Origin: Planctomycetota bacterium
GTDB lineage: Bacteria; Planctomycetota; UBA8108; SXIK01
Assembly (NCBI GenBank): GCA_965223265.1
Contig: OZ244999.1
Location: 1,728,001 to 1,792,000, forward strand
DNA length: 64,000 bases
Reading direction: 5' to 3'
Shown: positions 1-64,000 of the stretch, one piece after another
Numbering within the stretch: the first letter of the stretch is position 1
Layout: every line of letters starts with the position of its first letter
Notes under the pieces: model-generated
Told to the model about the DNA's origin: nothing
What the model saw: the letters and a program-made list of their open reading frames with translations, nothing else
Database searches by the model: none
Position numbers and translations under genes: made by a program

Positions 1-1
1 G

Positions 2-370
2 ATCGGACGCGCGGAGAAGAAACGTACGGAGCTTTACCATCGCGTGCGCACCTTTCTCGAGACGTACGACTATTTGATCGGTCCGGTGAGTCAGGTGCCG
101 CCGTTCTCGGTCGACGAGCCGTACGTCCGAGAGATCAACGGCGAGACGATGGAGACTTACATCGATTGGATGAAGTCGTGCTACTACATCTCTGTGACCG
201 GATTGCCGGCGATTTCGGTGCCGTGCGGCTTCACGGCCGATGGCCTACCGGTCGGGCTGCAGATCGTCGGTCGCCATCACGATGATTTCGGTGTTCTGCA
301 GCTGGCATACGCGTTCGAGAATGCCACGGCGACGTGGAAGACACGGCCTACGGTCGCCGTCGATGGATAG
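2..370 (+). CDS. Amidase signature family protein, C-terminal part (5' truncated by the window edge)
   Basis: Frame is open from position 2. The typical amidase C-terminus is present: TGLPAISVPCGFTADGLPVGLQIVGR...LQLAYAFE. Confidence 0.85.
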   Translation: MGRAEKKRTELYHRVRTFLETYDYLIGPVSQVPPFSVDEPYVREINGETMETYIDWMKSCYYISVTGLPAISVPCGFTADGLPVGLQIVGRHHDDFGVLQLAYAFENATATWKTRPTVAVDG

Positions 371-455
371 CGGAAGGCTCCATCGAACGATCGCGCGCGC
401 GTGTCCCTGCGGCTAGGTTGCGCCTCAAACGGACAACGGAGCCGGGTCTTCATGA

Positions 456-3400
456 CTACTCAAACACGATGTAGCCCGCCCGCTCCGTGCCGCGGCGGCG
501 CTCCAGATCCTGCAACTGATCCTCATCCACCGCGAGGTTGAGATGGGTCGTGGTGACCGGATTGGGGCCGTAGAGGACAGCCCATCCTCCGTTGGTTGAG
601 CCCATGCCGGCGAGGCTCACGACGGCCGACGATGCGCTGGCTATACCGCCACTAATGGCGTACGCGTACGGTGGGGCGTTGTCGACGCCGCGAATGGAGT
701 CGTCCCCGACACCGGCAGCAAAGCGTAGCGCTCCGATTTCTCCCGTCCCGGCCTCGATCACAATGTAGCCGATCGTTTCGTTTGCACGCGTCGTCCTCGG
801 GTCTTCGCCCACATGCTTACCGACGAACAATTCGGAACCGTTCGGCGCTGAATTTCGCGAGTTTCCACGACACCAAAAAACCGAGAAGCTCGCATCGTTG
901 GCTGTCATGACCTGGCCGACGACGACAGGGTTCGAATACGTGTTCGCATAGCTTCGCTGTTCGCCTTGCCAGGTCGCGTTGTGGTCGGTCGTCGTCGAAA
1001 CAAACTTCACTGCCTCCATCTTGACGCCGTCATCTCCGACCGTGTAAGCACCTTCCTCGATCACGAAGTAGTGGACAGAAATCCCGTTCACCGGAGTTGC
1101 AGCGGCGTCGACGTTGGCGAGCTTTAGCTCGAAAGAGTTTCCAGCCGCCGTGCGCACTCGTGGCAGAATCGCGACTGATGAGGGAGGCGTGACTGGGGTG
1201 CAGACAACCACCATCGACGTGTAGGTGCGGGAGAGCGTTACTGTCGTCCAAGTCTCGGTGCTGATACCGCCGACAACACCAGTCTCGGCTAGGATGCCCT
1301 CAACTGTGAGGATGCCATTCGCCGAGCCGGTGTAGTTGTTGTCGACGACGGTGGCGACAACCGTGTAGGTGCCAGGGTCGACTGGCGCGGTCGTCGAGCC
1401 GTCGTAGGTGACCACGACGGTGAGCCCGCTTGGAGTCGTCGTCGCTGTCACCACGCGCGGAGTGCCGGTGAACGGTTGGACGAGATCGTGCAGCGCCACG
1501 GCTGCAGTCGCCTTTGCGACGTCGAGGGTGCCGGAGGCGCTACCGGTGTAATTGGAGTCAGTGATCGAGACGGAAACCGCGTAGCTACCCGCCGCCGTCG
1601 GCGGTGTGGGAGAGCCGTCGTAGGTGACGGAGACGCTGAGCCCCGTCGGCGACGTGGCGACGGTGACGGGGCGCGGCGAGCCGTCGTAGACTTGGCTCAA
1701 GTTCGCCAGCACAACGCTCGCCGCGGCCGGCTGGACGACAAGGGTACCACTGCTCGAGCCAGTGAAGTCTGGGTCGATGATGGTCGCAACGACGGCGTAG
1801 CTGCCGGTATTGATCGGTGGGGTTGTCGACCCGTCGTAGGTAATCGTCATGAGAAGTCCCGGTGGTGAAGTCGTCGCCGTGACGATGCGCGGCGTCCCGT
1901 CGTAAACCTGCGAAAGCCCGCTCAGGGTGACTGTCGCGCTGCCGCCGTCAATCACGAGCGTGCCGGTGGCGGACCCGATGTAGTTGGCGTCGACTACTTC
2001 AGCGAGGACCGAGTAGGCTCCCGCGGCAGACGGCGCTTGGGTCGATCCGTCGTAGGTCAACGACACGGCGAGTCCTGGTGGTGAAGTCGTCGCCGTGACC
2101 GGCTTCGGCTCACCATCGAACGTTTGGCTGAGATCGGCGAGTGTGACCGTTGCCGTGGCCGGCTCGATCGTCAGCGTTGCGGTCGCGGAGCCTTGGTGGT
2201 CAGGATCGTTGATGGTCGCGACGACCGAATAGACACCGACGTCGGTGGGCGGCAAGGGGCTGCCGTTGTACGTGATGTCGACCGCTAGTCCGGGCGGGCT
2301 GGTGGTCGCGCTCATGCTGACGGGCTGGCCGCTGTAGACGACCGTCAGGTCATCGATTGACACGGTCGCAGACGAACTGGCGTGGAAGAGCGCGCTGTCG
2401 GGAATGAGAGTTTTTGCTATGCCGTCACTCTCGTAGCGCACTTCGAGAACCTGACCTCCGCCGCGCTCGAAGAAAGTAACGGTGATGGCATGGAGTCCAG
2501 CTTGCAGGCCGATCTGTCCTGAGCGCTCGCGGGGCGAATGGACGAGGTCGTTGTCGACGACCAGCTCGTCACCGATGAAGAGCTGGCTGCCATCGTCGGA
2601 TGTTGTGTAGAACGTGTAGTGAGCGGTTTCTGGGACTTCGATGAAGCCCTCAAAGCGAAACAAGAACTCATCGTCTTGAATGCGCGGTGAGAGGCTGAAG
2701 TTACTCCTGAGGCCGACGTCAACTGGCGTCAGGGTGTCGAAGTCGGGAAGCGCGCTGAAAAAGCCCAAGAACTGTTCGTACCTGAGCTGCGGCGCAGTAT
2801 TCGACGGATTCTCTGGGGCGCGGAACTCTTCCGCCGCCGTGACGGTGAGCGTACCGGTCGCCGAGCCGACATAGTTCGGTTCGATGACAGTGGCGACGAC
2901 GGCGTAGCTACCAACGGCAGATGGAGGCTGAGTGGATCCGTCGTAGGTGAGCGAAACAGCGAGTCCGGCGGGCGAAGTCGTCGCTGTGACCGGCTTCGGC
3001 GCACCGTCGAACGATTGGCTGAGATCGGCAAGTGTGACCGTTGCCGTCGCTGGCTCGATCGTCAGCGTCGCTGCTGCGGTGCCCTGGTAGTCAGGATCGT
3101 TGATGGTCGCGACGACCGAATAGACACCGGCGTCGGTCGGCGGCAGGGAGCTGCCGTTGTATGTGATGTCGACCGCTAATCCTGGCGGATCGGTGGTTGC
3201 GCTCATGCTGACGGGCTGGCCGCTGTAGACGACCGTCAGGTCATCGATTGACACGGTCGCAGACGAACTGGCGTGGAAGAGCGCGCTGTCGGGAATGAGA
3301 GTTTTTGCTATGCCGTCACTCTCGTAGCGCACTTCGAGAACCTGACCTCCGCCGCGCTCGAAGAAAGTAACGGTGATGGCATGGAGTCCAGCTTGCAGGC

Positions 3401-6400
3401 CGATTTGGCCTGAGCGCTCGCGGGGCGAATGGACGAGGTCGTTGTCGACGACCAGCTCGTCACCGATGAAGAGCTGGCTGCCATCGTCGGATGTTGTGTA
3501 GAACGTGTAGTGAGCGGTTTCTGGGACCTCGATGAAGCCCTCAAAGCGAAACAAGAATTCATCGTCTTGAATGCGCGGTGAGAGGCTGAAGTTACCCCTG
3601 AGACCGACGTCAACTGGCGTCAGGGTGTCGAAGTCGGGAAGCGCGCTGAAAAAGCCCAGGAACTGTTCGTACCTGAGCTGCGGCGCAGCATTCGACGGAT
3701 TCTCTGGAGCGCGGAACTCTTCCGCCGCCGTGACGGTGAGCGTGCCGGTCGCCGAGCCGGCGTAGTTCGGATCGGTGACCGTGGCGGCGACGGCGTAGGA
3801 TCCGACGTCGATCGGCGCGGTCGTCGAGCCGTCGTAAGTGATCGACACCGCCAGGCCGCTTGGAGCGGTGGTTGCTGTGACCACGCGCGGCGTGCCTGTG
3901 AAAGTCTGAGTGAGATTGTGCAAGGTCACGGTTGCGGTCGCCTGCGCAACGTTGAGCGTGCCTGCAGCGCTGCCTGTGTAGTTGGAATCGGTGATCGCTG
4001 CGGCGACCGCGTAACTGCCAGCAGCAGTAGGGGGTGTCGACGAGCCGTCGTAGGTGACCGATACACTGAGACCGGATGGTGACGTCGATGCAGCGACGAT
4101 CCGGGGAGAGCCGTCGTAGACTTGGTTCAAGTTCGTCAGACTCACGATTGCGGCGGCCGGCTGGACGACGAGCGTGCCGCTCGTCGATCCGATGTATCCG
4201 GCCTCGATGATCGTCGCGACGACAGTATAGCTGCCGGAGTTCGTCGGCGGCGTCGATGAACCGTCATAGGTGATGTCGACAGCGAGTCCAGGCGGGGAGG
4301 TGGTCGCAGTGACGACGCGGGGCGTGCCATCATACACCTGCGACAAACCACTCAGGGTGACCGTCGCGTTGCCGTCTTCGATCACGAGTGTTCCAGACGT
4401 CGATCCGGTGTAGTTGGTCTCTATGACTTCGGCCAGGACCGAGTAGGAGCCGGGGGCTGACGGAACTTGAGATACCCCGTCATAAGTCACGGAAACGACC
4501 AAGTCAGGCGGCGATGTCGTCACGGTGACCGGCTTGGGTGCACCGTCGAACGTTTGAGTGAGGTTTCCGAGTGTGACGGTAGCGAGGGCCTGCTCGATCG
4601 TCAGGATCGCTGTTGCCACGCCGTAGTAGTCGGGATCATTCACTGTCGCGACGACGGAGTAGACTCCTGCGTCGGTCGGCGCGGAAGTGCTTCCGTCGTA
4701 GGTGATGTCGACCGCGAGCCCTGGCGGATCTGTGGTTGCGCTCATGCTGACGGGCTGGCCATCGTAGACCACGGTGAGGTCATCCAGAAACACAGTCGCC
4801 GGAAGATTCGAATGGAACAACGCCGCGTCGGGAACGAGTGTCTTCGCCAGATTCGCGCTTTCGTACAGTACATCGAGTCTTTCGCCCCCGGTGCGCTCGA
4901 AGAACGTGACGGTGATGGAGTGGAGCCCCGCCTCCAGGCCGATCTGTCCTGAGCTCTCACGTGGGGAGTGAAGCAGGTCGTTGTCGACCACAAGCTGGTC
5001 ACCTATGAAGAGCTGGCTGCCGTCGTCGGAGAGCGTGTAAAACGTGTATTCCGCCGTCTCGGGGATGTCGATGAAGCCGCGGAATCGAAACGCGAAAAGA
5101 TCGTCTTGGAGCCTCGGGGCAATCGCAAAGTTGCTCCGAATCCCTACTTCGGCAGGCGTTTCCGCGTCGAAGTCTGGTAGCGCAGTGAACTCTCCCAGGA
5201 ACTGCTCGTATTCGACTCCAGGAGTCGTGTTCGAGGGATTGTCGGGAGCGCGAAAGTTCGTCACTTCAAACGTCGCCGAGGCTGCTGTGCTGTCCGCGAA
5301 TCCCGCTTTCGTTGCGAAGGCGGTGACGGTAGCGCTGGAAGTGAGCGTGAACGCGCCAGTGTAGGGAGTGGACGCGGTCGTCGGCGCCGTTCCATCGAGG
5401 GTGTAAAACATCGATACGCCGGGCTCGGCGTGGGACAGTGAAACGTCGACGAAACTATCAAAGTTTCCACCGGCGGGGATGATGTCCGGCGGCGCGAGCG
5501 GGGGCAGACCGCCGAGGCTGTTGATCCACGCCTCCAACGTTGAGATCCACTCTTGATGAATCGTGTTTTTCGCCAGTGGCGGCATCTTGATCGCGGGATC
5601 GAGACTGTCGTCACGCACGTGGAGAATCGAGCGTGCGACATCTGACGGACGGACGACCGCAGCACCAGAGATGCCGAGATCGTTTCCGACGGGACCGTCG
5701 ATGATACCTTGTTCTGCGAGCGGGGTGTCGTAGCGGGCGTCGAAGAATCCCTGCACTTGACCCGGCCTGTGACAATGTCCGCAGTTGGCATCGAGATAGG
5801 ACCGAACGCGGTCTTCCAGTGTTGCTGCGGTGTCGCCTAGCGATACGACACTGAGATACGTGGGGATGGCAGCCTCGCTCAGTGCAGGATCGAAAAGGCC
5901 AATGTGGTTCCACGATCGCAGCTGATTGTCCGTGACACCGGTCGCGGAGTAGTGGAGATCATTGTTCAACTGGCGTGTGTTGACGCCCAGAACGAAATTG
6001 GCGCTGGCGTTGTGGCATGTTAGGCAATCGGACGCACTAGGATAGGACCATCGGTCAATGCGAGATCCGGACGCAGTCGTAACTGTGATGTCCTCTTCGC
6101 GCCCATCGAGCAGCAGATCAGCCTCGAGTTGATCGGCGCGCCACTTGTACGTTACGCCATAAACTGTTCCGTCGTTCTTCACGACGACAAGGCGCGTCTC
6201 GAGACGGGTGGTGGATCCGGTGACCTCGTCGTCGACGAGTTCGAAGTGTTTGACGAAAACGGTCCCGGCCGGGAAGTCCCACTCGCCGGTCTCTCGGAAC
6301 ACGATCTGTTCGTCCTCGGGAGCCCCAGCTCCAGTGTTCGGGATCGCGACCCAGCGGCTCTTGAGAGCGCGATCGGAATAGAGCGGAGACCCGACGCCGT

Positions 6401-7907
6401 ACGGGATCAAATCGGCAACAGGGATCAAGTTCGCGACGTCGGCGAACGCGCCAGTTTGAGACAGAACCGGCGGCACGGGGGACCCTGTCGATCCGTCTCG
6501 CGTGAGCTTGTAGATGAGGCCTGGATTCGTGTGCCCCATCTTGCAGAAATAGAGTTCCCCGTCTTTGTCGACTCCGATACTGGAGAGTCCTGTGTAGTTG
6601 CTGCCGCTGGGCATCTCACAGAGGAATGACACGGCTGGAGGATTGGCCGACAGATCCATCGCCCAAATTCTTCCGACTGTGTTGTCGCCGAAGATGTACT
6701 GACCATAGAGATCCGGAAACGCGCTGCCGCGATAAATGTGACCGCCGATCACGCAGTTACCGTTGAACGGAAACGCAGTGCCATGCGGGTACTCGTAGAT
6801 CGGTGGAGCTTCCGTGCCGAAGATGCTTGCAGGACGAGACCTCGGTCCGTCGTGAAACCCTTCTTTGTATGGCCACTGAAAGTTGCTGCCTGGCTCGACA
6901 ATATTGACTTCTTCCCACCTCTGTTGCCCGACTTCGCCGAGCAGAATCTGATCGGTGATCGCGTCGTGGGTCATGCGGTGTGGGCTCCGAAGGCCAAGGG
7001 CATAGAACTCCTCTAAAACGCCGCCACCGGGATCTTGCCAAGGATTGTCGTTCGGAATGTAGTAGTTCTGCGTGAACGAAGGGCGGTCTGCGAAGCTGAG
7101 GGGTTGGCGACGAATCGGATGGCTGATGCTTCCTCCGCGCATGTCGACATCGATGCGAAACACGCCGGCAAAGAGCTTACCGTCAATCCTTTGGGCGTTC
7201 GCAAACGTGTCATTCGATCCACCTTCGTCGCCCATCGTGAAATAGAGAAACCCATCGACTGGATGAAAGAACATCGCTGCGCCGAGATGCCAGAGGTTGC
7301 GATCGTGCTGCTCAACGAGCACAAGCTCGGTCGCAGGGTTGGCAACGAACGAACCGTCGGGCACTGTGAAACGCGACAGTCGGTTGAACGTCGGCGTTGT
7401 CGCTGGTGGCCGACTCGGCCCCGGCACCGGGCTGTCGGTGTACTGGTAGATGATGTAGAAGTACCCACGATTGGGAGATCCCGCCGTGCCGAACTGCGGG
7501 TGAAACGCCATGCCGAGAAGGCCGCAATCATCCCAGCCCTGGGTCTGAGCGCTAATATCGAGGACCAACGTCTTGGTGCTGGTTCCCGGATCGTTCTGAA
7601 ACGAGTAGATGCGTCCCTCGCGTTCCAAAACATAGAGCTGGTTCGTCCCGGGGGCGTGCGTGAGGAACGTCGGATTGGGGACGGTAAGATTCGGAAACGC
7701 GAGTTCGACCATAAACTCGCCGTTAGGCGTCGGCAGTTCGGTCGGCATGTTCAGGAACGGCGGCGCGGCTGGGCGTGATTCCAAGCCGTAAGGCTGCGCA
7801 TGCACGGCGCTGAATGGCAACCACGCCAGCGCGAGACAGGTTGCCAAGCGACAATCGAAAGACAATGCCACACAACCCCTACCTGCCAGAGCATGCAGAG
7901 CTGCCAT
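456..7907 (-). CDS. Giant secreted multidomain protein: glucose/sorbosone (PQQ-type) dehydrogenase propeller + diheme cytochrome c region + chitobiase/Fn3-associated domain + 3 PA14 + 12 MBG/YDG-like repeats + C-terminal beta domain
   Basis: GSDH motifs (LLGMAFHPQF, LYFTMGDEGG, YALGLRSPHR). CxxCH motifs CLTCH and CGHCH. YTLDGTAPT. PA14 motif SDDGSQLFIG occurs 3 times. There are 12 ~70-aa units containing YDG/YNG. Start placed at ATG 7907 (GAGGAAG RBS, then a signal peptide ending AVHA-Q). The ORF track extends to 8015. Confidence 0.85.
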   Translation of the reverse strand: MAALHALAGRGCVALSFDCRLATCLALAWLPFSAVHAQPYGLESRPAAPPFLNMPTELPTPNGEFMVELAFPNLTVPNPTFLTHAPGTNQLYVLEREGRIYSFQNDPGTSTKTLVLDISAQTQGWDDCGLLGMAFHPQFGTAGSPNRGYFYIIYQYTDSPVPGPSRPPATTPTFNRLSRFTVPDGSFVANPATELVLVEQHDRNLWHLGAAMFFHPVDGFLYFTMGDEGGSNDTFANAQRIDGKLFAGVFRIDVDMRGGSISHPIRRQPLSFADRPSFTQNYYIPNDNPWQDPGGGVLEEFYALGLRSPHRMTHDAITDQILLGEVGQQRWEEVNIVEPGSNFQWPYKEGFHDGPRSRPASIFGTEAPPIYEYPHGTAFPFNGNCVIGGHIYRGSAFPDLYGQYIFGDNTVGRIWAMDLSANPPAVSFLCEMPSGSNYTGLSSIGVDKDGELYFCKMGHTNPGLIYKLTRDGSTGSPVPPVLSQTGAFADVANLIPVADLIPYGVGSPLYSDRALKSRWVAIPNTGAGAPEDEQIVFRETGEWDFPAGTVFVKHFELVDDEVTGSTTRLETRLVVVKNDGTVYGVTYKWRADQLEADLLLDGREEDITVTTASGSRIDRWSYPSASDCLTCHNASANFVLGVNTRQLNNDLHYSATGVTDNQLRSWNHIGLFDPALSEAAIPTYLSVVSLGDTAATLEDRVRSYLDANCGHCHRPGQVQGFFDARYDTPLAEQGIIDGPVGNDLGISGAAVVRPSDVARSILHVRDDSLDPAIKMPPLAKNTIHQEWISTLEAWINSLGGLPPLAPPDIIPAGGNFDSFVDVSLSHAEPGVSMFYTLDGTAPTTASTPYTGAFTLTSSATVTAFATKAGFADSTAASATFEVTNFRAPDNPSNTTPGVEYEQFLGEFTALPDFDAETPAEVGIRSNFAIAPRLQDDLFAFRFRGFIDIPETAEYTFYTLSDDGSQLFIGDQLVVDNDLLHSPRESSGQIGLEAGLHSITVTFFERTGGERLDVLYESANLAKTLVPDAALFHSNLPATVFLDDLTVVYDGQPVSMSATTDPPGLAVDITYDGSTSAPTDAGVYSVVATVNDPDYYGVATAILTIEQALATVTLGNLTQTFDGAPKPVTVTTSPPDLVVSVTYDGVSQVPSAPGSYSVLAEVIETNYTGSTSGTLVIEDGNATVTLSGLSQVYDGTPRVVTATTSPPGLAVDITYDGSSTPPTNSGSYTVVATIIEAGYIGSTSGTLVVQPAAAIVSLTNLNQVYDGSPRIVAASTSPSGLSVSVTYDGSSTPPTAAGSYAVAAAITDSNYTGSAAGTLNVAQATATVTLHNLTQTFTGTPRVVTATTAPSGLAVSITYDGSTTAPIDVGSYAVAATVTDPNYAGSATGTLTVTAAEEFRAPENPSNAAPQLRYEQFLGFFSALPDFDTLTPVDVGLRGNFSLSPRIQDDEFLFRFEGFIEVPETAHYTFYTTSDDGSQLFIGDELVVDNDLVHSPRERSGQIGLQAGLHAITVTFFERGGGQVLEVRYESDGIAKTLIPDSALFHASSSATVSIDDLTVVYSGQPVSMSATTDPPGLAVDITYNGSSLPPTDAGVYSVVATINDPDYQGTAAATLTIEPATATVTLADLSQSFDGAPKPVTATTSPAGLAVSLTYDGSTQPPSAVGSYAVVATVIEPNYVGSATGTLTVTAAEEFRAPENPSNTAPQLRYEQFLGFFSALPDFDTLTPVDVGLRSNFSLSPRIQDDEFLFRFEGFIEVPETAHYTFYTTSDDGSQLFIGDELVVDNDLVHSPRERSGQIGLQAGLHAITVTFFERGGGQVLEVRYESDGIAKTLIPDSALFHASSSATVSIDDLTVVYSGQPVSMSATTSPPGLAVDITYNGSPLPPTDVGVYSVVATINDPDHQGSATATLTIEPATATVTLADLSQTFDGEPKPVTATTSPPGLAVSLTYDGSTQAPSAAGAYSVLAEVVDANYIGSATGTLVIDGGSATVTLSGLSQVYDGTPRIVTATTSPPGLLMTITYDGSTTPPINTGSYAVVATIIDPDFTGSSSGTLVVQPAAASVVLANLSQVYDGSPRPVTVATSPTGLSVSVTYDGSPTPPTAAGSYAVSVSITDSNYTGSASGTLDVAKATAAVALHDLVQPFTGTPRVVTATTTPSGLTVVVTYDGSTTAPVDPGTYTVVATVVDNNYTGSANGILTVEGILAETGVVGGISTETWTTVTLSRTYTSMVVVCTPVTPPSSVAILPRVRTAAGNSFELKLANVDAAATPVNGISVHYFVIEEGAYTVGDDGVKMEAVKFVSTTTDHNATWQGEQRSYANTYSNPVVVGQVMTANDASFSVFWCRGNSRNSAPNGSELFVGKHVGEDPRTTRANETIGYIVIEAGTGEIGALRFAAGVGDDSIRGVDNAPPYAYAISGGIASASSAVVSLAGMGSTNGGWAVLYGPNPVTTTHLNLAVDEDQLQDLERRRGTERAGYIVFE
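2040..3757. repeat. Intragenic tandem duplication with an 891-bp (297-codon) period, covering PA14 plus two MBG-like units
   Basis: Segments ~2305-2866 and ~3196-3757 are near-identical at DNA level (roughly ten substitutions by eye). Shadow ORFs 2417..2722 and 3308..3613 are offset by exactly 891. Outer boundaries are approximate. Confidence 0.9.
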
Positions 7908-8144
7908 GAAAAACTTCCTCGTTCGTGGATGGCAAACATCGCGACACGCGTGGGCGTGTCGCGGCGTACGCTCAACCGTCCACGTGGTCGTCAAAGCAGC
8001 CCGCCGAAGACCCAAACGCCGTGCATGTTACCCAGGCGACTGGGTCACGAGAAGGAGAATGTGCACCGACGTCGGGGCTCAGCCTCACCGCAGCGCAAAG
8101 GTACGCGTTCTGTTCGGCGACGTTCCAGCGCTGAGCTCGTAAGT

Positions 8145-9434
8145 CTAGCGCGATGGGCTGACCGGCGGTTCTCCAGGTGCGTGCCTCCAGTCGGTGGCAC
8201 GGTATGAGATGTCCAGCTCCGGAGTTTCGATACGCTTGCCGTCAGTCGCCAGGCTCTGCATAGCAGCATTGATCGCGCCGGTAGTGAGAACCGTTCGCTC
8301 GACTGGGTACGCAGGTTTGCCAGTATGCGCCATGTGATCGATCGCCTTCACGAGCCATTCAAAATGGCGGAAGGGTGCACTGTAGTGTAGGGCGAATCGC
8401 GCCGCTTTTGGGGTTTCGTCACCTTTGAGGTTGCAACCGAACGAGAACTTCGTGACGACGCCGCCCAGCATCGCGACGCAGGCTTTGAATCCATCCCGGT
8501 AGTCGATGAGGTAGAACGGACGGGTTTTGTGACTGATCAGACTGCGCCAATCGCCCGACAGCTCATAGCCCTGCGTTTCAAGAGCCGCAGCCAGAACCGG
8601 CTCGCTCCAGTAGCCTTGCTTTTCAGCCTCCAACACCGCCGCGCCTCGCGCTGCACGCACCGCCGCGATTCCAGATTCACCGCCGCGGCGTCGCTCGACC
8701 ATGCACTGGAGAGCCTCCAGTGCGTGAAAACCGTATGATTCGTTGCCGCCGAATCCGATAGCGATCGCGCTGGCGAGCTCGCTTCCGATCGGCAGCTCGA
8801 GCGTGGGGACGCGCCACGCTACCGGCAGCGACGATCCGGCCATGAACGGGATATCGAGCTTTCTCGCGGTACGGTACATCTCGAGAGCTTCGTCGGTGCG
8901 ATAAGAGAGATGCTTGTCATTGAACACTGGGACGATCTTGCCGCCGCGTGTGAGCGCACGAATGATTTCGTCGAAGAACCTCTTGCGTGGGTACATGCGC
9001 TGGCCGGTCGTCGGGTGAGCTGGGTAATCGCCGTGCTCGCCAATCGACAGGACAGCGGCTACACCGACGCTCTTGCCGCCAAGGGTGACGGCCTCGTCGA
9101 TGGTTCGTGCGAGGCGAAACCCATGCTTCGTGGCTAAGCCCCGCGCCATGTCGTTCTCGGCGAACTGATCGACGTAGAGTGAAACCAACTCGAGATCAGG
9201 TCCGGGCCCGCCGTCTTGCGCGAAACCTTCGAGGATCTTCCCGAGGATGACGTCGGCGTGGGAGGATTTTCGGTACACTGTGGCCACACCGGCCACCGGT
9301 AGGGTTGGGCGTCCGCGGCGAGTCGCTGCGTCCAGGACGAGAAACGGCGATAGGGCGCTACCCGCCGTGACACTCAGAGATCGTTTGAGGAACGCTCGTC
9401 GGGTCTGTCGTTCGGTGTGGCGGTCGGTGTGCAT
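8145..9434 (-). CDS. Tat-exported conserved protein, Gfo/Idh/MocA-like oxidoreductase fold
   Basis: Tat motif TRRAFLK. Motifs AVLSIGEHGDYP, PVFNDKHL, MAGSSLP and YGFHALE are typical of this planctomycete-abundant family. Start moved to ATG 9434 from the ORF start at 9608. Confidence 0.65.
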   Translation of the reverse strand: MHTDRHTERQTRRAFLKRSLSVTAGSALSPFLVLDAATRRGRPTLPVAGVATVYRKSSHADVILGKILEGFAQDGGPGPDLELVSLYVDQFAENDMARGLATKHGFRLARTIDEAVTLGGKSVGVAAVLSIGEHGDYPAHPTTGQRMYPRKRFFDEIIRALTRGGKIVPVFNDKHLSYRTDEALEMYRTARKLDIPFMAGSSLPVAWRVPTLELPIGSELASAIAIGFGGNESYGFHALEALQCMVERRRGGESGIAAVRAARGAAVLEAEKQGYWSEPVLAAALETQGYELSGDWRSLISHKTRPFYLIDYRDGFKACVAMLGGVVTKFSFGCNLKGDETPKAARFALHYSAPFRHFEWLVKAIDHMAHTGKPAYPVERTVLTTGAINAAMQSLATDGKRIETPELDISYRATDWRHAPGEPPVSPSR

Positions 9435-9646
9435 TTTGGAGTCGACGCTGTTTGAGGGGCGGTTGCAGTCCTGCGGCATTGTAGGGTCGTCAGGAGCTCC
9501 GGTCAGTAGGTTTTTCGGCGGCGGAACCTTGAGCTCAGCTGCGATGCTCGTTGGACTTGGTGCGCGCCGTTTTGGTACAGTGAGGCGCAGCGCGATGAGG
9601 TGCAGCAAACCTCATCTTCTTGAGCGTTCACTGTAGAGGTAGTCGA

Positions 9647-11068
9647 GTGCTGACGATTCCCGGACAGTCGAGTCGCTATTGCGACGGCCTCTCTCGACGG
9701 AGCTTTCTCAGAATCGGCTCGCTCGCGATGGGCGGCATTTCGCTGCCAGAACTCCTCCGTGCAGAGGCCGCCGCAGGCGTGCGGTCGTCGCAAGCTCGGT
9801 CGCACAAAGGAATCATCATGATTCTTCTGACCGGCGGTCCGACGCATCTCGACACCTACGATCTCAAGCCGGACGCCCCGACCGAGATCCGCGGCGAGTT
9901 CGCACCGATCCCGACCAACGTTCCGGGGATTCAGATTTGCGAGCTGATGCCCCAAATGGCCACGGTGATGGACAAGCTCATTGCAGTGCGAACCCTCACT
10001 GGCGGACTTGACGATCACAACACGCACCAGTGTACGACCGGATGGGAGAGCCATCCGGCGTCTTTCGACTCGCGTGAGGTGCCGGGGTATCCGGCAGGTG
10101 GTTGGCCATCGATGGGAGCCGTGATCTCGAAGGTTCAAGGGGCCGCCGTGCCTGGTGTGCCTCCCGCGGTTGATCTCACTCCTGTCTACTACGATTCCCG
10201 CTTTATGTTGAAGCAGCCGCCGTGCCAAGCTGGCTTCCTTGGTTCGCAGTACGACGGATTTCAGGTTCACGCCGTCGACCGGCGCAATATTGCGCTTCAC
10301 GGCGTCGGGGTCGACCGATTGCGAGACCGCCAATCGCTCTTGAGCAGCCTCGACCGATTCCGTCGCGCCACAGACGCTGCTGGGGCGATGGAGGGCGTCG
10401 ACGAATACACCCAACAAGCATTTAGCATGATGACGTCACCGCGACTTGCCGAGGCGCTCGACCTCGAGCGCGAAGACCCGCGCGTCGTGGCACGTTATGG
10501 AGTGGACCTCAAAGCCGCTCCCGTGCGGGAAGGGCCGCGTCACTTGGATAACTTCCTTATGGCGCGCCGGCTGATTCAGGCCGGAGCTCGTCTCGTTGCA
10601 TTGACGTTTAGTCGCTACCCGTTCGGGCGTATGTCACAGGGCGATTACAACTGGGACTGGCACACCAACAACTTCGAGAATTCTCGCAAGACGCTGCCGA
10701 TGTTGGATCGTGGCATCGCAGCTCTTGTGGAAGACCTTGATCAGCACGACATGCTCGACGACGTTTCCGTCGTCGTCTGGGGCGAGTTCGGCCGAACGCC
10801 GCGCATCAACAAGAACGCCGGGCGCGACCACTGGCCGAAGGTTGGCAGCGCCATCCTCGCCGGCGGCGGCATGCGCACCGGACAAGTCGTCGGTAGGACC
10901 ACACGCCTCGGGGACGACGTGCAGGATCGACCTGTTCACTTCCGTGACGTGTTGGCGACCCTCTACCACAACATAGGGATCGATCCGGCGAGCCTGCAAT
11001 TAACGGATTTGTCGGGAAGGCCTCACAATCTTCTCGATGGCCATCGCCCGATTCGTGAAATCGTCTGA
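9647..11068 (+). CDS. DUF1501 domain protein
   Basis: CDGLSRRSFLRIG Tat-like N-terminus, GGPTHLDTYDLKP, WDWH, GEFGRTPRIN, GRDHWP. GTG start at 9647 follows GAGGT. Confidence 0.9.
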   Translation: MLTIPGQSSRYCDGLSRRSFLRIGSLAMGGISLPELLRAEAAAGVRSSQARSHKGIIMILLTGGPTHLDTYDLKPDAPTEIRGEFAPIPTNVPGIQICELMPQMATVMDKLIAVRTLTGGLDDHNTHQCTTGWESHPASFDSREVPGYPAGGWPSMGAVISKVQGAAVPGVPPAVDLTPVYYDSRFMLKQPPCQAGFLGSQYDGFQVHAVDRRNIALHGVGVDRLRDRQSLLSSLDRFRRATDAAGAMEGVDEYTQQAFSMMTSPRLAEALDLEREDPRVVARYGVDLKAAPVREGPRHLDNFLMARRLIQAGARLVALTFSRYPFGRMSQGDYNWDWHTNNFENSRKTLPMLDRGIAALVEDLDQHDMLDDVSVVVWGEFGRTPRINKNAGRDHWPKVGSAILAGGGMRTGQVVGRTTRLGDDVQDRPVHFRDVLATLYHNIGIDPASLQLTDLSGRPHNLLDGHRPIREIV

Positions 11069-11154
11069 CGACGTGTCGCACCGGTAATCCGCAGCGAAAA
11101 GGTGCGGGGAGCAGCCAAGAAGCGCGGCGCCTCGTCTCATGGCTCGCGATGAAC

Positions 11155-12969
11155 TCACTGGCTACGGTCCCAAGGGAAGCTTAGCGTCGGTTGGTTCGCA
11201 TAGCGTCGCATTTTGATCCGTAGACGGCGACCACAGCCTGGCCCGAGACGCGCCGTGAACTGAGAAGCGTCAACCCGGTGGTGACGATCGCCGTCGCCCA
11301 CCGTCTCGAACTGATGTTCACCGTAGGCCCCTGCCTGAACGGTGACTGTGCGTGCATCAAGTTGGTTGACGTTGACGAGTGTCACAACGACCTCGTCGTC
11401 TGTCATCTTCTCGATGAGCGCTGCGACTCCGTCAGGTACGCCGGCACGTCTCTTGATCGGGTCGAAATAGCGTAGGCGGCAGTGGAGGATCAGTCCATTC
11501 TTGCTGGGCAACAGCCCGCCCATCATGAGCTCAGTGAGCGAACGGACCGAGGCAGGGTTGTAGCGCATGGGGTCGTCAGAGAGTCGCGTGTCAGGGGTGG
11601 TTAAGTCTGCACGCATGCCCGCCACTGTGGTGCGAATGTGAGCGAAGTCCGAACGCAAGACGTGCTTCGGGTAGTTGGGGTTTTTGCCGTGCAAGTAGTC
11701 GAACCAGGGGTTTGCGGCGGCACGGCCTAGATCGTCGTCGCGCAATGTTACATAGTAAATCTCGGTGGCACCGGCACGGTACGGGTTCGGTTGAAAGTTG
11801 TACCAACCGTCGTCACCGTACTTGTGCGGGTAGAGTGTCTTGCCGTCGACAACCTTCTTGTTGGCATTGACGAGATCCATCTGTGTACGCCATGGATCGA
11901 GGAGGCTGCGGTCTCCAGTGAGTAGCACGGCGTTGAGGAAGCCGTGAATACCGCGGTTGAACGTTTGACGATGCGCCAGGCCGCCCGTCTGCGGCACAAC
12001 GACTGTGAAGCCCCAACCGTAGACGCCGCCGTACCACTTGCCGCCTGCGGCACTGCCGATTTTCCCGTCGAGGCCGATGTTGGTCGGGATGATCGAGTCG
12101 TTTTCGATCATCCTCTCGCGCCATGCTCCGACGTACTCAAGGATCCACTCCTTATACTTCGGCTCCTGCTCGAGCATGTACGCATTCAGCGCCAACGCAG
12201 TTGCGAGCAGATTTGACGGATGGTCGCCGATGATGTCGTTGTAGTCCTTGAAGTGAGCGACCATTTGTTCGTAGTTTTCCTCGCCGTGTCCGAGCTCGAA
12301 GCGCCCTTCGACTTCGATCGGATCGCCGGCCCAGTCCAAACCGGTGGCTTTGCGGAGCAACGGGCCACGGCTGCCGTTGAATAGGCTGCGGATGATTCTG
12401 TGCTCGGGGTCGTAGTTCGGTGCCTGCGGATCCTCGTTCAAGTAGAAACCTGCATAGCGTCGCACGCGCTTTTGAAACTGGTCGTTGTAGGGATCGGAGA
12501 GACCTTGAAAGCTGAAGACGGTGAGGCCTTCGCTGTTGTGAAGCCAGTCGAACATGACCGGAAATTCTTTGTAGTACATGCCGTCGCGCGCAAACGGAAC
12601 ATCGACCGTCTTGGCGAGTGTGTACTGGCGCAGATGCCCCTCCCACGCCTTTTTGTACATCGTGAGAATGGAGTCGGACGCGCCGAGGGCGTGCAAGATC
12701 GGCCAATGCGTCAAGTTCTCGATCGCGTCGTCCGGACCGTCATCGCCCCCCCAACGTTCGACGCAAAGCAAAAATCCGCGTTCGTCGAAGTAGCGCTCGA
12801 AGAACTCCTCGCATGCCGGTACGTGCGCGCGCAGGAGCTCGCGCTCGAGTAACGCCCAGTCAGGCGGCAACATTTGCGTCTCGATTCTAATCGTGTCGGC
12901 CGCCAGGGTGAGTTTGACTGTCGCTACGAAGCAAATCACGAAAAGATCGAATCGGCAGCGGCGTTTCAT
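11155..12969 (-). CDS. Secreted conserved hypothetical protein (possible alpha/alpha-barrel enzyme)
   Basis: 604-aa ORF with a signal peptide and realistic aromatic/acidic composition. Contains the acidic motif ERWGGDDGPDDAIEN. Confidence 0.7.
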   Translation of the reverse strand: MKRRCRFDLFVICFVATVKLTLAADTIRIETQMLPPDWALLERELLRAHVPACEEFFERYFDERGFLLCVERWGGDDGPDDAIENLTHWPILHALGASDSILTMYKKAWEGHLRQYTLAKTVDVPFARDGMYYKEFPVMFDWLHNSEGLTVFSFQGLSDPYNDQFQKRVRRYAGFYLNEDPQAPNYDPEHRIIRSLFNGSRGPLLRKATGLDWAGDPIEVEGRFELGHGEENYEQMVAHFKDYNDIIGDHPSNLLATALALNAYMLEQEPKYKEWILEYVGAWRERMIENDSIIPTNIGLDGKIGSAAGGKWYGGVYGWGFTVVVPQTGGLAHRQTFNRGIHGFLNAVLLTGDRSLLDPWRTQMDLVNANKKVVDGKTLYPHKYGDDGWYNFQPNPYRAGATEIYYVTLRDDDLGRAAANPWFDYLHGKNPNYPKHVLRSDFAHIRTTVAGMRADLTTPDTRLSDDPMRYNPASVRSLTELMMGGLLPSKNGLILHCRLRYFDPIKRRAGVPDGVAALIEKMTDDEVVVTLVNVNQLDARTVTVQAGAYGEHQFETVGDGDRHHRVDASQFTARLGPGCGRRLRIKMRRYANQPTLSFPWDRSQ

Positions 12970-13219
12970 GACATTCTCCGCAAGAACTGTGTGGGTCGGT
13001 TGGTGGGGGCGGGATGGTGCGAGCAGTACGAGAAAAGCTCGCGAAGTCTGAGGTGGCGGCTCCGCCCGAATTGGCCTACGCTGAGGGAAGAGGTTAGACT
13101 AAACGGCGCCAGGTTTCCTGTCTACTCGAAGCCTCGCCACGCCGCGGCGGTTGCGTGGCAGTCATGCCTTACGCCGATTGGACAAGAAACTCTGAACTGA
13201 TGCCGGGGGTTGATTTGCT

Positions 13220-15688
13220 GTGGACTTGAAGCGGTGTCGTTTCTGTTGGATCGTTGCGCCCATTTTGGTCATGGTCGGCCAGGTCACGGTTGCGCAGCCC
13301 TCAGCACGCGATTACAGCTCTGTGGTGATCAACGAGTTTTTGACCTCCAACCGCTTCACGAACCGCGACGAATTCGGCCGTAGTACTGACTGGGTTGAGC
13401 TTCACAATCGGGGTGACCGGAGGATCGATCTTGAGGATTGTGCTCTTTCCGACGACATCAATGAGGCGCGTAAATGGGTCTTCCCTTCCGTGTCGTTGGG
13501 CGCCGGGGGCTACCTGGTCGTATGGCTGTCCGGCAAGAATCGAGCTGCATCAGCTGAACGAGCCAGCGGCGATGACAACGACAGTCGGAGTCGTCTTTTC
13601 GAGCCGACCCTTCTGCCTTTGGGAGTGAAGTGGCGCTACGTCGATGGCCGTGCACTCCGTGGCCCTCTACCGGCCAAGTGGACTTCATTGGGCTTCGATG
13701 ATCGGCGCTTTCGCAGCGGGCGTTCGGGGTTCGGGTACGGCCCTGATCATGCGCATCCAACACGCCTTCGTGACGGTGCGAGTGTCGTTTTTGTGCGGCG
13801 ACGATTCACGATCAAGAATCTTTCTGCTGCAAGACGACTCGCTTTACGCATCGATTATGACGATGGTTTCGTCGCCTACTTGAACGGTCGGCGCGTCGCC
13901 GCCGCAAATGCGCCGAATGAACTCAGCTCGCGATCGCGGGCAACGGCGCGGCGAGAGTCCGGCGTCCCCGAAGTCTTCGATCTCAAACGAAGCGTACTTC
14001 GTCGAGGGAAGAACGTATTGGCGATCGCCGCGTTGAACATCAGCCCGAGTAGTAGCGACCTCGTGCTTCGGCCGGAGCTCGGCGTGCTGCGACAGAATCT
14101 TCACGCCACCTTCAAGCTCAAGAAGGAGGGAGGACATCTGCTGCTCAGTGGCCCAGACGGCGAGCGGATTGCACATGTCGAATACCCAAAACAGGTGCGT
14201 GATCATTCGTACGGACGAACGACGAACGGCGAGTGGCGCTTCTTTTTGACGCCGACTGCCGGCGCAAAGAATCACACCGTTGCGCATGAGCAAACACGTG
14301 CCGGTCGGGTCAGAATGGAGCCGGCTGCGTCTCGCCATGATCGTCGTGTGGAAGTGTCCATGGGGCTGAAACATCCGGAGGGCTACGACATCCGCTTCAC
14401 CACGGACGGGTCGTTGCCTGACGCGAAGAGCCGGAAGTACGAGGAGCCGCTGGCGCTCAGAAAGACGACCGTGCTGCGCGCTGCGTCGTTTGTCGGGCGC
14501 GAAAGATCAGGTCCAGTGGTGTCGAAGACGTATTTCGTCGGCTCATCGGTACCAAAGTTTCGCATTCTATCGATCACAATGGACCCGGAAGATTACTCAC
14601 TGGTCCACGACAGCGACGAGGCACGGGGACGAGCATCGGAGCGGCGTGCGCACCTGGAATTGATCGAAGCTGACGGCAAACTCGGCTTCGCGACCGAGTG
14701 TGGGTTGCGCCTTCACGGTGGGTACGGCCGGCGCGGCGACATGGATCGAAAGAAATCGTACCGCGTCTACTTTCGCGGTGCGTATGGGAAGAAGTCGTTG
14801 GACTATCCTCTTTTTCCTGATGGAGAAGACGCCAAGGTCGACAAGCTCGTGTTGCGCGCTGGGCTCGATGACTGCGTTTTTCTTCCATCGGATCGACGAG
14901 CTCGAGCAACGTATCTTCGGGATCAGCTGATACGGGACCTACACGGCGATATGGGAGCCGTCGCGGCGCGTGGAACGTGGTGTCTCTTGTACGTCAATCG
15001 GCGACCGCGTGGACTTTTCAACGTCACCGAGCGCATTGATCAAAAGTTCTTGAACCGTCGCCTCGGAAAGTCGAAGTGGGATTTGATCATGACTCGAGAC
15101 GACGTCCAAGCAGGAAGTGCCGAAGACTGGATGGACTTGCGCGAGCGGGCAAAGCGGGGTGAATTCAGCAAGGATAGGAGGCTCAAGCGGTTTCGAAGTG
15201 ACGTCGACATAGAGCGCTTTGTCGACTATCTGATCCTCAACATGTGGGGACAGAATTTTGACTGGCCGCACAACAATTGGTATGTCGCGCGCAAACGCGC
15301 AGATGACGCTAAGTGGTTCTTCATGTGTTGGGATGCCGAGTACGCAATCGGCCTTGAGCCGGCAGGATTTACAGCCGATGCCGTTAGATTCGTTCGTTCA
15401 CGGCGCGGGGGCATCGCTGAGCTGTTCGAAGGTTTGTGGGGCAGCGTACAGTTTCAGCGGTATTTTCGTAAGCGTGCGCGACTTCTTCTGAGCACGACGC
15501 TCAGCGAAGCCGAGGTCAGTAAGCGCATCAGAGCGTTGGCGCAGGAAGTTCGTGGTGGCGTCGAGGTCGAGCTTAAGCTCTACGGTGGCACGATGAAGCA
15601 GTGGACAAAGAGCGTCGAAGGCATGCTGGCGTTCGCCGCGCGTCGTGGCCCGATTTTCCTGAAGCAGCTCGAGCGGGCCATGAAGTGA
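13220..15688 (+). CDS. CotH kinase family protein with lamin-tail and chitobiase/Fn3-associated domains
   Basis: LTD motifs VVINEF, DWVELHN, YPKQVRDHSYGR. FTTDGSLP. CotH motifs GLRLHGG, KKSYRVYFR, LRDQL, GLFNVTERID, DWPHNNW, WDAE. Confidence 0.85.
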   Translation: MDLKRCRFCWIVAPILVMVGQVTVAQPSARDYSSVVINEFLTSNRFTNRDEFGRSTDWVELHNRGDRRIDLEDCALSDDINEARKWVFPSVSLGAGGYLVVWLSGKNRAASAERASGDDNDSRSRLFEPTLLPLGVKWRYVDGRALRGPLPAKWTSLGFDDRRFRSGRSGFGYGPDHAHPTRLRDGASVVFVRRRFTIKNLSAARRLALRIDYDDGFVAYLNGRRVAAANAPNELSSRSRATARRESGVPEVFDLKRSVLRRGKNVLAIAALNISPSSSDLVLRPELGVLRQNLHATFKLKKEGGHLLLSGPDGERIAHVEYPKQVRDHSYGRTTNGEWRFFLTPTAGAKNHTVAHEQTRAGRVRMEPAASRHDRRVEVSMGLKHPEGYDIRFTTDGSLPDAKSRKYEEPLALRKTTVLRAASFVGRERSGPVVSKTYFVGSSVPKFRILSITMDPEDYSLVHDSDEARGRASERRAHLELIEADGKLGFATECGLRLHGGYGRRGDMDRKKSYRVYFRGAYGKKSLDYPLFPDGEDAKVDKLVLRAGLDDCVFLPSDRRARATYLRDQLIRDLHGDMGAVAARGTWCLLYVNRRPRGLFNVTERIDQKFLNRRLGKSKWDLIMTRDDVQAGSAEDWMDLRERAKRGEFSKDRRLKRFRSDVDIERFVDYLILNMWGQNFDWPHNNWYVARKRADDAKWFFMCWDAEYAIGLEPAGFTADAVRFVRSRRGGIAELFEGLWGSVQFQRYFRKRARLLLSTTLSEAEVSKRIRALAQEVRGGVEVELKLYGGTMKQWTKSVEGMLAFAARRGPIFLKQLERAMK

Positions 15689-15729
15689 GTAGAGCCTTCT
15701 GCGCGCGTCCAACACGGCGTGGGGACGCA

Positions 15730-16182
15730 TCACTCAAGACGCAGATGGTGCAGAAAGAGCCGGCGGATTTCTGTGGCACAGCATGAGCCACTTGGCGCTT
15801 TCGTTTCGCACTGGGCGTCATCTCCCTCGGCTTTCAAAACCATGTCGCGCACGATGTCCTTGCGCCCAGCTTCCGCAGCTGTGCGAACCTCGTCAGCGGT
15901 GAAACCAAAGCATGAGCACACCGGCGCGGTGGGGCTCTTTGGATAGGCTGCCGCCGAGAGCGAAGAGCGTTCTGCCGTTGTTCCCCAGGTATCGAAGTAG
16001 GCGACTTGACAGCTCGGATTCGCGCAGTAGTAGGCCGACTCGGAGAACTTGCCTGCCAGCACTTCGGGCAGCTGCGACACGAGGGTCACGCGCGAGACAG
16101 GAGATCCCAGTCCACCGCAGCCCTTGGGCGCGGGACAGCGCGGTTCTCCCGGTTCGGGATCTTTTACAAAGGCCTTGTTCAT
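15730..16182 (-). CDS. CopZ-N-terminal-like Zn/(2Fe-2S) BFD-like cysteine-rich protein
   Basis: Cys pattern RCP..GCG, YYCANPSCQVAYF, PVCSCFGFT, CETKAPSGSCC. Confidence 0.75.
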   Translation of the reverse strand: MNKAFVKDPEPGEPRCPAPKGCGGLGSPVSRVTLVSQLPEVLAGKFSESAYYCANPSCQVAYFDTWGTTAERSSLSAAAYPKSPTAPVCSCFGFTADEVRTAAEAGRKDIVRDMVLKAEGDDAQCETKAPSGSCCATEIRRLFLHHLRLE

Positions 16183-16232
16183 ATGCGTATGGGGCGTCAG
16201 TCGTGTTAGAGTACGCGACGTTGGTTCGCCTC

Positions 16233-16372
16233 GGTCTCCGTCTCTGTCTCCGCTTCCGTCTCTGTCCCCATTGTTGCATGAGAGAAGAGCTTCGACGCCG
16301 CGTGCGATGGCGATTGAGCGAGGGTGAGTATGAGCGTTTGCGTGAGCGTGTCTCCGTCTCTGTCTCCGCTCC
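16233..16372 (+). repeat. Dispersed intergenic repeat copy: conserved core (16266-16318) with hexamer arms
   Basis: CCCCATTGTTGCATGAGAGAAGAGCTTCGACGCCGCGTGCGA matches cores at 33027, 33174 and 46983. It is flanked by GTCTCC/GTCTCT hexamers and GAG-hexamers. Confidence 0.75.
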
Positions 16373-16387
16373 GGCGGCTCAGCCTAT

Positions 16388-17155
16388 CTACAAAGCATAC
16401 TCGGGCTCTTCTCGATCCAAAACGCGCCGAATCGCTTCGAGGTGCCCCGAGGCCAGCTCCGGGTCGTCCGCAAACTGCTTCGCGGCCGTGCGCGCCACTT
16501 CATCGTCGACCACCTTCAACTCTTGACCCGCCGACTGGACCAAGTGCTGAAGGTAGCAGGCCCGCTCCAAATAATAGAGATCGTCGAATGCCTTGGCGAC
16601 CGAGTCGCCGACGACCACGACGCCGTGGTTGGCAAGAAAGACGATGTGCTTGTCCCCCAGCGCTTGGCAGATGCGTTCCCCCTCGCTGGCATCGAGCGCG
16701 AGTCCTTCGTAGCGATCCTCGTAGCTGATGTTGTCAAAGAACCTCACGGCGTTCTGGCTCGCCATCTGCAGCTTGCCGTCAACCGAAGAAGTGATCGCTG
16801 TCGCGTAGGGCATGTGTGTATGGAGAACACACCGCGCCTGTGGGAGACCGAGGTGGACCCGTGAGTGAATGAAGAAAGCGGTTGGCTCCACGTCGTCGCG
16901 TGGGTCAGCCGCCTCTAGTACTTTTCCATCAGCGTCAACGAGAAGAAGACGACTGGCTGTCAGCTCCGACCAGTGATAGCCGCGGGGGTTGACCAGGAAA
17001 TGGTCGGCATCGGGAGCGAAGCTGAAGTGATTACAGATGCCTTCGCTCAGGCCCAATCGAGCTGACCAGCGGAAAATCGCAGCGAGGTCGATGCGTGCCT
17101 GGCGAAGACTCTCAGCGTTCATGGAAAACTTCTCTTTTATATTCTCGAAACTCAA
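16388..17155 (-). CDS. Class II aldolase/adducin family protein
   Basis: EGICNHFS, EPTAFFIHSRVH, metal-ligand motifs HTHMPYATA and NHGVVV. Confidence 0.9.
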   Translation of the reverse strand: MSFENIKEKFSMNAESLRQARIDLAAIFRWSARLGLSEGICNHFSFAPDADHFLVNPRGYHWSELTASRLLLVDADGKVLEAADPRDDVEPTAFFIHSRVHLGLPQARCVLHTHMPYATAITSSVDGKLQMASQNAVRFFDNISYEDRYEGLALDASEGERICQALGDKHIVFLANHGVVVVGDSVAKAFDDLYYLERACYLQHLVQSAGQELKVVDDEVARTAAKQFADDPELASGHLEAIRRVLDREEPEYAL

Positions 17156-17168
17156 TCGAAACAGTGAG

Positions 17169-18503
17169 CTATCGTTTCAGGGTTGAGAGTGCAGCCGCGA
17201 ATGCGGCCACGGTTTCGTCCACATCGTCGTCGGTGTGTGCGAGTGAGGGATAGTACTTTTGTGGCCAACCTTTCAAGACTTGGCGCTTGAGCAGGCCGCG
17301 GTTGAGCAGATCGATGATTTCCATGTCGCATCGCAGTTGGTCGCGGTAGGTATGCACCGGACGATCCGTAACGAAAAGATCGAAGATGACGTCCTCCCCT
17401 GAACTTTGAACGTCGAGCTCAGCCGCTGCGCAAGCTTCTTCGAGTCCCAGGCGCAAGCGGCGTCCTACCGCGTGCAGCCGGTCGTAGGTCCCCGGTTTTC
17501 GTAGCTCGCTCAGCGTCGCCAGGCCGGCGGCGCATGCAACGGGATTGGCGTTGAGGGTGCCGACATGCTGTACGTAGTCTTCAGGTGCGGACGTGTCTTG
17601 GTCATAGACCGAGAGGATTTCGCTACGACCGACGACGGCTGCGAGAGGGAATCCTCCTCCCATGATCTTGCCGACGGCGCACAGGTCGGGAACGACTCCG
17701 TAGTATTCCTGCGCGCCTCCGTAGGCGAGCCTGAAACCCGTCACGACCTCATCGAAAATCAGGGGCACTCCGCAGCGCTGTGTGACTTCACGAAGGTTTT
17801 CTAAGAACCCTGGCTGCGGCGTGAGGAGGCGCTGCAGAGGTTCGACGATGACTCCTGCGAGCTCGTCCTGATGCTTCTCAATGAGTTGCGTCGCCGCTGT
17901 TGCATCGTTGAACGGGGCGATGAGCACCGTGTTTTCGATCGGCCGCGGTATCCCAGCGCAGCACGGCTCAGGTCTCGGGAATTCGGGAGTTTTGGTTGCG
18001 GCCACGCTCATGAGCGCATAGTCGCTCATGCCGTGGTAGCCGCCCTCGAACTTCATCACTTTGTCCCGCTTACGAAACGCCCTCGCGACGCGCAGACACT
18101 GAAAACACGCGTCCGTGCCGCTCGTGGTGAAGCGGACTTTTTCGGCGCACGGAAAAGCGGCGACCAACACCGCGGCGAGCTCGATCGCCTCTACCGCGGT
18201 GGCGAAGAAGCTACTCCCGCGCTGGGCCGCCTCGTTGACGGCCGCGACGACCGCCGGAGCGGCATGACCGAGGATCATCGGGCCGGACCCCATCAACCAG
18301 TCGATGTAGCGATGACCGTCCGCATCCCATAGGTACGCCCCTTTGCCTTCGCGAGCCACAAACGTGGTGGACGCTGGCGGCATGAGATTCCCGATCGTGC
18401 CGCCCGGGAGATAGCAGCTCGCCATCTCGAGCAGGTCTCGTTGCGAGCGCGTTCCCTGAGTCGCTGAGGTTTGGTGCTGATTCACGATCCCTGCTTGAGT
18501 CAT
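17169..18503 (-). CDS. Class III PLP aminotransferase, glutamate-1-semialdehyde aminomutase-like
   Basis: KFEGGYHG, IFDEVVTGFR, PLP lysine in GKIMGGGFP, GTLNANP. Lies 13 bp from the aldolase gene, so probably co-transcribed. Confidence 0.88.
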   Translation of the reverse strand: MTQAGIVNQHQTSATQGTRSQRDLLEMASCYLPGGTIGNLMPPASTTFVAREGKGAYLWDADGHRYIDWLMGSGPMILGHAAPAVVAAVNEAAQRGSSFFATAVEAIELAAVLVAAFPCAEKVRFTTSGTDACFQCLRVARAFRKRDKVMKFEGGYHGMSDYALMSVAATKTPEFPRPEPCCAGIPRPIENTVLIAPFNDATAATQLIEKHQDELAGVIVEPLQRLLTPQPGFLENLREVTQRCGVPLIFDEVVTGFRLAYGGAQEYYGVVPDLCAVGKIMGGGFPLAAVVGRSEILSVYDQDTSAPEDYVQHVGTLNANPVACAAGLATLSELRKPGTYDRLHAVGRRLRLGLEEACAAAELDVQSSGEDVIFDLFVTDRPVHTYRDQLRCDMEIIDLLNRGLLKRQVLKGWPQKYYPSLAHTDDDVDETVAAFAAALSTLKR

Positions 18504-18709
18504 CGACGGCGCGATTTGCCACCGCGCTGAGTTGCAGTTGTGAGCTGCGTACTGTTATATGTCGGCTGACGCGCAGGGATCAATCGCCATCATGCTGATT
18601 CGCGATGCGAGCGCACGCATTGTCGATGTGTCGTGAAACCTGTGTCAGGAAAGAATCTCAACAGGCTGTCAAGGTGAACACCAAACCGTCCAGCGCGAAA
18701 GGTTGAAGA

Positions 18710-19714
18710 ATGCAGCTTCTCTACGAATCCGATGCGTCGTTGACGCCTCTTGAAGGCAAGACGGTTGCGGTTCTTGGCTACGGAAACCAGGGACGAGCGC
18801 AGGCGCTCAATCTGCGTGATAGCGGCGTCAGCGTTGTCGTTGGCAACCGCGAGGACGAGTACCGCGACTTGGCCGTAGAGGAGGGCTGGAGACCTCTCAC
18901 GATTCCTGAGGCCGCAGCTCAGGGCGACGTACTGCTCGTCCTGACAACCGACGAATGCATGCCTTCGATTTGGGATCAGCAAATACTTCCCGGGATCGAA
19001 GCTGGCAACACACTTTGCTGGGGGAGTGGATACAACGTCGGGTACGGGATCATCAAACCGCCGTTGACTGCGAACGCGGTGATGATTGCACCGATGATGC
19101 CCGGCAATATGGTCCGGACTCTCTTCGAGCGGGGAAGCGGTGTCGTGGGCCAGTTTGCGGTCGAACGAGACGTCTCGGGCGACGCTCGTGAGTTGGTATT
19201 GGCGCTCTGCAAAGGCATGGGGCTGACTCGCGTCGGCGTCTACGAGTCATCATTTTTGCACGAGGCGCACCTCAATCTCTTCACCGAGCAAGTCGTTTGG
19301 CCAGGTCTGACTGCGTGGCTTGTGGAGTGTTTCGAACTTGCTGTCGAGCATGGATACTCGCCGGAAGCGGTCATCATGACGCTTTACGCGTCGGGCGAGG
19401 CAGCGGAGATCATGGGGCTGATGGCGAGCTACGGGTTCTTCAAACAGATGAGATTCCATTCGACGACGAGTCAGTACGGCACGTTCACTCGAGCGAAAAA
19501 CCTCATCAGTGATTCAATGCGCGAGCAAGCCAGAAAGAACTTCGTCGACGACATCAAGGGGGGCAGCTTCGTCAAGGAGTGGACCGTCGACAGCGACAAC
19601 TCGACGAAGCGTCTGCAGCAGCTTTGGACGGAGGTGCTGGCACACCCGATGAGCGTCGCGGAAGATCGAGTGCTCGAGCTGCTGCGTGATGCTCATGCCG
19701 AAGGCAAGGACTGA
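18710..19714 (+). CDS. ilvC: Ketol-acid reductoisomerase (IlvC)-like protein, divergent
   Basis: LEGKTVAVLGYGNQGRAQALNLRDSG N-terminus and class I KARI length. Several catalytic positions are altered (see findings), so the symbol indicates homology only. Confidence 0.75.
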   Translation: MQLLYESDASLTPLEGKTVAVLGYGNQGRAQALNLRDSGVSVVVGNREDEYRDLAVEEGWRPLTIPEAAAQGDVLLVLTTDECMPSIWDQQILPGIEAGNTLCWGSGYNVGYGIIKPPLTANAVMIAPMMPGNMVRTLFERGSGVVGQFAVERDVSGDARELVLALCKGMGLTRVGVYESSFLHEAHLNLFTEQVVWPGLTAWLVECFELAVEHGYSPEAVIMTLYASGEAAEIMGLMASYGFFKQMRFHSTTSQYGTFTRAKNLISDSMREQARKNFVDDIKGGSFVKEWTVDSDNSTKRLQQLWTEVLAHPMSVAEDRVLELLRDAHAEGKD

Positions 19715-19728
19715 ACGCGATCTGCGGA

Positions 19729-19748
19729 GGCTCCCTTCGGTGGGAGTC
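19729..19748. terminator. Short hairpin between convergent genes (possible bidirectional terminator)
   Basis: GGCTCCC-TTCGGT-GGGAGTC lies between the ilvC-like stop and the sialidase-like stop. No U-tract. Confidence 0.4.
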
Positions 19749-20905
19749 TACGGCGTTCCAGGATCCCAGATCGTGGCGATGATTCGGCGGTAAGGATTGT
19801 CGTTGGGATAGAAGTAGTAGGTCGTGACTAGTTTTCCATCGGGGCGCTGTAGTGTGCGTGGGTAGCCGAGATCGCGGCCGCCTCCGTCTGTCTTGAGCAC
19901 GAACGGCTCCGACCAGGTTGCGCCCGCGTCACTGCTAAATCTTGCCTGCATTTCAAAGGGAGCTTTGCGGACGCCATATGTAACGCAGAGGCGCCCGTCC
20001 TCCAGGCGCAGCATTGACGGCGGATTGCCCTCGCCCACGTCATCAACAGCGTTGTTGATGAACGTCCAGCTTGCGCCGTTGTCTTTCGACTTCCACGTAT
20101 CGATCCAGCGGTGCTTGTCTTCGCCAGGGCCTTCGCGGCGACGCGTCGTCATAACAAGATCACTCGGCGAAAGACGGACGGTGGATGGCATGATCGAGAA
20201 ACCGTTTGGTTCTGGGCCGACAAACGACAGGAATTTCCACGTCACTCCACCGTCGGTCGTGCGCGCGCTGAACACGCGACCTTCCTTCCGGTTCTTTTTC
20301 GAAGCTGTGAGAAAAACGTGACAGTCGCGTTTGTCGTTCACGATGTACTCTGGCCGCGCCATGATCCCCGGCTGGTCGAAACTTGGCACCTGGAACGGGC
20401 CGCGCCAATTGTGTCCGCGGTCGTAGGAATAGTAGAGTCGAGACATACCGTCGTGGATGGTCGCAAAACGCATCGTCATACAGAAGTCCGGATGCGCGAA
20501 ATCGATGGGGGTCGTGATCGGGACTGGATCCATCTCCTTGTGCTTTGGATCCGTGATGCCGTGACGCATGCCTCCAGCGTTGACCAGCATGCCCTTGTCT
20601 TGCGGATACTCCATCGCCCAGGTCTCACCACCGTCCATGCTGCGCGCGAGCACGTGGTGCTCCGGTTTCTCACGATCGATGTTGTGTCTCTCTTCGCCGA
20701 GGTCCTTGTGAATCCCAGTGCTGAAGCCGACGAGAATTTCGTTTCCCCACATCCACATGCCGTGATTCGCCGGCCAGCCACCGAACTTTCCCTCTTCACC
20801 GTAGACGACGACGTGACGCTCGACCTTCGGCTCGGTCGCAACCGAAGGAGACCAGACGAGCGCGCAAATCAGTAAGATGGACAGACCGTGGCAACGTGTC
20901 GACAT
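19748..20905 (-). CDS. Secreted sialidase-like / BNR (Asp-box) repeat protein
   Basis: Signal peptide. Asp boxes SMDGGETW, SYDRGHNW, TTDGGVTW, SKDNGASW, SSDAGATW. DLGYP near the C-terminus. Confidence 0.85.
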   Translation of the reverse strand: MSTRCHGLSILLICALVWSPSVATEPKVERHVVVYGEEGKFGGWPANHGMWMWGNEILVGFSTGIHKDLGEERHNIDREKPEHHVLARSMDGGETWAMEYPQDKGMLVNAGGMRHGITDPKHKEMDPVPITTPIDFAHPDFCMTMRFATIHDGMSRLYYSYDRGHNWRGPFQVPSFDQPGIMARPEYIVNDKRDCHVFLTASKKNRKEGRVFSARTTDGGVTWKFLSFVGPEPNGFSIMPSTVRLSPSDLVMTTRRREGPGEDKHRWIDTWKSKDNGASWTFINNAVDDVGEGNPPSMLRLEDGRLCVTYGVRKAPFEMQARFSSDAGATWSEPFVLKTDGGGRDLGYPRTLQRPDGKLVTTYYFYPNDNPYRRIIATIWDPGTP

Positions 20906-21046
20906 GACGAGCTCCGGAGAACGAGGTATGATCGAAAAGTTTCGAGGTGTAGATTGTGTGGCGTGCGTTGCCTCTCGTCAACCGATGCCGACTCGGGGGT
21001 GCGCGTCGCCACGTCGAGAATCGGCGCCTGTTGAATCTTAACGCCC

Positions 21047-23908
21047 ATGAAAAGATCACTCTCGCCTGTCGTTCGTGCTGGGCTGGTCAGCGTCTGGTTG
21101 GTGGCGAACGGCAGCGTTGCCCTGATCCTAAAGGCCGCACCCGACCGTACGAGCAACGACCTCGCCCAGGGTCCGGCGTTGATCGTCCCAGCCTCGGATT
21201 GGCCAGCCTACAGACGAGATGGCGGCTTGACCGGCTTCTCTCCGCTTCGCGGCGGGCTGGCGCACGCGCCGTCTCGGCGCTGGACGGTCGAGCTCGGCGG
21301 TCCGCGCGTCCCCGCCGAGGGCGTACGGTTTGAGGACTTGAACGGCGATGGCCACGACGAGCTCCTCCGAGTCCTTGCCGATCGACTCGTGTGCCAGAAC
21401 ATCCGCGGCGGCCGGCTATGGGAAACACCTCCTCTCTCTCATCCAAACGTCGACGTGATCCACGACTTCGCAGGAGACGGCACGCGCGGTCTTCTCGTGC
21501 GTGCCTCGACGGGCACCGAGCACCGGACCTACTTGATCAGTGGGATCAACGGAAAGACGACGCTTCTCTACACGACTCGCAACGTGTTTGGGCGCTATGA
21601 GCGATTCGGAAAGATCCTGGCAGGCGTGCGTGGCGATCAGCTCTGCGCCTGGTGGAGTGGCGATCCTGTGGCCACGTTCGGCGGCGACGGCATGCGCGGT
21701 TTCGGCTACCTCTGGAGTTTCGAGAAGGGGCTCGAAACGCCGACGCTGCGTTTTCACGCCGACGAGGTGGGGACGATCTACGCTCCGCTTCACCTTTTCG
21801 CCGACATGGACGGCGACGGTGATGAGGACATGGTCATGGTGTCTCACGAACAGCTGTGGGTCTACGACTTGCGCTCCGGCAAGAAGATCATGCAGTCGAT
21901 CTGGGGGCCGCAGATACGGACGTATTGGGCGGCAACCGCTGCGATGCCGCTCGTACCCGGAGAGCTTCCTTCTCTCCTGATGATTAATCCGATGCTTCCC
22001 GGCGTGCAGGTGGTGACGCAAGACGGCACGAAGGCGGTGAGTCGGTGGAAGCGCGTCGTCGGCGATGACGAAAACCAGTACCAAAAGAAAGTGAAGATCG
22101 AGCGAGCCGCTCCCGATCCATTTGTCGACCTTGATGGCGATGGCGATATCGAGATTCTCGCCGCAGTCACCAACGAGCACGACGATGGAGAGACCTACTT
22201 GACGATGTTTCGAGCTTCTGACGGCCATCGCGTGTTTGATCAGCCGGGCTTGAGCGTCATCGCAGTTGACGATTTGGATGGCGACGGCAGGTTGGAGGTG
22301 TTTTTGCGAGAGGGTGATGGTGCGCTTCGCATCTCCAACTGGATCGCTGGCCGCTTCGTCGATCGTTGGCGAGGCTTTGGTGTAGAGCCGTTAACGATCC
22401 CGGAGCCGTCCGAGGGGCACCTGGCGCGCGCTGTCGGAGCGAGAGTGACGCGCCGCAATATGCCGCTCTGGCGCTTGAAAGACGGATCGGAGTTCGTCCT
22501 CATGCGGCGTGGGGCTGATGTCGTCGGCTGTCGTCTGGTCCCGGCGGGGACGCTCGAATTCGGCGGGACGATCGAGACGCACGAAGTGCTGGGCAATTCT
22601 TCGCGACCTCCGAAACCTTACGCGTGGAACGGTCGCGAACTGACGATCAGAGCGGACGGAAAGTCGAGCACGACTTACACGCTTCCGCATCAGCAGCAGT
22701 ATCGCGCCCCGCCACCGCTCGTAGGACGACACGGAGGCGCGCGGCGCATTTTCGTGCGTGAGGCGTCTGGCGCCTACGTCAGCTACGCACCGGACGGCGC
22801 CGATCGACGAGTCGTTGCTCCGCAGACGCCTCCAGTGAACGGTGCTTCACTAACGGATCTCGACGGCAGTGACACCAACGAGTTGCTCGTGCTCTCCGGT
22901 GAAGATCGCGCTCGGGCGAACGTTGTCACCGTCGACGCGGCGGGGCAGCGTCGGTTGCAAATCTCACCTCCTGAGGGCTGCACCGAGGCTACACTCGGGC
23001 CCTCCGGTCGTCTGGGGCAGGACGGCGGGCGCTGGTTCGTCGTGCGCTATCGCGTCGCCTTTCAAAACACGCGCGTCGTCGCCTATGATGGGAGAGATGG
23101 CGCGCAGCTGTGGGAACGAGACTTCCTCGGCCCCGAGAGAGTCCCTTCGACGACGTTTGTCCTTCACCTTCCGACCGCCGTTCACGACGTCGATGGCGAC
23201 GGCGCTGACGATCTCATCGCCTCGTCGGAGAATTGGTACGAGGTGATCAGCGTTCGAGACAATCGTACGGTGACGCCGAACACTGTGATCACTGCAGCTG
23301 TGCCGGGACATTGGGGAGCGTACGCTGTCCCCGTTGTCGCCGACCTCACCGGCCGCGGCTCGCCACTTGTGTTTCACAACGGGGCCTACGCCCTCACACT
23401 CGTGACCGAAACGGACGGCACGCCACGCTGGCACTACGGACTCACTCGCGATACGACCCACGCTGCGATGGCTGGTTTTGCGGACCTTGACGCCAGCGGC
23501 ACGCTCGAAATCGTCACGACGCAGAAGGACGGACTGCTGCGCGGGTTTGACGCTCAGCCAACCGCGAAGAAGTGTCCGACTTGCCCACCCGCAGAGTCAC
23601 GGGGAGACGCCAATCGCAGTGGTGGTGTACGCTGGACTTTTCGCCTACCGCCTCCAGTCAGCGACTTCGCCTCGCTCGATCTCGATGGGAACGGAAGCGT
23701 GGAACTTGTGTGTGGCGCCGGCGACGGCAAGCTCTATGCACTGCAGGAGACAAATGGACACGTGGAGATGCTTTGGAGCCTCGACCTTGGTAGCGAGGTG
23801 GGCGCGCCAGTCATCGCCGATCTGGACGCCGACGGCCTCCCCGAGGTTCTCGTCTCGAGTGCCGACGGCCGTCTTCATGCGCTCGGTGCGGCGGCTGTCT
23901 CCAAGTGA
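21047..23908 (+). CDS. Secreted FG-GAP/VCBS-repeat beta-propeller protein
   Basis: Many Ca-binding repeats (DLNGDGHDE, DMDGDGDED, DLDGDGDIE, DVDGDGADD, DLDADGLPE). PQQ-like N-terminal motif DWPAYRRDGGLTG. Confidence 0.8.
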   Translation: MKRSLSPVVRAGLVSVWLVANGSVALILKAAPDRTSNDLAQGPALIVPASDWPAYRRDGGLTGFSPLRGGLAHAPSRRWTVELGGPRVPAEGVRFEDLNGDGHDELLRVLADRLVCQNIRGGRLWETPPLSHPNVDVIHDFAGDGTRGLLVRASTGTEHRTYLISGINGKTTLLYTTRNVFGRYERFGKILAGVRGDQLCAWWSGDPVATFGGDGMRGFGYLWSFEKGLETPTLRFHADEVGTIYAPLHLFADMDGDGDEDMVMVSHEQLWVYDLRSGKKIMQSIWGPQIRTYWAATAAMPLVPGELPSLLMINPMLPGVQVVTQDGTKAVSRWKRVVGDDENQYQKKVKIERAAPDPFVDLDGDGDIEILAAVTNEHDDGETYLTMFRASDGHRVFDQPGLSVIAVDDLDGDGRLEVFLREGDGALRISNWIAGRFVDRWRGFGVEPLTIPEPSEGHLARAVGARVTRRNMPLWRLKDGSEFVLMRRGADVVGCRLVPAGTLEFGGTIETHEVLGNSSRPPKPYAWNGRELTIRADGKSSTTYTLPHQQQYRAPPPLVGRHGGARRIFVREASGAYVSYAPDGADRRVVAPQTPPVNGASLTDLDGSDTNELLVLSGEDRARANVVTVDAAGQRRLQISPPEGCTEATLGPSGRLGQDGGRWFVVRYRVAFQNTRVVAYDGRDGAQLWERDFLGPERVPSTTFVLHLPTAVHDVDGDGADDLIASSENWYEVISVRDNRTVTPNTVITAAVPGHWGAYAVPVVADLTGRGSPLVFHNGAYALTLVTETDGTPRWHYGLTRDTTHAAMAGFADLDASGTLEIVTTQKDGLLRGFDAQPTAKKCPTCPPAESRGDANRSGGVRWTFRLPPPVSDFASLDLDGNGSVELVCGAGDGKLYALQETNGHVEMLWSLDLGSEVGAPVIADLDADGLPEVLVSSADGRLHALGAAAVSK

Positions 23909-23977
23909 CCCCCGCGCGCGGGCGTGGGCGCCGCCTTGAGTAGCCGGCTCGTGCCGCGTGCTTATTCGGACTTGGAA

Positions 23978-24075
23978 GAGTGTGGGATTGCGAGTGCGAG
24001 TGCGTGGGAGTCGGAGTACTCGGCTTCTGCCGCTGTATCCACCTCTGTCTCTGCCTCCGCTTCCGTCTCCGCCTC
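23978..24075 (+). repeat. Hexamer-arm repeat related to the dispersed family, without a recognisable core
   Basis: GATTGC-GAGTGC-GAGTGC-GTGGG matches 33092-33108. CTCTGT-CTCTGC-CTCCGC-TTCCGT-CTCCGC matches 16242-16262. Confidence 0.6.
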
Positions 24076-24195
24076 CTTCTCGCTCTGCTCGGCGAGATGT
24101 CGACGCCCCCTTCCGCATCGGTTACTCTCGGCGATCGAGTTCGTCGCAGGGAACGCGACCGCAAGTGTGGTGCGCCGGAGTCAAGGAGCCTGACA

Positions 24196-25134
24196 ATGAA
24201 TCAGCGCAGCGACCTCGCCATAAGTCGGCGGACGATGCTTGTTCGATCCGCGAGCGCAGGACTGGCAGCATGGGCAGCAACCGGGTGTGCACCTTTGAGA
24301 CGTCGACGGGTTGGAGCGAGTGAGGAGCGGTTTCGTATTCGCGTTCTCAACCGCAAGTACGACCTCCATCGTCCGAGAGGATGCACGCTCCTGGCGATCG
24401 AAGTTGCGGACTGGCCGGGAAACGAGTTTGGTTTGTGGCTGCCGGAGACTGTCTACGGCGGTGGTGAAAAGCTTTGGGGCAACTGGGGGGATGACGCAGA
24501 GCAGCACTTCACGCAGGACGAGCGCGGGCGGTGGGTCACGCGACGGGACTTCTCTGGTTTCCACGTTGTGTCGACGCTGACGCCGGATCCCGAAAGATCA
24601 TGTCTCTGGTATCGCCATACGTTCCATAACACGGGAGAGCAGACTCTCCACCAACTCAACACCCAAACGTGCTTTCATCTTGTGAACGCGCCGCAGTTCA
24701 TCTCCTTGCGAGGAAGCCGCGTGTGGGCGAACCTGGACGGAGTTTGGATGACGACTGACGGCGTCGAGCGTGATCAGTCGCCCGATCCACGCCGAGTCTG
24801 GTTCCTTCGCCAGGGTCTGCGTGACGAACGTACGATCGTGCCGCAGCCTTTCCCGAGCGCAATCATGCCGCAGGCTGCGCATAGCGCACTCCTCATAGCC
24901 GAGAACTTCGCTGGTAACGGCTGCGTGGCCATCGCTTCGCGCAACCTCGAGAAACTGTTCAACAACAACGACAGCATTCTTCGCTGTCTCCACAGCGAAT
25001 CGCTGCCGATCGACCGTCTCGAGCCCGGCCAGTGGGCGCACCAAGATTCCGTGATTCTCTTCTACGCTGGCGATCACGAAGCCACGATCGAGCATTTCGT
25101 GAACCACATCGAGTCAAGTTGGCCGCCAGCGTGA
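24196..25134 (+). CDS. Tat-exported putative lipoprotein of unknown function
   Basis: AAGGAG RBS and ATG 24196. SRRTML twin-Arg motif followed by lipobox-like AATGC. The upstream ORF extension to 23980 is only translated microsatellite. Confidence 0.65.
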   Translation: MNQRSDLAISRRTMLVRSASAGLAAWAATGCAPLRRRRVGASEERFRIRVLNRKYDLHRPRGCTLLAIEVADWPGNEFGLWLPETVYGGGEKLWGNWGDDAEQHFTQDERGRWVTRRDFSGFHVVSTLTPDPERSCLWYRHTFHNTGEQTLHQLNTQTCFHLVNAPQFISLRGSRVWANLDGVWMTTDGVERDQSPDPRRVWFLRQGLRDERTIVPQPFPSAIMPQAAHSALLIAENFAGNGCVAIASRNLEKLFNNNDSILRCLHSESLPIDRLEPGQWAHQDSVILFYAGDHEATIEHFVNHIESSWPPA

Positions 25135-25186
25135 TCGGCGACATGCATGAAGCCACGACGAGGAGATTCCTCTTTGTGGGGTCGGA

Positions 25187-27328
25187 CTACGGCGACTTCG
25201 ATGTCAACATCTGAAGAAGCCGCTTGATCGGACCGCCCCGCTCATCGGGTGTCATGTAGAAACGGTAGCCGTGATCGGCGAGCTTGATCCCGAGCATCTT
25301 TTCCAGGCCGCGGGCGACGAACTGGCGATTGATGAGGAATTTGTCGTCGAGAGCCCCGATCAACAGTGGTAAAGCCCATCGCGCGTCCGTGCGTGCTAGG
25401 ACATCAGCTGCCACCAGGCGAACATGTTCGTGGTCACTCGCGAGCCAACCGAGTGCAGCCGGTTCGTCACGGCGCGGGTATTTGGCGGCCAGCAGGTTTT
25501 CGGCATAGGAGGCGCCGTACCAGTCGGCGAGGTATCCTAAAGTCCAGTTGATGCTCTTGTCGGTGTGGCACATGTTGCACGCGTTGGGCTCATTGCTTTC
25601 GATCATGCTGCGTTCGGTCGGCGAGTAGATCGTATGCGTGCGCACGAGATCCTGGAGCCCCTCGTTGAGGCGCGGCATGTGGCAGTTCATGCAGCGGCTG
25701 CCGCTGCTGCCTCCCGCGTGATGAGTGTGCGCCTGCCGCGCCGCGGGTGTGCCCAGCGTGTCGCTGTGGCACTTGAGGCAGAGCTCATCATCCTCGTCCG
25801 GAGAGCGCGACCACTTCGCTCCCGTCGCAGTGTGTGGGTCGTGGCAGTCGACACACTGTAGCTGCGAGTAGCAAGCACCGAGCATGGCGTCGGAGTACTC
25901 CGTCGAGTTCCACGTCGACATACCGTTGGCGTACTGCGGACGGTTGCCCGAATGACACCGGCCGCAGACCCAATTGACGTTGGCGTGTGTGCGCCCCCCA
26001 GAGAGGCGGCGTCCAAACGACTCGAGCAGAAGGTTGGGACTAACCGGTACGAAGAGCGGCTTCTCCAGCTTCTCCTCGGCGTGCGCCCGGCCGCCGAGAT
26101 GGCATGCCTCACAGCTGACGCCGAGAGTTGAGGCGTAGCGCCGGGCATCCATTTGCTCGATGTTGGCGAACATCCTGCCGACGTCGGCATCTTTAAAGTC
26201 GCTGACCGCGCGCGCCGCTAAAACTTCCGGACGAGCCTGTTCGAGGTAGCGTGAAGCATACCAATGCAGTGCCATCGGCGTGTGACGACCGAGAAGCCGC
26301 GGGTGGCGGATGAACATATCCCCGAGCGGAAACGTCGTGTGGCAGTGGTTGCAGGTGTAGTAAGGGAAAAATGCGTCGTCGTGATCAGCGCCGTCGTATG
26401 GGTCTGCACGCTTGCCGTCGGGCAACTCCTCGTCAATGTGGACGACCGGCACCCATTCCTTCTCGTCGAGCCAGTAGCCAAACGGGAGCACGTGATCGAC
26501 CCGGTCGATTGGATTGGTGCTTGCTGGCGGGCCCTCGATCTGCACACCGACGTAGTACTGAAAGAAACGCGAGCCGATCGTCTGGCTGATGCGGTAGACA
26601 CGGCGGACGTCGCCGCGTTCGAGGCGCATGCGGTAGTCTTCTGCCGTCTTGTAGAACGTCGCTTTGCCACCGAGGTAGGAGATCGATGCCTCGCCTGAGA
26701 AGTCACCTTTGATGGTGTCCGTCGTCGCCTCTGTATTCATCCAGCGGTGCGGATGCTGTGACCACGATTCGTACTGTTCGGCGTGGCACTCGCCGCACGC
26801 TTCCGGGCCGACGTAGTCTTGTGGATGGATGTTGCTGTAGGGGCGGGACGCGAGTCGTTTGAGTGCTTCCGGAGCTTTCTCCCACCAAAGCACGAGGCGT
26901 GCCGGTGTTGGCAAGCGCGGCGCAGCGCGGGAGTGTGCGACGTAAAACGGGCCGTTCTCGCCGCCGACTCGCGGGCTTGGGTTTTCGGGGGTCGACTGCC
27001 ACCAGGGAGATGTTTTGAGCCACGGCGAGATGTTCTTCGACCAGTCGCTGCCGGCGTGGATCTCCGGAGGCTTTGGACGCGGCGCGGCAGCCGCGGTCGC
27101 CTCGGGCGTTGCGATCACATCGTCACCTGCCGGCGCGCCTCGCGTCTCGATGGCGTCGCTGGACGTCTCAGCGCCAACGGATTCAACCGTGTTGCTGGCG
27201 TCTTCCTGAGAGGTGTGCGACGCGGACTTGCCGTCACAACCGCTCTGAACGAATACCGCGGCGCAGTGCAGCATCAAGAAAGTTAGGGTGATGCCGACGA
27301 ACGTCGTCCGGCGTGGGATCGGCTCCAT
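25187..27328 (-). CDS. Multiheme (8 x CxxCH) cytochrome c with C-terminal HEAT-like repeats
   Basis: CGECH, CNHCH, CEACH, CGRCH, CVDCH, CLKCH, CMNCH, CNMCH. YVGPEACGECH...W..HPH is c554-like. AAGGAG RBS before ATG 27328. Possible lipobox QSGC. Confidence 0.88.
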   Translation of the reverse strand: MEPIPRRTTFVGITLTFLMLHCAAVFVQSGCDGKSASHTSQEDASNTVESVGAETSSDAIETRGAPAGDDVIATPEATAAAAPRPKPPEIHAGSDWSKNISPWLKTSPWWQSTPENPSPRVGGENGPFYVAHSRAAPRLPTPARLVLWWEKAPEALKRLASRPYSNIHPQDYVGPEACGECHAEQYESWSQHPHRWMNTEATTDTIKGDFSGEASISYLGGKATFYKTAEDYRMRLERGDVRRVYRISQTIGSRFFQYYVGVQIEGPPASTNPIDRVDHVLPFGYWLDEKEWVPVVHIDEELPDGKRADPYDGADHDDAFFPYYTCNHCHTTFPLGDMFIRHPRLLGRHTPMALHWYASRYLEQARPEVLAARAVSDFKDADVGRMFANIEQMDARRYASTLGVSCEACHLGGRAHAEEKLEKPLFVPVSPNLLLESFGRRLSGGRTHANVNWVCGRCHSGNRPQYANGMSTWNSTEYSDAMLGACYSQLQCVDCHDPHTATGAKWSRSPDEDDELCLKCHSDTLGTPAARQAHTHHAGGSSGSRCMNCHMPRLNEGLQDLVRTHTIYSPTERSMIESNEPNACNMCHTDKSINWTLGYLADWYGASYAENLLAAKYPRRDEPAALGWLASDHEHVRLVAADVLARTDARWALPLLIGALDDKFLINRQFVARGLEKMLGIKLADHGYRFYMTPDERGGPIKRLLQMLTSKSP

Positions 27329-27952
27329 CGGGAGCTCCTTCGGGCTGAAATCTTGCGTACCTGTTGGCGTCGTGAGAAGCAGCGATGGTACCACGGCAGC
27401 CAATCCCCAGGAACACTCTGAAGCTGAGAGAGGGGGCACGTGCGACCACTTAAACTGCTGCGCGAGCGCGCGAACACAGCGCTGACGGGTGCACGATCGC
27501 GGCGCGGACGTCGTCAAGCTACGCGATGGGCGGGACGATCGGCGCGCTTTCGGCGCTCTCATCGACCGGCAGGCCGCCCGAAGGAGGGATCGCTCGTCGC
27601 GCCGCGCGAAAAGCGAGCCGCACCGTCGTCGTAGGGCCGATCAGCGCCAGCCAAAGGCACAGTTTGACGAGTCTGAGACCAGCACCCTCTCTGAACATGG
27701 CGCGCTCCGAACTGCGGTTCTGTATTGCAGACGCCTGAAACGGGGCCACGAACTTGGCTTCACACCCGGGGGACGCTCAAGACGCGGGCGACCGAACTTC
27801 CGTCGCACGCGAACAGAACACTGTGGCTCCAATGCCGACCAACGCGATGATGGAACGTTTGGAGAAATACTTCGTGTTACGTGCGCGTCGACGCTCTATA
27901 ACATCAGCCGGCAGTTCCTAGGACTCGACCTTGAGGCGCTGAAAGAGACTCG

Positions 27953-30259
27953 ATGCTCAAGACTTTTCCCGGGCCGCGGAAGCCCGTACGGCTTGGACAA
28001 ATCGTCGTTCCCCTTCTCCTCGTCTCCAGCTGTTTCGCCCCGCGCGTGGACTTTCTCTTCGCCGACGACTCCAAGGCAGATCCAGCCGACTCTGCCGAGC
28101 CGCCGCTCGAGGTTGTGCAAGAAGACGCCATCGGCTCCCAGGCGACGGACGACGCTGACGACACGAACGCGCGGCGGGATGGCTCTCATGCTCGCGACGA
28201 CGGCGCCGGCCTTCTTGACCCAATCGTCGTCACGGCGACGCGCATCGAGGAGCAGAACTTCTACGTGCCGTACACGGTAGACGTTTTGGACGGCAACACG
28301 CTCTCGTCGGAACGTGCTGCCAGAACGCTACCCGAAGCGCTGAGCGAGACCCCGGGCGTCTTGGTCCAAAAAACCGGTCACGGTCAGGGGTCGCCATTCA
28401 TTCGCGGTTTCACCAGCCAGCGAACTCTTCTCTTGATTGATGGCATTCGGCTCAACAACGCGGTTTTTCGCGAAGGCCCAAATCAGTATTGGAACACTGT
28501 CGATCCACTGACGATCGACCGCCTCGAGGTGGTGAAGGGGCCGAGCTCGGTGCTCTACGGCAGCGACGCAATCGGCGGTACTGTCAGCGTGACGACGCGG
28601 AGTCGAGAGCCCCTGCGCGAAGGTGACGCCGCGAACGGCGCGTTCGATTGGGGCCGCCGCATCTACTACCGCTTCGCCAGCGCTGAAAATTCGCACGCAA
28701 GTCGTGCCGAGCTCGATGCCGCCTACGGGACGCATGTCGGCATCCTCGGCGGAGTGACGTACAAGGACTTTGGCGACCTCTCCGGTGGTCGCGACATCGG
28801 TGAGATGCCAAACACGGGCTACGAGGACTTCGATGCCGACGTGAAGACGATCGTGCGGCTGCGACCCGATCTCGATTTGGTCTTGGCGTTCCAGCGCGTC
28901 GACCAAGACGACGTGCCGCGAACGCACTCGACGATCTTCTCAAAGAGCTTCCGCGGCACCACGATCGGCACCGACTTCAAGCGGGACCTCGATCAGATCA
29001 GGCACCTCGGGTACGCCCAACTACACTGGCAGCCGGAGGCCGACTGGCTTTCCCGCGTCAGCTTCAGCACATCGTACCAGCAACAGGAAGAGATCGAGGT
29101 GCGTGTGCGCAGTAACGCCCGCAAGCGCCGTCAAGGGTTTCGGGACGGAACCTTCGGCTCGTGGGTGCAGTTTGAGAGTCCCGCGCCGATCGGCACTTTG
29201 ACCTACGGCGTGGAGTACTACCACGACGAGGTCGATTCGTTCTTCAAGGAGTTTGAGCCTGACGGTTCTCTGCGATCGGTGCGTCCCCGCGGGCCTGTCG
29301 CCGACGACGCTTCCTATGACCTACTGGGCGTCTACCTCCAGGACGCGTTTCGACCTGTCGAGCGTCTGGAGGTCATCGTTGGAGGCCGCTTCAACTATGC
29401 CCATGCTGAGGCCGACGAAGTCGATCCAGACCCATCAAGCGCACCGAACTTCGGCGACTTGAATGAGGACTTCAGCTCCGCCGTCGGAAGCTTGCGTCTG
29501 GTTTATGAGATGCTCGAGGAGTGGAATCTCTTCGGCGGCGTCTCGCAAGGGTTTCGCGCTCCCAACCTGGCAGACCTGACACGCTTCGACGTAGCTCGGA
29601 GTGGCGAGGTGGAAACACCGGCTCCGGATCTCGACCCAGAGGATTTCGTCTCCTTCGAAGCGGGCTCCAAATTGTGGATCGAGGAGGTCGGACTTGAGAC
29701 TTACGCGTCATACCACTACACGTTGATCGACGGCATGATCGTGCGATTTCCGACCGGCAACGTGATCGATGGCGATCCAGAAGTGACAAAGGACAACGCC
29801 GGGGACGGGTTTCTGCACGGCGTCGAGCTCGGGCTGGCGTGGAATTTTTGCGGCGGCTTCACGGCGCTCGGCAGTGTGACTTGGATGGAAGGCGAAGTCG
29901 ACACTTTCATCGGCAGCACGAAATCGCGCAAACCGCTGTCACGGCTTCAACCCGCGACGGGGATTATCGGGTTGCGTTGGGACTCTCCCGAGCGGAAGTA
30001 CTGGGTTGAGTCGACGGTGACGATCGTCGACAACCAGGACCGCCTGTCGCCGCGCGACGAAGCCGACACGCAGCGGATTCCTCCTGGCGGTACGCCGGGC
30101 TATACGATCTATACGATCAGAGGTGGTGCCCAGGTCATCGAAGGATTGAAACTCTTCGCCGCCGTTGAGAACATTACGGATGTCGACTACAGGGTGCACG
30201 GCAGCGGGCAGAACGCTCCAGGAACGAACGCCATCCTAGGCGCAGACTGGAGATTCTAA
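27953..30259 (+). CDS. TonB-dependent outer-membrane receptor
   Basis: TonB box DPIVVTATR. Plug motifs SPFIRG, LLLIDGIRLN, RLEVVKGPSSVLYGSDAIGG. QGFRAPN. C-terminal aromatic WRF. Confidence 0.95.
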   Translation: MLKTFPGPRKPVRLGQIVVPLLLVSSCFAPRVDFLFADDSKADPADSAEPPLEVVQEDAIGSQATDDADDTNARRDGSHARDDGAGLLDPIVVTATRIEEQNFYVPYTVDVLDGNTLSSERAARTLPEALSETPGVLVQKTGHGQGSPFIRGFTSQRTLLLIDGIRLNNAVFREGPNQYWNTVDPLTIDRLEVVKGPSSVLYGSDAIGGTVSVTTRSREPLREGDAANGAFDWGRRIYYRFASAENSHASRAELDAAYGTHVGILGGVTYKDFGDLSGGRDIGEMPNTGYEDFDADVKTIVRLRPDLDLVLAFQRVDQDDVPRTHSTIFSKSFRGTTIGTDFKRDLDQIRHLGYAQLHWQPEADWLSRVSFSTSYQQQEEIEVRVRSNARKRRQGFRDGTFGSWVQFESPAPIGTLTYGVEYYHDEVDSFFKEFEPDGSLRSVRPRGPVADDASYDLLGVYLQDAFRPVERLEVIVGGRFNYAHAEADEVDPDPSSAPNFGDLNEDFSSAVGSLRLVYEMLEEWNLFGGVSQGFRAPNLADLTRFDVARSGEVETPAPDLDPEDFVSFEAGSKLWIEEVGLETYASYHYTLIDGMIVRFPTGNVIDGDPEVTKDNAGDGFLHGVELGLAWNFCGGFTALGSVTWMEGEVDTFIGSTKSRKPLSRLQPATGIIGLRWDSPERKYWVESTVTIVDNQDRLSPRDEADTQRIPPGGTPGYTIYTIRGGAQVIEGLKLFAAVENITDVDYRVHGSGQNAPGTNAILGADWRF

Positions 30260-30277
30260 CGTTATGATAGACAGGAC

Positions 30278-31210
30278 ATGAGCCGCTCCTACTTCGTCAG
30301 TCAGAGCTTTGCCGTCGCGGTGACGATCTCGAGTGCCCTCCACGGGGGGATTTTCGTGGCGCTCAGCTACTATGGCGATCCCGAGGCGTCGGCGACTCCT
30401 CCTGCATCGCTGAAGGGGGAGTCGTCGGTGCGCGTCACGTGGCGTCGCGATCAGTTCGTTCGCGTCGAGGACTTCCTTCGAGCGATGGAGACGAAGGAAT
30501 CAGCGGATGACCACTCGCCTGCGGTAGCGGTTCGGCGTGCCGCCGTACAAAGTCTTCCACCGGTGCCCTCTGCATTTGCAGGGAAGATCCCTGAATCGCT
30601 GCCTCAAGGAGATTCCGTACCGCGGCAGCTACCACCCCTCAGGGAGACGCCGCGATCAGAGATGTCGTCCGTCCTGCCGCTGGAGCCCAGGCGTGCGACC
30701 GCTGAATGGGTACCACACCAGCACAACCATGAGCCCAATCAGCGAACGCATCGCGTCGAAGCCGCTTCAGATTCGGCCGCGGCGACCGGGCGACTTTTGT
30801 CGGGGCGCTTCGCGGCGACGCCGCGGCCGCCGCGTGACACAGCTTCGACGTCCTCAAGTACTGCCGAGACGGAAGGTCACTCGGCACCTGCTCACGACGA
30901 GTCGCACCCGGCGAGCGAAGCGCCCCGCACCGCTGGTCTTGAGCGCGGTGTGACGCTGGTCGGCAAGATCGCGCCGCGTTATCCACGCAGTTGCCGCCGT
31001 CGCGGTCATGAGGGAACCGGAAAGCTGCGCGTCGAGGTGTCGCCGATCGGGACGGTCGTGAGCGTGCGCGTTTTCGACTTTTCAGGTTGTGACGAGTTGT
31101 CGGCGGCTGCCGTCGAAGCGGTGCAGGCCGTATCGTTTCAACCGGCGCGACGTGATGGAAAACCCATCGCCAGCACGATCGTTCTGCCGATCGAGTTTCG
31201 CCTCGAGTGA
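30278..31210 (+). CDS. tonB: Energy transducer TonB
   Basis: N-terminal TM with SxxxH (SSALHGG), a Pro-rich linker, and a TonB C-domain (PRYP...GHEG...FQPARRDGKP...PIEFRL). Confidence 0.85.
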   Translation: MSRSYFVSQSFAVAVTISSALHGGIFVALSYYGDPEASATPPASLKGESSVRVTWRRDQFVRVEDFLRAMETKESADDHSPAVAVRRAAVQSLPPVPSAFAGKIPESLPQGDSVPRQLPPLRETPRSEMSSVLPLEPRRATAEWVPHQHNHEPNQRTHRVEAASDSAAATGRLLSGRFAATPRPPRDTASTSSSTAETEGHSAPAHDESHPASEAPRTAGLERGVTLVGKIAPRYPRSCRRRGHEGTGKLRVEVSPIGTVVSVRVFDFSGCDELSAAAVEAVQAVSFQPARRDGKPIASTIVLPIEFRLE

Positions 31211-31227
31211 CAACGGTAGGAGTCGCC

Positions 31228-32157
31228 TCAACCGAGCGCGCGCCGCAGTTCCTCGCCGATGCGATCGATCGCAACCCGGGCTCGCTTGAGCGCATGCGTC
31301 TGGCGAATGAACCCGTGATGCATGCCGTCGAAGCGTTCACAAGCAACCTGCACGCCGGACTGTTGCAATCGCTCCGCGTACGCTTCTGCCTCGTCGCGCA
31401 GTGGGTCGTACTCGGCGCTCAGAATGTAGGCCGGCGGTAGTCGACTGAGGTCTTCCGCCCGATACGGGGACAGATAGGGGTGCGAAGCATCCTCCGGCGA
31501 CGACACGTACTGTTCAAAGAACCACTGCATGCCTGCGCGTGTTAACCCATATCCTTCGGCGTTCTCGTTGTAAGAGGGTCGAGTGAAGTCGGAGTCGGTG
31601 ATTGGGTAGATGAGAACCTGAAAGGCGAGTGCGGGGCCACCACGATCGCGCGCCATGAGCGCAACGACCGCGGCGAGGTTGCCGCCGGCGCTGTCGCCGG
31701 CCACGACGATGCGCTCGGGGTCGACTTGAAGAGCTCCAGCGCGCTCGTGTGTCCACACGGTGGCGGCGAACGCGTCGTCGACGGCAGCAGGAAACCGATG
31801 CTCCGGCGCGCGGCGATAGTGGACCGAGATCACCACACTGCTCGCGACGTCGGCGAGTTCGCGACAGAGGCCATCGTGCGTGTCGATGTCGCCGCACACC
31901 CAGCCACCACCGTGAAAGTAGATGATGGCCGGGAACGGGCCGCTGCCGCGTGGCGTGTAGACACGCACTGGAACCGAATTCGCCGGCCCTGGAGCCTCCG
32001 CATCTTCGACTCGAGCGACGCAATCGGGGCGGGGAATCGCCTGCGACGCCAGGACCGCCTGCGCGCGGTTGGCTTCAGCGCTCTGCGCTTCAAGGCGTGG
32101 AAGGTTGGCGGCGGCGAGGCGCTCGAGTAGAGCGCTGACTTCTGGATCGAGTGGCAT
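31228..32157 (-). CDS. Alpha/beta hydrolase, HSL-family esterase
   Basis: HGGGW, GDSAGG, DPLRDE, HGF. ATG 32157 (MPLDPEV) avoids overlap with the nitroreductase gene. Confidence 0.92.
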   Translation of the reverse strand: MPLDPEVSALLERLAAANLPRLEAQSAEANRAQAVLASQAIPRPDCVARVEDAEAPGPANSVPVRVYTPRGSGPFPAIIYFHGGGWVCGDIDTHDGLCRELADVASSVVISVHYRRAPEHRFPAAVDDAFAATVWTHERAGALQVDPERIVVAGDSAGGNLAAVVALMARDRGGPALAFQVLIYPITDSDFTRPSYNENAEGYGLTRAGMQWFFEQYVSSPEDASHPYLSPYRAEDLSRLPPAYILSAEYDPLRDEAEAYAERLQQSGVQVACERFDGMHHGFIRQTHALKRARVAIDRIGEELRRALG

Positions 32158-32376
32158 AGCGGTGCTCTCTGGATTGCTGCTTCGAATGGGGGCGGCTGAT
32201 CCGACTGATCGTATCAGGAAACAGCGCCGCAAGCACGGCGGTAGGTGATGAAGTCGTGCGACCTTCGCCTGTGAGCACAGTGAGCATGCGACTACCTTCT
32301 GCCCCCTCCGTTGCGTTAGGCTATCGGCAGTTCCGACTCCGTAGTCCAAGGACTCTCGACGTTTTTCGGAGGAGCG

Positions 32377-32976
32377 ATGACCAAGAACGTTCAGACCGAC
32401 CATCCCGTGCATGACCTGATCTCGTCACGCTGGAGCCCGTACGGGTTCGCGGACCGAAGCGTCCCGACAGCAGACCTGGCGTCACTGTTCGAGGCTGCGC
32501 GCTGGGCGCCGTCGTCCTACAACGAGCAGCCGTGGCGATTCATCGTCGCGACGCACGAAGATGCGGCGGGATTCGACAAGGTCCTCGGCTGCCTGGTTGA
32601 AGCGAACCAGTCTTGGGCTCGAGCTGCACCGGCTCTCGCTCTCGGCGCCGCTGAGGTGCTCTTCGCTCGCAACGATCGGCCCAATCGCCACGCCTTCCAT
32701 GACCTTGGGCTGGCCATCGCCAACCTGACGCTCGAGGCGACGGCGCGCGGACTCTGTGTGCATCAGATGGCGGGAATCCTACCTGACCGAGCCCGTGAGA
32801 CGTTCTCCATTCCGGAGAGGTTCGAAGTGGTCACCGGAATCGCGATCGGCTATGCGACCGACCCCGAGAGTTTACCGGCGCCGCTTCGTGAGCGAGACGG
32901 CACGCGGCGGTCGCGTCGACCACTGAAGGAGATTCTCTTCGGCTGTGATTGGGGACACGCCGCGCCGTGGCTGTAG
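32377..32976 (+). CDS. Nitroreductase family protein
   Basis: RWSPYGF, EAARWAPSSYNEQPWRF, HQMAG. GGAGGAG RBS. Confidence 0.92.
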   Translation: MTKNVQTDHPVHDLISSRWSPYGFADRSVPTADLASLFEAARWAPSSYNEQPWRFIVATHEDAAGFDKVLGCLVEANQSWARAAPALALGAAEVLFARNDRPNRHAFHDLGLAIANLTLEATARGLCVHQMAGILPDRARETFSIPERFEVVTGIAIGYATDPESLPAPLRERDGTRRSRRPLKEILFGCDWGHAAPWL

Positions 32977-33026
32977 CCCCGAGTTTGACCGGCGGAGCCG
33001 CCTGAGCTGGGCGTATTGGACGTTGT

Positions 33027-33557
33027 CCCCATCGTTGCAAAAGCGAAGCGCTTCAAGCGCCGTGCGCGAGTGCGAGTGCGAGTGCGAGTGCGAGTGCGAG
33101 TGCGTGGGCGCACCGGCACAGTGCATCTGACTCCGTGTCTGCATCTGACTCTGCATCTGACTCTGAATCTGACCCCCAACGTTGCAAAAGAGACGCGCCT
33201 TAAGACCGTGCGCGATTGCGATTGAGTGAGAGTTTGCGTGTGGGTGTGCGTGGGCGAGGGGGAACACGGCACACCGTCAACCTCACCAAACGTGAGGTCC
33301 GCCGCGACGTCCTTCAACTGCCGATCGAACCTCAGGGAAAGGGTTTCTGAGCCCTTCCTGCGAAAACTTATGCAACTGTCGGGTCTGACTCTGACTCCGC
33401 ATCTATATCTGACTCTGACTCTGACTCTGACTCTGACTCCGCATCTGTATCTGGTCTTGTATAGCTCAGGGTTGTTGGGAATCTTCCCGAGGCTGACCCA
33501 GCCGTAGGACAAGGGCTTCTGAGATCTTCCGGCGAGAGATTCATGCAACTGTAGGGG
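33027..33557. mobile_element. Putative nested MITE-like repeat element with hexamer microsatellites
   Basis: Two left cores (33027, 33174) and two right ends (33339-33383, 33511-33556) whose termini are imperfect inverted repeats of the core. (GAGTGC)6 at 33068-33103 and (TCTGAC)5 at 33408-33437. Confidence 0.6.
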
Positions 33558-33586
33558 CTGTGTTTCCAGGCCTCCAGCGCAGAGCG

Positions 33587-35146
33587 TCAGAGAATTTCCG
33601 GGCGCACGTAGGCCGACCGCGGGTGGGAATACTCGACAAGGATTTCGACCTGATCGACGGAGATCGCGCCGGCGAAATCTGACGGGCGCGAGACAAAGGT
33701 CACCTCAAGTACGTTCTCTCCTTGCCGTGGGCGGACGCGCACCAAGTTGTACTCGAACCACAGGAACTCGTATCGGTGCGTCGTGACGCGGAGATCCTCG
33801 TCAGCGAGTGAGGCGCCGTTGAGTTCGAGCGTGAGCCCGTCCGACGTGACCAGGTTGTCAACTCGCAGGCAGAGCCGAACGCGGCCGACGTGTTCGGAGC
33901 TCAGGTCGTCCGCGACGTGGAAGCGGATAGCATGGCGAGTTTTCGGCTCTGGTTTCTCGAGACGCAGCGGTAGAGAGTGGTCATAGCCGAGTCGCGCTGG
34001 GCCCTCGAGACGCCTGCCGACGACGTATTGCTTGTCCTTGCCGGCCAGTTCCCGCGGATCACCGATTTCCGTTAGGATCGCCTTTTCGGCGTCGCGAAAT
34101 GGCCAGTAGAACCATGGACCGACGATCATTCCATCCGCTCCCTTATGCCAGTAGTTCGCGACGGCGGCACGGACCATCGCAGGCGTCGCGTGAGTGTTGG
34201 TGTCAACAACGTAAGGCTGGAGGACCGGATAAACCTCAGCGCTTCCCGCGTGCGCAGCCGCTGCGAGTGATTCAAACGGTAGATCGGGATCGAGAAAAAA
34301 GTAGCCGTAATAGAGCGGTGCGACGTAGTCCACGAGGCCATCGCGAAGCCACGCGTCGACGTCGAGTCCGAGTGCACGATTCATTTCGAGTGTCGGAAAG
34401 ACACGCGCCCCGACGACGCGCGACTTTCCATGACTCTTACGCCTGACCATTTCGGCGACGCGTCGCACCCAATCAGTCATTACCGAGGTCTGCGAGGCGA
34501 TCGCCGCTGGCTTGAAGTAGTACGGGGTGAACGCAAAGTCGAGCTCGATGCCTTCCACCGGATAGTCCGCCAGCTCCTCAAGCCATGCGAAGCGTGCATC
34601 ACGCACCTGACGATGTGCGAAGTCGTGATTGCGAGCGAGGGGACCACCACCCCCAGCGGCAGGGCCTTCGACGCCGATGTAGTAACGCGGGTCCCGCGGT
34701 CCGCCTCCAAGGCGCATGCTCGTGATGAATTCAAGGCCACGTTCGTGGGCACGGTCGATCAGTACTTGGAGCGGGTCGAGGCCGCGGTCGATGAGGCTCT
34801 GCATGTTATGCCAGGCGCGCCAGCCGTGCGCCGAGCGAAACGGCCGGTTTTGCGATCCGGCCCGTACACCCACTTTCGTATTGCTCCAAAGCCCCTCGGT
34901 TTCGACGCCATAGATGAAAGTGTTGATCGAGGTGCCAGCGAGTTCGTCGATTGGCCGCCACGCTTCTTCGAGACCCATAGGTGGCTGAAAGGCGTATAGC
35001 CAGTAATGGCGGGCGTCGTTGAAATAGGCTGTACGGCGTCTGCGATCGCCCCGCATTTGTGCCTTCTCTTCATCGGGCGTGGCGGCGTTGGTCACGCCGA
35101 ATGCTGCGGACGCAGCGGAGGTGACGAGAAACTCGCGTCGATTCAT
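33587..35146 (-). CDS. Tat-exported glycoside-hydrolase-like TIM-barrel protein (GHL10/DUF187-like)
   Basis: MNRREFL Tat signal. AHERGLEFITSMR, VEGIELDF, WLRDGLVDY, GADG. Confidence 0.7.
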   Translation of the reverse strand: MNRREFLVTSAASAAFGVTNAATPDEEKAQMRGDRRRRTAYFNDARHYWLYAFQPPMGLEEAWRPIDELAGTSINTFIYGVETEGLWSNTKVGVRAGSQNRPFRSAHGWRAWHNMQSLIDRGLDPLQVLIDRAHERGLEFITSMRLGGGPRDPRYYIGVEGPAAGGGGPLARNHDFAHRQVRDARFAWLEELADYPVEGIELDFAFTPYYFKPAAIASQTSVMTDWVRRVAEMVRRKSHGKSRVVGARVFPTLEMNRALGLDVDAWLRDGLVDYVAPLYYGYFFLDPDLPFESLAAAAHAGSAEVYPVLQPYVVDTNTHATPAMVRAAVANYWHKGADGMIVGPWFYWPFRDAEKAILTEIGDPRELAGKDKQYVVGRRLEGPARLGYDHSLPLRLEKPEPKTRHAIRFHVADDLSSEHVGRVRLCLRVDNLVTSDGLTLELNGASLADEDLRVTTHRYEFLWFEYNLVRVRPRQGENVLEVTFVSRPSDFAGAISVDQVEILVEYSHPRSAYVRPEIL

Positions 35147-35194
35147 GCTCTGTCTCCGTTTCTTGCGGACGGCTGTGGTGTGCCGGTGTGTCGC

Positions 35195-35929
35195 TCAGTC
35201 GCTTCGCTGTGGTGTATCTGTGGGGTTCCCCGCGGTTTGCCACTCCGCCTTCAGGCGTTCGATACATCCTTCGAGGCTGCGATACAGCCTGCCTTTCGGT
35301 TCTCCGCGGAGGGCATAGAGGCGCTGTTGGAGGTGGGGCAGGGCGGTCGTGTCGGCGAGTTGGTCGATCATGGAGATCGCTGTCAGAGCGACACGCGTCG
35401 AAGGGTCGTTTAGAGCGGTGTGGATTGTGTCGAGTGCTTCCGGGTTACGCCTTGCGAACTTCGCTGCAGCGATCACGAGCCAGACGCGAGCTCGGTCCTG
35501 TGGGGTGCGCTCGACAGCTTCCAGGAGTGTGAGCTGGAGGCGGCGGCTCCGGGCCTTCGCGAGAAGTCGGCCAGCGAACTCGGAGCTCTCCCAGTCGGCG
35601 TCGAAGAAATGAGCCAATGCAGTCCGGCAAGCAGCTCCCCGATCGAGTCGAGCGAGCTCCTGGAGGGACTCGCGGGCCTGTTCGTACTTCTGCTGGCGCA
35701 TGAGTACTGCCGTGTCGGCCGACAAGCGGGACACCCGAAAGTACCGAACAGCCCACGACGTGAGAAACATCGATCCCACCATGATCGCGGTGGCGCCCAT
35801 CAGCCAGACCGCCCGGCGCGTTGCGAGGATTCTTCCTACGGCCATTCCTTGCATGCGAGCTCCACCGGCTTCGATCCATGCCGCGAACTTGAAGGCTGGA
35901 TCTCGAGGAACGTGTCGTCCGGCGCGCAA
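35195..35929 (-). CDS. Membrane-anchored HEAT/TPR-like helical protein
   Basis: One TM segment followed by helical repeats (ALNDPSTRVALTAI). The true start is probably ATG 35854 or 35845. Confidence 0.55.
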   Translation of the reverse strand: MRAGRHVPRDPAFKFAAWIEAGGARMQGMAVGRILATRRAVWLMGATAIMVGSMFLTSWAVRYFRVSRLSADTAVLMRQQKYEQARESLQELARLDRGAACRTALAHFFDADWESSEFAGRLLAKARSRRLQLTLLEAVERTPQDRARVWLVIAAAKFARRNPEALDTIHTALNDPSTRVALTAISMIDQLADTTALPHLQQRLYALRGEPKGRLYRSLEGCIERLKAEWQTAGNPTDTPQRSD

Positions 35930-36112
35930 CTCGCGACCCGCTCGCGGCTGCAGTCGTTTCGCCGGGTCGACGAACGAATCGACGATACCTTAAGAGTAGG
36001 TCATGCAGGGCACGGAATGGTGTCGAAAGCAGCCGCGACGCCGACAAGGCGGCGGGATCCATGGGGCCCCTTGAACTCGGCAGGTGTTGTCTGATCGGCG
36101 TGCCACCGTGGA

Positions 36113-36133
36113 ATATTAGAGCGATATTAGAGC
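36113..36133. promoter_or_regulatory. 11-bp-period direct repeat, candidate OmpR/PhoB-type binding box
   Basis: ATATTAGAGC-G-ATATTAGAGC is an AT-rich perfect 10-bp repeat in the divergent intergenic region upstream of the response regulator. Confidence 0.55.
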
Positions 36134-36199
36134 CATACCTGCGCCTGCCGAGCTGGTCGGAGCCGTCCACGTGATATACTTCGTGGAAACCTTCTCCGG

Positions 36200-36883
36200 G
36201 TGCGTTTCATGAGGATTCTCGTCGTCGAAGACGACCGTGAGCTCGCGTCGATCCTTCAGCGCGCGCTCACTGAGCAGCTCTACAACGTCGAACTCGCCTT
36301 CGATGGGGAGACGGCGCGTCACCTCGCGCTGACGGACGACTTCGACGTGATACTTCTCGATCTGATGATCCCGGCGATCGATGGAGTGGCGGTATGCCGC
36401 ACGCTGCGCGAAGCAGGGCAGCGGACACCGGTCATTATGTTGACCGCGCGGGACGCGATCGGAGATCGTGTCCACGGTCTCGACGCCGGGGCAGATGACT
36501 ATGTCGTCAAGCCGTTTTCCATGGACGAGCTTCTGGCGCGGGTGAGGGCGCAGGTGCGCAGAGGCTCGAACAGGACTGAGAATGTCTTGAGCGTTGGCCA
36601 GCTCGCGCTCGATCCACGCTCGACTCATGTTCGATATGGGGCGCGGTCTATTTCACTGACAGCAAGAGAGTTCGCTCTGCTTCACTATTTCATGCAGCAT
36701 CCAGACTTGGTGTTGTCGCGCACCGAGATTCTCGAGAACGTATGGGACGCCAACTACAATGGCTTCGGGAATGTTGTCGACGTCTACGTCAACTATCTAC
36801 GCAACAAGCTCGAAAGTCAGGGTGAGCCGCGGGTCATCGAGACTGTCCGCGGTCGTGGTTATTTGCTGAGAAGCGCTTCATGA
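36200..36883 (+). CDS. OmpR/PhoB-family DNA-binding response regulator
   Basis: ILVVEDD, ILLDLMIP, LTARD, GADDYVVKPF, and winged helix NVVDVYVNYLRNKL...TVRGRGY. Confidence 0.95.
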   Translation: MRFMRILVVEDDRELASILQRALTEQLYNVELAFDGETARHLALTDDFDVILLDLMIPAIDGVAVCRTLREAGQRTPVIMLTARDAIGDRVHGLDAGADDYVVKPFSMDELLARVRAQVRRGSNRTENVLSVGQLALDPRSTHVRYGARSISLTAREFALLHYFMQHPDLVLSRTEILENVWDANYNGFGNVVDVYVNYLRNKLESQGEPRVIETVRGRGYLLRSAS

Positions 36884-38664
36884 AGTCGCTCAGCATCACG
36901 AATCGTTTGACGCTGACGTTCGCCTTTCTCACGGCCGCGATTCTGGCGCCGGCCGCTTTGGCGCTCTATCTCAGCGTCGCCAGTGCCTACACTGCTGCGA
37001 GTGTCGAGAAAGCAAAGGGTCGCGCGCGATCGATTGCGAGCTCGCTTTTGACGCAACTCGACGAGGATTTCTTCGTCGAGTTCGAAGGCGCGCCGTTCGA
37101 TTTTTCGGGACTGCGGACCAGAGACGAAGACTGGGCGCTGGTGCGCGGCGAGACTGCGGAATATGCGGTCGGAGTTTTCGACGGCGATTCGGCGGTGTGG
37201 GGCCGGACACCCGACGACGTTTTCGTTCGTAATAGTCTGTCGCTCCGAGTCGCTGGTGTGCCACTCGTTGCGGACGTCTCGCCGTCGCTCGAGGACTTGC
37301 CGCCGGCGATTCGGCAGGTGGCCGCATCGCGCTATCCGGACGCGCCTTATCTGGGCACGACCCAAGAGATGAACAAGGCCGGCGCGGTTTCTTTCGAGGT
37401 TCGGAAGCTGCTTGCTGGCCGGATCGCCGAGATCAAAGTGTGGGCGACGGGAGAGTTCAAGAAGGAAGGATCGGAGAATCTGCCGACCCAGTTCGACCGA
37501 CGCTACTTCGACTACTTGCCACCTGAGTCACGTCCCGCGGGACCGATTACCTTGACTTGGCGTGCCTACTCCGGGCAGCCGATTGCCGTGATCGAGGGCA
37601 CCACCGAAGCAGGTGAGAGAAAACGGTTCGCCATGAGCCGACTCGGGGAACGGTTCATCGTCGACGAGTCTGGCGCGGTGCGTGGAAGGGACGAAGAATC
37701 TCGCCTCATGGTTTTTGCTGCGCTGGACGTGAAAGCGGAGCTCGCACGCAAGAACATGCTTTTGGGCGGGCTGGTCGTCGGCGTCGTCTGCATTTGGCTC
37801 GGACTCGTCTTCACAGGTCGATTTGTGGTCCGGCGCGCGATGGCACCGGTCGACGACATCGTGGAAGCGGCACGAAAGATCCGACTTTCAGATCTCCGTG
37901 ATCGTGTTCCGGTCGGCGAGGCCGACGACGAGCTGGCACGCATCGCGACCACGATCAACCGCATGCTCGACCGTCTAGAAGTCAGCTACCGTCGTGAACG
38001 GCAGTTCACCGGTGACGCGTCGCATGAACTTCGCGGACCGCTGACCAAAATCCAGGCGGATGTGGAACTGGCACTGGGGCGTGAGCGAACCGATGAGGAG
38101 TATCGTCAAGCGCTTGGCCGCATTCGTGGATACAGCCGAGGAATGAAACGGCTCGTCGAGTCACTCCTGCTACTTGCTCGCCTTGACGGAAACCAGGAGC
38201 TACTCGAGAAGACTCGATTCGATCTGACGGAAGTCCTTGTTGAGACCGTCGGAACGTTGGCGGAAGGCGATGGTCGGCGGATCCATATCCAACTCGACAA
38301 TACGAACGGTCCGGTCGAGGCCTTAGGGGAGAGAAGTTTGATCTCGACTGCGATCCACAACCTCATCGAGAATGCTCTCCGCTACAGCCCTCAGACCGCA
38401 CAGGTCGACGTCAGAGTCCATCCGAACGGCGGCAACGTCATCGTCGAGGTTGAAGATCAAGGCGCCGGGATTGAACCGGGGCAGCGCGAACACGTCTTCG
38501 GTCGGTTTGTTCGCGTTGATTCCGCACGCACACGAGAGACCGGCGGTTGCGGCCTTGGGCTGTCGATCGTGCGCGCGGTGGCGGAGGCCCACGGCACGCG
38601 CGTCGATCTGCGCCCGTCCGAAACTGGCGGGACAATTGCCGCCTTTGAGGTTCGTTCGTCGTAG
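36880..38664 (+). CDS. Sensor histidine kinase (2 TM, HAMP, HisKA, HATPase)
   Basis: ATGA overlap with the regulator. DASHELRGPL, NLIENALRY, DQGAGI, GCGLGLSI. Confidence 0.95.
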   Translation: MKSLSITNRLTLTFAFLTAAILAPAALALYLSVASAYTAASVEKAKGRARSIASSLLTQLDEDFFVEFEGAPFDFSGLRTRDEDWALVRGETAEYAVGVFDGDSAVWGRTPDDVFVRNSLSLRVAGVPLVADVSPSLEDLPPAIRQVAASRYPDAPYLGTTQEMNKAGAVSFEVRKLLAGRIAEIKVWATGEFKKEGSENLPTQFDRRYFDYLPPESRPAGPITLTWRAYSGQPIAVIEGTTEAGERKRFAMSRLGERFIVDESGAVRGRDEESRLMVFAALDVKAELARKNMLLGGLVVGVVCIWLGLVFTGRFVVRRAMAPVDDIVEAARKIRLSDLRDRVPVGEADDELARIATTINRMLDRLEVSYRRERQFTGDASHELRGPLTKIQADVELALGRERTDEEYRQALGRIRGYSRGMKRLVESLLLLARLDGNQELLEKTRFDLTEVLVETVGTLAEGDGRRIHIQLDNTNGPVEALGERSLISTAIHNLIENALRYSPQTAQVDVRVHPNGGNVIVEVEDQGAGIEPGQREHVFGRFVRVDSARTRETGGCGLGLSIVRAVAEAHGTRVDLRPSETGGTIAAFEVRSS

Positions 38665-38778
38665 TCTCGCGTTTTCCAACGCGCTCACCACGCGCGGGGC
38701 GCACACGCGTCAGCTCGATTGCAGAGCATGGTCGGCCTCTTCCAGAGGAACGTGGTTTGTTCGCGCATCATTTGAAGC

Positions 38779-38823
38779 CGCTCATCCGCCTCTAATCTCT
38801 CTCCAAAGTCGCGGTGGGATACT
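38779..38823 (+). promoter_or_regulatory. Degenerate 11-bp repeats (CTCAT/CTAAT) plus a possible -10 element upstream of the lipoprotein gene
   Basis: CGCTCATCCGC-CTCTAATCTCT-CTCCAAAG...GATACT. CTCTAAT is the reverse complement of the core of the 36113 repeat. Confidence 0.35.
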
Positions 38824-38905
38824 TCACGTGGTCGCCGGTCGCGCTCCGCGTTGACGGAAGCAACTTCATCGACCGGACAACGCACGTGCTAGGAAGGAGG
38901 ATGGA

Positions 38906-39952
38906 ATGCGGATTCTCAGCTGTCTATTGGTCGTGGGACTCCTGTGCCCTTTCGTCGGATGTGACGGCAAATCGGCATCGGCGACGGCCCCGCCTGGAGC
39001 AGACCTTGCCGCATCGGAGAACGCCGACGCGTCCGCCGACGTCGGTGGGGGAGGCGCGCCGCAAGCGCGAGGTTTTTGCTCAGAGACGTCGCTGCTCGCC
39101 GTCGAAGCGTGCGACTTCGAGGCGAAAGCCGGTTACGCCCTGGCCAGAGGGCGTTGCCTCGGGCTGACGGATGAAGATGAGGCGAGCGAGTGCTTCGACA
39201 TTGCCCGGGAAGAGTACGATGACGCGCGGCAGGTGTGTAAGGAACAGCGTCACTTTCGCCGTGAGATCTGCGACGAAGTTGGTGAGGAGGTCTACGCTCC
39301 GGACATCGACCCAGAACGATTCGTTGAAGTCATCGACAATCACTTCCTTCCTTTGCTTCCCGGCACCACGTGGATCTATGAGTCGGAGTCCGAGGAAGGG
39401 CTCGAGACCATCGAGGTGACCGTCACCTCCGAGAAGAAGGAAATCCTTGGAGTCGCATGCACCGTCGTACGTGACACCGTCAAACTCGAGGGCGTCCTCG
39501 TCGAGGATACCTTCGACTACTTCGCACAGGACGTTGACGGCAACGTGTGGTACTTCGGCGAAATCTCCTTCAACTACGAGGACGGTGAAGTCGTCGATCT
39601 CGCTGGCTCCTGGCAAGCTGGCGTCGACAGTGCCCAACCGGGAATCCTCATGTTTGCCGAACCGGAGCTCGACGTTCTCTATCGACAGGAATACCTGCTT
39701 GGCGAAGCAGAAGACATGGCGCGTGTGGTGGCATTCGACGAGGTGGTCTCGGTACCGTATGGCGACTTTAGTGGATGTCTGCAGTCGGCGGAGATCGTGC
39801 CTCTTGAACCGGACGTGCTTGAGTACAAATTCTACGCCCCGGGAATCGGTTTCGTACTCGCGCTCGATGCCGAGACGGGGGAGGGCGAGAGGCTCATCTC
39901 CCTGACACTCCCGGAAGAGCCAAGAGACGAAGACGGAGCTGAAGGGGAGTGA
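38906..39952 (+). CDS. Acidic lipoprotein of unknown function with a Cys-rich helical N-domain
   Basis: AAGGAGG RBS, lipobox FVGC, six spaced Cys, and the conserved block YFAQDVDGNVWYFGE...GSWQAG. Confidence 0.8.
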   Translation: MRILSCLLVVGLLCPFVGCDGKSASATAPPGADLAASENADASADVGGGGAPQARGFCSETSLLAVEACDFEAKAGYALARGRCLGLTDEDEASECFDIAREEYDDARQVCKEQRHFRREICDEVGEEVYAPDIDPERFVEVIDNHFLPLLPGTTWIYESESEEGLETIEVTVTSEKKEILGVACTVVRDTVKLEGVLVEDTFDYFAQDVDGNVWYFGEISFNYEDGEVVDLAGSWQAGVDSAQPGILMFAEPELDVLYRQEYLLGEAEDMARVVAFDEVVSVPYGDFSGCLQSAEIVPLEPDVLEYKFYAPGIGFVLALDAETGEGERLISLTLPEEPRDEDGAEGE

Positions 39953-39970
39953 GAAGAAGCCGGTGAGGGT

Positions 39971-40002
39971 GCGGGAGTGAGTGCACAATGCTTCACTCCC
40001 GC
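39971..40002 (+). terminator. GC-rich hairpin after the lipoprotein gene
   Basis: 10-bp perfect stem GCGGGAGTGA / TCACTCCCGC, 18 bp after the stop codon. No U-tract. Confidence 0.45.
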
Positions 40003-40134
40003 GGCTCGTCGTGCCATCGGATGCCCGTTTCAATTGCGATTGTCTTTAGCGGCGGCAGAAACGATTTGTGCACCGGTCCCCACGCGGTTCGGGTAGACTC
40101 TTTCCTCGCAGGCCACCATTGGAGAGGAAGAGTC

Positions 40135-41370
40135 ATGAATAGACGTGGGTTTCTCGGTTCGTTGGCAGCGGCTGGTGCCGCGAGCCTTGGAGTCGTCAAC
40201 AAAGCAGAGGCGGAGACGCGGTCAACCGCCAACGCAGCGCTGTCCGACATGAAGGTCACGCGGATCCGCTTTTATCACGCCCCGGGGCGAGACATCTTCA
40301 ACCAGAGCGCCCACGTCTCCGTCGTTGAGACGGACGCCGGCATCACCGGCATCGGAGAAGGCGGGTCGCGAGACACGATCCGTCAGTGTGCCGGTCTCCT
40401 GATTGGTGAAAGTCCGCACCGCATCGAGCATCTTTGGCAGCTGATGTACCGCGGCCACTTCTATCCGCCCGGCCGAGAGAAAATTCACGCTCAAGGTGCG
40501 CTTGATTTGGCGCTTTGGGATATCAAAGGAAAAGCGCTTGGACTCCCAGTCTACAAGGTCCTCGGTGGCCCCGTGCGCGACCACGTCGAATGCTACTCGA
40601 CTGGCTTTCCCGGTTATGAGACGCTCCGCGATGCGGCGCGCGCTTGCATGGACGCAGGCTTTCGTGCTTTTCGCACCAGCACCGTTGGCTCGGGAAAGCC
40701 GTTCAATCCCCGGCGCAGCGTGCGTGACACGTACAAGAACTGCGTCGAGATCCGCAAAGGCGTCGGTACGGACGGCGACTGGGCGATCGACTATCACACA
40801 CGACTCGATATGCCAGACGCTATCCGCCTTTCAACACTGATCGAAGAGCTGGAGCCTTTCTTCGCAGAGGACCTCGTCCGCTCTGAGAATCCCGGCGTCT
40901 ACCGGCAGCTGCGGCCGCAGGTCAAGGTCCCGATCGCTGTCGGCGAACAGTTTGGTGATCGCTGGGAGATCAACGAGCTGATCGAGGAGAGACTCATCGA
41001 CTACTCCAGAGTGTCGCTACCGAATGCTGGTGGCATCACGGAGTACATGAAGATCGCGGCGCTGTGCGAGACGCACTACGTTGGTCTCGTGCCTCACTTC
41101 ACGGGGCCGATCTCGATGGCCGCTCTCGTTCACGCGTGTAGCGCGTTTCCGGGTCCCGCCATGATCGAGATGGCTGGCAACGGTTTGAAGGAGTTCCCCT
41201 ACCTGCCCGAGTGTTACGACTTTCGCGACGGAAAACTATGGCCGAACGAGCGTCCTGGGCTCGGTGTCGAAGTCGACACGAGCAAGCTAACACTGGTGGC
41301 CGAGTTCAATGAGCCGATACCAGGAACGCCTTTGAATCGACGTCCGGATGGCTCGATCACGAACTGGTAA
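40135..41370 (+). CDS. Mandelate racemase/muconate-lactonizing (enolase superfamily) enzyme with Tat signal, sugar-acid dehydratase-like
   Basis: MNRRGFLG, ETDAGITGIGE, DLALWDIKGK, metal ligands IDYHTR / AED / GEQ, PHFTGP, PGLGVEVD. Confidence 0.88.
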   Translation: MNRRGFLGSLAAAGAASLGVVNKAEAETRSTANAALSDMKVTRIRFYHAPGRDIFNQSAHVSVVETDAGITGIGEGGSRDTIRQCAGLLIGESPHRIEHLWQLMYRGHFYPPGREKIHAQGALDLALWDIKGKALGLPVYKVLGGPVRDHVECYSTGFPGYETLRDAARACMDAGFRAFRTSTVGSGKPFNPRRSVRDTYKNCVEIRKGVGTDGDWAIDYHTRLDMPDAIRLSTLIEELEPFFAEDLVRSENPGVYRQLRPQVKVPIAVGEQFGDRWEINELIEERLIDYSRVSLPNAGGITEYMKIAALCETHYVGLVPHFTGPISMAALVHACSAFPGPAMIEMAGNGLKEFPYLPECYDFRDGKLWPNERPGLGVEVDTSKLTLVAEFNEPIPGTPLNRRPDGSITNW

Positions 41371-41392
41371 AAGCCGTCGCCAACCGGCTGGT

Positions 41393-42718
41393 TTATACCT
41401 CCGTCAACCGTTCGCTTGAGTCGCCGAAGGCGTCGAGATGGATGCCAAACTTGTCGAGCATCGACAGGTACAAACTACACATCTTGCGGTTCGGTTTGTC
41501 GAGGTAGTTGAGGACCCGCCCGCCCTCGAGTTTTCCGCCTCCGCCGCCGAGTACGACCACGGGAAGTTTGGTCGCATCGTGGCGACCGGTCAGCATGCTC
41601 GAGCAGAACATCAATATCGTGTTGTCGAGCGCCGTACGCCCGCCTTCCTCGATGGCGTCCAGCTGGTGGGCGATGTGGCCGACCTGCTCAGCGAAAAACT
41701 GATTCACCTTGAGCCAATCGTCGTTGTTCTGATGGGATAGCTCATGGTGGCCGACGTCGACTCCGAGGTGAGGAAAGCGCAGGTAGCTGTGGTCGTTGTT
41801 CAGCTTGAGCGTAGAGATGCGCGATGTGTCGGTCTGAAATGCGAGGATCAAAATGTCGCACATCAGCCGCATGTGCTCGGAGAGATCTTGTGGGACGCCG
41901 TCAGGTGGACGCGGCGTGTTCGGTTTTTCGAGCGCTGGCCGCCAGCCCTGCAGTTCCCCCTTGGTGCCTGCACTCTCGATGCGCTTTTCAACTTCGCGCA
42001 CCGAATTGAGGTACTCGTCGAGCTTGCGCTGATCTCTTGCGCTGATTCTCCGGCGCAAGCGTCTGGCTTCCGCCAGTGCTGCGTCCAGCACGCTCTGGTC
42101 GCCGCGCCGCGCGTCGTCCTTGAACAGGCGATCGAACGCCAATGCCGGGTAGAGTTCCAGGGGCGTTGGAGTCGTCGGCGAGCTCCAGGAGATGTGCGAG
42201 CTATAGAGCATCGAGTAGTTTTTGTGGATCCCAGGATTCGACCGCTCGCAGCCAAGAACAAGGCTTGGGACCTTCGTCGATTGCCCGTAGCGCTGTGCGA
42301 CGAGTTGGTCGAAGCTTGTGCCTGAGCGAATGTCACCGCCGGCGGCAAGAGGCGCGCCGGAGAGCAGATTGCCAGTCTGCGAGCTGTGGATGTTCCCCTT
42401 CAGCGCTTCAGCATTGTAGAGTCCGCTGATGAAAAGAAGTCGCTCTCGGAAGTCGCTCAGCGGTGCGAGCACCTTCCCGAGCTCCATCTCCCGCCCTTCC
42501 CCACGCGCCCACCACTCGGTGCTGTGAAATCCGTTGCCGGAGAAGAGCACCGCCAAGCGCAGGGGTGCCTGACCCTCGGAGTTTGACGCCGCTGGCTTGG
42601 ACGTCTCGTCTCCCCAGACCGTAAGCGATTCCATCCAAGGCAGAGCCATCGAGACGCCAACGCCGCGCAGGAAGGTGCGGCGCGAGAACTGAAGTGCTCT
42701 GTGTGACCTTCGTTTCAT
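41393..42718 (-). CDS. DUF1552 domain protein
   Basis: SRRTFLRGVGVSMALPWMESL, HISWSSPTTP, FDRLF, DQRKLDEYLNSVREVE, LAFQTD, HHELSH. Confidence 0.9.
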   Translation of the reverse strand: MKRRSHRALQFSRRTFLRGVGVSMALPWMESLTVWGDETSKPAASNSEGQAPLRLAVLFSGNGFHSTEWWARGEGREMELGKVLAPLSDFRERLLFISGLYNAEALKGNIHSSQTGNLLSGAPLAAGGDIRSGTSFDQLVAQRYGQSTKVPSLVLGCERSNPGIHKNYSMLYSSHISWSSPTTPTPLELYPALAFDRLFKDDARRGDQSVLDAALAEARRLRRRISARDQRKLDEYLNSVREVEKRIESAGTKGELQGWRPALEKPNTPRPPDGVPQDLSEHMRLMCDILILAFQTDTSRISTLKLNNDHSYLRFPHLGVDVGHHELSHQNNDDWLKVNQFFAEQVGHIAHQLDAIEEGGRTALDNTILMFCSSMLTGRHDATKLPVVVLGGGGGKLEGGRVLNYLDKPNRKMCSLYLSMLDKFGIHLDAFGDSSERLTEV

Positions 42719-42801
42719 GATGATCTTCTCCTGCCCTCCCTCATCGGATTCGAACAAGTCGCCCCTGAGTGAGAGGATACCAAAACCGAAAGAGCCAATG
42801 C

Positions 42802-45800
42802 CTAGAATTTCGCGTCGCGTCGACCAGCTGGTCGAATCGTACGGAATTGATCGCTCAGCACGATCGCTTCAACTGCGGCGGAGAGACGATAACCGCGATG
42901 GACCAGGCGTTCTTCCATAGTTTCCAGGAGCGGCCGGTCAGAGAGTTGGATCTCTCGACCGATCGCGTAGCCGAGAAGTTTACGACAGAATTGGCGCACG
43001 AAAGCTGGGCGCCGCTGTGTCAGAAGATAATCCCTCAAGCCGTCCAAGCCGCGGACGGACGTGCCGTCTGGAAGTGTTGCTTGGGTGTCAATCGGACGGC
43101 CACCGAGATCCATATCTCGGCGTCTGCCGATGGCATCGAAGGTCTCGAGGGCGAAACCGAAGGGATCGATTCGTTGGTGGCACGACGCACAATTCGGGTC
43201 GCTTGTGTGTTTGGCGACGAGCTCCCGTACGGTGAGACCTTCGGTCGTGAGCTCATCGGCCGGGAGCTCCGGCACGTCCTGCGGCGGGCGTGGGAGTTTT
43301 TCGCCGAGAAGGACCTCACTCACCCAGTTACCGCGCAGGATGGGACTCGTTCGCGACGCGCCCGATTGCTTCGCCAAGATTGCTGCCAGACCGAGAATGC
43401 CACCGCGGCCGTAGCGACGCATTCCCTCGACGCGGCGCCACGCACCGTCGTTGTTGCCGTTGGCACGCCGTTCGGAGACGTCGTCGTCAGCGTCGGCGTC
43501 GATACTGGTATCGACGCGCGCACGAGAGGCAGCGGGATCGAGAGCGTAAAACTCTGCCAGTGCGCTGTTGACGAACGTGTAGTCGGCGTTGAGAAGAGTC
43601 AGCAGCGATGCGTCGCGCTGCAGCAGATCGGTGAAAAACCGGATCGCCTCCTCATATATGCCAGCGCGTAAGGCGGCGAACTCAGGGAAGTGCTTGTCGC
43701 TCTTCTGATCCAGTTGATCGAACTCATAGATGTGTAGCCACTGACAAACGAACTCAGTCGCCAGGCGCCGCACGCGCGCATCGGTGAGCATGCGGCGCGC
43801 CTGCGCTATGAGAACCGTGTCCGTGTGCAGGGAGCCTCGAGCCGCAGCGTCGCGAAGCTCGTCGTCTGGAGGGCCCGACCAAAGAAAGTAGCTCAGTCGG
43901 TTCGCTAACTCCCAGGTGGTCACCGGTGTGGGAGATTTTTCCCCCGAGGTTGCCGCTTCCAGCTTGTAGAGAAACGGTGCAGAGACAAACACGCGAGAGA
44001 GTCCCAGCCGGATCGCCTCGTCGTGCGTCATTCCCTGGTGACGTAGTTGACCGTAGAGCGCCCGCAGCTCTTGCTCTTCGACGGGCGCCAGCGGGCGGCG
44101 GTAGGCCCATGCGGCGAAGTCGACGAGTGCGTGGACGTGATCCCGCTCGGAGTCGATCAGCTGCTCCTCGAATCGACGGGCGTCGTCGCGAAATGCTGTC
44201 CGGAGAGAGCGCACAGCATCAAATTGCGGACTTCCCTGCATGACTTCGAGGAGGATCTCCAGCGCATCGACGCGCTGGAAGGCACTCTGACTCACGTAGT
44301 GAAGCTCGTCCCAGAGGCGGTCGAGCGCCGCGCGTTGCGTGCTATCAAGCATCAGACGAACGAGGTGATCATCTTCGCGATAAAAGAGCGCTAGCGTCAG
44401 GACTTCGTCGACTGGAACGATCTGTGTGTAGCAGAGCGCTGCGGGGAACAGGCGACGGTGGGTCGCGAACGCCGACTCGAACCGACTGCGCGCCGCGCTC
44501 CTCTCGTCGACGAGGATCGGTCTTGAGTGAGTGACTTCACGGCGATCGGAAAACACGTGGGTGACGCGGGAGAACTTGACCACGACGGAGCTGGGTAACA
44601 GGCCGGGAGCCTGGTCTGGAACGCCTCGCACAAGCTCGACTTGCACGCTACCCTCGTTGCCTGTTGGGTGGTGGAGTACCGCAGCCGTGACAAGATCGCG
44701 GCCTGAAGCGATTGCCGCGGGCAAGCGAAACGTGATCACCGACGGTGCCTGGACACAGATGGACTCCGGATCGATCGTGTTGCCGTCAGGGTGTCGTCCA
44801 AAGAGCGCGGGATCGAGGCCGTACCCGTCTTCGTCGCTCTTCGTGTCGCTCCGTGGAGAGGGCGCGGCAATCGACGCGCGGGCACGGACTTCGCGCAGAA
44901 GGATGTCAGGCTGGTCGTTGGCTACGAGCCGTGGCCGCTTCCAGACGACGAAGTCCGACGCGTTGCCATCGCCTGCGTCAGTGACGACGAGCGAGACGAC
45001 GAGCGGCATAGGTGAGGCGGCATTGATCTCGCCGTCGTCGATGTTTCGTGTGTCGCGCCGCGCTGTTGCTTGCGCGCGATTCTCTGCCTCGTTCGCTTTT
45101 GCGGCGGGAGGGGCCGGAAAGCTGAGGCGTAGATCAATCCTTGTTGCGACTGGATCGATCGGCTCCATCCAACGTCTGGGACTTCCTTGTCGGCCGATCA
45201 AGCCGACCGGGCCGAACGTCCACAAGCCCTTCTGCCAAGCTGCGACCTCGCCGGCGATGGCAGCCGCATCCGAGGCATCGGCCTGCCGCCATTTCATGCG
45301 AAGCTCATCGAGCAGGAGCGACGCGTCAGTGCCGATCAGGTGAGACCAAAGCGTCTTGAGGTATCGAGCGTTCAATCGGTATTCACGTGCAACAGCTTTG
45401 AGTGTTTTCTTGCCGCTGGTGAGAGCCGTGCGTTCGGCGAGCGTCGCAGTGAAATATCGTTCGAGCGGCAGACGTCCAGCGCGCCCGAGTCGTGTGTCGC
45501 GGTGAACTTCGATGTTGCCCACAGCAGAGCCTACACCCAGATTCGACGACTCGGTGAAGCGTTCATAGAAGGCGCGAATCGCCGCCAGGATTTCGTCCGT
45601 CCAATCACGTCGCGTCGAGTTCGGAGAAAAACGAAATCCGTCGGGGAGGAGAACTGCGTGCTGGGCGATGTGTTCTCCTGCATCCAGATACTTTCGGAGC
45701 AGCGCCGGAGACATGACGAGCGCGTTTCCTGTGTTGGTGAACCCTTCGCCAGCGGCGCTGTCCGTCGGGAAGCCGCGTGTTGGATCTATATCGACACCGA

Positions 45801-46293
45801 TCAGATCCTTGACCGTATAGGCGTACTCGGCGTTGTTGAGCCGCCGAAGCACGACGGGGCCGGGATCGCCGGCGCTCGCCAGCGCCTCAGCGTCTATATA
45901 TTTCGTCACCCATGCGCGCAGTGTCGCGAGTTCCGCGGGTGTGGGCTGTGGAGCGTCCGGCGGCGGCATTTCGCCTCGTTTGAGCATATCGGCGACCTGC
46001 ACCCACGCCTTCGCTGCGCTGCGAACCTCGGCGAACGTGGTGAAGCTCTCGAGCTCGAGGTTGCCCTCGCGCTTCTCCTGGGAGTGACAACGGGTGCAGT
46101 ACTTGCTGACGAGTGGGAGAGCGTCAGTTGCATACGCTCGCGCCAACGCGTCGAAATCAGAGTCCGGCGGCTCCGCCGCTCTCAAGGCGGCCGCGATTCC
46201 CAGCACGACGAGCGCAGTACTCAGAGATAGCGTCAAGCGCGGCATAGCCCGCAGGGCAGAACTTCGAATGTTGTTTGTTGCCGTCGTGGTCAT
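42802..46293 (-). CDS. DUF1592/DUF1587/DUF1588 planctomycete cytochrome-c-containing protein
   Basis: CTRCH...MPP, RRLNNAEY, ELANRLSYFLWSGPPD, RTSPILRGNWV, CASCHQRIDPFGFALE, LLGYAIGR. Adjacent to the DUF1552 gene, the usual pairing. Confidence 0.9.
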   Translation of the reverse strand: MTTTATNNIRSSALRAMPRLTLSLSTALVVLGIAAALRAAEPPDSDFDALARAYATDALPLVSKYCTRCHSQEKREGNLELESFTTFAEVRSAAKAWVQVADMLKRGEMPPPDAPQPTPAELATLRAWVTKYIDAEALASAGDPGPVVLRRLNNAEYAYTVKDLIGVDIDPTRGFPTDSAAGEGFTNTGNALVMSPALLRKYLDAGEHIAQHAVLLPDGFRFSPNSTRRDWTDEILAAIRAFYERFTESSNLGVGSAVGNIEVHRDTRLGRAGRLPLERYFTATLAERTALTSGKKTLKAVAREYRLNARYLKTLWSHLIGTDASLLLDELRMKWRQADASDAAAIAGEVAAWQKGLWTFGPVGLIGRQGSPRRWMEPIDPVATRIDLRLSFPAPPAAKANEAENRAQATARRDTRNIDDGEINAASPMPLVVSLVVTDAGDGNASDFVVWKRPRLVANDQPDILLREVRARASIAAPSPRSDTKSDEDGYGLDPALFGRHPDGNTIDPESICVQAPSVITFRLPAAIASGRDLVTAAVLHHPTGNEGSVQVELVRGVPDQAPGLLPSSVVVKFSRVTHVFSDRREVTHSRPILVDERSAARSRFESAFATHRRLFPAALCYTQIVPVDEVLTLALFYREDDHLVRLMLDSTQRAALDRLWDELHYVSQSAFQRVDALEILLEVMQGSPQFDAVRSLRTAFRDDARRFEEQLIDSERDHVHALVDFAAWAYRRPLAPVEEQELRALYGQLRHQGMTHDEAIRLGLSRVFVSAPFLYKLEAATSGEKSPTPVTTWELANRLSYFLWSGPPDDELRDAAARGSLHTDTVLIAQARRMLTDARVRRLATEFVCQWLHIYEFDQLDQKSDKHFPEFAALRAGIYEEAIRFFTDLLQRDASLLTLLNADYTFVNSALAEFYALDPAASRARVDTSIDADADDDVSERRANGNNDGAWRRVEGMRRYGRGGILGLAAILAKQSGASRTSPILRGNWVSEVLLGEKLPRPPQDVPELPADELTTEGLTVRELVAKHTSDPNCASCHQRIDPFGFALETFDAIGRRRDMDLGGRPIDTQATLPDGTSVRGLDGLRDYLLTQRRPAFVRQFCRKLLGYAIGREIQLSDRPLLETMEERLVHRGYRLSAAVEAIVLSDQFRTIRPAGRRDAKF

Positions 46294-46661
46294 GACGGCG
46301 GTCCCTTCTTTTCGGTGGGAGTTTCGTTGTCGAAGAATTCGTTCGGGCGTTGAAAGATCCCGATGGCGAGACAGCCGTCTGGACTATGCGCCGTATGTAC
46401 GGAGTCCCGTGCGCGCCAGACAAAGTTGCCGGCTGTGCAGACGCCGTCGCCATCGACCAGACTGCCCTCGAGGACGAACGTCTGCTCGATTCCCGTGTGG
46501 CGGTGGAGCGGGAGCGTCGCCCCAGGGTCGAGCCGAAAAAGAGCGGTAAAGGCGCCGCTTGCTTCGTCACGCCAAAGCATCTTTGTGTGAACACCCGGGA
46601 AGTCGCTTGACTGCCACTCGAGGTTACTCACATCGACGTAGTGAGATGCGTTTTTCGCCAT
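46290..46661 (-). CDS. ChrR-like cupin domain protein
   Basis: PGATLPLHRHTGIEQTFVLEGSL...GNFVWR...HTAHSPDGC. Start placed at ATG 46661. Confidence 0.85.
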   Translation of the reverse strand: MAKNASHYVDVSNLEWQSSDFPGVHTKMLWRDEASGAFTALFRLDPGATLPLHRHTGIEQTFVLEGSLVDGDGVCTAGNFVWRARDSVHTAHSPDGCLAIGIFQRPNEFFDNETPTEKKGPPS

Positions 46662-46982
46662 AGCGGTCTGTAGAAGATATGACCAAGGAACCAAACTCGA
46701 GGATAAATCAAGTCTATGTCGCCGGCGGCTGGAACGAAAGAGCGCGAGTCGAGGGCTTGTCGAAAAGTCAGCAAGTTCGTCGGCGTTTCGGCGCCCGCGT
46801 CTCGAGGTCAATGACCCGTCTCTGCCCTGCATCCATACCCCTGCCGCTTCTCTGCCTGATCTTCGTTGGCTTCTGATGAAAGATCTCAAGAAGAGTTGAA
46901 CAAAAGGAAACCAAGTCAACGAAGGAAGGCCGTCCAAAGGAGCAAGCACACGCCGTGTGCCGTCCGGTCTGGCACACTCCCA

Positions 46983-47066
46983 CCCCATTGTTGCGAAAGA
47001 GAAGCACTTCAAGACCGTGCGCGATGCGATTGCGACTGCGATTACGTGGGGCGTATCTGACTCCGC
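46983..47066 (+). repeat. Dispersed intergenic repeat copy (core + hexamer arm + ATCTGACTCCG)
   Basis: CCCCATTGTTGCGAAAGAGAAGCACTTCAAGACCGTGCGCGA, followed by GATTGC/GACTGC hexamers and ATCTGACTCCG as at 33125. Confidence 0.8.
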
Positions 47067-47090
47067 CTCTTCGTCATCCCCCCAGGGGCA

Positions 47091-48281
47091 CTACTCTGTG
47101 TCGCCGCGTCCCGGGTCTCGGCGTCCCCGAAGAGACGCTGCGATCGCGTCCCGTGCGACCCGAAACGGTCGTATGGCGTAGTAGAGTGGTTCGAGGGACC
47201 TGGGTAGTTTCACGAACGCACGATCCTTCGCTCCCGGCGCAAACGCCTTTCGAGCCCAGTACTGCGTGGCGTAGATCGTTCGGTAGTAGTAGTAACGAGC
47301 TTTGTCTTTGCTGCCACCGACAAAAACGCGCCGATCAATATCGCTCCGCCACGGACGAGCGATGACGCGCTGGCGGATTTGTTCTGTCGCAATGCGATTT
47401 TTCGGGTCGGAAGCGACGCCCGCCTCAACCTTCTCTGGCAGCTCTGCGTTCAGAAGTCGACTAATGAGGGACAGCGCTAGACTCACGCTTCCACCGTTGG
47501 CCGATTCTTCAACGATACGTTCGATATCGACCTCGGGATGCGCGCGAACCAGCTCCGCAAGGTCACAGATCTTCGCCAAACGGCTGCGCCCTTCCCAATA
47601 CTCCTTGCCGATTTGCACCGAGAGGGAGTCGAGCAAATGGTCGGAGCGTAGATTTCGCACTCGACTGCCGGCGAAAGATTCCTGAACCGCGCCATCCCAC
47701 AGTGTGTCGAACGATATTGCGGCGGCGAGGAACTTAGGTGCGAGCCCTTTGTGTAGATCGACCTTAACCTCGCCGCGCAAGAACGTCTGCTCGTAGTCGT
47801 AGAATCCGACGAGTTTGAACCCTGCGTCGAGAAAGATCGCTGACGCCTTGCGAAAGTCTCGCGGATGAACCAAGAGGTCGAGGTCCCAGCATTGACGGAG
47901 TCCTATATCTCCATAGGTAAGTTGCGCCAGCAGCGGGCCTTTGAACGGGAGAGCGCGGATGCCGTGGCTCGCGAATAGATCAAGTAGCGAGATCAAGTTC
48001 TCTGCCAGAAACTGATTGCGCTCGACGTTGGAACTGTATAGCTCGCTGAGCTTAGTCAGAACCTCGCCCGGAACATCACCCGGGCACGCAGAATTGAGGC
48101 TGTTGTACAAAAGAAGGCTGACACGGTTGCGATCGGCAACTGCGAAGAAGCGTTCCCAGTCAATCCCACTCCTTGCCAGCTCGCGAACCCGCTCCGCTGT
48201 CGACGGAGCCAAATTGCAGCGTGCGGAGCTAAAGAATAGCTCGATCTCGTTCGGTTCGAGTGAGACTGTCGTCTCTGGCAT
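47091..48281 (-). CDS. Nucleotidyltransferase family protein (NTP_transf_5-like)
   Basis: IDWERF N-domain, FKGPLLAQLTYGDIGLRQCWDLDLLV, VDLH, RLAKICDL. ATG 48281 avoids overlap with wzt. Confidence 0.85.
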   Translation of the reverse strand: MPETTVSLEPNEIELFFSSARCNLAPSTAERVRELARSGIDWERFFAVADRNRVSLLLYNSLNSACPGDVPGEVLTKLSELYSSNVERNQFLAENLISLLDLFASHGIRALPFKGPLLAQLTYGDIGLRQCWDLDLLVHPRDFRKASAIFLDAGFKLVGFYDYEQTFLRGEVKVDLHKGLAPKFLAAAISFDTLWDGAVQESFAGSRVRNLRSDHLLDSLSVQIGKEYWEGRSRLAKICDLAELVRAHPEVDIERIVEESANGGSVSLALSLISRLLNAELPEKVEAGVASDPKNRIATEQIRQRVIARPWRSDIDRRVFVGGSKDKARYYYYRTIYATQYWARKAFAPGAKDRAFVKLPRSLEPLYYAIRPFRVARDAIAASLRGRRDPGRGDTE

Positions 48282-48370
48282 GATGATCTCGTCTGCTGCG
48301 CATGTGCACCAAAACCCATGGGACTGAGAAGTGACATTGTCGCCTTGGATGGATTCCGGTATGGGCCGCG

Positions 48371-50755
48371 TCAAGACGTCTGTGGCGACAACAGCGTGGA
48401 CACAAGCTCGGCAGCAGTTGTCGTGCTTTCGTATGTCTCTTGACCAAGTTCGCAGCGGTAACACGGCACCTGCTCAGTCAGCTGAAGCACCCGTGTTTCA
48501 ACATCCGAGCTGGATGATTGCCGCCCATTCGTTGTGCGTGGAACAAAAACGTCAGAGCTCTTCTTCTCCTGGTTGATAGCGAACAGGCCTGAGCGAAGGT
48601 CGTCAGCGGCCACCTCTTTCGAAACGCGCTGGAGTTTCATGCGGCCAGGGCGTCGCGTGATGCTCGGGAACACTATGGCGTGTGCCTTCGCTTGGGTTGC
48701 AGGCTCAACGTCCATGAGATCGTGAAACTGTGCGGGGCTTAGTCCGAATTTTCCGTTGTCCCAAGGTTTTGTTGCGGTGGTGCCCTGGGCGCGCAGCTCG
48801 TCGCGATGCATCCGGAAGTTGTAGCCGCCAGAGACAAGCGGCTCTCGGAGACCAGGGATCAGATCTACCGTTGGCTCGCGTATCGTGACGATCGTCGGCA
48901 TACCCCGAAGCATCGGGGGAGCGGAATCCAGGTCGACGAAGACTCTGTCGTTTGCGATGCAGGACACCCCTGGATGTCGCATCGCGTGGATCAAAAGTGT
49001 CGTCTTGGCGGAGCGTTTAGGGCCGGCAAGCACGACACCTCGGTCTCCGACCGCGAAAGCAGATCCATGGACAAACAGGCCTCCAGCGTCCTGTCCATGG
49101 TTCATTGCGAGTTCTCGAACGACTCGCATGAGCGGTGAACGTGTTTTGCGGTCGAATGATGTGGCGACGATCTCGATATCGCTGGAGTCCCTAAGCAGAT
49201 AAAACACGTTGAAGGACTCATCGAACAGCGCAAGTTCGACCGACGAGTCGTTCCACCGCGGTAGTTGGATCATTTGGCTATCGAGAGAAAATGCGTTCTC
49301 GGTGCCGCCAGCCGGGCCTTGCTTCGCCAGTTGCTCGTGGTGCTTCGGGTCAACGGAGAGCTTCACATGAGCATGGCAGCTCTTCTCCGCAACGAGCTGA
49401 AAGTGAGGGCACAGAAACTCCTCGAGCCAGACAAGATGAGACTCGTACGCGCTTGATACCTGAATTCGCAGATCCCCGTAGGCGAAATGCCTATCGGCTG
49501 CAACAGCCCCATCGGCAGCGAGCGTCGATTCGTCTACATCTCGAGTGTTCCAACTATGTTCTATCAGGCAGTCCCCGATCCCAGCCGGTGGCAAGCGCCC
49601 CGTCAAGTAGAAGTCTCCTCGTTCGACTTGGAACCTTGCCGCATTCGCCATCTCGCAAACTACTCGAGACCCGATCCGGCATTCTATGTTGAGCCTGTAG
49701 AAACCAGGCATTAGCGGAAGTTTTTCGAACTCGCACAAGAACTCACCTCGAGACCCGGAAGCATCTATGGACTCTTCGACAGCGCTGCTGTCGCAGATGG
49801 CAACCGGTTGGTGGTTTTGGTTCAGGATCGTCAGGCTTACGTGGGCGCCTTCGACTCGCGGTCTGTCAGTGGCGTGAAAACCCAGGGCAATCACACCGCG
49901 CTCGCCTGTCGTGAGCGCGGAGACTTCCTCGTGCTTCTGGTTTAGAAGGCGGGTGTGAGTCAGTCGAAACCCGTTCGCGTCGGCATCCGACTGAGCTTCA
50001 AACGAGGTTAAGCTTGACTGCTTGCGGTTCGAAAACGTCGTTTCGAGGTACGTCTGCACGACTTCGCCAGCTTTCCCTTCAGCCTTGACTTGGCCGCGAT
50101 CCATCCAGAGTGCACGTTTGCAGTGCGTCGTGATGACTGACATGTTGTGTCCGACGAAAATGACCGTGCGGCCCTGGTGGGTGATCTCATCCATCTTGCG
50201 AATGCACTTGTCGCGAAACGCAGCATCGCCGACCGCAAGAACTTCGTCGACCAAAAGTATTTCTTGATCGAGGTGCGCTGCTACGGCGAAACCGAGTCTG
50301 ATCTTCATGCCGCTCGAGTAGCGCTTGATCGGTGTGTCCAAGAACTCCTCGACGTCGGAGTAATCGACGATCTCGTCGAACTTTTCTTTGATTTCGGATC
50401 GCGGCATGCCGAGCAAGGCGCCATTGAGGAAAATGTTCTCGCGGCCGGTCAGTTCAGGGTGAAATCCAGTTCCGGCTTGCAGCAGCGAGCCGACGCGCCC
50501 GAACATTTCGGCACGTCCACTGTTGGGTCGCGTGATCCTGCCGAGAACTTTTAACAGCGTGCTCTTTCCCGCGCCGTTCGATCCGACGATGCCGAACATC
50601 TCGCCGTGTTCAACTTCGAAGGAGACGTCCTTGAGCGCCCAAAAGTAGTCTCTGCCTTTCCCAAGCCGCAGGGCGGCGATCAAGCTGCCGTGCTGATCCA
50701 CCCCCTTACGGTAGCGCTTGCTGATCTTGCGGACGCTGACGGCTATACGACTCAT
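48371..50755 (-). CDS. wzt: Polysaccharide ABC exporter ATPase (Wzt) with Wzt C-terminal domain fused to an HPr-kinase-like P-loop domain
   Basis: FWALKDVSF, GSNGAGKST, GFHPELTGRENI, YSSGM, DEVLAVGD. Wzt_C-like LPLMPGFY. From about aa 420: VHGSAF...GPKRSAKTT...ANDRVFV. Confidence 0.88.
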   Translation of the reverse strand: MSRIAVSVRKISKRYRKGVDQHGSLIAALRLGKGRDYFWALKDVSFEVEHGEMFGIVGSNGAGKSTLLKVLGRITRPNSGRAEMFGRVGSLLQAGTGFHPELTGRENIFLNGALLGMPRSEIKEKFDEIVDYSDVEEFLDTPIKRYSSGMKIRLGFAVAAHLDQEILLVDEVLAVGDAAFRDKCIRKMDEITHQGRTVIFVGHNMSVITTHCKRALWMDRGQVKAEGKAGEVVQTYLETTFSNRKQSSLTSFEAQSDADANGFRLTHTRLLNQKHEEVSALTTGERGVIALGFHATDRPRVEGAHVSLTILNQNHQPVAICDSSAVEESIDASGSRGEFLCEFEKLPLMPGFYRLNIECRIGSRVVCEMANAARFQVERGDFYLTGRLPPAGIGDCLIEHSWNTRDVDESTLAADGAVAADRHFAYGDLRIQVSSAYESHLVWLEEFLCPHFQLVAEKSCHAHVKLSVDPKHHEQLAKQGPAGGTENAFSLDSQMIQLPRWNDSSVELALFDESFNVFYLLRDSSDIEIVATSFDRKTRSPLMRVVRELAMNHGQDAGGLFVHGSAFAVGDRGVVLAGPKRSAKTTLLIHAMRHPGVSCIANDRVFVDLDSAPPMLRGMPTIVTIREPTVDLIPGLREPLVSGGYNFRMHRDELRAQGTTATKPWDNGKFGLSPAQFHDLMDVEPATQAKAHAIVFPSITRRPGRMKLQRVSKEVAADDLRSGLFAINQEKKSSDVFVPRTTNGRQSSSSDVETRVLQLTEQVPCYRCELGQETYESTTTAAELVSTLLSPQTS

Positions 50756-50758
50756 GGA

Positions 50759-51643
50759 CTACACCAGATCAGCAATGGAATGTTCGGTGCGGCGAAAAAC
50801 CATTGCGCTGACGGCGACGAGAATACCAATCACGAGCGCCGTGACCCCGAGCCTTAGGTCGGGCGCTCTGCCGCTACCGACGAGCGCCCATCGAAATCCT
50901 TCGATGACGCCGTTCATGGGGTTGAGTTCATAAAGCCAGAGCAGTTGCTTGGGTATCTTGTCCTGGAGGAGACTTGCAGAATAGACAACTGGAGTACCGT
51001 AAAACCAAAGCTTGATGAAGTAGCCTCGAAAGTAGCTCACATCGCGGAAGCGCGCGTAGAGAGCTGCTAGCAGAAGACCAACCACAGTCGAAAGCGCCAT
51101 CGTCATGGCCAACAGGAACGGGAGCGCGAGTATTCGTGATGTGAGTGGAAAATCGTACCAAAGGACAAGCGCGATCAAAATGCCGAACGATAGCGTGAAA
51201 TCGATGAGAGCCGTGCCGATTTCAGCCAGCGGGAGAAGAAGACGGGGGAAGTAGATCCTCGTAATCATCCCTTGATAGCGAACAAAACACTCAGTACTGC
51301 GTGTCACCCCGTCATCGAAGAGCTGCCAGGGAAGTAGAGCCGAGTAGACGAAGATGGGATAAGGGACGCCACCGTCGGTTGGGAGCCCAGCCACACCGCC
51401 CAAAATGACACTGAAGAGGACCATTCGTAGAAACGGGACCAAGACAAACCAGAACGGCCCGAGAGCTGTCTGTCGATAGCGCATTTTGACGTTACGCCAC
51501 AGGAGCACCCATAGCACGTGCCGGGAGTGAAACAGTTCCCGCAAGTCGAGTGCTTGCCAAAAAGTCGCCGGTTCAATGACGATCGTCGGATGCGCGTCTT
51601 GCCTAGGTGCGGTCGAAGAGCTCGTCGTATCTGCGCGTGTCAT
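50759..51643 (-). CDS. wzm: Polysaccharide ABC-2 exporter permease (Wzm)
   Basis: RYRQTALGPFW, IYFPR, RFRDV, YGTPVVY, LNPMNGVIEGFRW. Multiple TM helices. Lies 3 bp upstream of wzt. Confidence 0.92.
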   Translation of the reverse strand: MTRADTTSSSTAPRQDAHPTIVIEPATFWQALDLRELFHSRHVLWVLLWRNVKMRYRQTALGPFWFVLVPFLRMVLFSVILGGVAGLPTDGGVPYPIFVYSALLPWQLFDDGVTRSTECFVRYQGMITRIYFPRLLLPLAEIGTALIDFTLSFGILIALVLWYDFPLTSRILALPFLLAMTMALSTVVGLLLAALYARFRDVSYFRGYFIKLWFYGTPVVYSASLLQDKIPKQLLWLYELNPMNGVIEGFRWALVGSGRAPDLRLGVTALVIGILVAVSAMVFRRTEHSIADLV

Positions 51644-51739
51644 GTAACGATAGCCACCGCATTCCTAGTGGGTTTGACCGTTGACGGTCGTAGGTCTTTT
51701 TCTGAGCAGTCGAGCGGCCGCGATGAGCCTGACAACACT

Positions 51740-52435
51740 TCACGTCGTGGAGGGGTGTGTGATCGCAAAGCGGAGATCTTGATTGTCAACAGGTGTCTTC
51801 CAAGTGCTGCGGACCTCTGGAAACTCGAGCAAGCGAATTTCCAGTCGAGTGGCGATCCAGCCGAGCGACCAATCGAAGCTTGCGAGTCCGACTCGCTGCG
51901 CGCGCTGAGCGAGGATCTCCCAGTATTGTGACTCCGTCCGTCGCGCAGAGGGGGTCGCGAAGTCTGCAAGGTTGAGAAGTCCGGAGTCGAAGATCTCGTT
52001 GGCAACATCGATGGTGAACCCCATGCATCCGCCCTGGATGGATGTGCAACCGGCGGAGTTCTGAAGCGTTCCGAAGTGTGAGTTGCGTCTAGGTAGAAAC
52101 TTGAAGCGTCTATGCACCGCCGAGTCTGGGTCGAGTTTGAAGAGAAAATCCGTTGGTTCAAGTCGAAAGAGTTCGAACATTCTCGCAACCGCACGAGCAC
52201 CGTTCTCCACAGTGAAGACTCGATCCTCGGGGAAATACTCGACGTTGTACCGCGAGACGAAGGAGGCGTGTCGTGGATCGTCGTCGCCATCTGAGCGCAC
52301 GATGACTCTCGAGTCGGGAAAGCTGCTGCGTAGGCGGCGGAGACAAAGGTCGGCCGCCTCGTGGTCGCGGTAGAGCTGCAGATAGAACGTGATGTCGGAA
52401 TCACAGTAAGACGTGTTGTCGCAGTTTTCGTTCAT
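51740..52435 (-). CDS. Putative GT-A fold glycosyltransferase
   Basis: FYLQLYRD...LRRLR...VIVRSDG, DxD-type FKLDPD, IQGGCMG. Start placed at ATG 52435 (ORF extends to 52534). Confidence 0.6.
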   Translation of the reverse strand: MNENCDNTSYCDSDITFYLQLYRDHEAADLCLRRLRSSFPDSRVIVRSDGDDDPRHASFVSRYNVEYFPEDRVFTVENGARAVARMFELFRLEPTDFLFKLDPDSAVHRRFKFLPRRNSHFGTLQNSAGCTSIQGGCMGFTIDVANEIFDSGLLNLADFATPSARRTESQYWEILAQRAQRVGLASFDWSLGWIATRLEIRLLEFPEVRSTWKTPVDNQDLRFAITHPSTT

Positions 52436-52611
52436 GACCAGCAGAGCGCTGAGCAGCCGATTGACCTCACCTGGTGTTTTGACCCAGCGCGGCACACAGG
52501 CGTCCAATTCTCGGAGATTCCCTCTCGGCGTCAATAGCGCTTTCGGCCAGCTGCGGCTGTGCTCGGTACCCCAATTTTACCGAAGATCTACGCTGAATGT
52601 CTCTCCGTCTA

Positions 52612-52785
52612 ACAGCCTGCCTGAAAAAGTCATTCGGCTGAGGAACCGGCCTCTTCACGCCCGGATCAGCCGCGGCGAGCCTCGCCGTGTATGTCTTGTA
52701 GAAGAGGGCTCGGAGCGTTTGCCGCGGCCGATCTGGACGCGAAGCGACCAGTTTTCAGCTCGAAGCATTTTTTCAGGTGGGCTGC
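52612..52785. mobile_element. 174-bp palindromic MITE-like element flanked by TA
   Basis: Terminal inverted repeats ACAGCCTGCCTGAAAAA / TTTTTCAGGTGGGCTGC, with TA at 52610-11 and 52786-87. Inner arms 52661-52678 and 52719-52736 also pair. Confidence 0.65.
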
Positions 52786-52965
52786 TAAGTGTCATTCACC
52801 GAGCTGTGGAGGCGCCTTGCGACGCTCTACCCTCCAAAGAGTGTCGCCACGGCGACGAAGTTCGGGCGGGTGACTTTTCGGGGTGGACTGCGTATCGTTG
52901 AGAGCGAGTTGGGCTGATGCTGCGGAGAAACGCCGACGCGGTAGCGATTCATAGAGGGAGAATTC

Positions 52966-54888
52966 ATGTGCGGAGTCGTAGGGTACCTCCTGACGTCAGA
53001 CAGGGTCGGCAACGTTGAGCCGCTCGTCGCCGCTCTGCGCGCGATGAAACATCGCGGTCCTGACGACGAGGGACTCACGCTGATCGACCCCCTCTCTGGG
53101 AGGGCGACAGACTTTATCGGTGATTCTTCGGCGTCTGGCGTCGCTGTCTCACAGCATGTCGGTGAGGCACGTGAGACGCGACATCGCCTGGCTTTGGGGC
53201 ATCGGCGGTTCTCCCTCGTCGACCTGGGACCGCTCGCCCACCAGCCATTCTGGACAGAGGATCGCTCCGTTTGTGTCGCGTTCAACGGTGAGATCTACAA
53301 CTACGTCGAGTTGCGCTCGGAGCTCGAAGGAGAAGGGTTTAGGTTTCGTACGACATCGGACACTGAAGTCCTTGCTGTCGCCTACCAAGCTTGGGGCGTC
53401 GATTGCTTCTCACGCTTCAACGGGTTTTGGGCTTTGACGCTCTATGACGCGAAGCGTCGAAGTTTGCTACTTGCTCGAGATCGTCTTGGTAAGGCTCCGC
53501 TCTATTTCACGTCTATAGGCGGTAATCTCTACTGGGCATCTGAGATCAAGGGGCTTGTTGCGCTCGTCGGTGGGTCGATGTTCACCGTCAGCGAGCAAGC
53601 TGTGATCGATTTCGTGACGTGGCGCCGCCGTGATCTATTTCACAAAACGTTCTACAACGAGATCGATTCGTTTCCTCGCGCCGCTTACGCGTGGGTGAAG
53701 CCCGACGGGAGTTTCGAAGCCGTGGAGTTTTGGCGCCTTCCCGAGCAGCGCCTGTCACCGCGCGCGATCTCGACGTTTGAGGCCAGTGAGCGGCTGCGCG
53801 AGCTCGTCACCGACGCGACCCGACTTCGTCTGCGCGCGGATGTTCCTGTCTCGGTGCAGGTCAGCGGTGGCATGGACTCGTCGAGCTTGCTGGCGATCGC
53901 TGCGGGAATCGCGCCAGGTGTCGCTGCCTACACGGTGACGTTTCCAGGAGCGGAGGTTGACGAGGAGCCATTCGCGCGAGCCGTGGCCGAGCGCTGCGGT
54001 GAGTCGGTTGAGTACCACGTCCTGGATCCACCGGCAGATGACCTCCTGCGCCGTGCCGACGAGTACGTCCATCTGATGGGAGAGCCGTTTCACTCGCCCA
54101 ACCAATTCACGAACCATCAGATTTGGTCGACGATGACGGCGCATGGGATCAGGGCGGTACTTTACGGCGCCGGCGGCGACGAGCTGTTTGCGGGGTATCG
54201 TGGGAGATACTTTCAACCCTACCTAAGCCATCTGCTGAAGTCCGGGCATCCTTTGCGTTGTCTGCGTGAGTTCTTCGCGTGCAGCGAGCTCCAACCGGGT
54301 GAGTTCGGATTCGACTATCTGCGGCGAGCTCGCCAACTGCTACGTCGACACCGTCTCTATCCCGTGCCAACCGAATTGGACCCGTTTCGAGCTCCGACAG
54401 AGGCGACGGCGCGCGCCGGACCGTCAAACGATATTCGCCAGTTGATGACTGACTTGATGACCGACTGGCAGATGAATTACTGGCTGCGCATTGACAATCA
54501 AAACAGCATGGGGGTGCCGCTCGAGTTGCGCCTTCCTTTGCTGGATTTTCGGGTCGTCGAGTTCGCGTTCGAGTTGCCGCTTGATTACCTCATGCGAGAC
54601 GGTTGGATGAAGTGGGTTCTACGGAACGCGATGGAAGACCTCCTTCCTCCCTCGGTCACGTGGCGTCGGAAAAAAGCAGGGTTTCCGTTTCCTCTGCGCA
54701 GCTGGCTTGAGCGCTATGAGGAGCGCCTTGCTGAATTGCTTGAGGGGCTTGATTGCCCATACATCGACATGAACGCGTGGCATCTTGGTTTTTCTGATTT
54801 GGCGCAGAGGAGCCCAGATCACCTTTGGTGTGTCACATCGCTTGGGCTTTGGTGGAAGCGATGTGTGCAGGGCGAGCAGCTCTGCTGA
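52966..54888 (+). CDS. asnB: Asparagine synthase (glutamine-hydrolysing)-family amidotransferase
   Basis: MCG N-terminal nucleophile, HRGPD, FNGEIYNY, SDTEV, ARDRLGKAPL, SGGMDSS, GAGGDELFAGY, ELRLPLLD. Confidence 0.92.
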   Translation: MCGVVGYLLTSDRVGNVEPLVAALRAMKHRGPDDEGLTLIDPLSGRATDFIGDSSASGVAVSQHVGEARETRHRLALGHRRFSLVDLGPLAHQPFWTEDRSVCVAFNGEIYNYVELRSELEGEGFRFRTTSDTEVLAVAYQAWGVDCFSRFNGFWALTLYDAKRRSLLLARDRLGKAPLYFTSIGGNLYWASEIKGLVALVGGSMFTVSEQAVIDFVTWRRRDLFHKTFYNEIDSFPRAAYAWVKPDGSFEAVEFWRLPEQRLSPRAISTFEASERLRELVTDATRLRLRADVPVSVQVSGGMDSSSLLAIAAGIAPGVAAYTVTFPGAEVDEEPFARAVAERCGESVEYHVLDPPADDLLRRADEYVHLMGEPFHSPNQFTNHQIWSTMTAHGIRAVLYGAGGDELFAGYRGRYFQPYLSHLLKSGHPLRCLREFFACSELQPGEFGFDYLRRARQLLRRHRLYPVPTELDPFRAPTEATARAGPSNDIRQLMTDLMTDWQMNYWLRIDNQNSMGVPLELRLPLLDFRVVEFAFELPLDYLMRDGWMKWVLRNAMEDLLPPSVTWRRKKAGFPFPLRSWLERYEERLAELLEGLDCPYIDMNAWHLGFSDLAQRSPDHLWCVTSLGLWWKRCVQGEQLC

Positions 54889-54934
54889 GCTTGATGAGAG
54901 CGCGTGCGAACGGTAGCGTTGAGATCGACCGGTC

Positions 54935-56161
54935 GTGAGTTCCCCTGGTCTGCTCCGAGAGAGTTCCAGCATGAGTTCCCCGAACATCCAGCGCTCTTCA
55001 CTTGAAACTCGACGTCGTCATGACGAAACGTTCGTCACCTTTGAGTACGAGGGGTTGCGCGTGCGCATGACGAGCCCAGTCGAGGCTCCTCTGGACTGGC
55101 TAAGGGAGTTTCTATCTCCTTTTTTTGACATCACCACTTCGAAGACAAATTCAGAGGTGACCTGGGACTACGAGGTGCGATTGGTGATCAGCCGCCAGCG
55201 CCATGAACAGTATGGGCGGCTCGGGGATCCGTGCGGCGAGGTCGACTGTTTTGCGGTCGACGCCCACGTGATTCGATTGCCGTGGTGGAGTCTGAGTCAC
55301 GCGCAGAGCGTTGTTTTCGACACGGCGGCACGTGTGTTTTACGTCCTTCACCCTGAAGAGTCGTTGATCGAGGTGGTGGCGGATGGCGACAGCATGCGCG
55401 TGCGCACACGAACAATGCGCGTGGTGCGTGAAGTTGCCATGCACCACGGAGTTTGTCGGGGTGGATTCTTCATCCACGCTTCGGCATTCGATGTTCATGG
55501 CCGAAGTGTGATGATCTCGGCTCCGACCAACGGCGGCAAGACGACTTTGTTGACGCATGCCCTCAGCCATCCCGAGACGCGATTTCTTTCGAACGATCGA
55601 GTCTTCGTCCGATTCGATGGTGATAGCGTCATCTTTCGGGGGATGCCTGCGGTCGTCTCCATGCGCGAAGGGATGCTAAATTTTTTCCCTGATCTACGTG
55701 ACAAAGTGAGGCAGAGTCGCTTCTTTTACTGCACTCGCGATGACGAATTGTTCGAGTGGATTCCAGACCGCCTGCGTCCCGACGATCGCGGGCGTTATCT
55801 GGTCGCGCCGCATCAGTTCTGTGCGCTGCTGGGGACTGCCGCCGTGGCTCAGGCGCGAGCTGCAGCCATCGTCTTCCCCCGAATCGTTGAAGGGTCCGAT
55901 GTTTTTCGTTTAACTCGAATCGATCCGGACGTGGCTTCGACCCTCCTGAGCGCGGCGTTGTTTCATACCAACGAGTGGCGTAAGAACAACGAGATTTTTT
56001 CGAGAGTCCGTCCGGACTGCGAACAACCGGCTATGGATGTGAGAGCCCTTGGTCGTCGCCTCGTGGCTCGAGTTCCATGCTATAGCTGCGATCTGAGTCG
56101 TGACGCCTACCGTCTCGACGGCGGCGCGAGCGATTTTGTGCGAGCGGTATTGGAGACGTGA
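54935..56161 (+). CDS. HPr-kinase-like P-loop kinase
   Basis: FIHASAF...SAPTNGGKTT...FLSNDRVFV. Colinear with the C-terminal domain of Wzt. The start may be ATG 54971. Confidence 0.75.
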   Translation: MSSPGLLRESSSMSSPNIQRSSLETRRRHDETFVTFEYEGLRVRMTSPVEAPLDWLREFLSPFFDITTSKTNSEVTWDYEVRLVISRQRHEQYGRLGDPCGEVDCFAVDAHVIRLPWWSLSHAQSVVFDTAARVFYVLHPEESLIEVVADGDSMRVRTRTMRVVREVAMHHGVCRGGFFIHASAFDVHGRSVMISAPTNGGKTTLLTHALSHPETRFLSNDRVFVRFDGDSVIFRGMPAVVSMREGMLNFFPDLRDKVRQSRFFYCTRDDELFEWIPDRLRPDDRGRYLVAPHQFCALLGTAAVAQARAAAIVFPRIVEGSDVFRLTRIDPDVASTLLSAALFHTNEWRKNNEIFSRVRPDCEQPAMDVRALGRRLVARVPCYSCDLSRDAYRLDGGASDFVRAVLET

Positions 56162-57015
56162 AACAGTCGCAGGACGGTGATCCAAGAGGCTCCGAAGACA
56201 CCGGCGCACAGGTCCGGGAGAAGTCGATCTCCGCAATGCTTCGCGTCAAGGACGAAGGGCAGTTCCTCTATGCCGCGGTGCGCTCGGTGATCGATTGCGT
56301 CGACGAAGTCGTCTTGGTTGACAATATGAGCACCGACGAGACTCCACGGACCATAGAGCGGTTGGGTTCTGAGTTCCCAGGAAGAATTCGAAGCTACGCG
56401 TATCCATTCGAAATCCGGCGTGTCGGGCGAGAGCATTCTGAGCTCGCCACATCGACGGAAGGCACCAGCTCGCCACACCTCTCTTCAAATTACTACAATT
56501 GGTGCCTCGCGCGATGCTCGTGCGATTACACCTTGAAATGGGACGGCGACATGATCGCGCTGCCGACATTTCACGATGCCCTTGCGGCATGGCGTAAATC
56601 ACAGGACGAGGTGATGGTCGTGCACGGCGCGAACGTTCATCGAAATTTAAAAAACCTCATGCAGGCAAAGTCCGCTGAACGACAACCGTTTCTCGAGGCG
56701 TCGGACACTTCGAGCTTTCCTCTCTGGGCGCTCTCCCTCACCTATGACTACCCAGAACCGAGACTTTTTCCGCGGCGTGTTGCATCGTATGACTCGCACC
56801 TTGGTTGGACACAATGTCTCGACATACCCAAGGCTGTTGAACGCCTCGCTCACCGCGTCGAGAGTCCTTGCTTCTTACACATGAAGTTCTGCAAACGCGA
56901 TCCGTTTAGCAACTACACCAAGGAACTGGCCGCTGCGATCGCGGCCAATATCGATGTCGGTCCGCCTCTGCCAGAGGGGTGGAGGCAGATACTCGAGGAA
57001 TGGGGCATCGCCTGA
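56158..57015 (+). CDS. GT-A glycosyltransferase (GT2/CgtA-like)
   Basis: ISAMLRVKDE, VVLVDNMSTDET, YYNWCL, KWDGD. GTGA overlap with the kinase gene (translational coupling). Confidence 0.8.
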   Translation: MKQSQDGDPRGSEDTGAQVREKSISAMLRVKDEGQFLYAAVRSVIDCVDEVVLVDNMSTDETPRTIERLGSEFPGRIRSYAYPFEIRRVGREHSELATSTEGTSSPHLSSNYYNWCLARCSCDYTLKWDGDMIALPTFHDALAAWRKSQDEVMVVHGANVHRNLKNLMQAKSAERQPFLEASDTSSFPLWALSLTYDYPEPRLFPRRVASYDSHLGWTQCLDIPKAVERLAHRVESPCFLHMKFCKRDPFSNYTKELAAAIAANIDVGPPLPEGWRQILEEWGIA

Positions 57016-57041
57016 ACGCCTGCGATGAAGAGTGTTGGCGG

Positions 57042-59000
57042 CTATTTCGTGAAAGTGCCCCGGATCACGTCCCAGAGACGAGAGATGCTTCGCTCCATGG
57101 AATAGTTCTCCGAGACGTGTTCTCGTCCTCTCTTTCCCATCTGCTGCGCGAGCTGGGGATCTTTGATGAGCTTTGCCATGTGATTCGCCATGGAGCCGAC
57201 GTCTCTTTCGTCGACAAGGAATCCCGATTCTCCGTCAAGGACAGCTTCTTTGATGCCTGCGTGCCGGGTGGCGACGACTGGCACAGCACAGGCGCCTGCC
57301 TCAAGCACCGATACCGGAGTCCCCTCAGAGTTGCCGTCGAGCGCTGTAATCGAATGCTGCACAAACAGTCTCGCACCGCGAAGTGCGGTGATGATCTCTG
57401 GGTGTGCGGCTCGGCCACAGATCGTGACTTTGTCGGACACGTCGAGATGTTCGGCGAGCCTCACGAACGTCTCCATGATCGGGCCGTCGCCGAACATCGT
57501 CAGCGTCGCCTCGGGGCACGACTCGAGAAGGCGATGGAACGCGAGGAGCGTGAGGTAGGGCGCTTTCTTGTCCACGAAGCGGCCGATCGCGACGCAGCGA
57601 GCTGGATTCTCCGCGGGATTCGTGGCGCGGAATTGCGAGATATCAACACCGCACGAATTGACATGAACTTTCTCAGCTGGCGCTCCAAGACGGATGAGCT
57701 GCTCGCGCATCTCACTTGATACTGCTATGAACGCTGCCGCGGTTCGAAACAGATCCGCGTACTCTTCTCTGTGTGTCTCGAGGGTTGCGGCTGCGTACGC
57801 GTCGTAACCGTGGAAGTGTACGATCAGTGGAACATCTTCGGCGCAGCAGGCGTCTGCGACCGTGACAGCTACCGTTCCGAATTCCGCCAAAACGGCTTCG
57901 ACCTGTTCTCGTTTGAGGTAGCGGCGGAGCGCCCGAGTGCCGAACGCGCTTCGCCAGGCGAATTCCAGTGCTAAGGCGCGCCCGGCACGTTCGGCCATCG
58001 TGAGCAAGGGCAAACCCGTTTCCTCGGAGAGTCCATTGCGGCAGTTGACGACCTTGACTCGTGCGGGGAGCTCTTCGATGTGAGCGAGTACGAATGTTTG
58101 CGTATACTCAAACGGCACCGCTCTCGCCACGCAAATGACTGGTCGTCTCGTCGGTTCCGGCTGCGGATCGTCGAGCGATCGGGCTGTCGCGGTCTCGGGC
58201 TTTCGCGGAAGGTGGTGCTCCCACACAGACTGCTGGAGTCGCTTGAGTTGCTTGGCCCTCCCAGCCGTGATGAGATCGAACGCGCCCAGGCCCGCCAGCC
58301 AAGGTGGAGCCGAACCTGACATGAGGCGCGCACGGTAGGAAGTCGACAAACTGATTTCGTCGAGATTGTACGCCCATTTATCGCGCACAACGTGGTTGAT
58401 CTGGGCGTCGATCGGAGACCGACAATCGTCTGGGACCCAGAGCATGAGGACCCGGTCGGGGTGTTGTTGTGCGAACTCGTGAATTCGGTCTCCGTACAAT
58501 CGCCAGCGCTTGAAAGCTCCGTGCGCTCGCTGCAGCGGAGTCCAATTTGAAGTCTTGATCTTGACGCGTCGGAGAATCGACCACGCGACGGTGGCTGGGT
58601 CGCGCAGGACGAAAACCCAACGGGCATTAGGAAAGAGACGACTCCACGCCCGCAGGCGAAGGACGAGCCCCGGGTCTCTCAGACCCCAAGCGTTCTGCTC
58701 CCGTGACTTTTTCTGCAGAAGCTCAAGCAACTGACGTTCTTCGTCCGGGCTGAACTCGACATCTTCCGGCACTCGCGCGTGCAGCCACGTGTGTGCGTCT
58801 GAGATTCCGGTCCCCTTCTGAAGCCACTGGCTGACGTCCCTGTCCACAAATTGACCGCCGACTTCGTTGTGCCCGATCGGAGCCAAGTTGTCGCCGAAGC
58901 GCAGTCCAGCGTCGGAGAAAGCACGGGCCACGACAGACACGCCCGAGGCAGGCATGCCGGCAATGAGAAGTGGAGAGGCGTGCTCAACAGTCCGATTCAA
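57042..59000 (-). CDS. Sulfotransferase-like domain fused to a GT4 (WcaL-like) glycosyltransferase
   Basis: N-terminal half: LLIAGMPASGVS, WGLRDP, FVLRDP..VAWS. C-terminal half: HFHGYD, IGRFVDKKAP, EGTPVSVLEA, VVATRHAGIKE. Confidence 0.82.
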   Translation of the reverse strand: MNRTVEHASPLLIAGMPASGVSVVARAFSDAGLRFGDNLAPIGHNEVGGQFVDRDVSQWLQKGTGISDAHTWLHARVPEDVEFSPDEERQLLELLQKKSREQNAWGLRDPGLVLRLRAWSRLFPNARWVFVLRDPATVAWSILRRVKIKTSNWTPLQRAHGAFKRWRLYGDRIHEFAQQHPDRVLMLWVPDDCRSPIDAQINHVVRDKWAYNLDEISLSTSYRARLMSGSAPPWLAGLGAFDLITAGRAKQLKRLQQSVWEHHLPRKPETATARSLDDPQPEPTRRPVICVARAVPFEYTQTFVLAHIEELPARVKVVNCRNGLSEETGLPLLTMAERAGRALALEFAWRSAFGTRALRRYLKREQVEAVLAEFGTVAVTVADACCAEDVPLIVHFHGYDAYAAATLETHREEYADLFRTAAAFIAVSSEMREQLIRLGAPAEKVHVNSCGVDISQFRATNPAENPARCVAIGRFVDKKAPYLTLLAFHRLLESCPEATLTMFGDGPIMETFVRLAEHLDVSDKVTICGRAAHPEIITALRGARLFVQHSITALDGNSEGTPVSVLEAGACAVPVVATRHAGIKEAVLDGESGFLVDERDVGSMANHMAKLIKDPQLAQQMGKRGREHVSENYSMERSISRLWDVIRGTFTK

Positions 59001-59284
59001 GATTTGTCCTCAAAGTGGCTGCAGAAAGGTTCGAGATTATTCCTCAACCTTACAGCTCGATCAAGCATGGTGAAGGAGGTTCGTCGACACTCAGCGGCGC
59101 TTGGCGGACGGTACGTTTGATGTCGACAAACTTCCGGACCGACCGGTAGAGGACTCACGGGAGCGAGTCGACGTTATGTCGCCTGTTGCCACCCTGTTCG
59201 ATTCTCGTTAGGATTCGAGGCCAGTTGGCGGAGAACGAGCGCGCGAGTCGGTTCTGCAGTTCGCTGAGCGCGGTGAGGTGTTTT

Positions 59285-60718
59285 GTGGCTCAGATCACCC
59301 TTTTGGCGATCGCATGCGTGATTGGTATTGCGGTTGCGTATGTGCCGTCCCTTCGTCGACGCGTCGCGGCGTTCTTCGCCGCGAAATCGCATCCGGTCAA
59401 CTTAGCGATCTTTCGCATCGCCTTCTTCTGGCGTTTCTATGAAAAAGTCGACCCGGATCTAACTGAAGTCTACAGCTCGTTCCCTGACGAGCTGAGAGTT
59501 CCGATCGCCGGACTCGGGCCCTTAAACACGCTGCTCCCGCTCTCGACTGAGCTGGCGACCGTGAGTTGCTTCCTGTTGCAGGTGGCGTGCGTGTTTGCTG
59601 CGGTCGGTTTCTTCTCGCGCGCCTCTGCGTTGGTTGCGACCGTCGTTGGATTCTACGTTTTGGGGGTGCCGCAGCTCTTTGGCAAAGTCAATCACGTCCA
59701 CTACTACGTGTGGTTTGCGGCCATCCTGGCTGCGAGCCGCTCGGGTGACGCGCTGTCGGTCGACGCGATTTTGTCACGCTGGCGACATCCGGAGCGATTT
59801 CCCCTTCGTGAATCAACGATCTATGGCCTGCCGATTCGTGTGGTGTGGTTGTTGATTGGGATCATCTACTTCTTTCCGGGATTCTGGAAGCTGTGGTCCG
59901 GCGGGTTGGAATGGGCGTTCTCCGAGAATCTTAAGTGGATGCTCTGGCGCAAGTGGATCGATGGGCTCGGCTGGCCTCCGCCGTTTCGGATCGACAACTA
60001 CCCTCTTCTCTACCAAGGCGCTGCTGCGGCGGTCATCGTCTTTGAACTCGCCTTTGTGTTCTTGCTCTTCTTTCCGCGTTTGCGCTTGATCGCGGTGGCT
60101 GGCGGGTTGGTTTTTCATCACATGACGCGCGTCTTGATGGCTATCTATTTCAAAACGCTTGTCTACTGTTACGTCGTATTCATTGATTGGTACGGCATCT
60201 ATTCATGGCTTCGACGACGTTTGTCGCGTCGGCAAGAACCTGCTTTTGCAGAGGACTCGCATTCGCCACCGTGCTCTCGGCTCCTCGTGATGGTGGCTTC
60301 TTTTTTCGTCTTCGGGAATATGTTGTTCGGCGCACTCCACCTGGCGCGCGCTTGGCCCCTCGCCTGCTTCCCGACGTTTTCCGCCCTGGCATCGCCGTCG
60401 CGTACGAGCCTCAGGGTCAAGCTGGACTTCGGTAGCGGTGAAACCGAGTTGCTGGCGAACCGCCAGTTCGGTCAGCATCTACCTATCGAACGATTCACTG
60501 TCCAGGTGCGCTACATCCTCACTCGGCCGGATGCTATGGAACGCGATCGGCTGCTCGAAGCGCTTTGGTCGGTTCTGCGCGAACGCGACCCGCGCTACTT
60601 TCGTGCTTCACGCATTGAGTTCTACGAAGTGGTCGAAACGACCTCTCCGGAGAGATGGGAAGAGAACCCATTGAGCGAGAAGCTCATTATGGAGGTTGAA
60701 TCGCCTCCACCTCCGTGA
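59285..60718 (+). CDS. HTTM-domain integral membrane protein (vitamin-K-dependent carboxylase-like membrane fold)
   Basis: LAIFRIAF, GKVNH, ALSVDA, IYFFPGFWKL, FELAF...FH, WPLACFPTFS. Multiple TMs. GTG 59285 follows GAGGTG (ORF extends to 59186). Confidence 0.7.
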   Translation: MAQITLLAIACVIGIAVAYVPSLRRRVAAFFAAKSHPVNLAIFRIAFFWRFYEKVDPDLTEVYSSFPDELRVPIAGLGPLNTLLPLSTELATVSCFLLQVACVFAAVGFFSRASALVATVVGFYVLGVPQLFGKVNHVHYYVWFAAILAASRSGDALSVDAILSRWRHPERFPLRESTIYGLPIRVVWLLIGIIYFFPGFWKLWSGGLEWAFSENLKWMLWRKWIDGLGWPPPFRIDNYPLLYQGAAAAVIVFELAFVFLLFFPRLRLIAVAGGLVFHHMTRVLMAIYFKTLVYCYVVFIDWYGIYSWLRRRLSRRQEPAFAEDSHSPPCSRLLVMVASFFVFGNMLFGALHLARAWPLACFPTFSALASPSRTSLRVKLDFGSGETELLANRQFGQHLPIERFTVQVRYILTRPDAMERDRLLEALWSVLRERDPRYFRASRIEFYEVVETTSPERWEENPLSEKLIMEVESPPPP

Positions 60719-60744
60719 CGCCGGTTGCCGCGCCCGTGACCTCG

Positions 60745-62262
60745 TTACGCCAGGATTTCCTGAATCGGCGTGCCGAAGTCTTGCTCAAGGCGTTTGTGCT
60801 CCGGGATCTCCATACGTCGAGCGTCGAGGCCGAGTAGACGCATGAGTGTTGCATGTACGTCGGTGACGTAGTGCGCGTCTTCAACCGCATGAAAGCCGAT
60901 TTCATCGGTGGCGCCGTGGACGACTCCCCCCTTGATGCCGGCGCCCGCCATCCAAATGGAAAAGCCGTAAGGGTGATGGTCCCGTCCGTTGCCATGTTGC
61001 GAACCGGGTGTGCGACCGAATTCGGTAGCGAACACGACGATCGTTTCGTTGAAGAGACCACGCGCCTTAAGGTCTTTCAGCAGCCCAGCGATGGGCTGAT
61101 CGACCTGCGCCGCGAGCTTCGTGTGGTTCGCCTTGAGATTGGAGTGTGCGTCCCAGGCTCCGGCGGCGCCGGGACCGTGCATGATCTGGATGAAACGTAC
61201 GCCGCGCTCGACGCACCGCCGCGCCGCGAGCAGTTGCATGCCGAACGGCCGAGTGATGTCGCTATCGAGGCCGTAAAGGCTTCGTGTGGATGCCGGCTCG
61301 CTGTCGAAGTTGATCGCGGCGGGCACCGCAGTTTGCATTCGGAAGGCGAGCTCATACGCCTTGATGCGCGCCGCCAATTCTGCGTCGTTGGGATTTCGCA
61401 ATGCGGTCAGACGATTGAGGCGTCCGACCAAGGAAAACTCCGTTTCTTGCTCCTCGCGTGAGAGATCGAGCTCAGGTCTGGCGTAAGCTAAAGGATTCTC
61501 TGGGTCGACCTTCAAAGTAACAGCATCATACGCCGGACCTAGATAGTGACCGTCGCGAACGTCGAAATAACGCGGTCCCATGTTGATGAACTGCGGCAGG
61601 TTCTCATTCAGCGTGCCGAGGCCGTAATTGATCCAGGCGCCGATCGTCGGCACGCGCGGGTCGAGCATATGGCGGCCCGAGTGAAATTGAATCTGTGCGC
61701 CGTGGTTGTCGTCGGTCGTCCACATCGACCGTACGATCGCAATGTCGTCGACGCAGCTGCCAAGGTACGGAAAGAAGTCGCTCACCTCGATGCCGCTCTG
61801 ACCGTAGCGCCTGAATTCTGTTTGTAGCGGATAGAGTTTGTTCCGCTGCTGCCCGTTGGCGTCGTTGACGACGACGACACGCACTCGCTTGAGAAGCTCG
61901 GGGTTTTGGACAGATTGAAACGGGGTCTCCGAGATCTTCATGCCGGCGTATTTCGTCAGAGCTGGTTTCGGATCGAAGCTCTCCATGTGGCTGACTCCAC
62001 CACGCATGAAAAGCCAGATCACGCTCTTCGCCTTGGGCGCGAAGTGTGGCTCGCCTGTGGGGAGATGTGAGGCGGCCCCAGCGTTCTCGGTGCTGAATGC
62101 ATCGCGCTGCAGCATAGCGTTCAGCGCGACTCCCGCGAAGCCAAGGCTAAAACTCCCGAGAAAACCGCGACGCGAGCAGCCGCACGTCCTCCGCGTCACT
62201 TCCGGTGCGTCAGACTCTGGCGTTGTCGGCTGTTCGCGCTGCATGGATTGACCAAGCCTCAT
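60745..62262 (-). CDS. DUF1501 domain protein
   Basis: [55 protein letters not shown]. Confidence 0.92.
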
Positions 62263-63998
62263 CGGAGTGTGATGAAATCGTTGTGGTTGATCAGGGCGTG
62301 CACGAGATTCTCCCGGGCTCTCTTCACCGGATGCGGATGCTGACGTTCTGTCAGCCGTGTTCGCATCGTCTCGAGAGTTTCCTGGCAGGCGCGCCTTTCC
62401 TCTGTCGTTGGTGTCACCGCGAGAATGAGCTCGTAGGCGTGCTCGATGAATCGATCATCACGCTCCGCTGCTTCGACATCAAGATCCCCGAGCTCTCCTT
62501 CGATTCTCTTTGCCGTCTCCCGAGCCATCGTCATTGCCAGTCGGCTGTTGACGAGCGCTAGGGCTTGCTGCGGTACGATGCTCTCGCTGCGTCGATAGCA
62601 GCGGAGAATGTCCGCGTCGTCGAACATGTTTAGGAATTCGTGCTGGTGGTCGCGCGATTGGGTGAAGTAGAGGCTGCGTCGTCGCTTCTTCTCGCTTTCC
62701 GGTCGTCCCGGGTCGATTGTCGGACCACCGAGCTCGGTCTCGAGAACGCCGGCCAGCAGCAGCAGACTGTCGCGAACGACCTGCGATTCCATGCGCAGCG
62801 GTCGGCGACGCCAATAGTAGGTGTTCGTCGGATCGCGATCGTGTGTGGTGGGGTCTGCCTTCAGCGTCGATGAGCTGAGCGCGTACGTCCTTGACGTCAC
62901 AATCAAGTGATGCAGGTGCTTCATGCTCCAGCCGCTACCGATGAATTCGACCGCCAACCAGTCGAGAAGCGGTTGTAGCGGGGGGCGTTGTGCTCGCCGT
63001 CCGAAATCAGTGACCGACTCAACGAGCGGTTCGCCGAAATGTCGCATCCAGATGTGGTTGACGGCGACCCTTGCTGTGAGCGGGTTTTCGGCGTCCACAA
63101 TCCAATGTGCTAACGCGGACCGGCGGCCGGTGCTCGTTTCCGGGTAGGGTTGATACCGTGATTCTTCGCTTTCGTCGGGTCCTTCCAGCGCTTTGCGGGA
63201 AGCGCGTAGCGACGTGTATCGGCTGTCGTCCGCGTCGGTCATCGCTTGGCGAGACTTCTGGAGGTTCTTCCGTGCCGTCTCGAGTTTCTTGCTCGCGCCG
63301 GCTTTTTCTTTCTGGGTCGCGCGTGCCAGTCGCCTTTCTGCATGCACGACGTCGGCTTCACTCTTTGCCAGATCGTAGGCTCGCGAGGCTTGCGCGGCAA
63401 CGGCGATCAATTGCTTCGCGTTTGTCGGCGTCGCTTGCGAGTGGCGGACCATGTCTGCGGCGTGAGCGGTTCGCAGGGCTTCGAAATGCAGTTCGGCGGC
63501 CGCCAACGTTGCCTTGGCGACGCGCACGTCCAACTCAAGAGAGTCTACGTCGGTTGCCTCGGTGGAGTTCGTCGACCTCGGGGTTGCTCTCTCGCTCTTG
63601 CCCTGCGAGGCATTAGCCTTTTTCGAGGGCGCAGCCGCGATCGAGACTTCGGCCCGCTTCAGCTCGTCGCGTGCGTTCGCGACTGCGCGCGTCGCTGCGT
63701 CGAGATGATTCGCGATCACATGCTGACGGAGCTCCGGACGATGGACGTCGAGGCTCAGAGAGATTGGCGCGATGTCGAGCGGGTTTGGCGTCAAAAATTC
63801 CGGTGTGCCTGGCTCGATCGCGCGACTCTTGTCCTGCTCCTTGGCATCACCGCGGACATGAAGATACGTTGGAGCTTGTGGGTGTGCATCGAAGACTCTT
63901 GGCAGTCCGTCCTTCTCGAGGTCGATCTCGCCGGGCAGTGGATCGAGTCGAACTTGGTGCGGCTCGAAGATTGCGCGCATGCGGTAATAATCGAGTTG
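62259..63998 (-). CDS. DUF1549/DUF1553 (PSD1) planctomycete protein, 5' truncated by the window edge
   Basis: [21 protein letters not shown]...[47 protein letters not shown] overlap with the DUF1501 gene. Confidence 0.9.
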
Positions 63999-64000
63999 CG

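Follow-up and report, generated by a model that had tools for sequence, protein, structure and literature searches.

An island of approx. 13.6 kb (positions 47091-60718) in the window, i.e., the stretch of 64,000 nucleotides of a Planctomycetota bacterium that was analysed here, looks built for making and exporting a surface sugar polymer. The view that it is a horizontally acquired locus for an ABC-transporter-dependent surface glycan or glycolipid, provided with a phosphate-decoration module, is one that we hold to be about evenly balanced; in this locus, a kinase and nucleotidyltransferase pair probably adds a phosphate-based mark to a sugar rather than to a peptide. The nine contiguous genes listed in a previous sequence-only reading of this DNA were all confirmed and are of the kinds named there, according to Pfam and NCBIfam profiles and, for the first GT-A glycosyltransferase, to AF2 and Foldseek. 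These genes, and a repeat that lies among them, are the following:

47091..48464, minus strand: NTP_transf_5 (Pol-beta-type) nucleotidyltransferase (PF14907, E 1e-49)
48371..50755, minus strand: Wzt ABC ATPase, probable Wzt_C domain and PEPCK/HprK-fold kinase in one frame of 794 aa (Pfam, NCBIfam)
50759..51643, minus strand: Wzm ABC-2 permease (PF01061, E 3e-11)
51740..52534, minus strand: GT-A-fold glycosyltransferase with no Pfam model (AF2/Foldseek; likely start at 52435)
52609..52792, no strand: dispersed repeat of approx. 180 bp in the divergent intergenic region, outside the system
52966..54888, plus strand: AsnB-type glutamine-hydrolysing amidotransferase (TIGR01536, 359.3 bits, cut-off 267.1)
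54935..56161, plus strand: stand-alone PEPCK/HprK-fold P-loop kinase of 408 aa (AF2, Foldseek, VIA; PF27840 in the newer Pfam)
56158..57015, plus strand: GT2-like GT-A glycosyltransferase (PF00535, E 7e-5)
57042..59000, minus strand: fusion of a sulfotransferase-like domain (residues 10-186; Sulfotransfer_3) and a GT4 domain (342-641; Glycos_transf_1)
59186..60718, plus strand: HTTM polytopic membrane protein (PF05090, 38.4 bits, cut-off 27.7)

The nine genes are distributed over four transcription units instead of a single one. The entire island is missing from 20 relatives that keep both flanks, and its G+C content is below that of the surroundings; the host genome is a single complete contig. 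The repeat has 257 further blastn HSPs within the same genome, with 80-90% identity. A Rfam scan of positions 46000-61500 gave no matches, promoter-like and terminator-like sites occurred at chance level (6 observed versus 4.2 expected, and 18 observed versus 15.6 expected, respectively), and PADLOC returned only generic ABC ATPase matches. A profile scan of the nine proteins detected no priming glycosyltransferase, and the island contains no nucleotide-sugar genes.

Both the permease and the ATPase of an ABC-transporter-dependent glycan pathway are present, i.e., Wzm (PF01061) and Wzt (PF00005). Wzm has at least four hydrophobic segments and matches the galactan Wzm/RfbD model with E 3e-21, which is under the cut-off; the best NCBIfam neighbours of Wzt and Wzm are teichoic-acid and galactan models, also under the equivalog cut-offs. 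The fusion of Wzt to an HprK-like kinase, which had been proposed from the sequence, is real, but its description was incomplete, given that a probable Wzt_C domain lies between the ATPase and the kinase: the Wzt ATPase occupies residues 1-250 (ABC_tran, PF00005, 41-172), Wzt_C residues 262-378 and the kinase residues 424-789. In the local Pfam, the Wzt_C domain (PF14524) falls just short of the cut-off (29.9 versus 30.4 bits), but the precomputed annotation of the newer Pfam lists it; in the orthologues of two related loci (L020 and L028) it is above the Pfam cut-off. The fused kinase domain retains 21 of the 23 residues that are invariant in the family, with the GK of the P-loop changed to AK. 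The fusion frame was confirmed in independent assemblies (contigs of three runs, with no differences or gaps); a search of 5.8 billion protein clusters yielded no other instance, and no paper joining Wzt with HprK was found in the literature.

The two kinases of the island are paralogues (35% identity, E 1e-63 to 1e-70), and a quick tree places them as sisters with an SH-aLRT value of 89, under the 95 mark. Searches of PDB sequences with the stand-alone kinase and with the Pfam-less GT-A gave only P-loop-level or non-significant matches, so that fold searches were needed for both. The AF2 model of the stand-alone kinase (pLDDT 87.6) was matched by Foldseek to PEPCK (E 4e-10) and to HprK/P (E 5e-7), and by VIA to ATP-PEPCK over residues 22-408 (Z 14.1) and to the HprK/P catalytic domain over residues 175-408 (Z 11.9). 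According to this model, the kinase has a two-domain PEPCK/HprK fold, and its predicted N-domain is PEPCK-like and not a winged-helix RRE. The GKT, H and N-D-R motifs are conserved in the family, and the 23 residues invariant across phyla include four arginines and two tryptophans outside the P-loop; the P-loop of the stand-alone kinase itself deviates, with G196A together with K198T. The family comprises 787 representatives at E<=1e-30, and the 164 homologues of the stand-alone kinase are all unnamed. Neither kinase matched HPr kinase (TIGR00679/Hpr_kinase_C) or the lasso-type HprK models at E<=0.01. The weak matches of the stand-alone kinase were to HprK_rel_B (E 2e-6, 27 bits versus a cut-off of 200) and, within NCBIfam, also to HprK_rel_A and to the phosphonate monophosphate kinase FomB (E 5e-4; 1.5e-4 for the kinase of L020). 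As judged from these profile searches, the kinases belong to a large uncharacterised family separate from the lasso-type HprK.

The likely start of the nucleotidyltransferase is not 48464 but the ATG at 48281, which gives a protein of 396 aa; it scores 169.7 bits against a cut-off of 31.2, and its sequence contains the G-P...D-L-D motif. The identity of the first GT-A given in the earlier reading was supported by its fold and by the invariant D102-x-D104, while its reading frame had to be replaced: ORF 51640-52404 is a nonsense frame and the real gene is 51740-52534 on the minus strand. The AF2 model of this protein (pLDDT 95.5) matched GT-A enzymes of families GT6 and GT31 (E ~5e-8, prob 1.0), and its 45 homologues are all unnamed. 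AsnB starts with MCGV, and hence keeps the nucleophilic cysteine (Cys2) of the glutaminase, as had been noted. In line with the reported coupling of the second kinase to a GT-A, the TGA stop of the former and the GTG start of the latter overlap as GTGA; the neighbours of this GT2-like protein in the atlas are GT2/CgtA, and it has homologues in the related loci L045 and L084. The same two loci carry the sulfotransferase-like/GT4 fusion, which in the island scores 34.2 bits with Sulfotransfer_3 (cut-off 27) and 112.5 bits with Glycos_transf_1. All the tailoring enzymes of the island lack membrane or signal segments. The HTTM protein has eight hydrophobic segments; it is absent from the 44 kinase loci described below and from 39 GT-A loci of at least 6 kb, and its membership in the system is uncertain.

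Related loci were searched from an alignment of nine kinase sequences, and 44 loci from about ten phyla were obtained. The co-occurrence counts are lower bounds since 14 of these loci are shorter than 12 kb. An APH-type kinase accompanies the kinase in 31 loci, any glycosyltransferase in 27, NTP_transf_5 in 26 and any part of an ABC exporter in 19, six of them Wzm/Wzt. The APH-type kinase, which is the usual third member and is often fused to the kinase in the relatives, is missing from the island; it has weak Choline_kinase matches and resembles homoserine kinase, thiamine kinase and APH(3'). A block formed by a glycosyltransferase, Wzm, Wzt with Wzt_C, NTP_transf_5, APH and the kinase is found in L020 and L028, whereas L030 has Wzm-Wzt-NTP_transf_5-kinase and L017 has Wzm-Wzt-kinase-GT2; in many relatives MsbA-type half-transporters stand in place of Wzm/Wzt. 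L084 contains six of the nine gene types of the island (NTP_transf_5, ABC, GT2-like, the sulfotransferase-like/GT4 fusion, the Pfam-less GT-A and the kinase), and L045 five (kinase, GT2-like, the fusion, NTP_transf_5 and ABC). Conserved small "families" seen in the related loci turned out to be antisense shadows of real genes. An association of the kinases with glycan loci, raised earlier as a point to check, is thus found across phyla as linkage to glycosyltransferases and ABC exporters. From the proposed composition of the system, the linkage of kinase, NTP_transf_5, glycosyltransferases and exporter was upheld, but not the inclusion of AsnB (1/44), the sulfotransferase (1/44) and HTTM (0/44) as conserved parts; AsnB and HTTM are local additions outside the conserved cassette.

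The earlier observation that a precursor, a PqqD-like RRE and a transglutaminase-like protease are not visible holds for the island, where neither an RRE nor a protease nor a precursor came to light, and none of the nine proteins matches a peptidase, PqqD or ABC_membrane family. At the genome level, the check for a lasso set gave a similar picture. None of the ten matches to the lasso cyclase model (NF033535, cut-off 525 bits) passes, the best one scoring 220.7, and the island AsnB reaches 225 bits with this model. The sole match over the cut-off in the B2 search (PF13471, Transglut_core3) is a generic Transglut_core protein of 544 aa located by queA at 6.25 Mb. Pfam detected PqqD next to a radical-SAM gene at 3.742 Mb, together with a weak match at 6.73 Mb; an HMM made for this purpose with 20 PqqD ORFs recovered only the former, 2 Mb from the island, in a search that very divergent RREs could escape. 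No ORF with the leader-like tail motif was detected in the genome. In the island, the loose motif [YW]xxPx[LVIFA] has three matches, none of which belongs to an independent ORF that has a start, and no convincing small ORF for a precursor with a YxxPxL leader was seen, the main intergenic region being filled by the dispersed repeat and short precursors being elusive from sequence alone. The small ORFs of 52435-52966 were discarded as precursor candidates, as they lie inside the repeat or have no motifs. The designation of these genes as a lasso-type tailoring kit does not really fit, since their kinase is from a different family, one with no RRE partner.

A glycan as the substrate of the kinases and the nucleotidyltransferase is the interpretation that we favour, with a confidence near the midpoint, because of the linkage of the related loci to glycosyltransferases and exporters and because the genome has no lasso set; in the claim to this effect made earlier, the locus linkage and the missing lasso set stand on the positive side, and the substrate would still be a deduction, given that sister cassettes with a PqqD protein exist. 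The lack of an RRE, protease, cyclase and leader-like ORF in the island, the recurrence of its gene types in L045 and L084, the probable Wzt_C domain, the confirmed fusion with its nearly complete set of invariant residues, the PEPCK-like N-domain predicted for the kinase and the tailoring enzymes with neither membrane nor signal segments all agree with a glycan. On the other hand, both P-loops deviate, the Wzt_C score is just below the local cut-off, and the island has no priming glycosyltransferase, nucleotide-sugar genes or APH partner. Confidence is held at that level because all the known biochemistry of the pair is on peptides and because of the sister cassettes with PqqD. In these cassettes (L167-L169), a PqqD protein with a YxxPxL...LLALDP tail accompanies a distant relative of the kinase, glycosyltransferases and NTP_transf_5, so that a glycosyltransferase-rich setting is compatible with a peptide substrate; likewise, a PqqD-tail protein is clustered with the island kinase family in L170/L014 and L020, and it lies 7 kb from the kinase in L020 and 12.3 kb in L014. 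It is conceivable, albeit unlikely, that a ribosomal peptide or protein serves as the substrate and that the island is an RRE-independent relative of the LPP or pseudomycoidin clusters, in which the kinases would act on serine, NTP_transf_5 and the glycosyltransferases would glycosylate, and Wzm/Wzt would export. HTTM is homologous to a peptide-modifying carboxylase, which would suit such a role. The known experiments on HprK-like kinases paired with an NTP transferase were all on peptides, the pair placing a phosphate onto a hydroxyl and then a hexose onto the phosphate, and such peptide clusters, LPP clusters included, often sit inside polysaccharide or capsule loci (PMC8498205, PMC13381572). 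However, the only PqqD of the genome lies far away beside a radical-SAM gene, the nine proteins include no peptidase, no ORF with a leader motif occurs genome-wide, and a PqqD/RRE within 10 kb of the kinase was found in one of the 44 loci, with the same result (L020 only) from a single-seed jackhmmer search and from a 20-sequence HMM; the PEPCK-like N-domain also argues against a peptide.

A natural product in the form of a small glycoside or glycolipid instead of a polymer, phosphorylated, nucleotidylated or amidated and comparable to aminoglycosides or moenomycin, with the kinases and NTP_transf_5 in biosynthetic or self-resistance roles, is less probable still. FomB is among the best NCBIfam neighbours of the kinase, whose overall similarity is to PEPCK, itself a kinase of small molecules, just as the partner APH resembles small-molecule kinases; many relatives have MsbA-type half-transporters, and one family of phosphonate clusters has PF14907 beside a PEP mutase (PMC8942020). 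Nevertheless, Wzm/Wzt with Wzt_C is typical of long lipid-linked glycans (PMC9445017), the island has no PKS, NRPS, cyclitol or aminotransferase sets, and at least three glycosyltransferases dominate its content. Slightly more doubtful is the idea that the kinase domains are regulators which gate synthesis and export, by phosphorylating a protein (the transporter or a glycosyltransferase) or by sensing a metabolite: the match of the catalytic half to HprK/P, a regulatory protein kinase (Z 11.9), the fusion to a transporter ATPase and the atypical P-loops would suit gating, but the repeated tight linkage or fusion to the APH kinase and the linkage to NTP_transf_5 fit a pathway better than a switch, and the 23 invariant residues also speak against it. 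Finally, we consider it very improbable that chance alone has brought unrelated modules together in these nine genes, which would then share no product; the four transcription units, the repeat in the middle and the lack of conservation of AsnB and HTTM with the rest could be read in this way, but six of the gene types are together in L084 and five in L045, and the whole stretch, of lower G+C content, is absent from the 20 relatives in which the flanks are present.

If the substrate is a glycan, the soluble glycosyltransferases (two GT-A and one GT4) would build the chain at the cytoplasmic face and Wzm/Wzt would export it, with the conserved phosphate-decoration module acting on the chain before export. 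In this module, the kinases with the PEPCK/HprK fold would place a phosphate either on a hydroxyl of a sugar or on a phosphate already there, and NTP_transf_5 would then extend it to a phosphodiester-linked group, in the manner of PsmK and PsmN on the serine of a peptide; amidation by AsnB and the sulfotransferase-like domain would provide local decorations. Since the kinase is fused directly behind Wzt_C, it probably writes the mark at the exporter, and the fusion makes the wiring between kinase and pump a literal one. The mark may be a chain-end cap read by Wzt_C, as occurs with WbdD and Wzt in E. coli O9a. A bolder version, which we regard as a long shot, is that the fused kinase writes a terminal phosphate export mark read by Wzt_C, writer, reader and pump being a single self-capping exporter, and that the kinase/APH/NTP_transf_5 cassette is a widespread undescribed phosphodiester glycan decoration of uncultured soil phyla. 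This cassette, if so, would be the glycan-directed sister of the pair that tailors lasso and LPP peptides; a glycan substrate would mean that the surface polymers of bacteria can be marked or capped by a novel chemistry, and that chain completion can be coupled to export in a novel way. In any case, a large kinase family with no peptide-recognition partner is tied to glycosyltransferases and glycan exporters, and, the genome being a single complete contig, the proposal would be directly testable if the strain were cultured.

The island has features in common with several known systems. An AsnB with an intact Cys2 in a glycan locus recalls the WbpS-type amidotransferases, a likeness of family (TIGR01536) and context only. 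The island has been likened to the LicA/LicC/LicD logic, in which a kinase and a nucleotidyltransferase are followed by transfer onto a glycan; in contrast, it has no LicC or LicD family matches and no APH, and NTP_transf_5 is a different nucleotidyltransferase family. With PsmK/PsmN of pseudomycoidin, PadeK of paeninodin and LppK/LppN of LPP, it shares a P-loop kinase of the HprK superfamily and an uncharacterised NTP transferase. However, it lacks the precursor, RRE, leader peptidase and cyclase of those clusters, and its kinase, as judged by profile models, falls into a two-domain family of its own (PF27840), the usual partner of which is an APH kinase. According to PMC13381572, LPP clusters are marked by an SpI-like peptidase, a discrete RRE, an MsbA-like exporter and a precursor that bears YxxPxVL in its N-terminal part, so that the exporters also differ, the island having Wzm/Wzt. 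As for wzm-wzt-wbdD of E. coli O9a, both systems have Wzm/Wzt with a C-terminal carbohydrate-binding domain, a probable one in the island, and a kinase at the exporter, and in the relatives of the island, as in O9a, kinases directly follow wzm-wzt; Wzt_C domains read a chain-end modification (PMC9445017), and in O9a it is a kinase that writes this mark (PMC3482155). WbdD combines a kinase of the eukaryotic-type fold with a methyltransferase, whereas the kinase of the island, of the PEPCK/HprK fold, forms one protein with Wzt and has a Pol-beta-type nucleotidyltransferase as its partner.

The nine genes that the sequence-only reading had proposed for the island (window 47091–60718) are all real according to Pfam, NCBIfam and fold models, with some corrections. 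The NTP_transf_5 gene matches PF14907 (E 1e-49), and its start is probably the ATG at 48281. The Wzt–HprK fusion indeed joins an ATPase and a C-terminal kinase in one protein of 794 aa; a probable Wzt_C carbohydrate-binding domain lies between them (29.9 bits versus a cut-off of 30.4 in the local Pfam; PF14524 is listed in precomputed newer annotation). The next gene, wzm, matches its family model, and Wzm and HTTM are the only two of the nine proteins with membrane segments. The first GT-A is present as a fold, but not in the ORF 51640–52404, which was rejected since its translation is nonsense; the real frame is 51740–52534. This frame has no Pfam or NCBIfam match and none of its 45 homologues is named; its AF2 model (pLDDT 95.5) adopts a GT-A fold, with GT6 and GT31 enzymes as structural matches, and the DxD is invariant in the family. 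AsnB, for which a glutaminase Cys had been proposed, retains Cys2 and scores above the cut-off of the true asparagine synthase model but not of the lasso cyclase model. The translational overlap also holds, with a GTG start of the GT2-like gene overlapping the stop of the second, stand-alone kinase. The sulfotransferase-like/GT4 fusion (ST-GT4) and HTTM were confirmed by family models; by eye, the 5' PAPS-binding motif of the former looks atypical. A dispersed repeat of approx. 180 bp (52609–52792) occupies a divergent intergenic region; it gives 257 further blastn HSPs throughout the host genome (80–90% identity), also matches itself in reverse (~72%), and looks MITE- or REP-like.

The two island kinases share 35% identity (E 1e-63 to 1e-70); no third copy was found in the host genome. 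Family models match them only weakly, i.e., HprK_rel_B (E 2e-6), HprK_rel_A and FomB phosphonate monophosphate kinase; their homologues carry PF27840, and all 164 homologue matches are unnamed or 'hypothetical'. Searching 1.84 billion representatives with a profile gave 787 matches at E<=1e-30 and 2,611 at the looser E<=1e-10. In the AF2 model of the stand-alone kinase (pLDDT 87.6), the C-terminal half aligns with the HprK/P catalytic domain (Z 11.9, 138 residues, rmsd 3.1) and the whole protein with ATP-dependent PEPCK (Z 14.1, 293 residues, rmsd 5.2); from the latter alignment, the N-terminal domain is predicted to be PEPCK-like and not a PqqD-type peptide-recognition element (RRE). The Wzt-fused kinase domain keeps 21 of 23 family-invariant residues, the losses being G to A in the P-loop GK, and L to M.

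When the kinase part of the fusion was searched against 5.8 billion clusters (proteins of 436–1390 aa), the window's own protein was the sole Wzt fusion among 10 matches; seven of the other nine carry PF01636 and are therefore APH-kinase fusions. Contigs from sequencing runs X1 and X2, of one sample that is possibly the source of the window DNA, cover the whole fusion gene with 0 differences; likewise, a contig from X4, a second sample of the same study, covers the Wzt_C–kinase junction (48862–49829) with 0 differences. APH-type and PEPCK/HprK-fold kinases are repeatedly fused in proteins of 670–1118 aa (P0123–P0130; L036:7760-11116; L011:9098-11134), which suggests two consecutive phosphorylation steps. 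The host also has a second, ordinary Wzm/Wzt pair without kinase (G000:C1:8955720-8957329; Wzt ATPase 67.5% identical, Wzm 38%).

The window covers bases 1,728,001–1,792,000 of the host genome, a single contig of 9.18 Mb. Family models place DUF1501, PSD1-5 and planctomycete cytochrome genes beside the island, and these mark the host as a planctomycete:

Window 41393–47012 and 60745–63980: DUF1552 with PSD/PSCyt; DUF1501 with PSD1; ChrR-cupin gene; pairs typical of planctomycetes

These flanks are kept in relatives and the island is not. In nucleotide comparisons, 20 relatives align with the flanking DUF1501/PSD genes and the Wzt ATPase region, and with nothing else in the island. Of 401 sampled Planctomycetota genomes, seven gave the kinase, host included (two of the seven being P-loop matches of 85 aa only); it was found in neither of two same-family genomes. 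A quick tree pairs the two window kinases as sister branches (SH-aLRT 89), apart from other planctomycete copies. The rarity of the kinase, the absence of the island in relatives, the tree placement and the dip in G+C (0.56–0.59 versus 0.60–0.64 upstream) fit horizontal acquisition, with an old duplication either as part of it or afterwards.

Co-occurrence across genomes was examined in 185,579 species genomes, where a pattern matched 68 stretches, 44 of them encoding a kinase relative. These 44 loci span Binatia, Rokubacteria/Methylomirabilota, Gemmatimonadota, Acidobacteriota, Halieaceae, Planctomycetota, Cyanobacteriota, Chloroflexota, Myxococcota and one Dadabacteria genome.

Table. Neighbours in the 44 kinase loci (six-frame scan, profiles seeded from Pfam-checked exemplars; 14 loci are shorter than 12 kb and all counts are lower bounds)
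APH-type kinase: at least 31
NTP_transf_5: at least 26
Any GT: at least 27
GT2: at least 15
GT4: at least 11
GT1: at least 8
Any ABC component: at least 19
Wzm: at least 6
Wzt_C: at least 2
AsnB: at least 1 (L039 alone, in genome G425, flagged unpublished)
Sulfotransferase: at least 1
HTTM: 0 (14 of the loci < 12 kb)

The kinase recurs with NTP_transf_5, GT and ABC genes, and the counts for AsnB, sulfotransferase and HTTM speak against these as part of a shared kit; they are local additions of uncertain role. Two loci (L020, L028) encode a GT-A-like protein, Wzm, Wzt with Wzt_C, NTP_transf_5, APH and the kinase in one direction, and L030 and L017 are shorter versions; L045 (Gemmatimonadota) has the kinase, GT2-like, ST-GT4, NTP_transf_5, ABC, APH and GT4. 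The Pfam-less GT-A was found in 39 metagenome loci of at least 6 kb; it merely adjoins a large GT2 in 31, and two also have kinase and NTP_transf_5: L084 (with ABC, GT2-like and ST-GT4) and L089 (with GT4, GT90, ABC, APH, GT61 and sulfotransferase). In these cassettes lie GT90- and GT61-like genes, whose families are known chiefly from protein and glycan glycosylation in eukaryotes, as well as two DUF6817/HD-like genes (L089:3190-4242, L089:14255-15337, L084:23-1515).

The genome-wide check of the host for lasso-type machinery gave no cyclase over cut-off, no cognate PqqD and no B2-type protease. The one Transglut_core3 match is a 544-aa transglutaminase beside queA, and the one clear PqqD (3.742 Mb) lies after a GT4 and directly before a radical-SAM-like gene. 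The latter belongs to a RiPP-like locus of its own, 2 Mb away from the island (G000:C1:3740658-3743852), where PqqD is a 151-aa ORF with a 63-aa ORF just upstream. The host also encodes a short NTP_transf_5 paralogue (G000:C1:1628801-1629178, 157 aa) that has no relation to the island and gives further matches to AbiEii toxin and aminoglycoside adenylyltransferase models. In the 36 genomes searched, which hold 38 of the 44 loci, PqqD was found anywhere in 29 at E<=0.1 and in 24 over cut-off; inside the 44 loci a 20-sequence PqqD HMM gave a single match, 7 kb away from the kinase of L020, and the PqqD of L014 lies 12.3 kb from the kinase, heading the same-strand array. On the other side, in the same genomes as the kinase family, PqqD proteins that carry a YxxPxL...LLALDP tail at the C-terminus directly adjoin a distant kinase relative (L167–L169); this tail motif has 0 matches among all host-genome ORFs of at least 40 aa. 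The distant kinase matches the island family profile at E 1e-8 to 1e-9, with weak matches to HprK_rel_A/B and HPr(Ser) kinase models, and is followed by GT2, GT4 and NTP_transf_5 genes.

Cassettes with PqqD-tail, distant HprK-like kinase, several GT2/GT4 and NTP_transf_5:
L167:9905-16719
L168:6929-11435
L169:4353-10194
L170:9935-19998

This sister cassette is PqqD-linked and equally GT-rich, therefore GT content alone is no proof of a glycan substrate. The linear polyphosphorylated peptide (LPP) clusters described in the literature also lie inside capsule loci, and deletion of their NTP transferase had no visible effect (PMC13381572).

The proposal that the kinases and nucleotidyltransferase act on a glycan is favored by the linkage to glycan and exporter genes and by the lack of a peptide set; the substrate itself is what we infer, as are the NTP_transf_5 product and the idea of a cap. 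The simplest model is an ABC-transporter-dependent pathway for a glycan or glycolipid, in which the PEPCK/HprK-fold kinases would write a phosphate-based decoration that NTP_transf_5 would elaborate. Since one kinase is fused behind the Wzt binding domain, it is suggested that the exporter is the site where the mark is added. For the kinase and NTP_transf_5, the named parallel is PsmK/PsmN, whose chemistry acts on a peptide serine (PMC8498205); for the Wzt-fused kinase, it is the cap made by the WbdD kinase, which Wzt reads (PMC3482155, PMC9445017).

Follow-up and report, generated by a model that had tools for sequence, protein, structure and literature searches.

We identified, in a 64,000-nucleotide stretch of a Planctomycetota genome (the window), a gene that joins a Wzt-type ABC ATPase to a domain with the HprK/PEPCK fold, which we refer to as K. 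The two are encoded in one open reading frame, wzt-K, with a Wzt-type carbohydrate-binding domain (CBD) and a linker between them, and AlphaFold models predict three confidently folded modules for the single product. The fusion suggests a direct link between a chemical tagging step and export. The gene has the following parts:

48371..50755, minus strand: wzt-K fusion ORF, ATG start, 794 aa, without an internal stop
50045..50755, minus strand: Wzt nucleotide-binding domain (NBD; aa 1-237, about 1-240), from ABC_tran, PDB matches, motifs and a pLDDT of about 90
49541..49978, minus strand: Wzt-type CBD (aa about 260-405), from Wzt_C near its cut-off, an all-beta model and Foldseek
49490..49540, minus strand: linker DVDESTLAADGAVAADR (aa 406-422), read from the DNA and without a difference in the contigs of four runs
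48371..49489, minus strand: K domain (aa 423-794, 372 aa, then the stop codon), a two-lobed HprK/PEPCK-like P-loop kinase fold
49001..49024, minus strand: Walker A motif of K, GPKRSAKT (aa 578-585), with Ala instead of Gly before the Lys

An earlier note on this DNA had given the order as NBD, Wzt_C-type CBD, linker and HprK-like P-loop domain. Profiles and models show this order to be correct, and the domain limits proposed there are accurate within a few residues.

The NBD is recognized by Pfam ABC_tran (aa 41-172, E 1.3e-21), and its Walker A (GSNGAGKST), signature (YSSGM), Walker B (LLVDE) and H-loop motifs are readable. Wzt, TagH and TarH NBDs in the PDB match it with E values of 1e-55 to 1e-64, and aa 13-362 match the full-length Aquifex aeolicus Wzt (8dku/7k2t; E 9e-64). 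Pfam Wzt_C covers aa 262-378 (E 6.3e-7) with 29.9 bits, 0.5 bit below the curated cut-off of 30.4. A genome-wide Wzt_C scan did not pick up the CBD of the fusion protein, and no solved Wzt CBD was matched by sequence when this region was searched alone. A 413-aa stand-alone Wzt (P0269) is 54% identical over fusion aa 1-410 and 40% identical in the CBD region; the Wzt of locus L092, 85% identical to P0269, lies above the Wzt_C cut-off with 32.3 bits. The full-length AlphaFold model contains an all-beta module at aa 263-378 (pLDDT 72-86) and a tail of low confidence at aa 381-415, with an inter-domain geometry that is unreliable (pTM 0.58). Its best Foldseek matches are full-length A. aeolicus Wzt chains (403-412 columns, E 3e-34), compared with 239 columns and E 1e-24 for NBD-only Wzt chains. 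A beta-sandwich CBD is predicted by the model to follow the NBD.

This arrangement resembles that of Wzm/Wzt systems with a CBD (A. aeolicus WzmWzt, 7k2t/8dku; Escherichia coli O9a; Klebsiella pneumoniae O12), in which a gene for an ABC-2 permease is likewise adjacent. The similarity to A. aeolicus Wzt extends to the NBD (31% identity in the Foldseek alignment) and to a beta-rich CBD directly after it. In the systems described in PMC11231755 and PMC9445017, the CBD binds the terminal modification that caps the chain end, and export is restricted to chains terminated in this way; substrate binding by the A. aeolicus CBD modulates ATP hydrolysis (PMC9445017). Unlike these Wzm/Wzt systems, wzt-K continues after the CBD with a 372-aa kinase-fold domain.

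The model of K (pLDDT 92.9, pTM 0.92) superposes on PEPCK with Z 13.8 over 306 residues (Foldseek E 5e-9) and on the HprK/P chains 1ko7, 1jb1, 1knx and 3tqf with Z 11.9-12.5 (rmsd about 3, 136-139 residues aligned), and the next unrelated fold reaches only Z 5.3. The P-loop kinase fold that had been predicted for the C-terminal domain is thus borne out. No Pfam family matched K, and neither did PF07475 or TIGR00679, the models of HPr(Ser) kinase/phosphorylase proper, at E values up to 10, on which basis K was rejected as an HprK/P orthologue. The closest profile is NCBIfam HprK_rel_B (HprK-related kinase B, TIGR04355), with E 8.3e-7 and 28.4 bits against a cut-off of 200; members of the K family score 52.6 bits at most. 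Alignment of K with a true HprK_rel_B member by hhalign gives a probability of 98.2% (E 3e-14) over 232 columns that include the N-terminal lobe. Because the score is far under the cut-off, we rejected K as a member of HprK_rel_B and regard it as a sister family. The single HprK_rel_B member whose surroundings were examined (L027) has an APH-type gene nearby; unlike K loci, it lies among ATP-grasp-like and CofD-like genes (named by eye), not exporters.

In the K family profile, a His, the P-loop and an NDR motif align with the His, P-loop and DDR of Lactobacillus casei HprK/P. The fused K keeps 14 of 14 invariant family residues, among them the His, the Lys-Thr pair and the NDR, and deviates at 2 of the 39 columns conserved at 85% or more; it is therefore not decaying. 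One of the two deviations is the Walker A Ala. All 44 other aligned members keep Gly at this position, as do 146 of the 148 family proteins whose motif is recognizable; Ala is found solely in the fused K and in one other protein (P0143). By analogy with Ras G15A, Ala at the Walker A Gly may weaken nucleotide binding. K aligns with peptide-type kinases at 95% over the P-loop core alone (63 and 100 columns), and the N-terminal lobe of K, some 135 aa, is conserved, common to HprK_rel_B and PEPCK, and additional relative to the peptide-type kinases.

K represents a large and uncharacterized family (1272 representative clusters) of usually stand-alone proteins, nearly all of which carry the database name 'hypothetical protein'. 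Typical neighbors are MsbA-like ABC exporters, APH kinases, PF14907 nucleotidyltransferases and glycosyltransferases, and the association with ABC exporters recurs across taxa that include Binatia, Gemmatimonadota, Rokubacteria and Acidobacteriota. An ABC exporter is present in 36 of 88 K loci and is the gene immediately upstream of a stand-alone K in 15 of 60. APH kinases occur in 38 of the 88 loci and likewise directly precede K in 15 of 60, and several proteins combine an APH kinase and K in one chain. A PF14907 gene lies beside K in 28 loci, sulfotransferase-GT4 genes are present in 18 and GT2-like genes in 11 (immediately downstream of K in 8 of 47). A Wzm partner is rare in the family (2/88 loci); a Binatia MAG (L012) encodes Wzm, an NBD-only Wzt, a PF14907 protein and K as separate adjacent genes. 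A second type of fusion is seen in P0006, a 1036-aa metagenomic protein in which K follows an MsbA-like TMD-NBD exporter. Like the wzt-K product, it has K at the C-terminus of an exporter ATPase, but it belongs to the type IV half-transporter class and has no CBD. We consider it an independent fusion because its K sits elsewhere in the tree. The coupling of K to export, which the earlier note had proposed from the one gene, finds support in the exporter genes immediately upstream, in P0006 and in the unfused set of the Binatia genome.

The genes around wzt-K are as follows:

50759..51643, minus strand: wzm, ABC-2 permease of 294 aa (Pfam ABC2_membrane E 2.6e-11), its stop 3 nt before the wzt-K start
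47091..48281, minus strand: PF14907 (NTP_transf_5) nucleotidyltransferase-fold gene (Pfam E 1.1e-49)
51740..52534, minus strand: unnamed gene of at most 264 aa, upstream of wzm, with coding-typical codon-position GC
52966..54888, plus strand: AsnB-type glutamine amidotransferase (TIGR01536, 359 bits against a cut-off of 267), first gene of a divergent operon
54935..56161, plus strand: Kpar, a second, stand-alone K gene of up to 408 aa (36% identity to the fused K, E 9e-69)
56158..57015, plus strand: GT2l, GT2-like glycosyltransferase (Glycos_transf_2, 23.2 bits against a cut-off of 23.3)
57042..59000, minus strand: sulfotransferase-GT4 fusion protein (Sulfotransfer_3 and Glycos_transf_1)
59186..60718, plus strand: HTTM-domain membrane protein (Pfam HTTM E 1.4e-9)

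The Wzm protein matches the NCBIfam galactan Wzm/RfbD model under its cut-off (E 3e-21) and is 43% identical to the Wzm of the Binatia genome. The PF14907 gene probably starts at an ATG at 48281, 90 nt past the wzt-K stop, with the longest ORF extending to 48464. No Pfam or NCBIfam model matched the unnamed gene upstream of wzm, which appears GT-A-like by eye only and has homologues in two K loci (L029 and L052). The AsnB-type protein has an N-terminal MCG nucleophile and is nearer to an EPS amidotransferase model than to a lasso cyclase model. Kpar lies 4 kb from wzt-K; its homology to K begins near nt 55040, and it matches HprK_rel_B with E 1.9e-6. GT2l is a conserved downstream partner of K genes, and its homologues in L034 and L028 pass Glycos_transf_2 with 34.3 and 29.4 bits. 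The sulfotransferase-GT4 protein is 41% identical to a K neighbor in L011 and has strong homologues in L052 and L057. The HTTM protein, with homologues in the K loci L041 and L051, is a possible member of the cluster. The earlier note mentions neither the PF14907 neighbor nor Kpar and GT2l, nor does it raise the peptide alternative discussed below.

We tentatively propose, as our best reading, although one that falls somewhat short of probable, that K phosphorylates an exported lipid-linked glycan at its transporter, that the PF14907 enzyme decorates the phosphate, and that the CBD reads the result. The wzt-K product would be the ATPase subunit of a Wzm/Wzt-type exporter for a lipid-linked glycan. 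At the cytoplasmic face of the transporter, K would move a phosphate from ATP onto the glycan or glycolipid awaiting export; the PF14907 nucleotidyltransferase-fold enzyme would then extend this phosphate with another group, and recognition of the finished end by the Wzt CBD would license export. Tagging, checking and export would in this way be combined in one protein. The data show the architecture, the folds, the family, the conserved neighborhoods and the intact junction, whereas what K acts on, that it is an active kinase, and how the steps follow one another are inferred. Kpar and its GT2 partner in the divergent operon probably provide a second phospho-linked decoration.

The proposed steps for K and the PF14907 enzyme are analogous to a logic described for WbdD of E. 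coli O9a and for K. pneumoniae O7 ORF6 (PMC11231755; PMC3482155): the glycan end is first phosphorylated by a kinase, the phosphate is then modified by another enzyme, and it is this product that the Wzt CBD reads. The WbdD and O7 ORF6 kinases have a protein-kinase/APH-like fold and are separate proteins with a coiled-coil ruler, according to PMC11231755, whereas K has a P-loop HprK/PEPCK-like fold and is joined to the transporter. The second enzyme also differs, having a nucleotidyltransferase fold rather than being a methyltransferase as in WbdD. For the decoration step there is a parallel in pseudomycoidin, in which a PF14907 relative is described as adding a hexose onto the kinase-made phosphate of a lasso peptide (PMC8498205).

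The GT2-like, sulfotransferase-GT4 and AsnB-type amidotransferase genes of the cluster argue for a glycan substrate, as do the closer relationship of K to HprK_rel_B than to peptide-type kinases and the failure to find peptide machinery. Several observations count against it: the Walker A Ala, the protein-kinase/APH-like rather than P-loop fold of the known chain-terminating kinases, the rarity of Wzm partners in the family, the Wzt_C score 0.5 bit short of its cut-off, the unreliable inter-domain geometry, and runs confirming the junction that may be the assembly's own. Among the cluster ORFs scanned, we found no initiating phosphoglycosyl transferase, no obvious polymerase or coiled-coil terminator and no WbdD-like protein. 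In addition, those HprK-like kinases that have PF14907 and ABC partners and known chemistry act on peptides only.

The last point leads to a RiPP-like phosphopeptide system, which we consider unlikely. Here K would phosphorylate a Ser of a ribosomal peptide, the PF14907 enzyme would decorate it, Wzm/Wzt would export it, and the sugar genes would be usual surroundings. An HprK-like kinase, an NTP transferase and an ABC pump form a conserved triad for tailoring and export of paeninodin-type lasso peptides and LPPs, as described in PMC8498205 and PMC13381572, and capsule loci are reported to surround phosphopeptide clusters of this kind (PMC13381572). These three families are neighbors in the PadeK, PsmK/PsmN and LppK/LppN/LppD systems, where the kinase-made phosphate ester can be decorated by the NTP transferase (PMC8498205; PMC13381572). 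We observed the order of kinase, NTP transferase and ABC pump genes in two peptide clusters (L110 and L111), and the window likewise places an HprK-like kinase beside a PF14907 gene and an ABC pump, although the kinase is related at the superfamily level only; the HTTM membrane protein within the cluster fits this reading as well. However, lasso/LPP systems carry an RRE, a precursor peptide and a peptidase, and none of these was found here. PqqD (PF05402) is absent from the window, as a search at E up to 1 gave two places in the genome, both outside it. Two RRE queries matched only L060 among the 88 loci and nothing in the window, and the B2 and SpI queries had no hit. No conserved small ORF accompanies K in its neighborhoods, although hypervariable or very short precursors and distant peptidases would escape such a search; the same approach readily reveals precursor, RRE and peptidase in the genuine peptide clusters L110 and L111. 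The lasso/LPP-type kinases, 261-315 aa in two examples, align with K over the P-loop core only and do not have its N-terminal lobe, and the Wzt in question bears a carbohydrate-binding domain.

A role in precursor activation appears quite unlikely. K, often with an APH kinase, would phosphorylate a small alcohol, hydroxy acid or sugar, PF14907 would make from it a nucleotide-activated donor for phosphodiester decoration, and the fusion to Wzt would only co-localize supply with export. LicA/LicC are a model for such a donor route. The frequency of APH kinases upstream of K and fused to it is consistent with this role, and a 2-hydroxyacid dehydrogenase is encoded in 4 K loci, a PEP mutase gene adjoins K in L015, and family members have weak matches to FomB (phosphonate monophosphate kinase). 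The superposition on PEPCK, a kinase of small molecules whose cleft separates two lobes, extends over the whole K model. In one family of phosphonate gene clusters, PF14907 is described as a neighbor of PEP mutase (bioRxiv 10.1101/2021.04.07.438883). However, there is no obvious reason for a soluble precursor enzyme to have been fused twice independently to the C-terminus of an exporter ATPase (P0006 and wzt-K) or to follow exporter genes directly, and an APH gene was not found among the cluster ORFs scanned in the window.

It is improbable that the fused K is a catalytically weakened sensor, which would bind a nucleotide, a phosphate or the phosphorylated chain end and gate the ATPase while Kpar does the chemistry. 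The Walker A Ala of the fused K points in this direction, as do the canonical A-x4-GKT motif of Kpar (APTNGGKT) and the modulation of ATP hydrolysis by the A. aeolicus CBD (PMC9445017). On the other hand, the invariant residues that align with the HprK/P catalytic motifs are all kept, P0143 likewise has the Ala, and it is Kpar that has the longer branch (1.15 versus 0.6) and the greater number of deviations (4 versus 2 of the 39 columns).

The junction itself is intact. The linker keeps the reading frame, and the ORF shows normal codon-position GC over its length. Logan contigs of three runs (X1-X3) each cover 48300-50800 in a single stretch, free of differences and gaps, and a contig of a fourth (X4) bridges 48862-49829 with 0 differences. 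The earlier note had asked for read support at this point, and the re-assembled contigs of these four runs contain neither a stop nor a frameshift; the runs, from two samples of a single study, are possibly the data from which the assembly was made. A sequencing or assembly error that erased a stop or shifted the frame between two genes is very improbable, as the identical junction without an indel in independently assembled contigs, the in-frame linker and the normal codon-position GC weigh against it, even though a complete Wzt is joined end to end with a complete K and the fusion was seen in no other genome searched.

Fusion aa 1-410 align end to end with P0269, and stand-alone K proteins begin at positions 14-20 of the K piece, so that the linker, 12-17 aa in length, is the end of a full-length Wzt running into about 12 additional residues. 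The fusion most likely originated by loss of a stop codon between neighboring wzt and K genes. No further Wzt-K fusion was found via shared words among 5.8 billion protein clusters, in the best 150 of the 1272 K-family representatives, or among the 88 related loci or 401 Planctomycetota genomes. Our literature search found no paper combining 'Wzt' and 'HPr kinase', and we found no Wzt with an added kinase-fold domain among solved structures or descriptions. These searches agree with the earlier note, which knew of no described Wzt-HprK fusion.

In ABC-dependent glycan export, the descriptions available so far assign the marking of a finished chain and the checking of that mark by the transporter to different proteins (PMC11231755). 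A natural fusion of writer and transporter would be a compact test case for the coupling of modification to export, and wzt-K would provide a first functional handle on the large kinase-fold family to which K belongs. The trio of HprK-like kinase, PF14907 protein and ABC pump is currently interpreted as a signature of peptide natural products (PMC8498205; PMC13381572). The K family suggests that the trio may also act on non-peptide substrates, which bears on the problem of annotation.

A broader proposal, which we regard as doubtful, is that the K family comprises unrecognized HprK/PEPCK-fold kinases for membrane-anchored export substrates, acting at the mouth of ABC exporters. In this planctomycete, writer, reader and motor would then reside in one polypeptide, and a surface glycan could be capped and released without a ruler, with a phosphodiester cap made by a nucleotidyltransferase-fold enzyme. 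If this is true, the pairing of K with MsbA-like pumps across soil phyla would represent a widespread and undescribed route for phosphorylated glycolipids or glycans.

The gene that we call wzt-K is one uninterrupted open reading frame that starts with ATG and runs for 794 codons, and it encodes a Wzt ATPase (the nucleotide-binding domain, NBD), a carbohydrate-binding domain (CBD), a linker, and an HprK/PEPCK-like P-loop kinase-fold domain (K). The window is part of a single 9.18-Mb contig, and the start of wzt-K is 3 nt from the stop of the permease gene wzm. The neighborhood includes the following genes:

48371-50755 (-): wzt-K, the Wzt-K fusion
50759-51643 (-): wzm, ABC-2 permease, 294 aa (Pfam ABC2_membrane)
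51740-52534 (-): unk264, an unnamed coding gene upstream of wzm
90 nt downstream of wzt-K (-): PF14907 (NTP_transf_5, nucleotidyltransferase fold) gene, E 1.1e-49
divergent (+): AsnB-type amidotransferase with an MCG start (TIGR01536, 359 bits, cut-off 267)
54935-56161 (+), divergent: Kpar, a further copy of K that stands alone, with 36% identity to the fused domain
following Kpar (+), divergent: GT2-like gene (the pair spans 54935-57015)
beyond the GT2-like gene: sulfotransferase-GT4 fusion, then an HTTM membrane protein

Scans for promoters and terminators gave counts similar to those of shuffled sequences. A role as lasso cyclase was considered for the amidotransferase and dropped, given its MCG glutaminase start and its passing of the asparagine synthase model. 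Directly downstream of the PF14907 gene is a ChrR-type cupin (46290-47012 (-), Cupin_7 E 7.9e-21), for which the anti-sigma ChrR model falls below its cut-off and a long N-terminal part of the ORF appears non-coding. Pairs of genes from families typical of planctomycetes lie on either flank, PSCyt/PSD with DUF1552 at 41393-46293 (-) and PSD1 with DUF1501 at 60745-63980 (-), and likely mark the borders of the cluster. A search of the 40 nearest genomes turned up no K; among 401 Planctomycetota genomes it is present in five, this one included.

The Wzt half of the protein has intact ABC motifs in translation (Pfam ABC_tran at aa 41-172, E 1.3e-21), and aa 13-362 align at E 9e-64 to Aquifex aeolicus Wzt (8dku/7k2t), a full-length protein of 404 aa. 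In the region after the NBD, Pfam Wzt_C matches aa 262-378 at E 6.3e-7 with 29.9 bits, half a bit below the curated cut-off; a genome-wide scan with Wzt_C found none and did not pick up this domain, and no solved CBD was matched when the region alone was compared with PDB sequences. Its sole close relative is P0269, a stand-alone Wzt of 413 aa that is 54% identical over aa 1-410. The Wzt of locus L092, 85% identical to P0269, clears the Wzt_C cut-off at 32.3 bits; a K gene is absent from the 16.7 kb of that locus and from its genome. In the full-length AlphaFold model of wzt-K, aa 263-378 form an all-beta module (pLDDT 72-86), confidence is low at aa 381-415, and the placement of the domains relative to each other is unreliable (pTM 0.58). 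The top Foldseek matches of the model are full-length Wzt chains (403-412 columns, E 3e-34), with NBD-only Wzt chains ten orders of magnitude behind (239 columns, E 1e-24). We take the predicted carbohydrate-binding domain as real because of the P0269 and L092 relatives, the all-beta module of the model and the order of the Foldseek matches.

For the K domain, no family in the Pfam copy used was matched by aa 406-794 alone; the NCBIfam model for HprK-related kinase B (TIGR04355) matches this region weakly (E 8.3e-7, 28 bits, cut-off 200), and that for HprK-related kinase A matches faintly. Among 1.84 billion representative proteins, 1272 relatives were recovered at E <=1e-3 and 369 at E <=1e-30, and 145 of the best 150 of the 1272 are stand-alone proteins of 243-416 aa. 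The fused domain keeps all 14 residues that are invariant in the family alignment (46 rows). Profile comparison places a genuine HprK-related kinase B member (392 bits to its own model) close to the family (98.2%, E 3e-14, 232 columns), in an alignment that takes in the N-terminal 135 residues. Against PDB sequences the K profile gave only marginal matches, and in one of these (Lactobacillus casei HprK/P, E 0.016) the His, P-loop and NDR of the family line up with the His, P-loop and DDR of the bacterial enzyme.

The AlphaFold model of K is confident (pLDDT 92.9, pTM 0.92). In an exhaustive structural comparison PEP carboxykinase ranks first, with Z 13.8 over 306 residues and the whole model, followed by four HprK/P structures (Z 11.9-12.5, rmsd about 3 A, 136-139 residues, model residues 152-389), and the next unrelated fold reaches only Z 5.3. 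Foldseek concurs (PEPCK at E 5e-9). The predicted structure thus bears out the HprK-like P-loop kinase fold that the earlier note had read from the sequence. We conclude that K is a two-lobed sister family, and neither an HprK/P orthologue nor a TIGR04355 member. The Pfam label PF27840 is precomputed for many members, and a newer Pfam appears to include a model that covers part of the family.

The genomic contexts of K were surveyed in 24 loci from species genomes, all of them MAGs (Binatia, Gemmatimonadota, Rokubacteria, Acidobacteriota, Thermodesulfobacteriota and others), collected with a 10-row alignment, to which 64 metagenome loci were added. Neighbors were counted with profiles built from window genes and from annotated neighbors named by Pfam; since the resulting 88 loci include many short ones and some near-duplicates, the counts are rough. 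APH-type kinases occur in 38 of the 88 loci, MsbA-like exporters (TMD-NBD) in 36, PF14907 in 28, Sulfo/GT4 in 18 and a GT2-like partner in 11; Wzm, unk264 and HTTM were each found in two. In loci with enough sequence, the gene immediately upstream of K is the exporter in 15 of 60, APH in 15 and PF14907 in five, and the gene immediately downstream is GT2-like or PF14907 in eight of 47 each.

In a Binatia MAG locus (L012), Wzm, an NBD-only Wzt, PF14907 and K are encoded by four consecutive separate genes, with the Wzm and Wzt 43% and 50% identical to the window proteins; here the wzt-K module is seen in its unfused form. P0006, a 1036-aa metagenomic MsbA-like exporter, carries a K domain fused at its C-terminus, and is an independent exporter-K fusion in a different ABC class. 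K is also fused to APH-type kinases in P0008, P0010, P0011, P0091 and P0127, and in a 1243-aa protein of another planctomycete (G352; L118:6372-10103 (+)) an N-terminal region of ~560 aa without assignment is followed by an APH-type domain and then K. Searches of K relatives, K loci and Planctomycetota genomes found no second Wzt-K fusion.

A stand-alone K gene followed by a GT2-like gene forms a conserved pair in eight loci (L011, L033-L035, L037, L040, L041 and L057), often with an MsbA-like exporter ahead of it and a sulfotransferase-GT4 fusion nearby; the window has this K/GT2-like set in addition to its Wzt-fused K. A true HprK-related kinase B gene is present in L027 (G217, ~1486-2568 (-)), where inspection by eye places it between a CofD-like gene and a pair of APH-like and ATP-grasp-like genes, an arrangement that matches the NCBIfam 'GAK system'. 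In a Rokubacteria MAG, the gene directly after K (L023:11316-12386 (+)) encodes a protein of 356 aa that combines a PDZ domain with two Wzt_C-like stretches; this protein has no BLAST similarity to the CBD of wzt-K (E 4.9), and is thus uninformative about that domain. PEP mutase directly follows K in a Gemmatimonadota MAG (L015:11067-12050 (+)), and in L003, L006 and L043 PF14907 genes have 2-hydroxyacid dehydrogenase domains next to them or fused to them, hints of phosphonate or hydroxy-acid chemistry in some K-family contexts.

The CBDs of the Wzt proteins described in PMC11231755 and PMC9445017 bind a modified chain end, and export is limited to terminated chains. The terminators treated in PMC11231755 are separate proteins that bear coiled coils, some of them kinases of the APH/protein-kinase fold that are paired with methyltransferases (PMC11231755, PMC3482155). 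In contrast, wzt-K carries a kinase domain of the P-loop fold on the transporter protein itself. We propose by analogy that K would phosphorylate the transport substrate at the transporter, that the PF14907 enzyme would decorate the phosphate made by K, and that the Wzt CBD would read the decorated product; both the substrate and the kinase activity are what we infer. The recurrent adjacency of exporters and K, together with the two independent fusions, is the strongest support for coupling to export.

The substrate could instead be a ribosomal peptide. Where chemistry has been reported for HprK-like kinases that have PF14907 and ABC partners, the substrates are peptides (PMC8498205, PMC13381572): in PMC8498205 the kinases put one or several phosphates on Ser of lasso or linear precursors, and for pseudomycoidin a nucleotidyltransferase then attaches a hexose to the phosphate; PMC13381572 describes a conserved core made up of LppK, LppN, the pump LppD, an RiPP recognition element (RRE) and a signal-peptidase-like enzyme, in clusters embedded in capsule loci. 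Two genuine peptide clusters of a Neobacillus genome (G235; L110:5556-12454 and L111:5775-10525) served as controls; in both, the precursor, RRE, peptidase, pump and PF14907 can be plainly recognized, along with kinases of 315 and 261 aa. The precursor of one, a paeninodin-type lasso cluster, has 47 aa and ends in Ser; that of the other, an LPP-type cluster, has 82 aa and the published YxxPxVLxHQxIxFET motif. However, their kinases align with the K profile over the P-loop core only (95%; 63 and 100 columns). Queries for RRE and for the peptidases B2 and SpI found nothing in the window, where Pfam PqqD also had no match at E up to 1, and had a match in only one of the 88 K loci. That match, the only RRE-like one, is a PqqD-like ORF in L060 (2214-2681 (-), E 3e-6 to a lasso RRE), ~1.5 kb upstream of K on the opposite strand, and the closely related L059 shows none. 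Clustering of small ORFs in the K neighborhoods gave no conserved candidate, only antisense shadows of large genes, although all of these tests could miss short or variable peptides. We regard a peptide substrate as unlikely. A K that activates a precursor, rather than modifying the exported substrate at the transporter, is improbable given the adjacency and fusions to exporters described here.

The fused K departs from its family in the Walker A motif, which reads GPKRSAKT. Of 154 family proteins examined, 148 have a recognizable motif, and the Lys is preceded by Gly in 146 of these and by Ala in two, wzt-K and P0143. The nucleotide handling of the fused domain may thus be altered, and one could imagine that it has become a weakened sensor domain. 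This we find quite improbable: of 39 columns with at least 85% conservation among the other 44 aligned members, the fused K deviates at just two (the Walker A Gly and one conservative position) and the stand-alone Kpar at four, and the fused domain is therefore under constraint. Two quick trees conflict over strict sisterhood of the window copies. In one they are sisters (SH-aLRT 92); in the other they fall within a clade of five (94), with the fused K nearest to P0163 and P0012 (70). P0163, the best match to K, and P0269 are both singletons, each with a sole contig of 9411 nt.

The Wzt part aligns with P0269 up to the second-to-last residue of that protein, the starts of stand-alone K proteins fall at positions 14-20 of the K piece, and about 12 residues lie between the Wzt part and the K homology (TLAADGAVAADR). 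As aligned, the junction is that of two complete proteins joined end to end, exactly what loss of a stop codon between adjacent genes would yield. The earlier note had raised a lost stop at this point as a concern; the re-assembled contigs of three runs, all from one sample, each cover 48300-50800 with no differences and no gaps, and the second sample supplied a contig that bridges 48862-49829. A single study produced all of these runs, which may be the source data of the assembly, so that the agreement excludes an assembly slip better than a strain-specific mutation. An artefact, in which an error removed a stop or shifted the frame between two genes, is very improbable indeed.

We found no paper that treats Wzt together with HPr kinase, and none on HprK-related kinases, HprK-like kinases or PF14907 in glycan export, in searches that covered subscription journals thinly. 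We class wzt-K with the known CBD-bearing Wzt exporters of terminally modified substrates, with the K fusion as the new element. Given the label PF27840, the K family may already be catalogued in the newer Pfam. There is a fair chance that wzt-K points to an unstudied family of kinases that work at ABC exporters.
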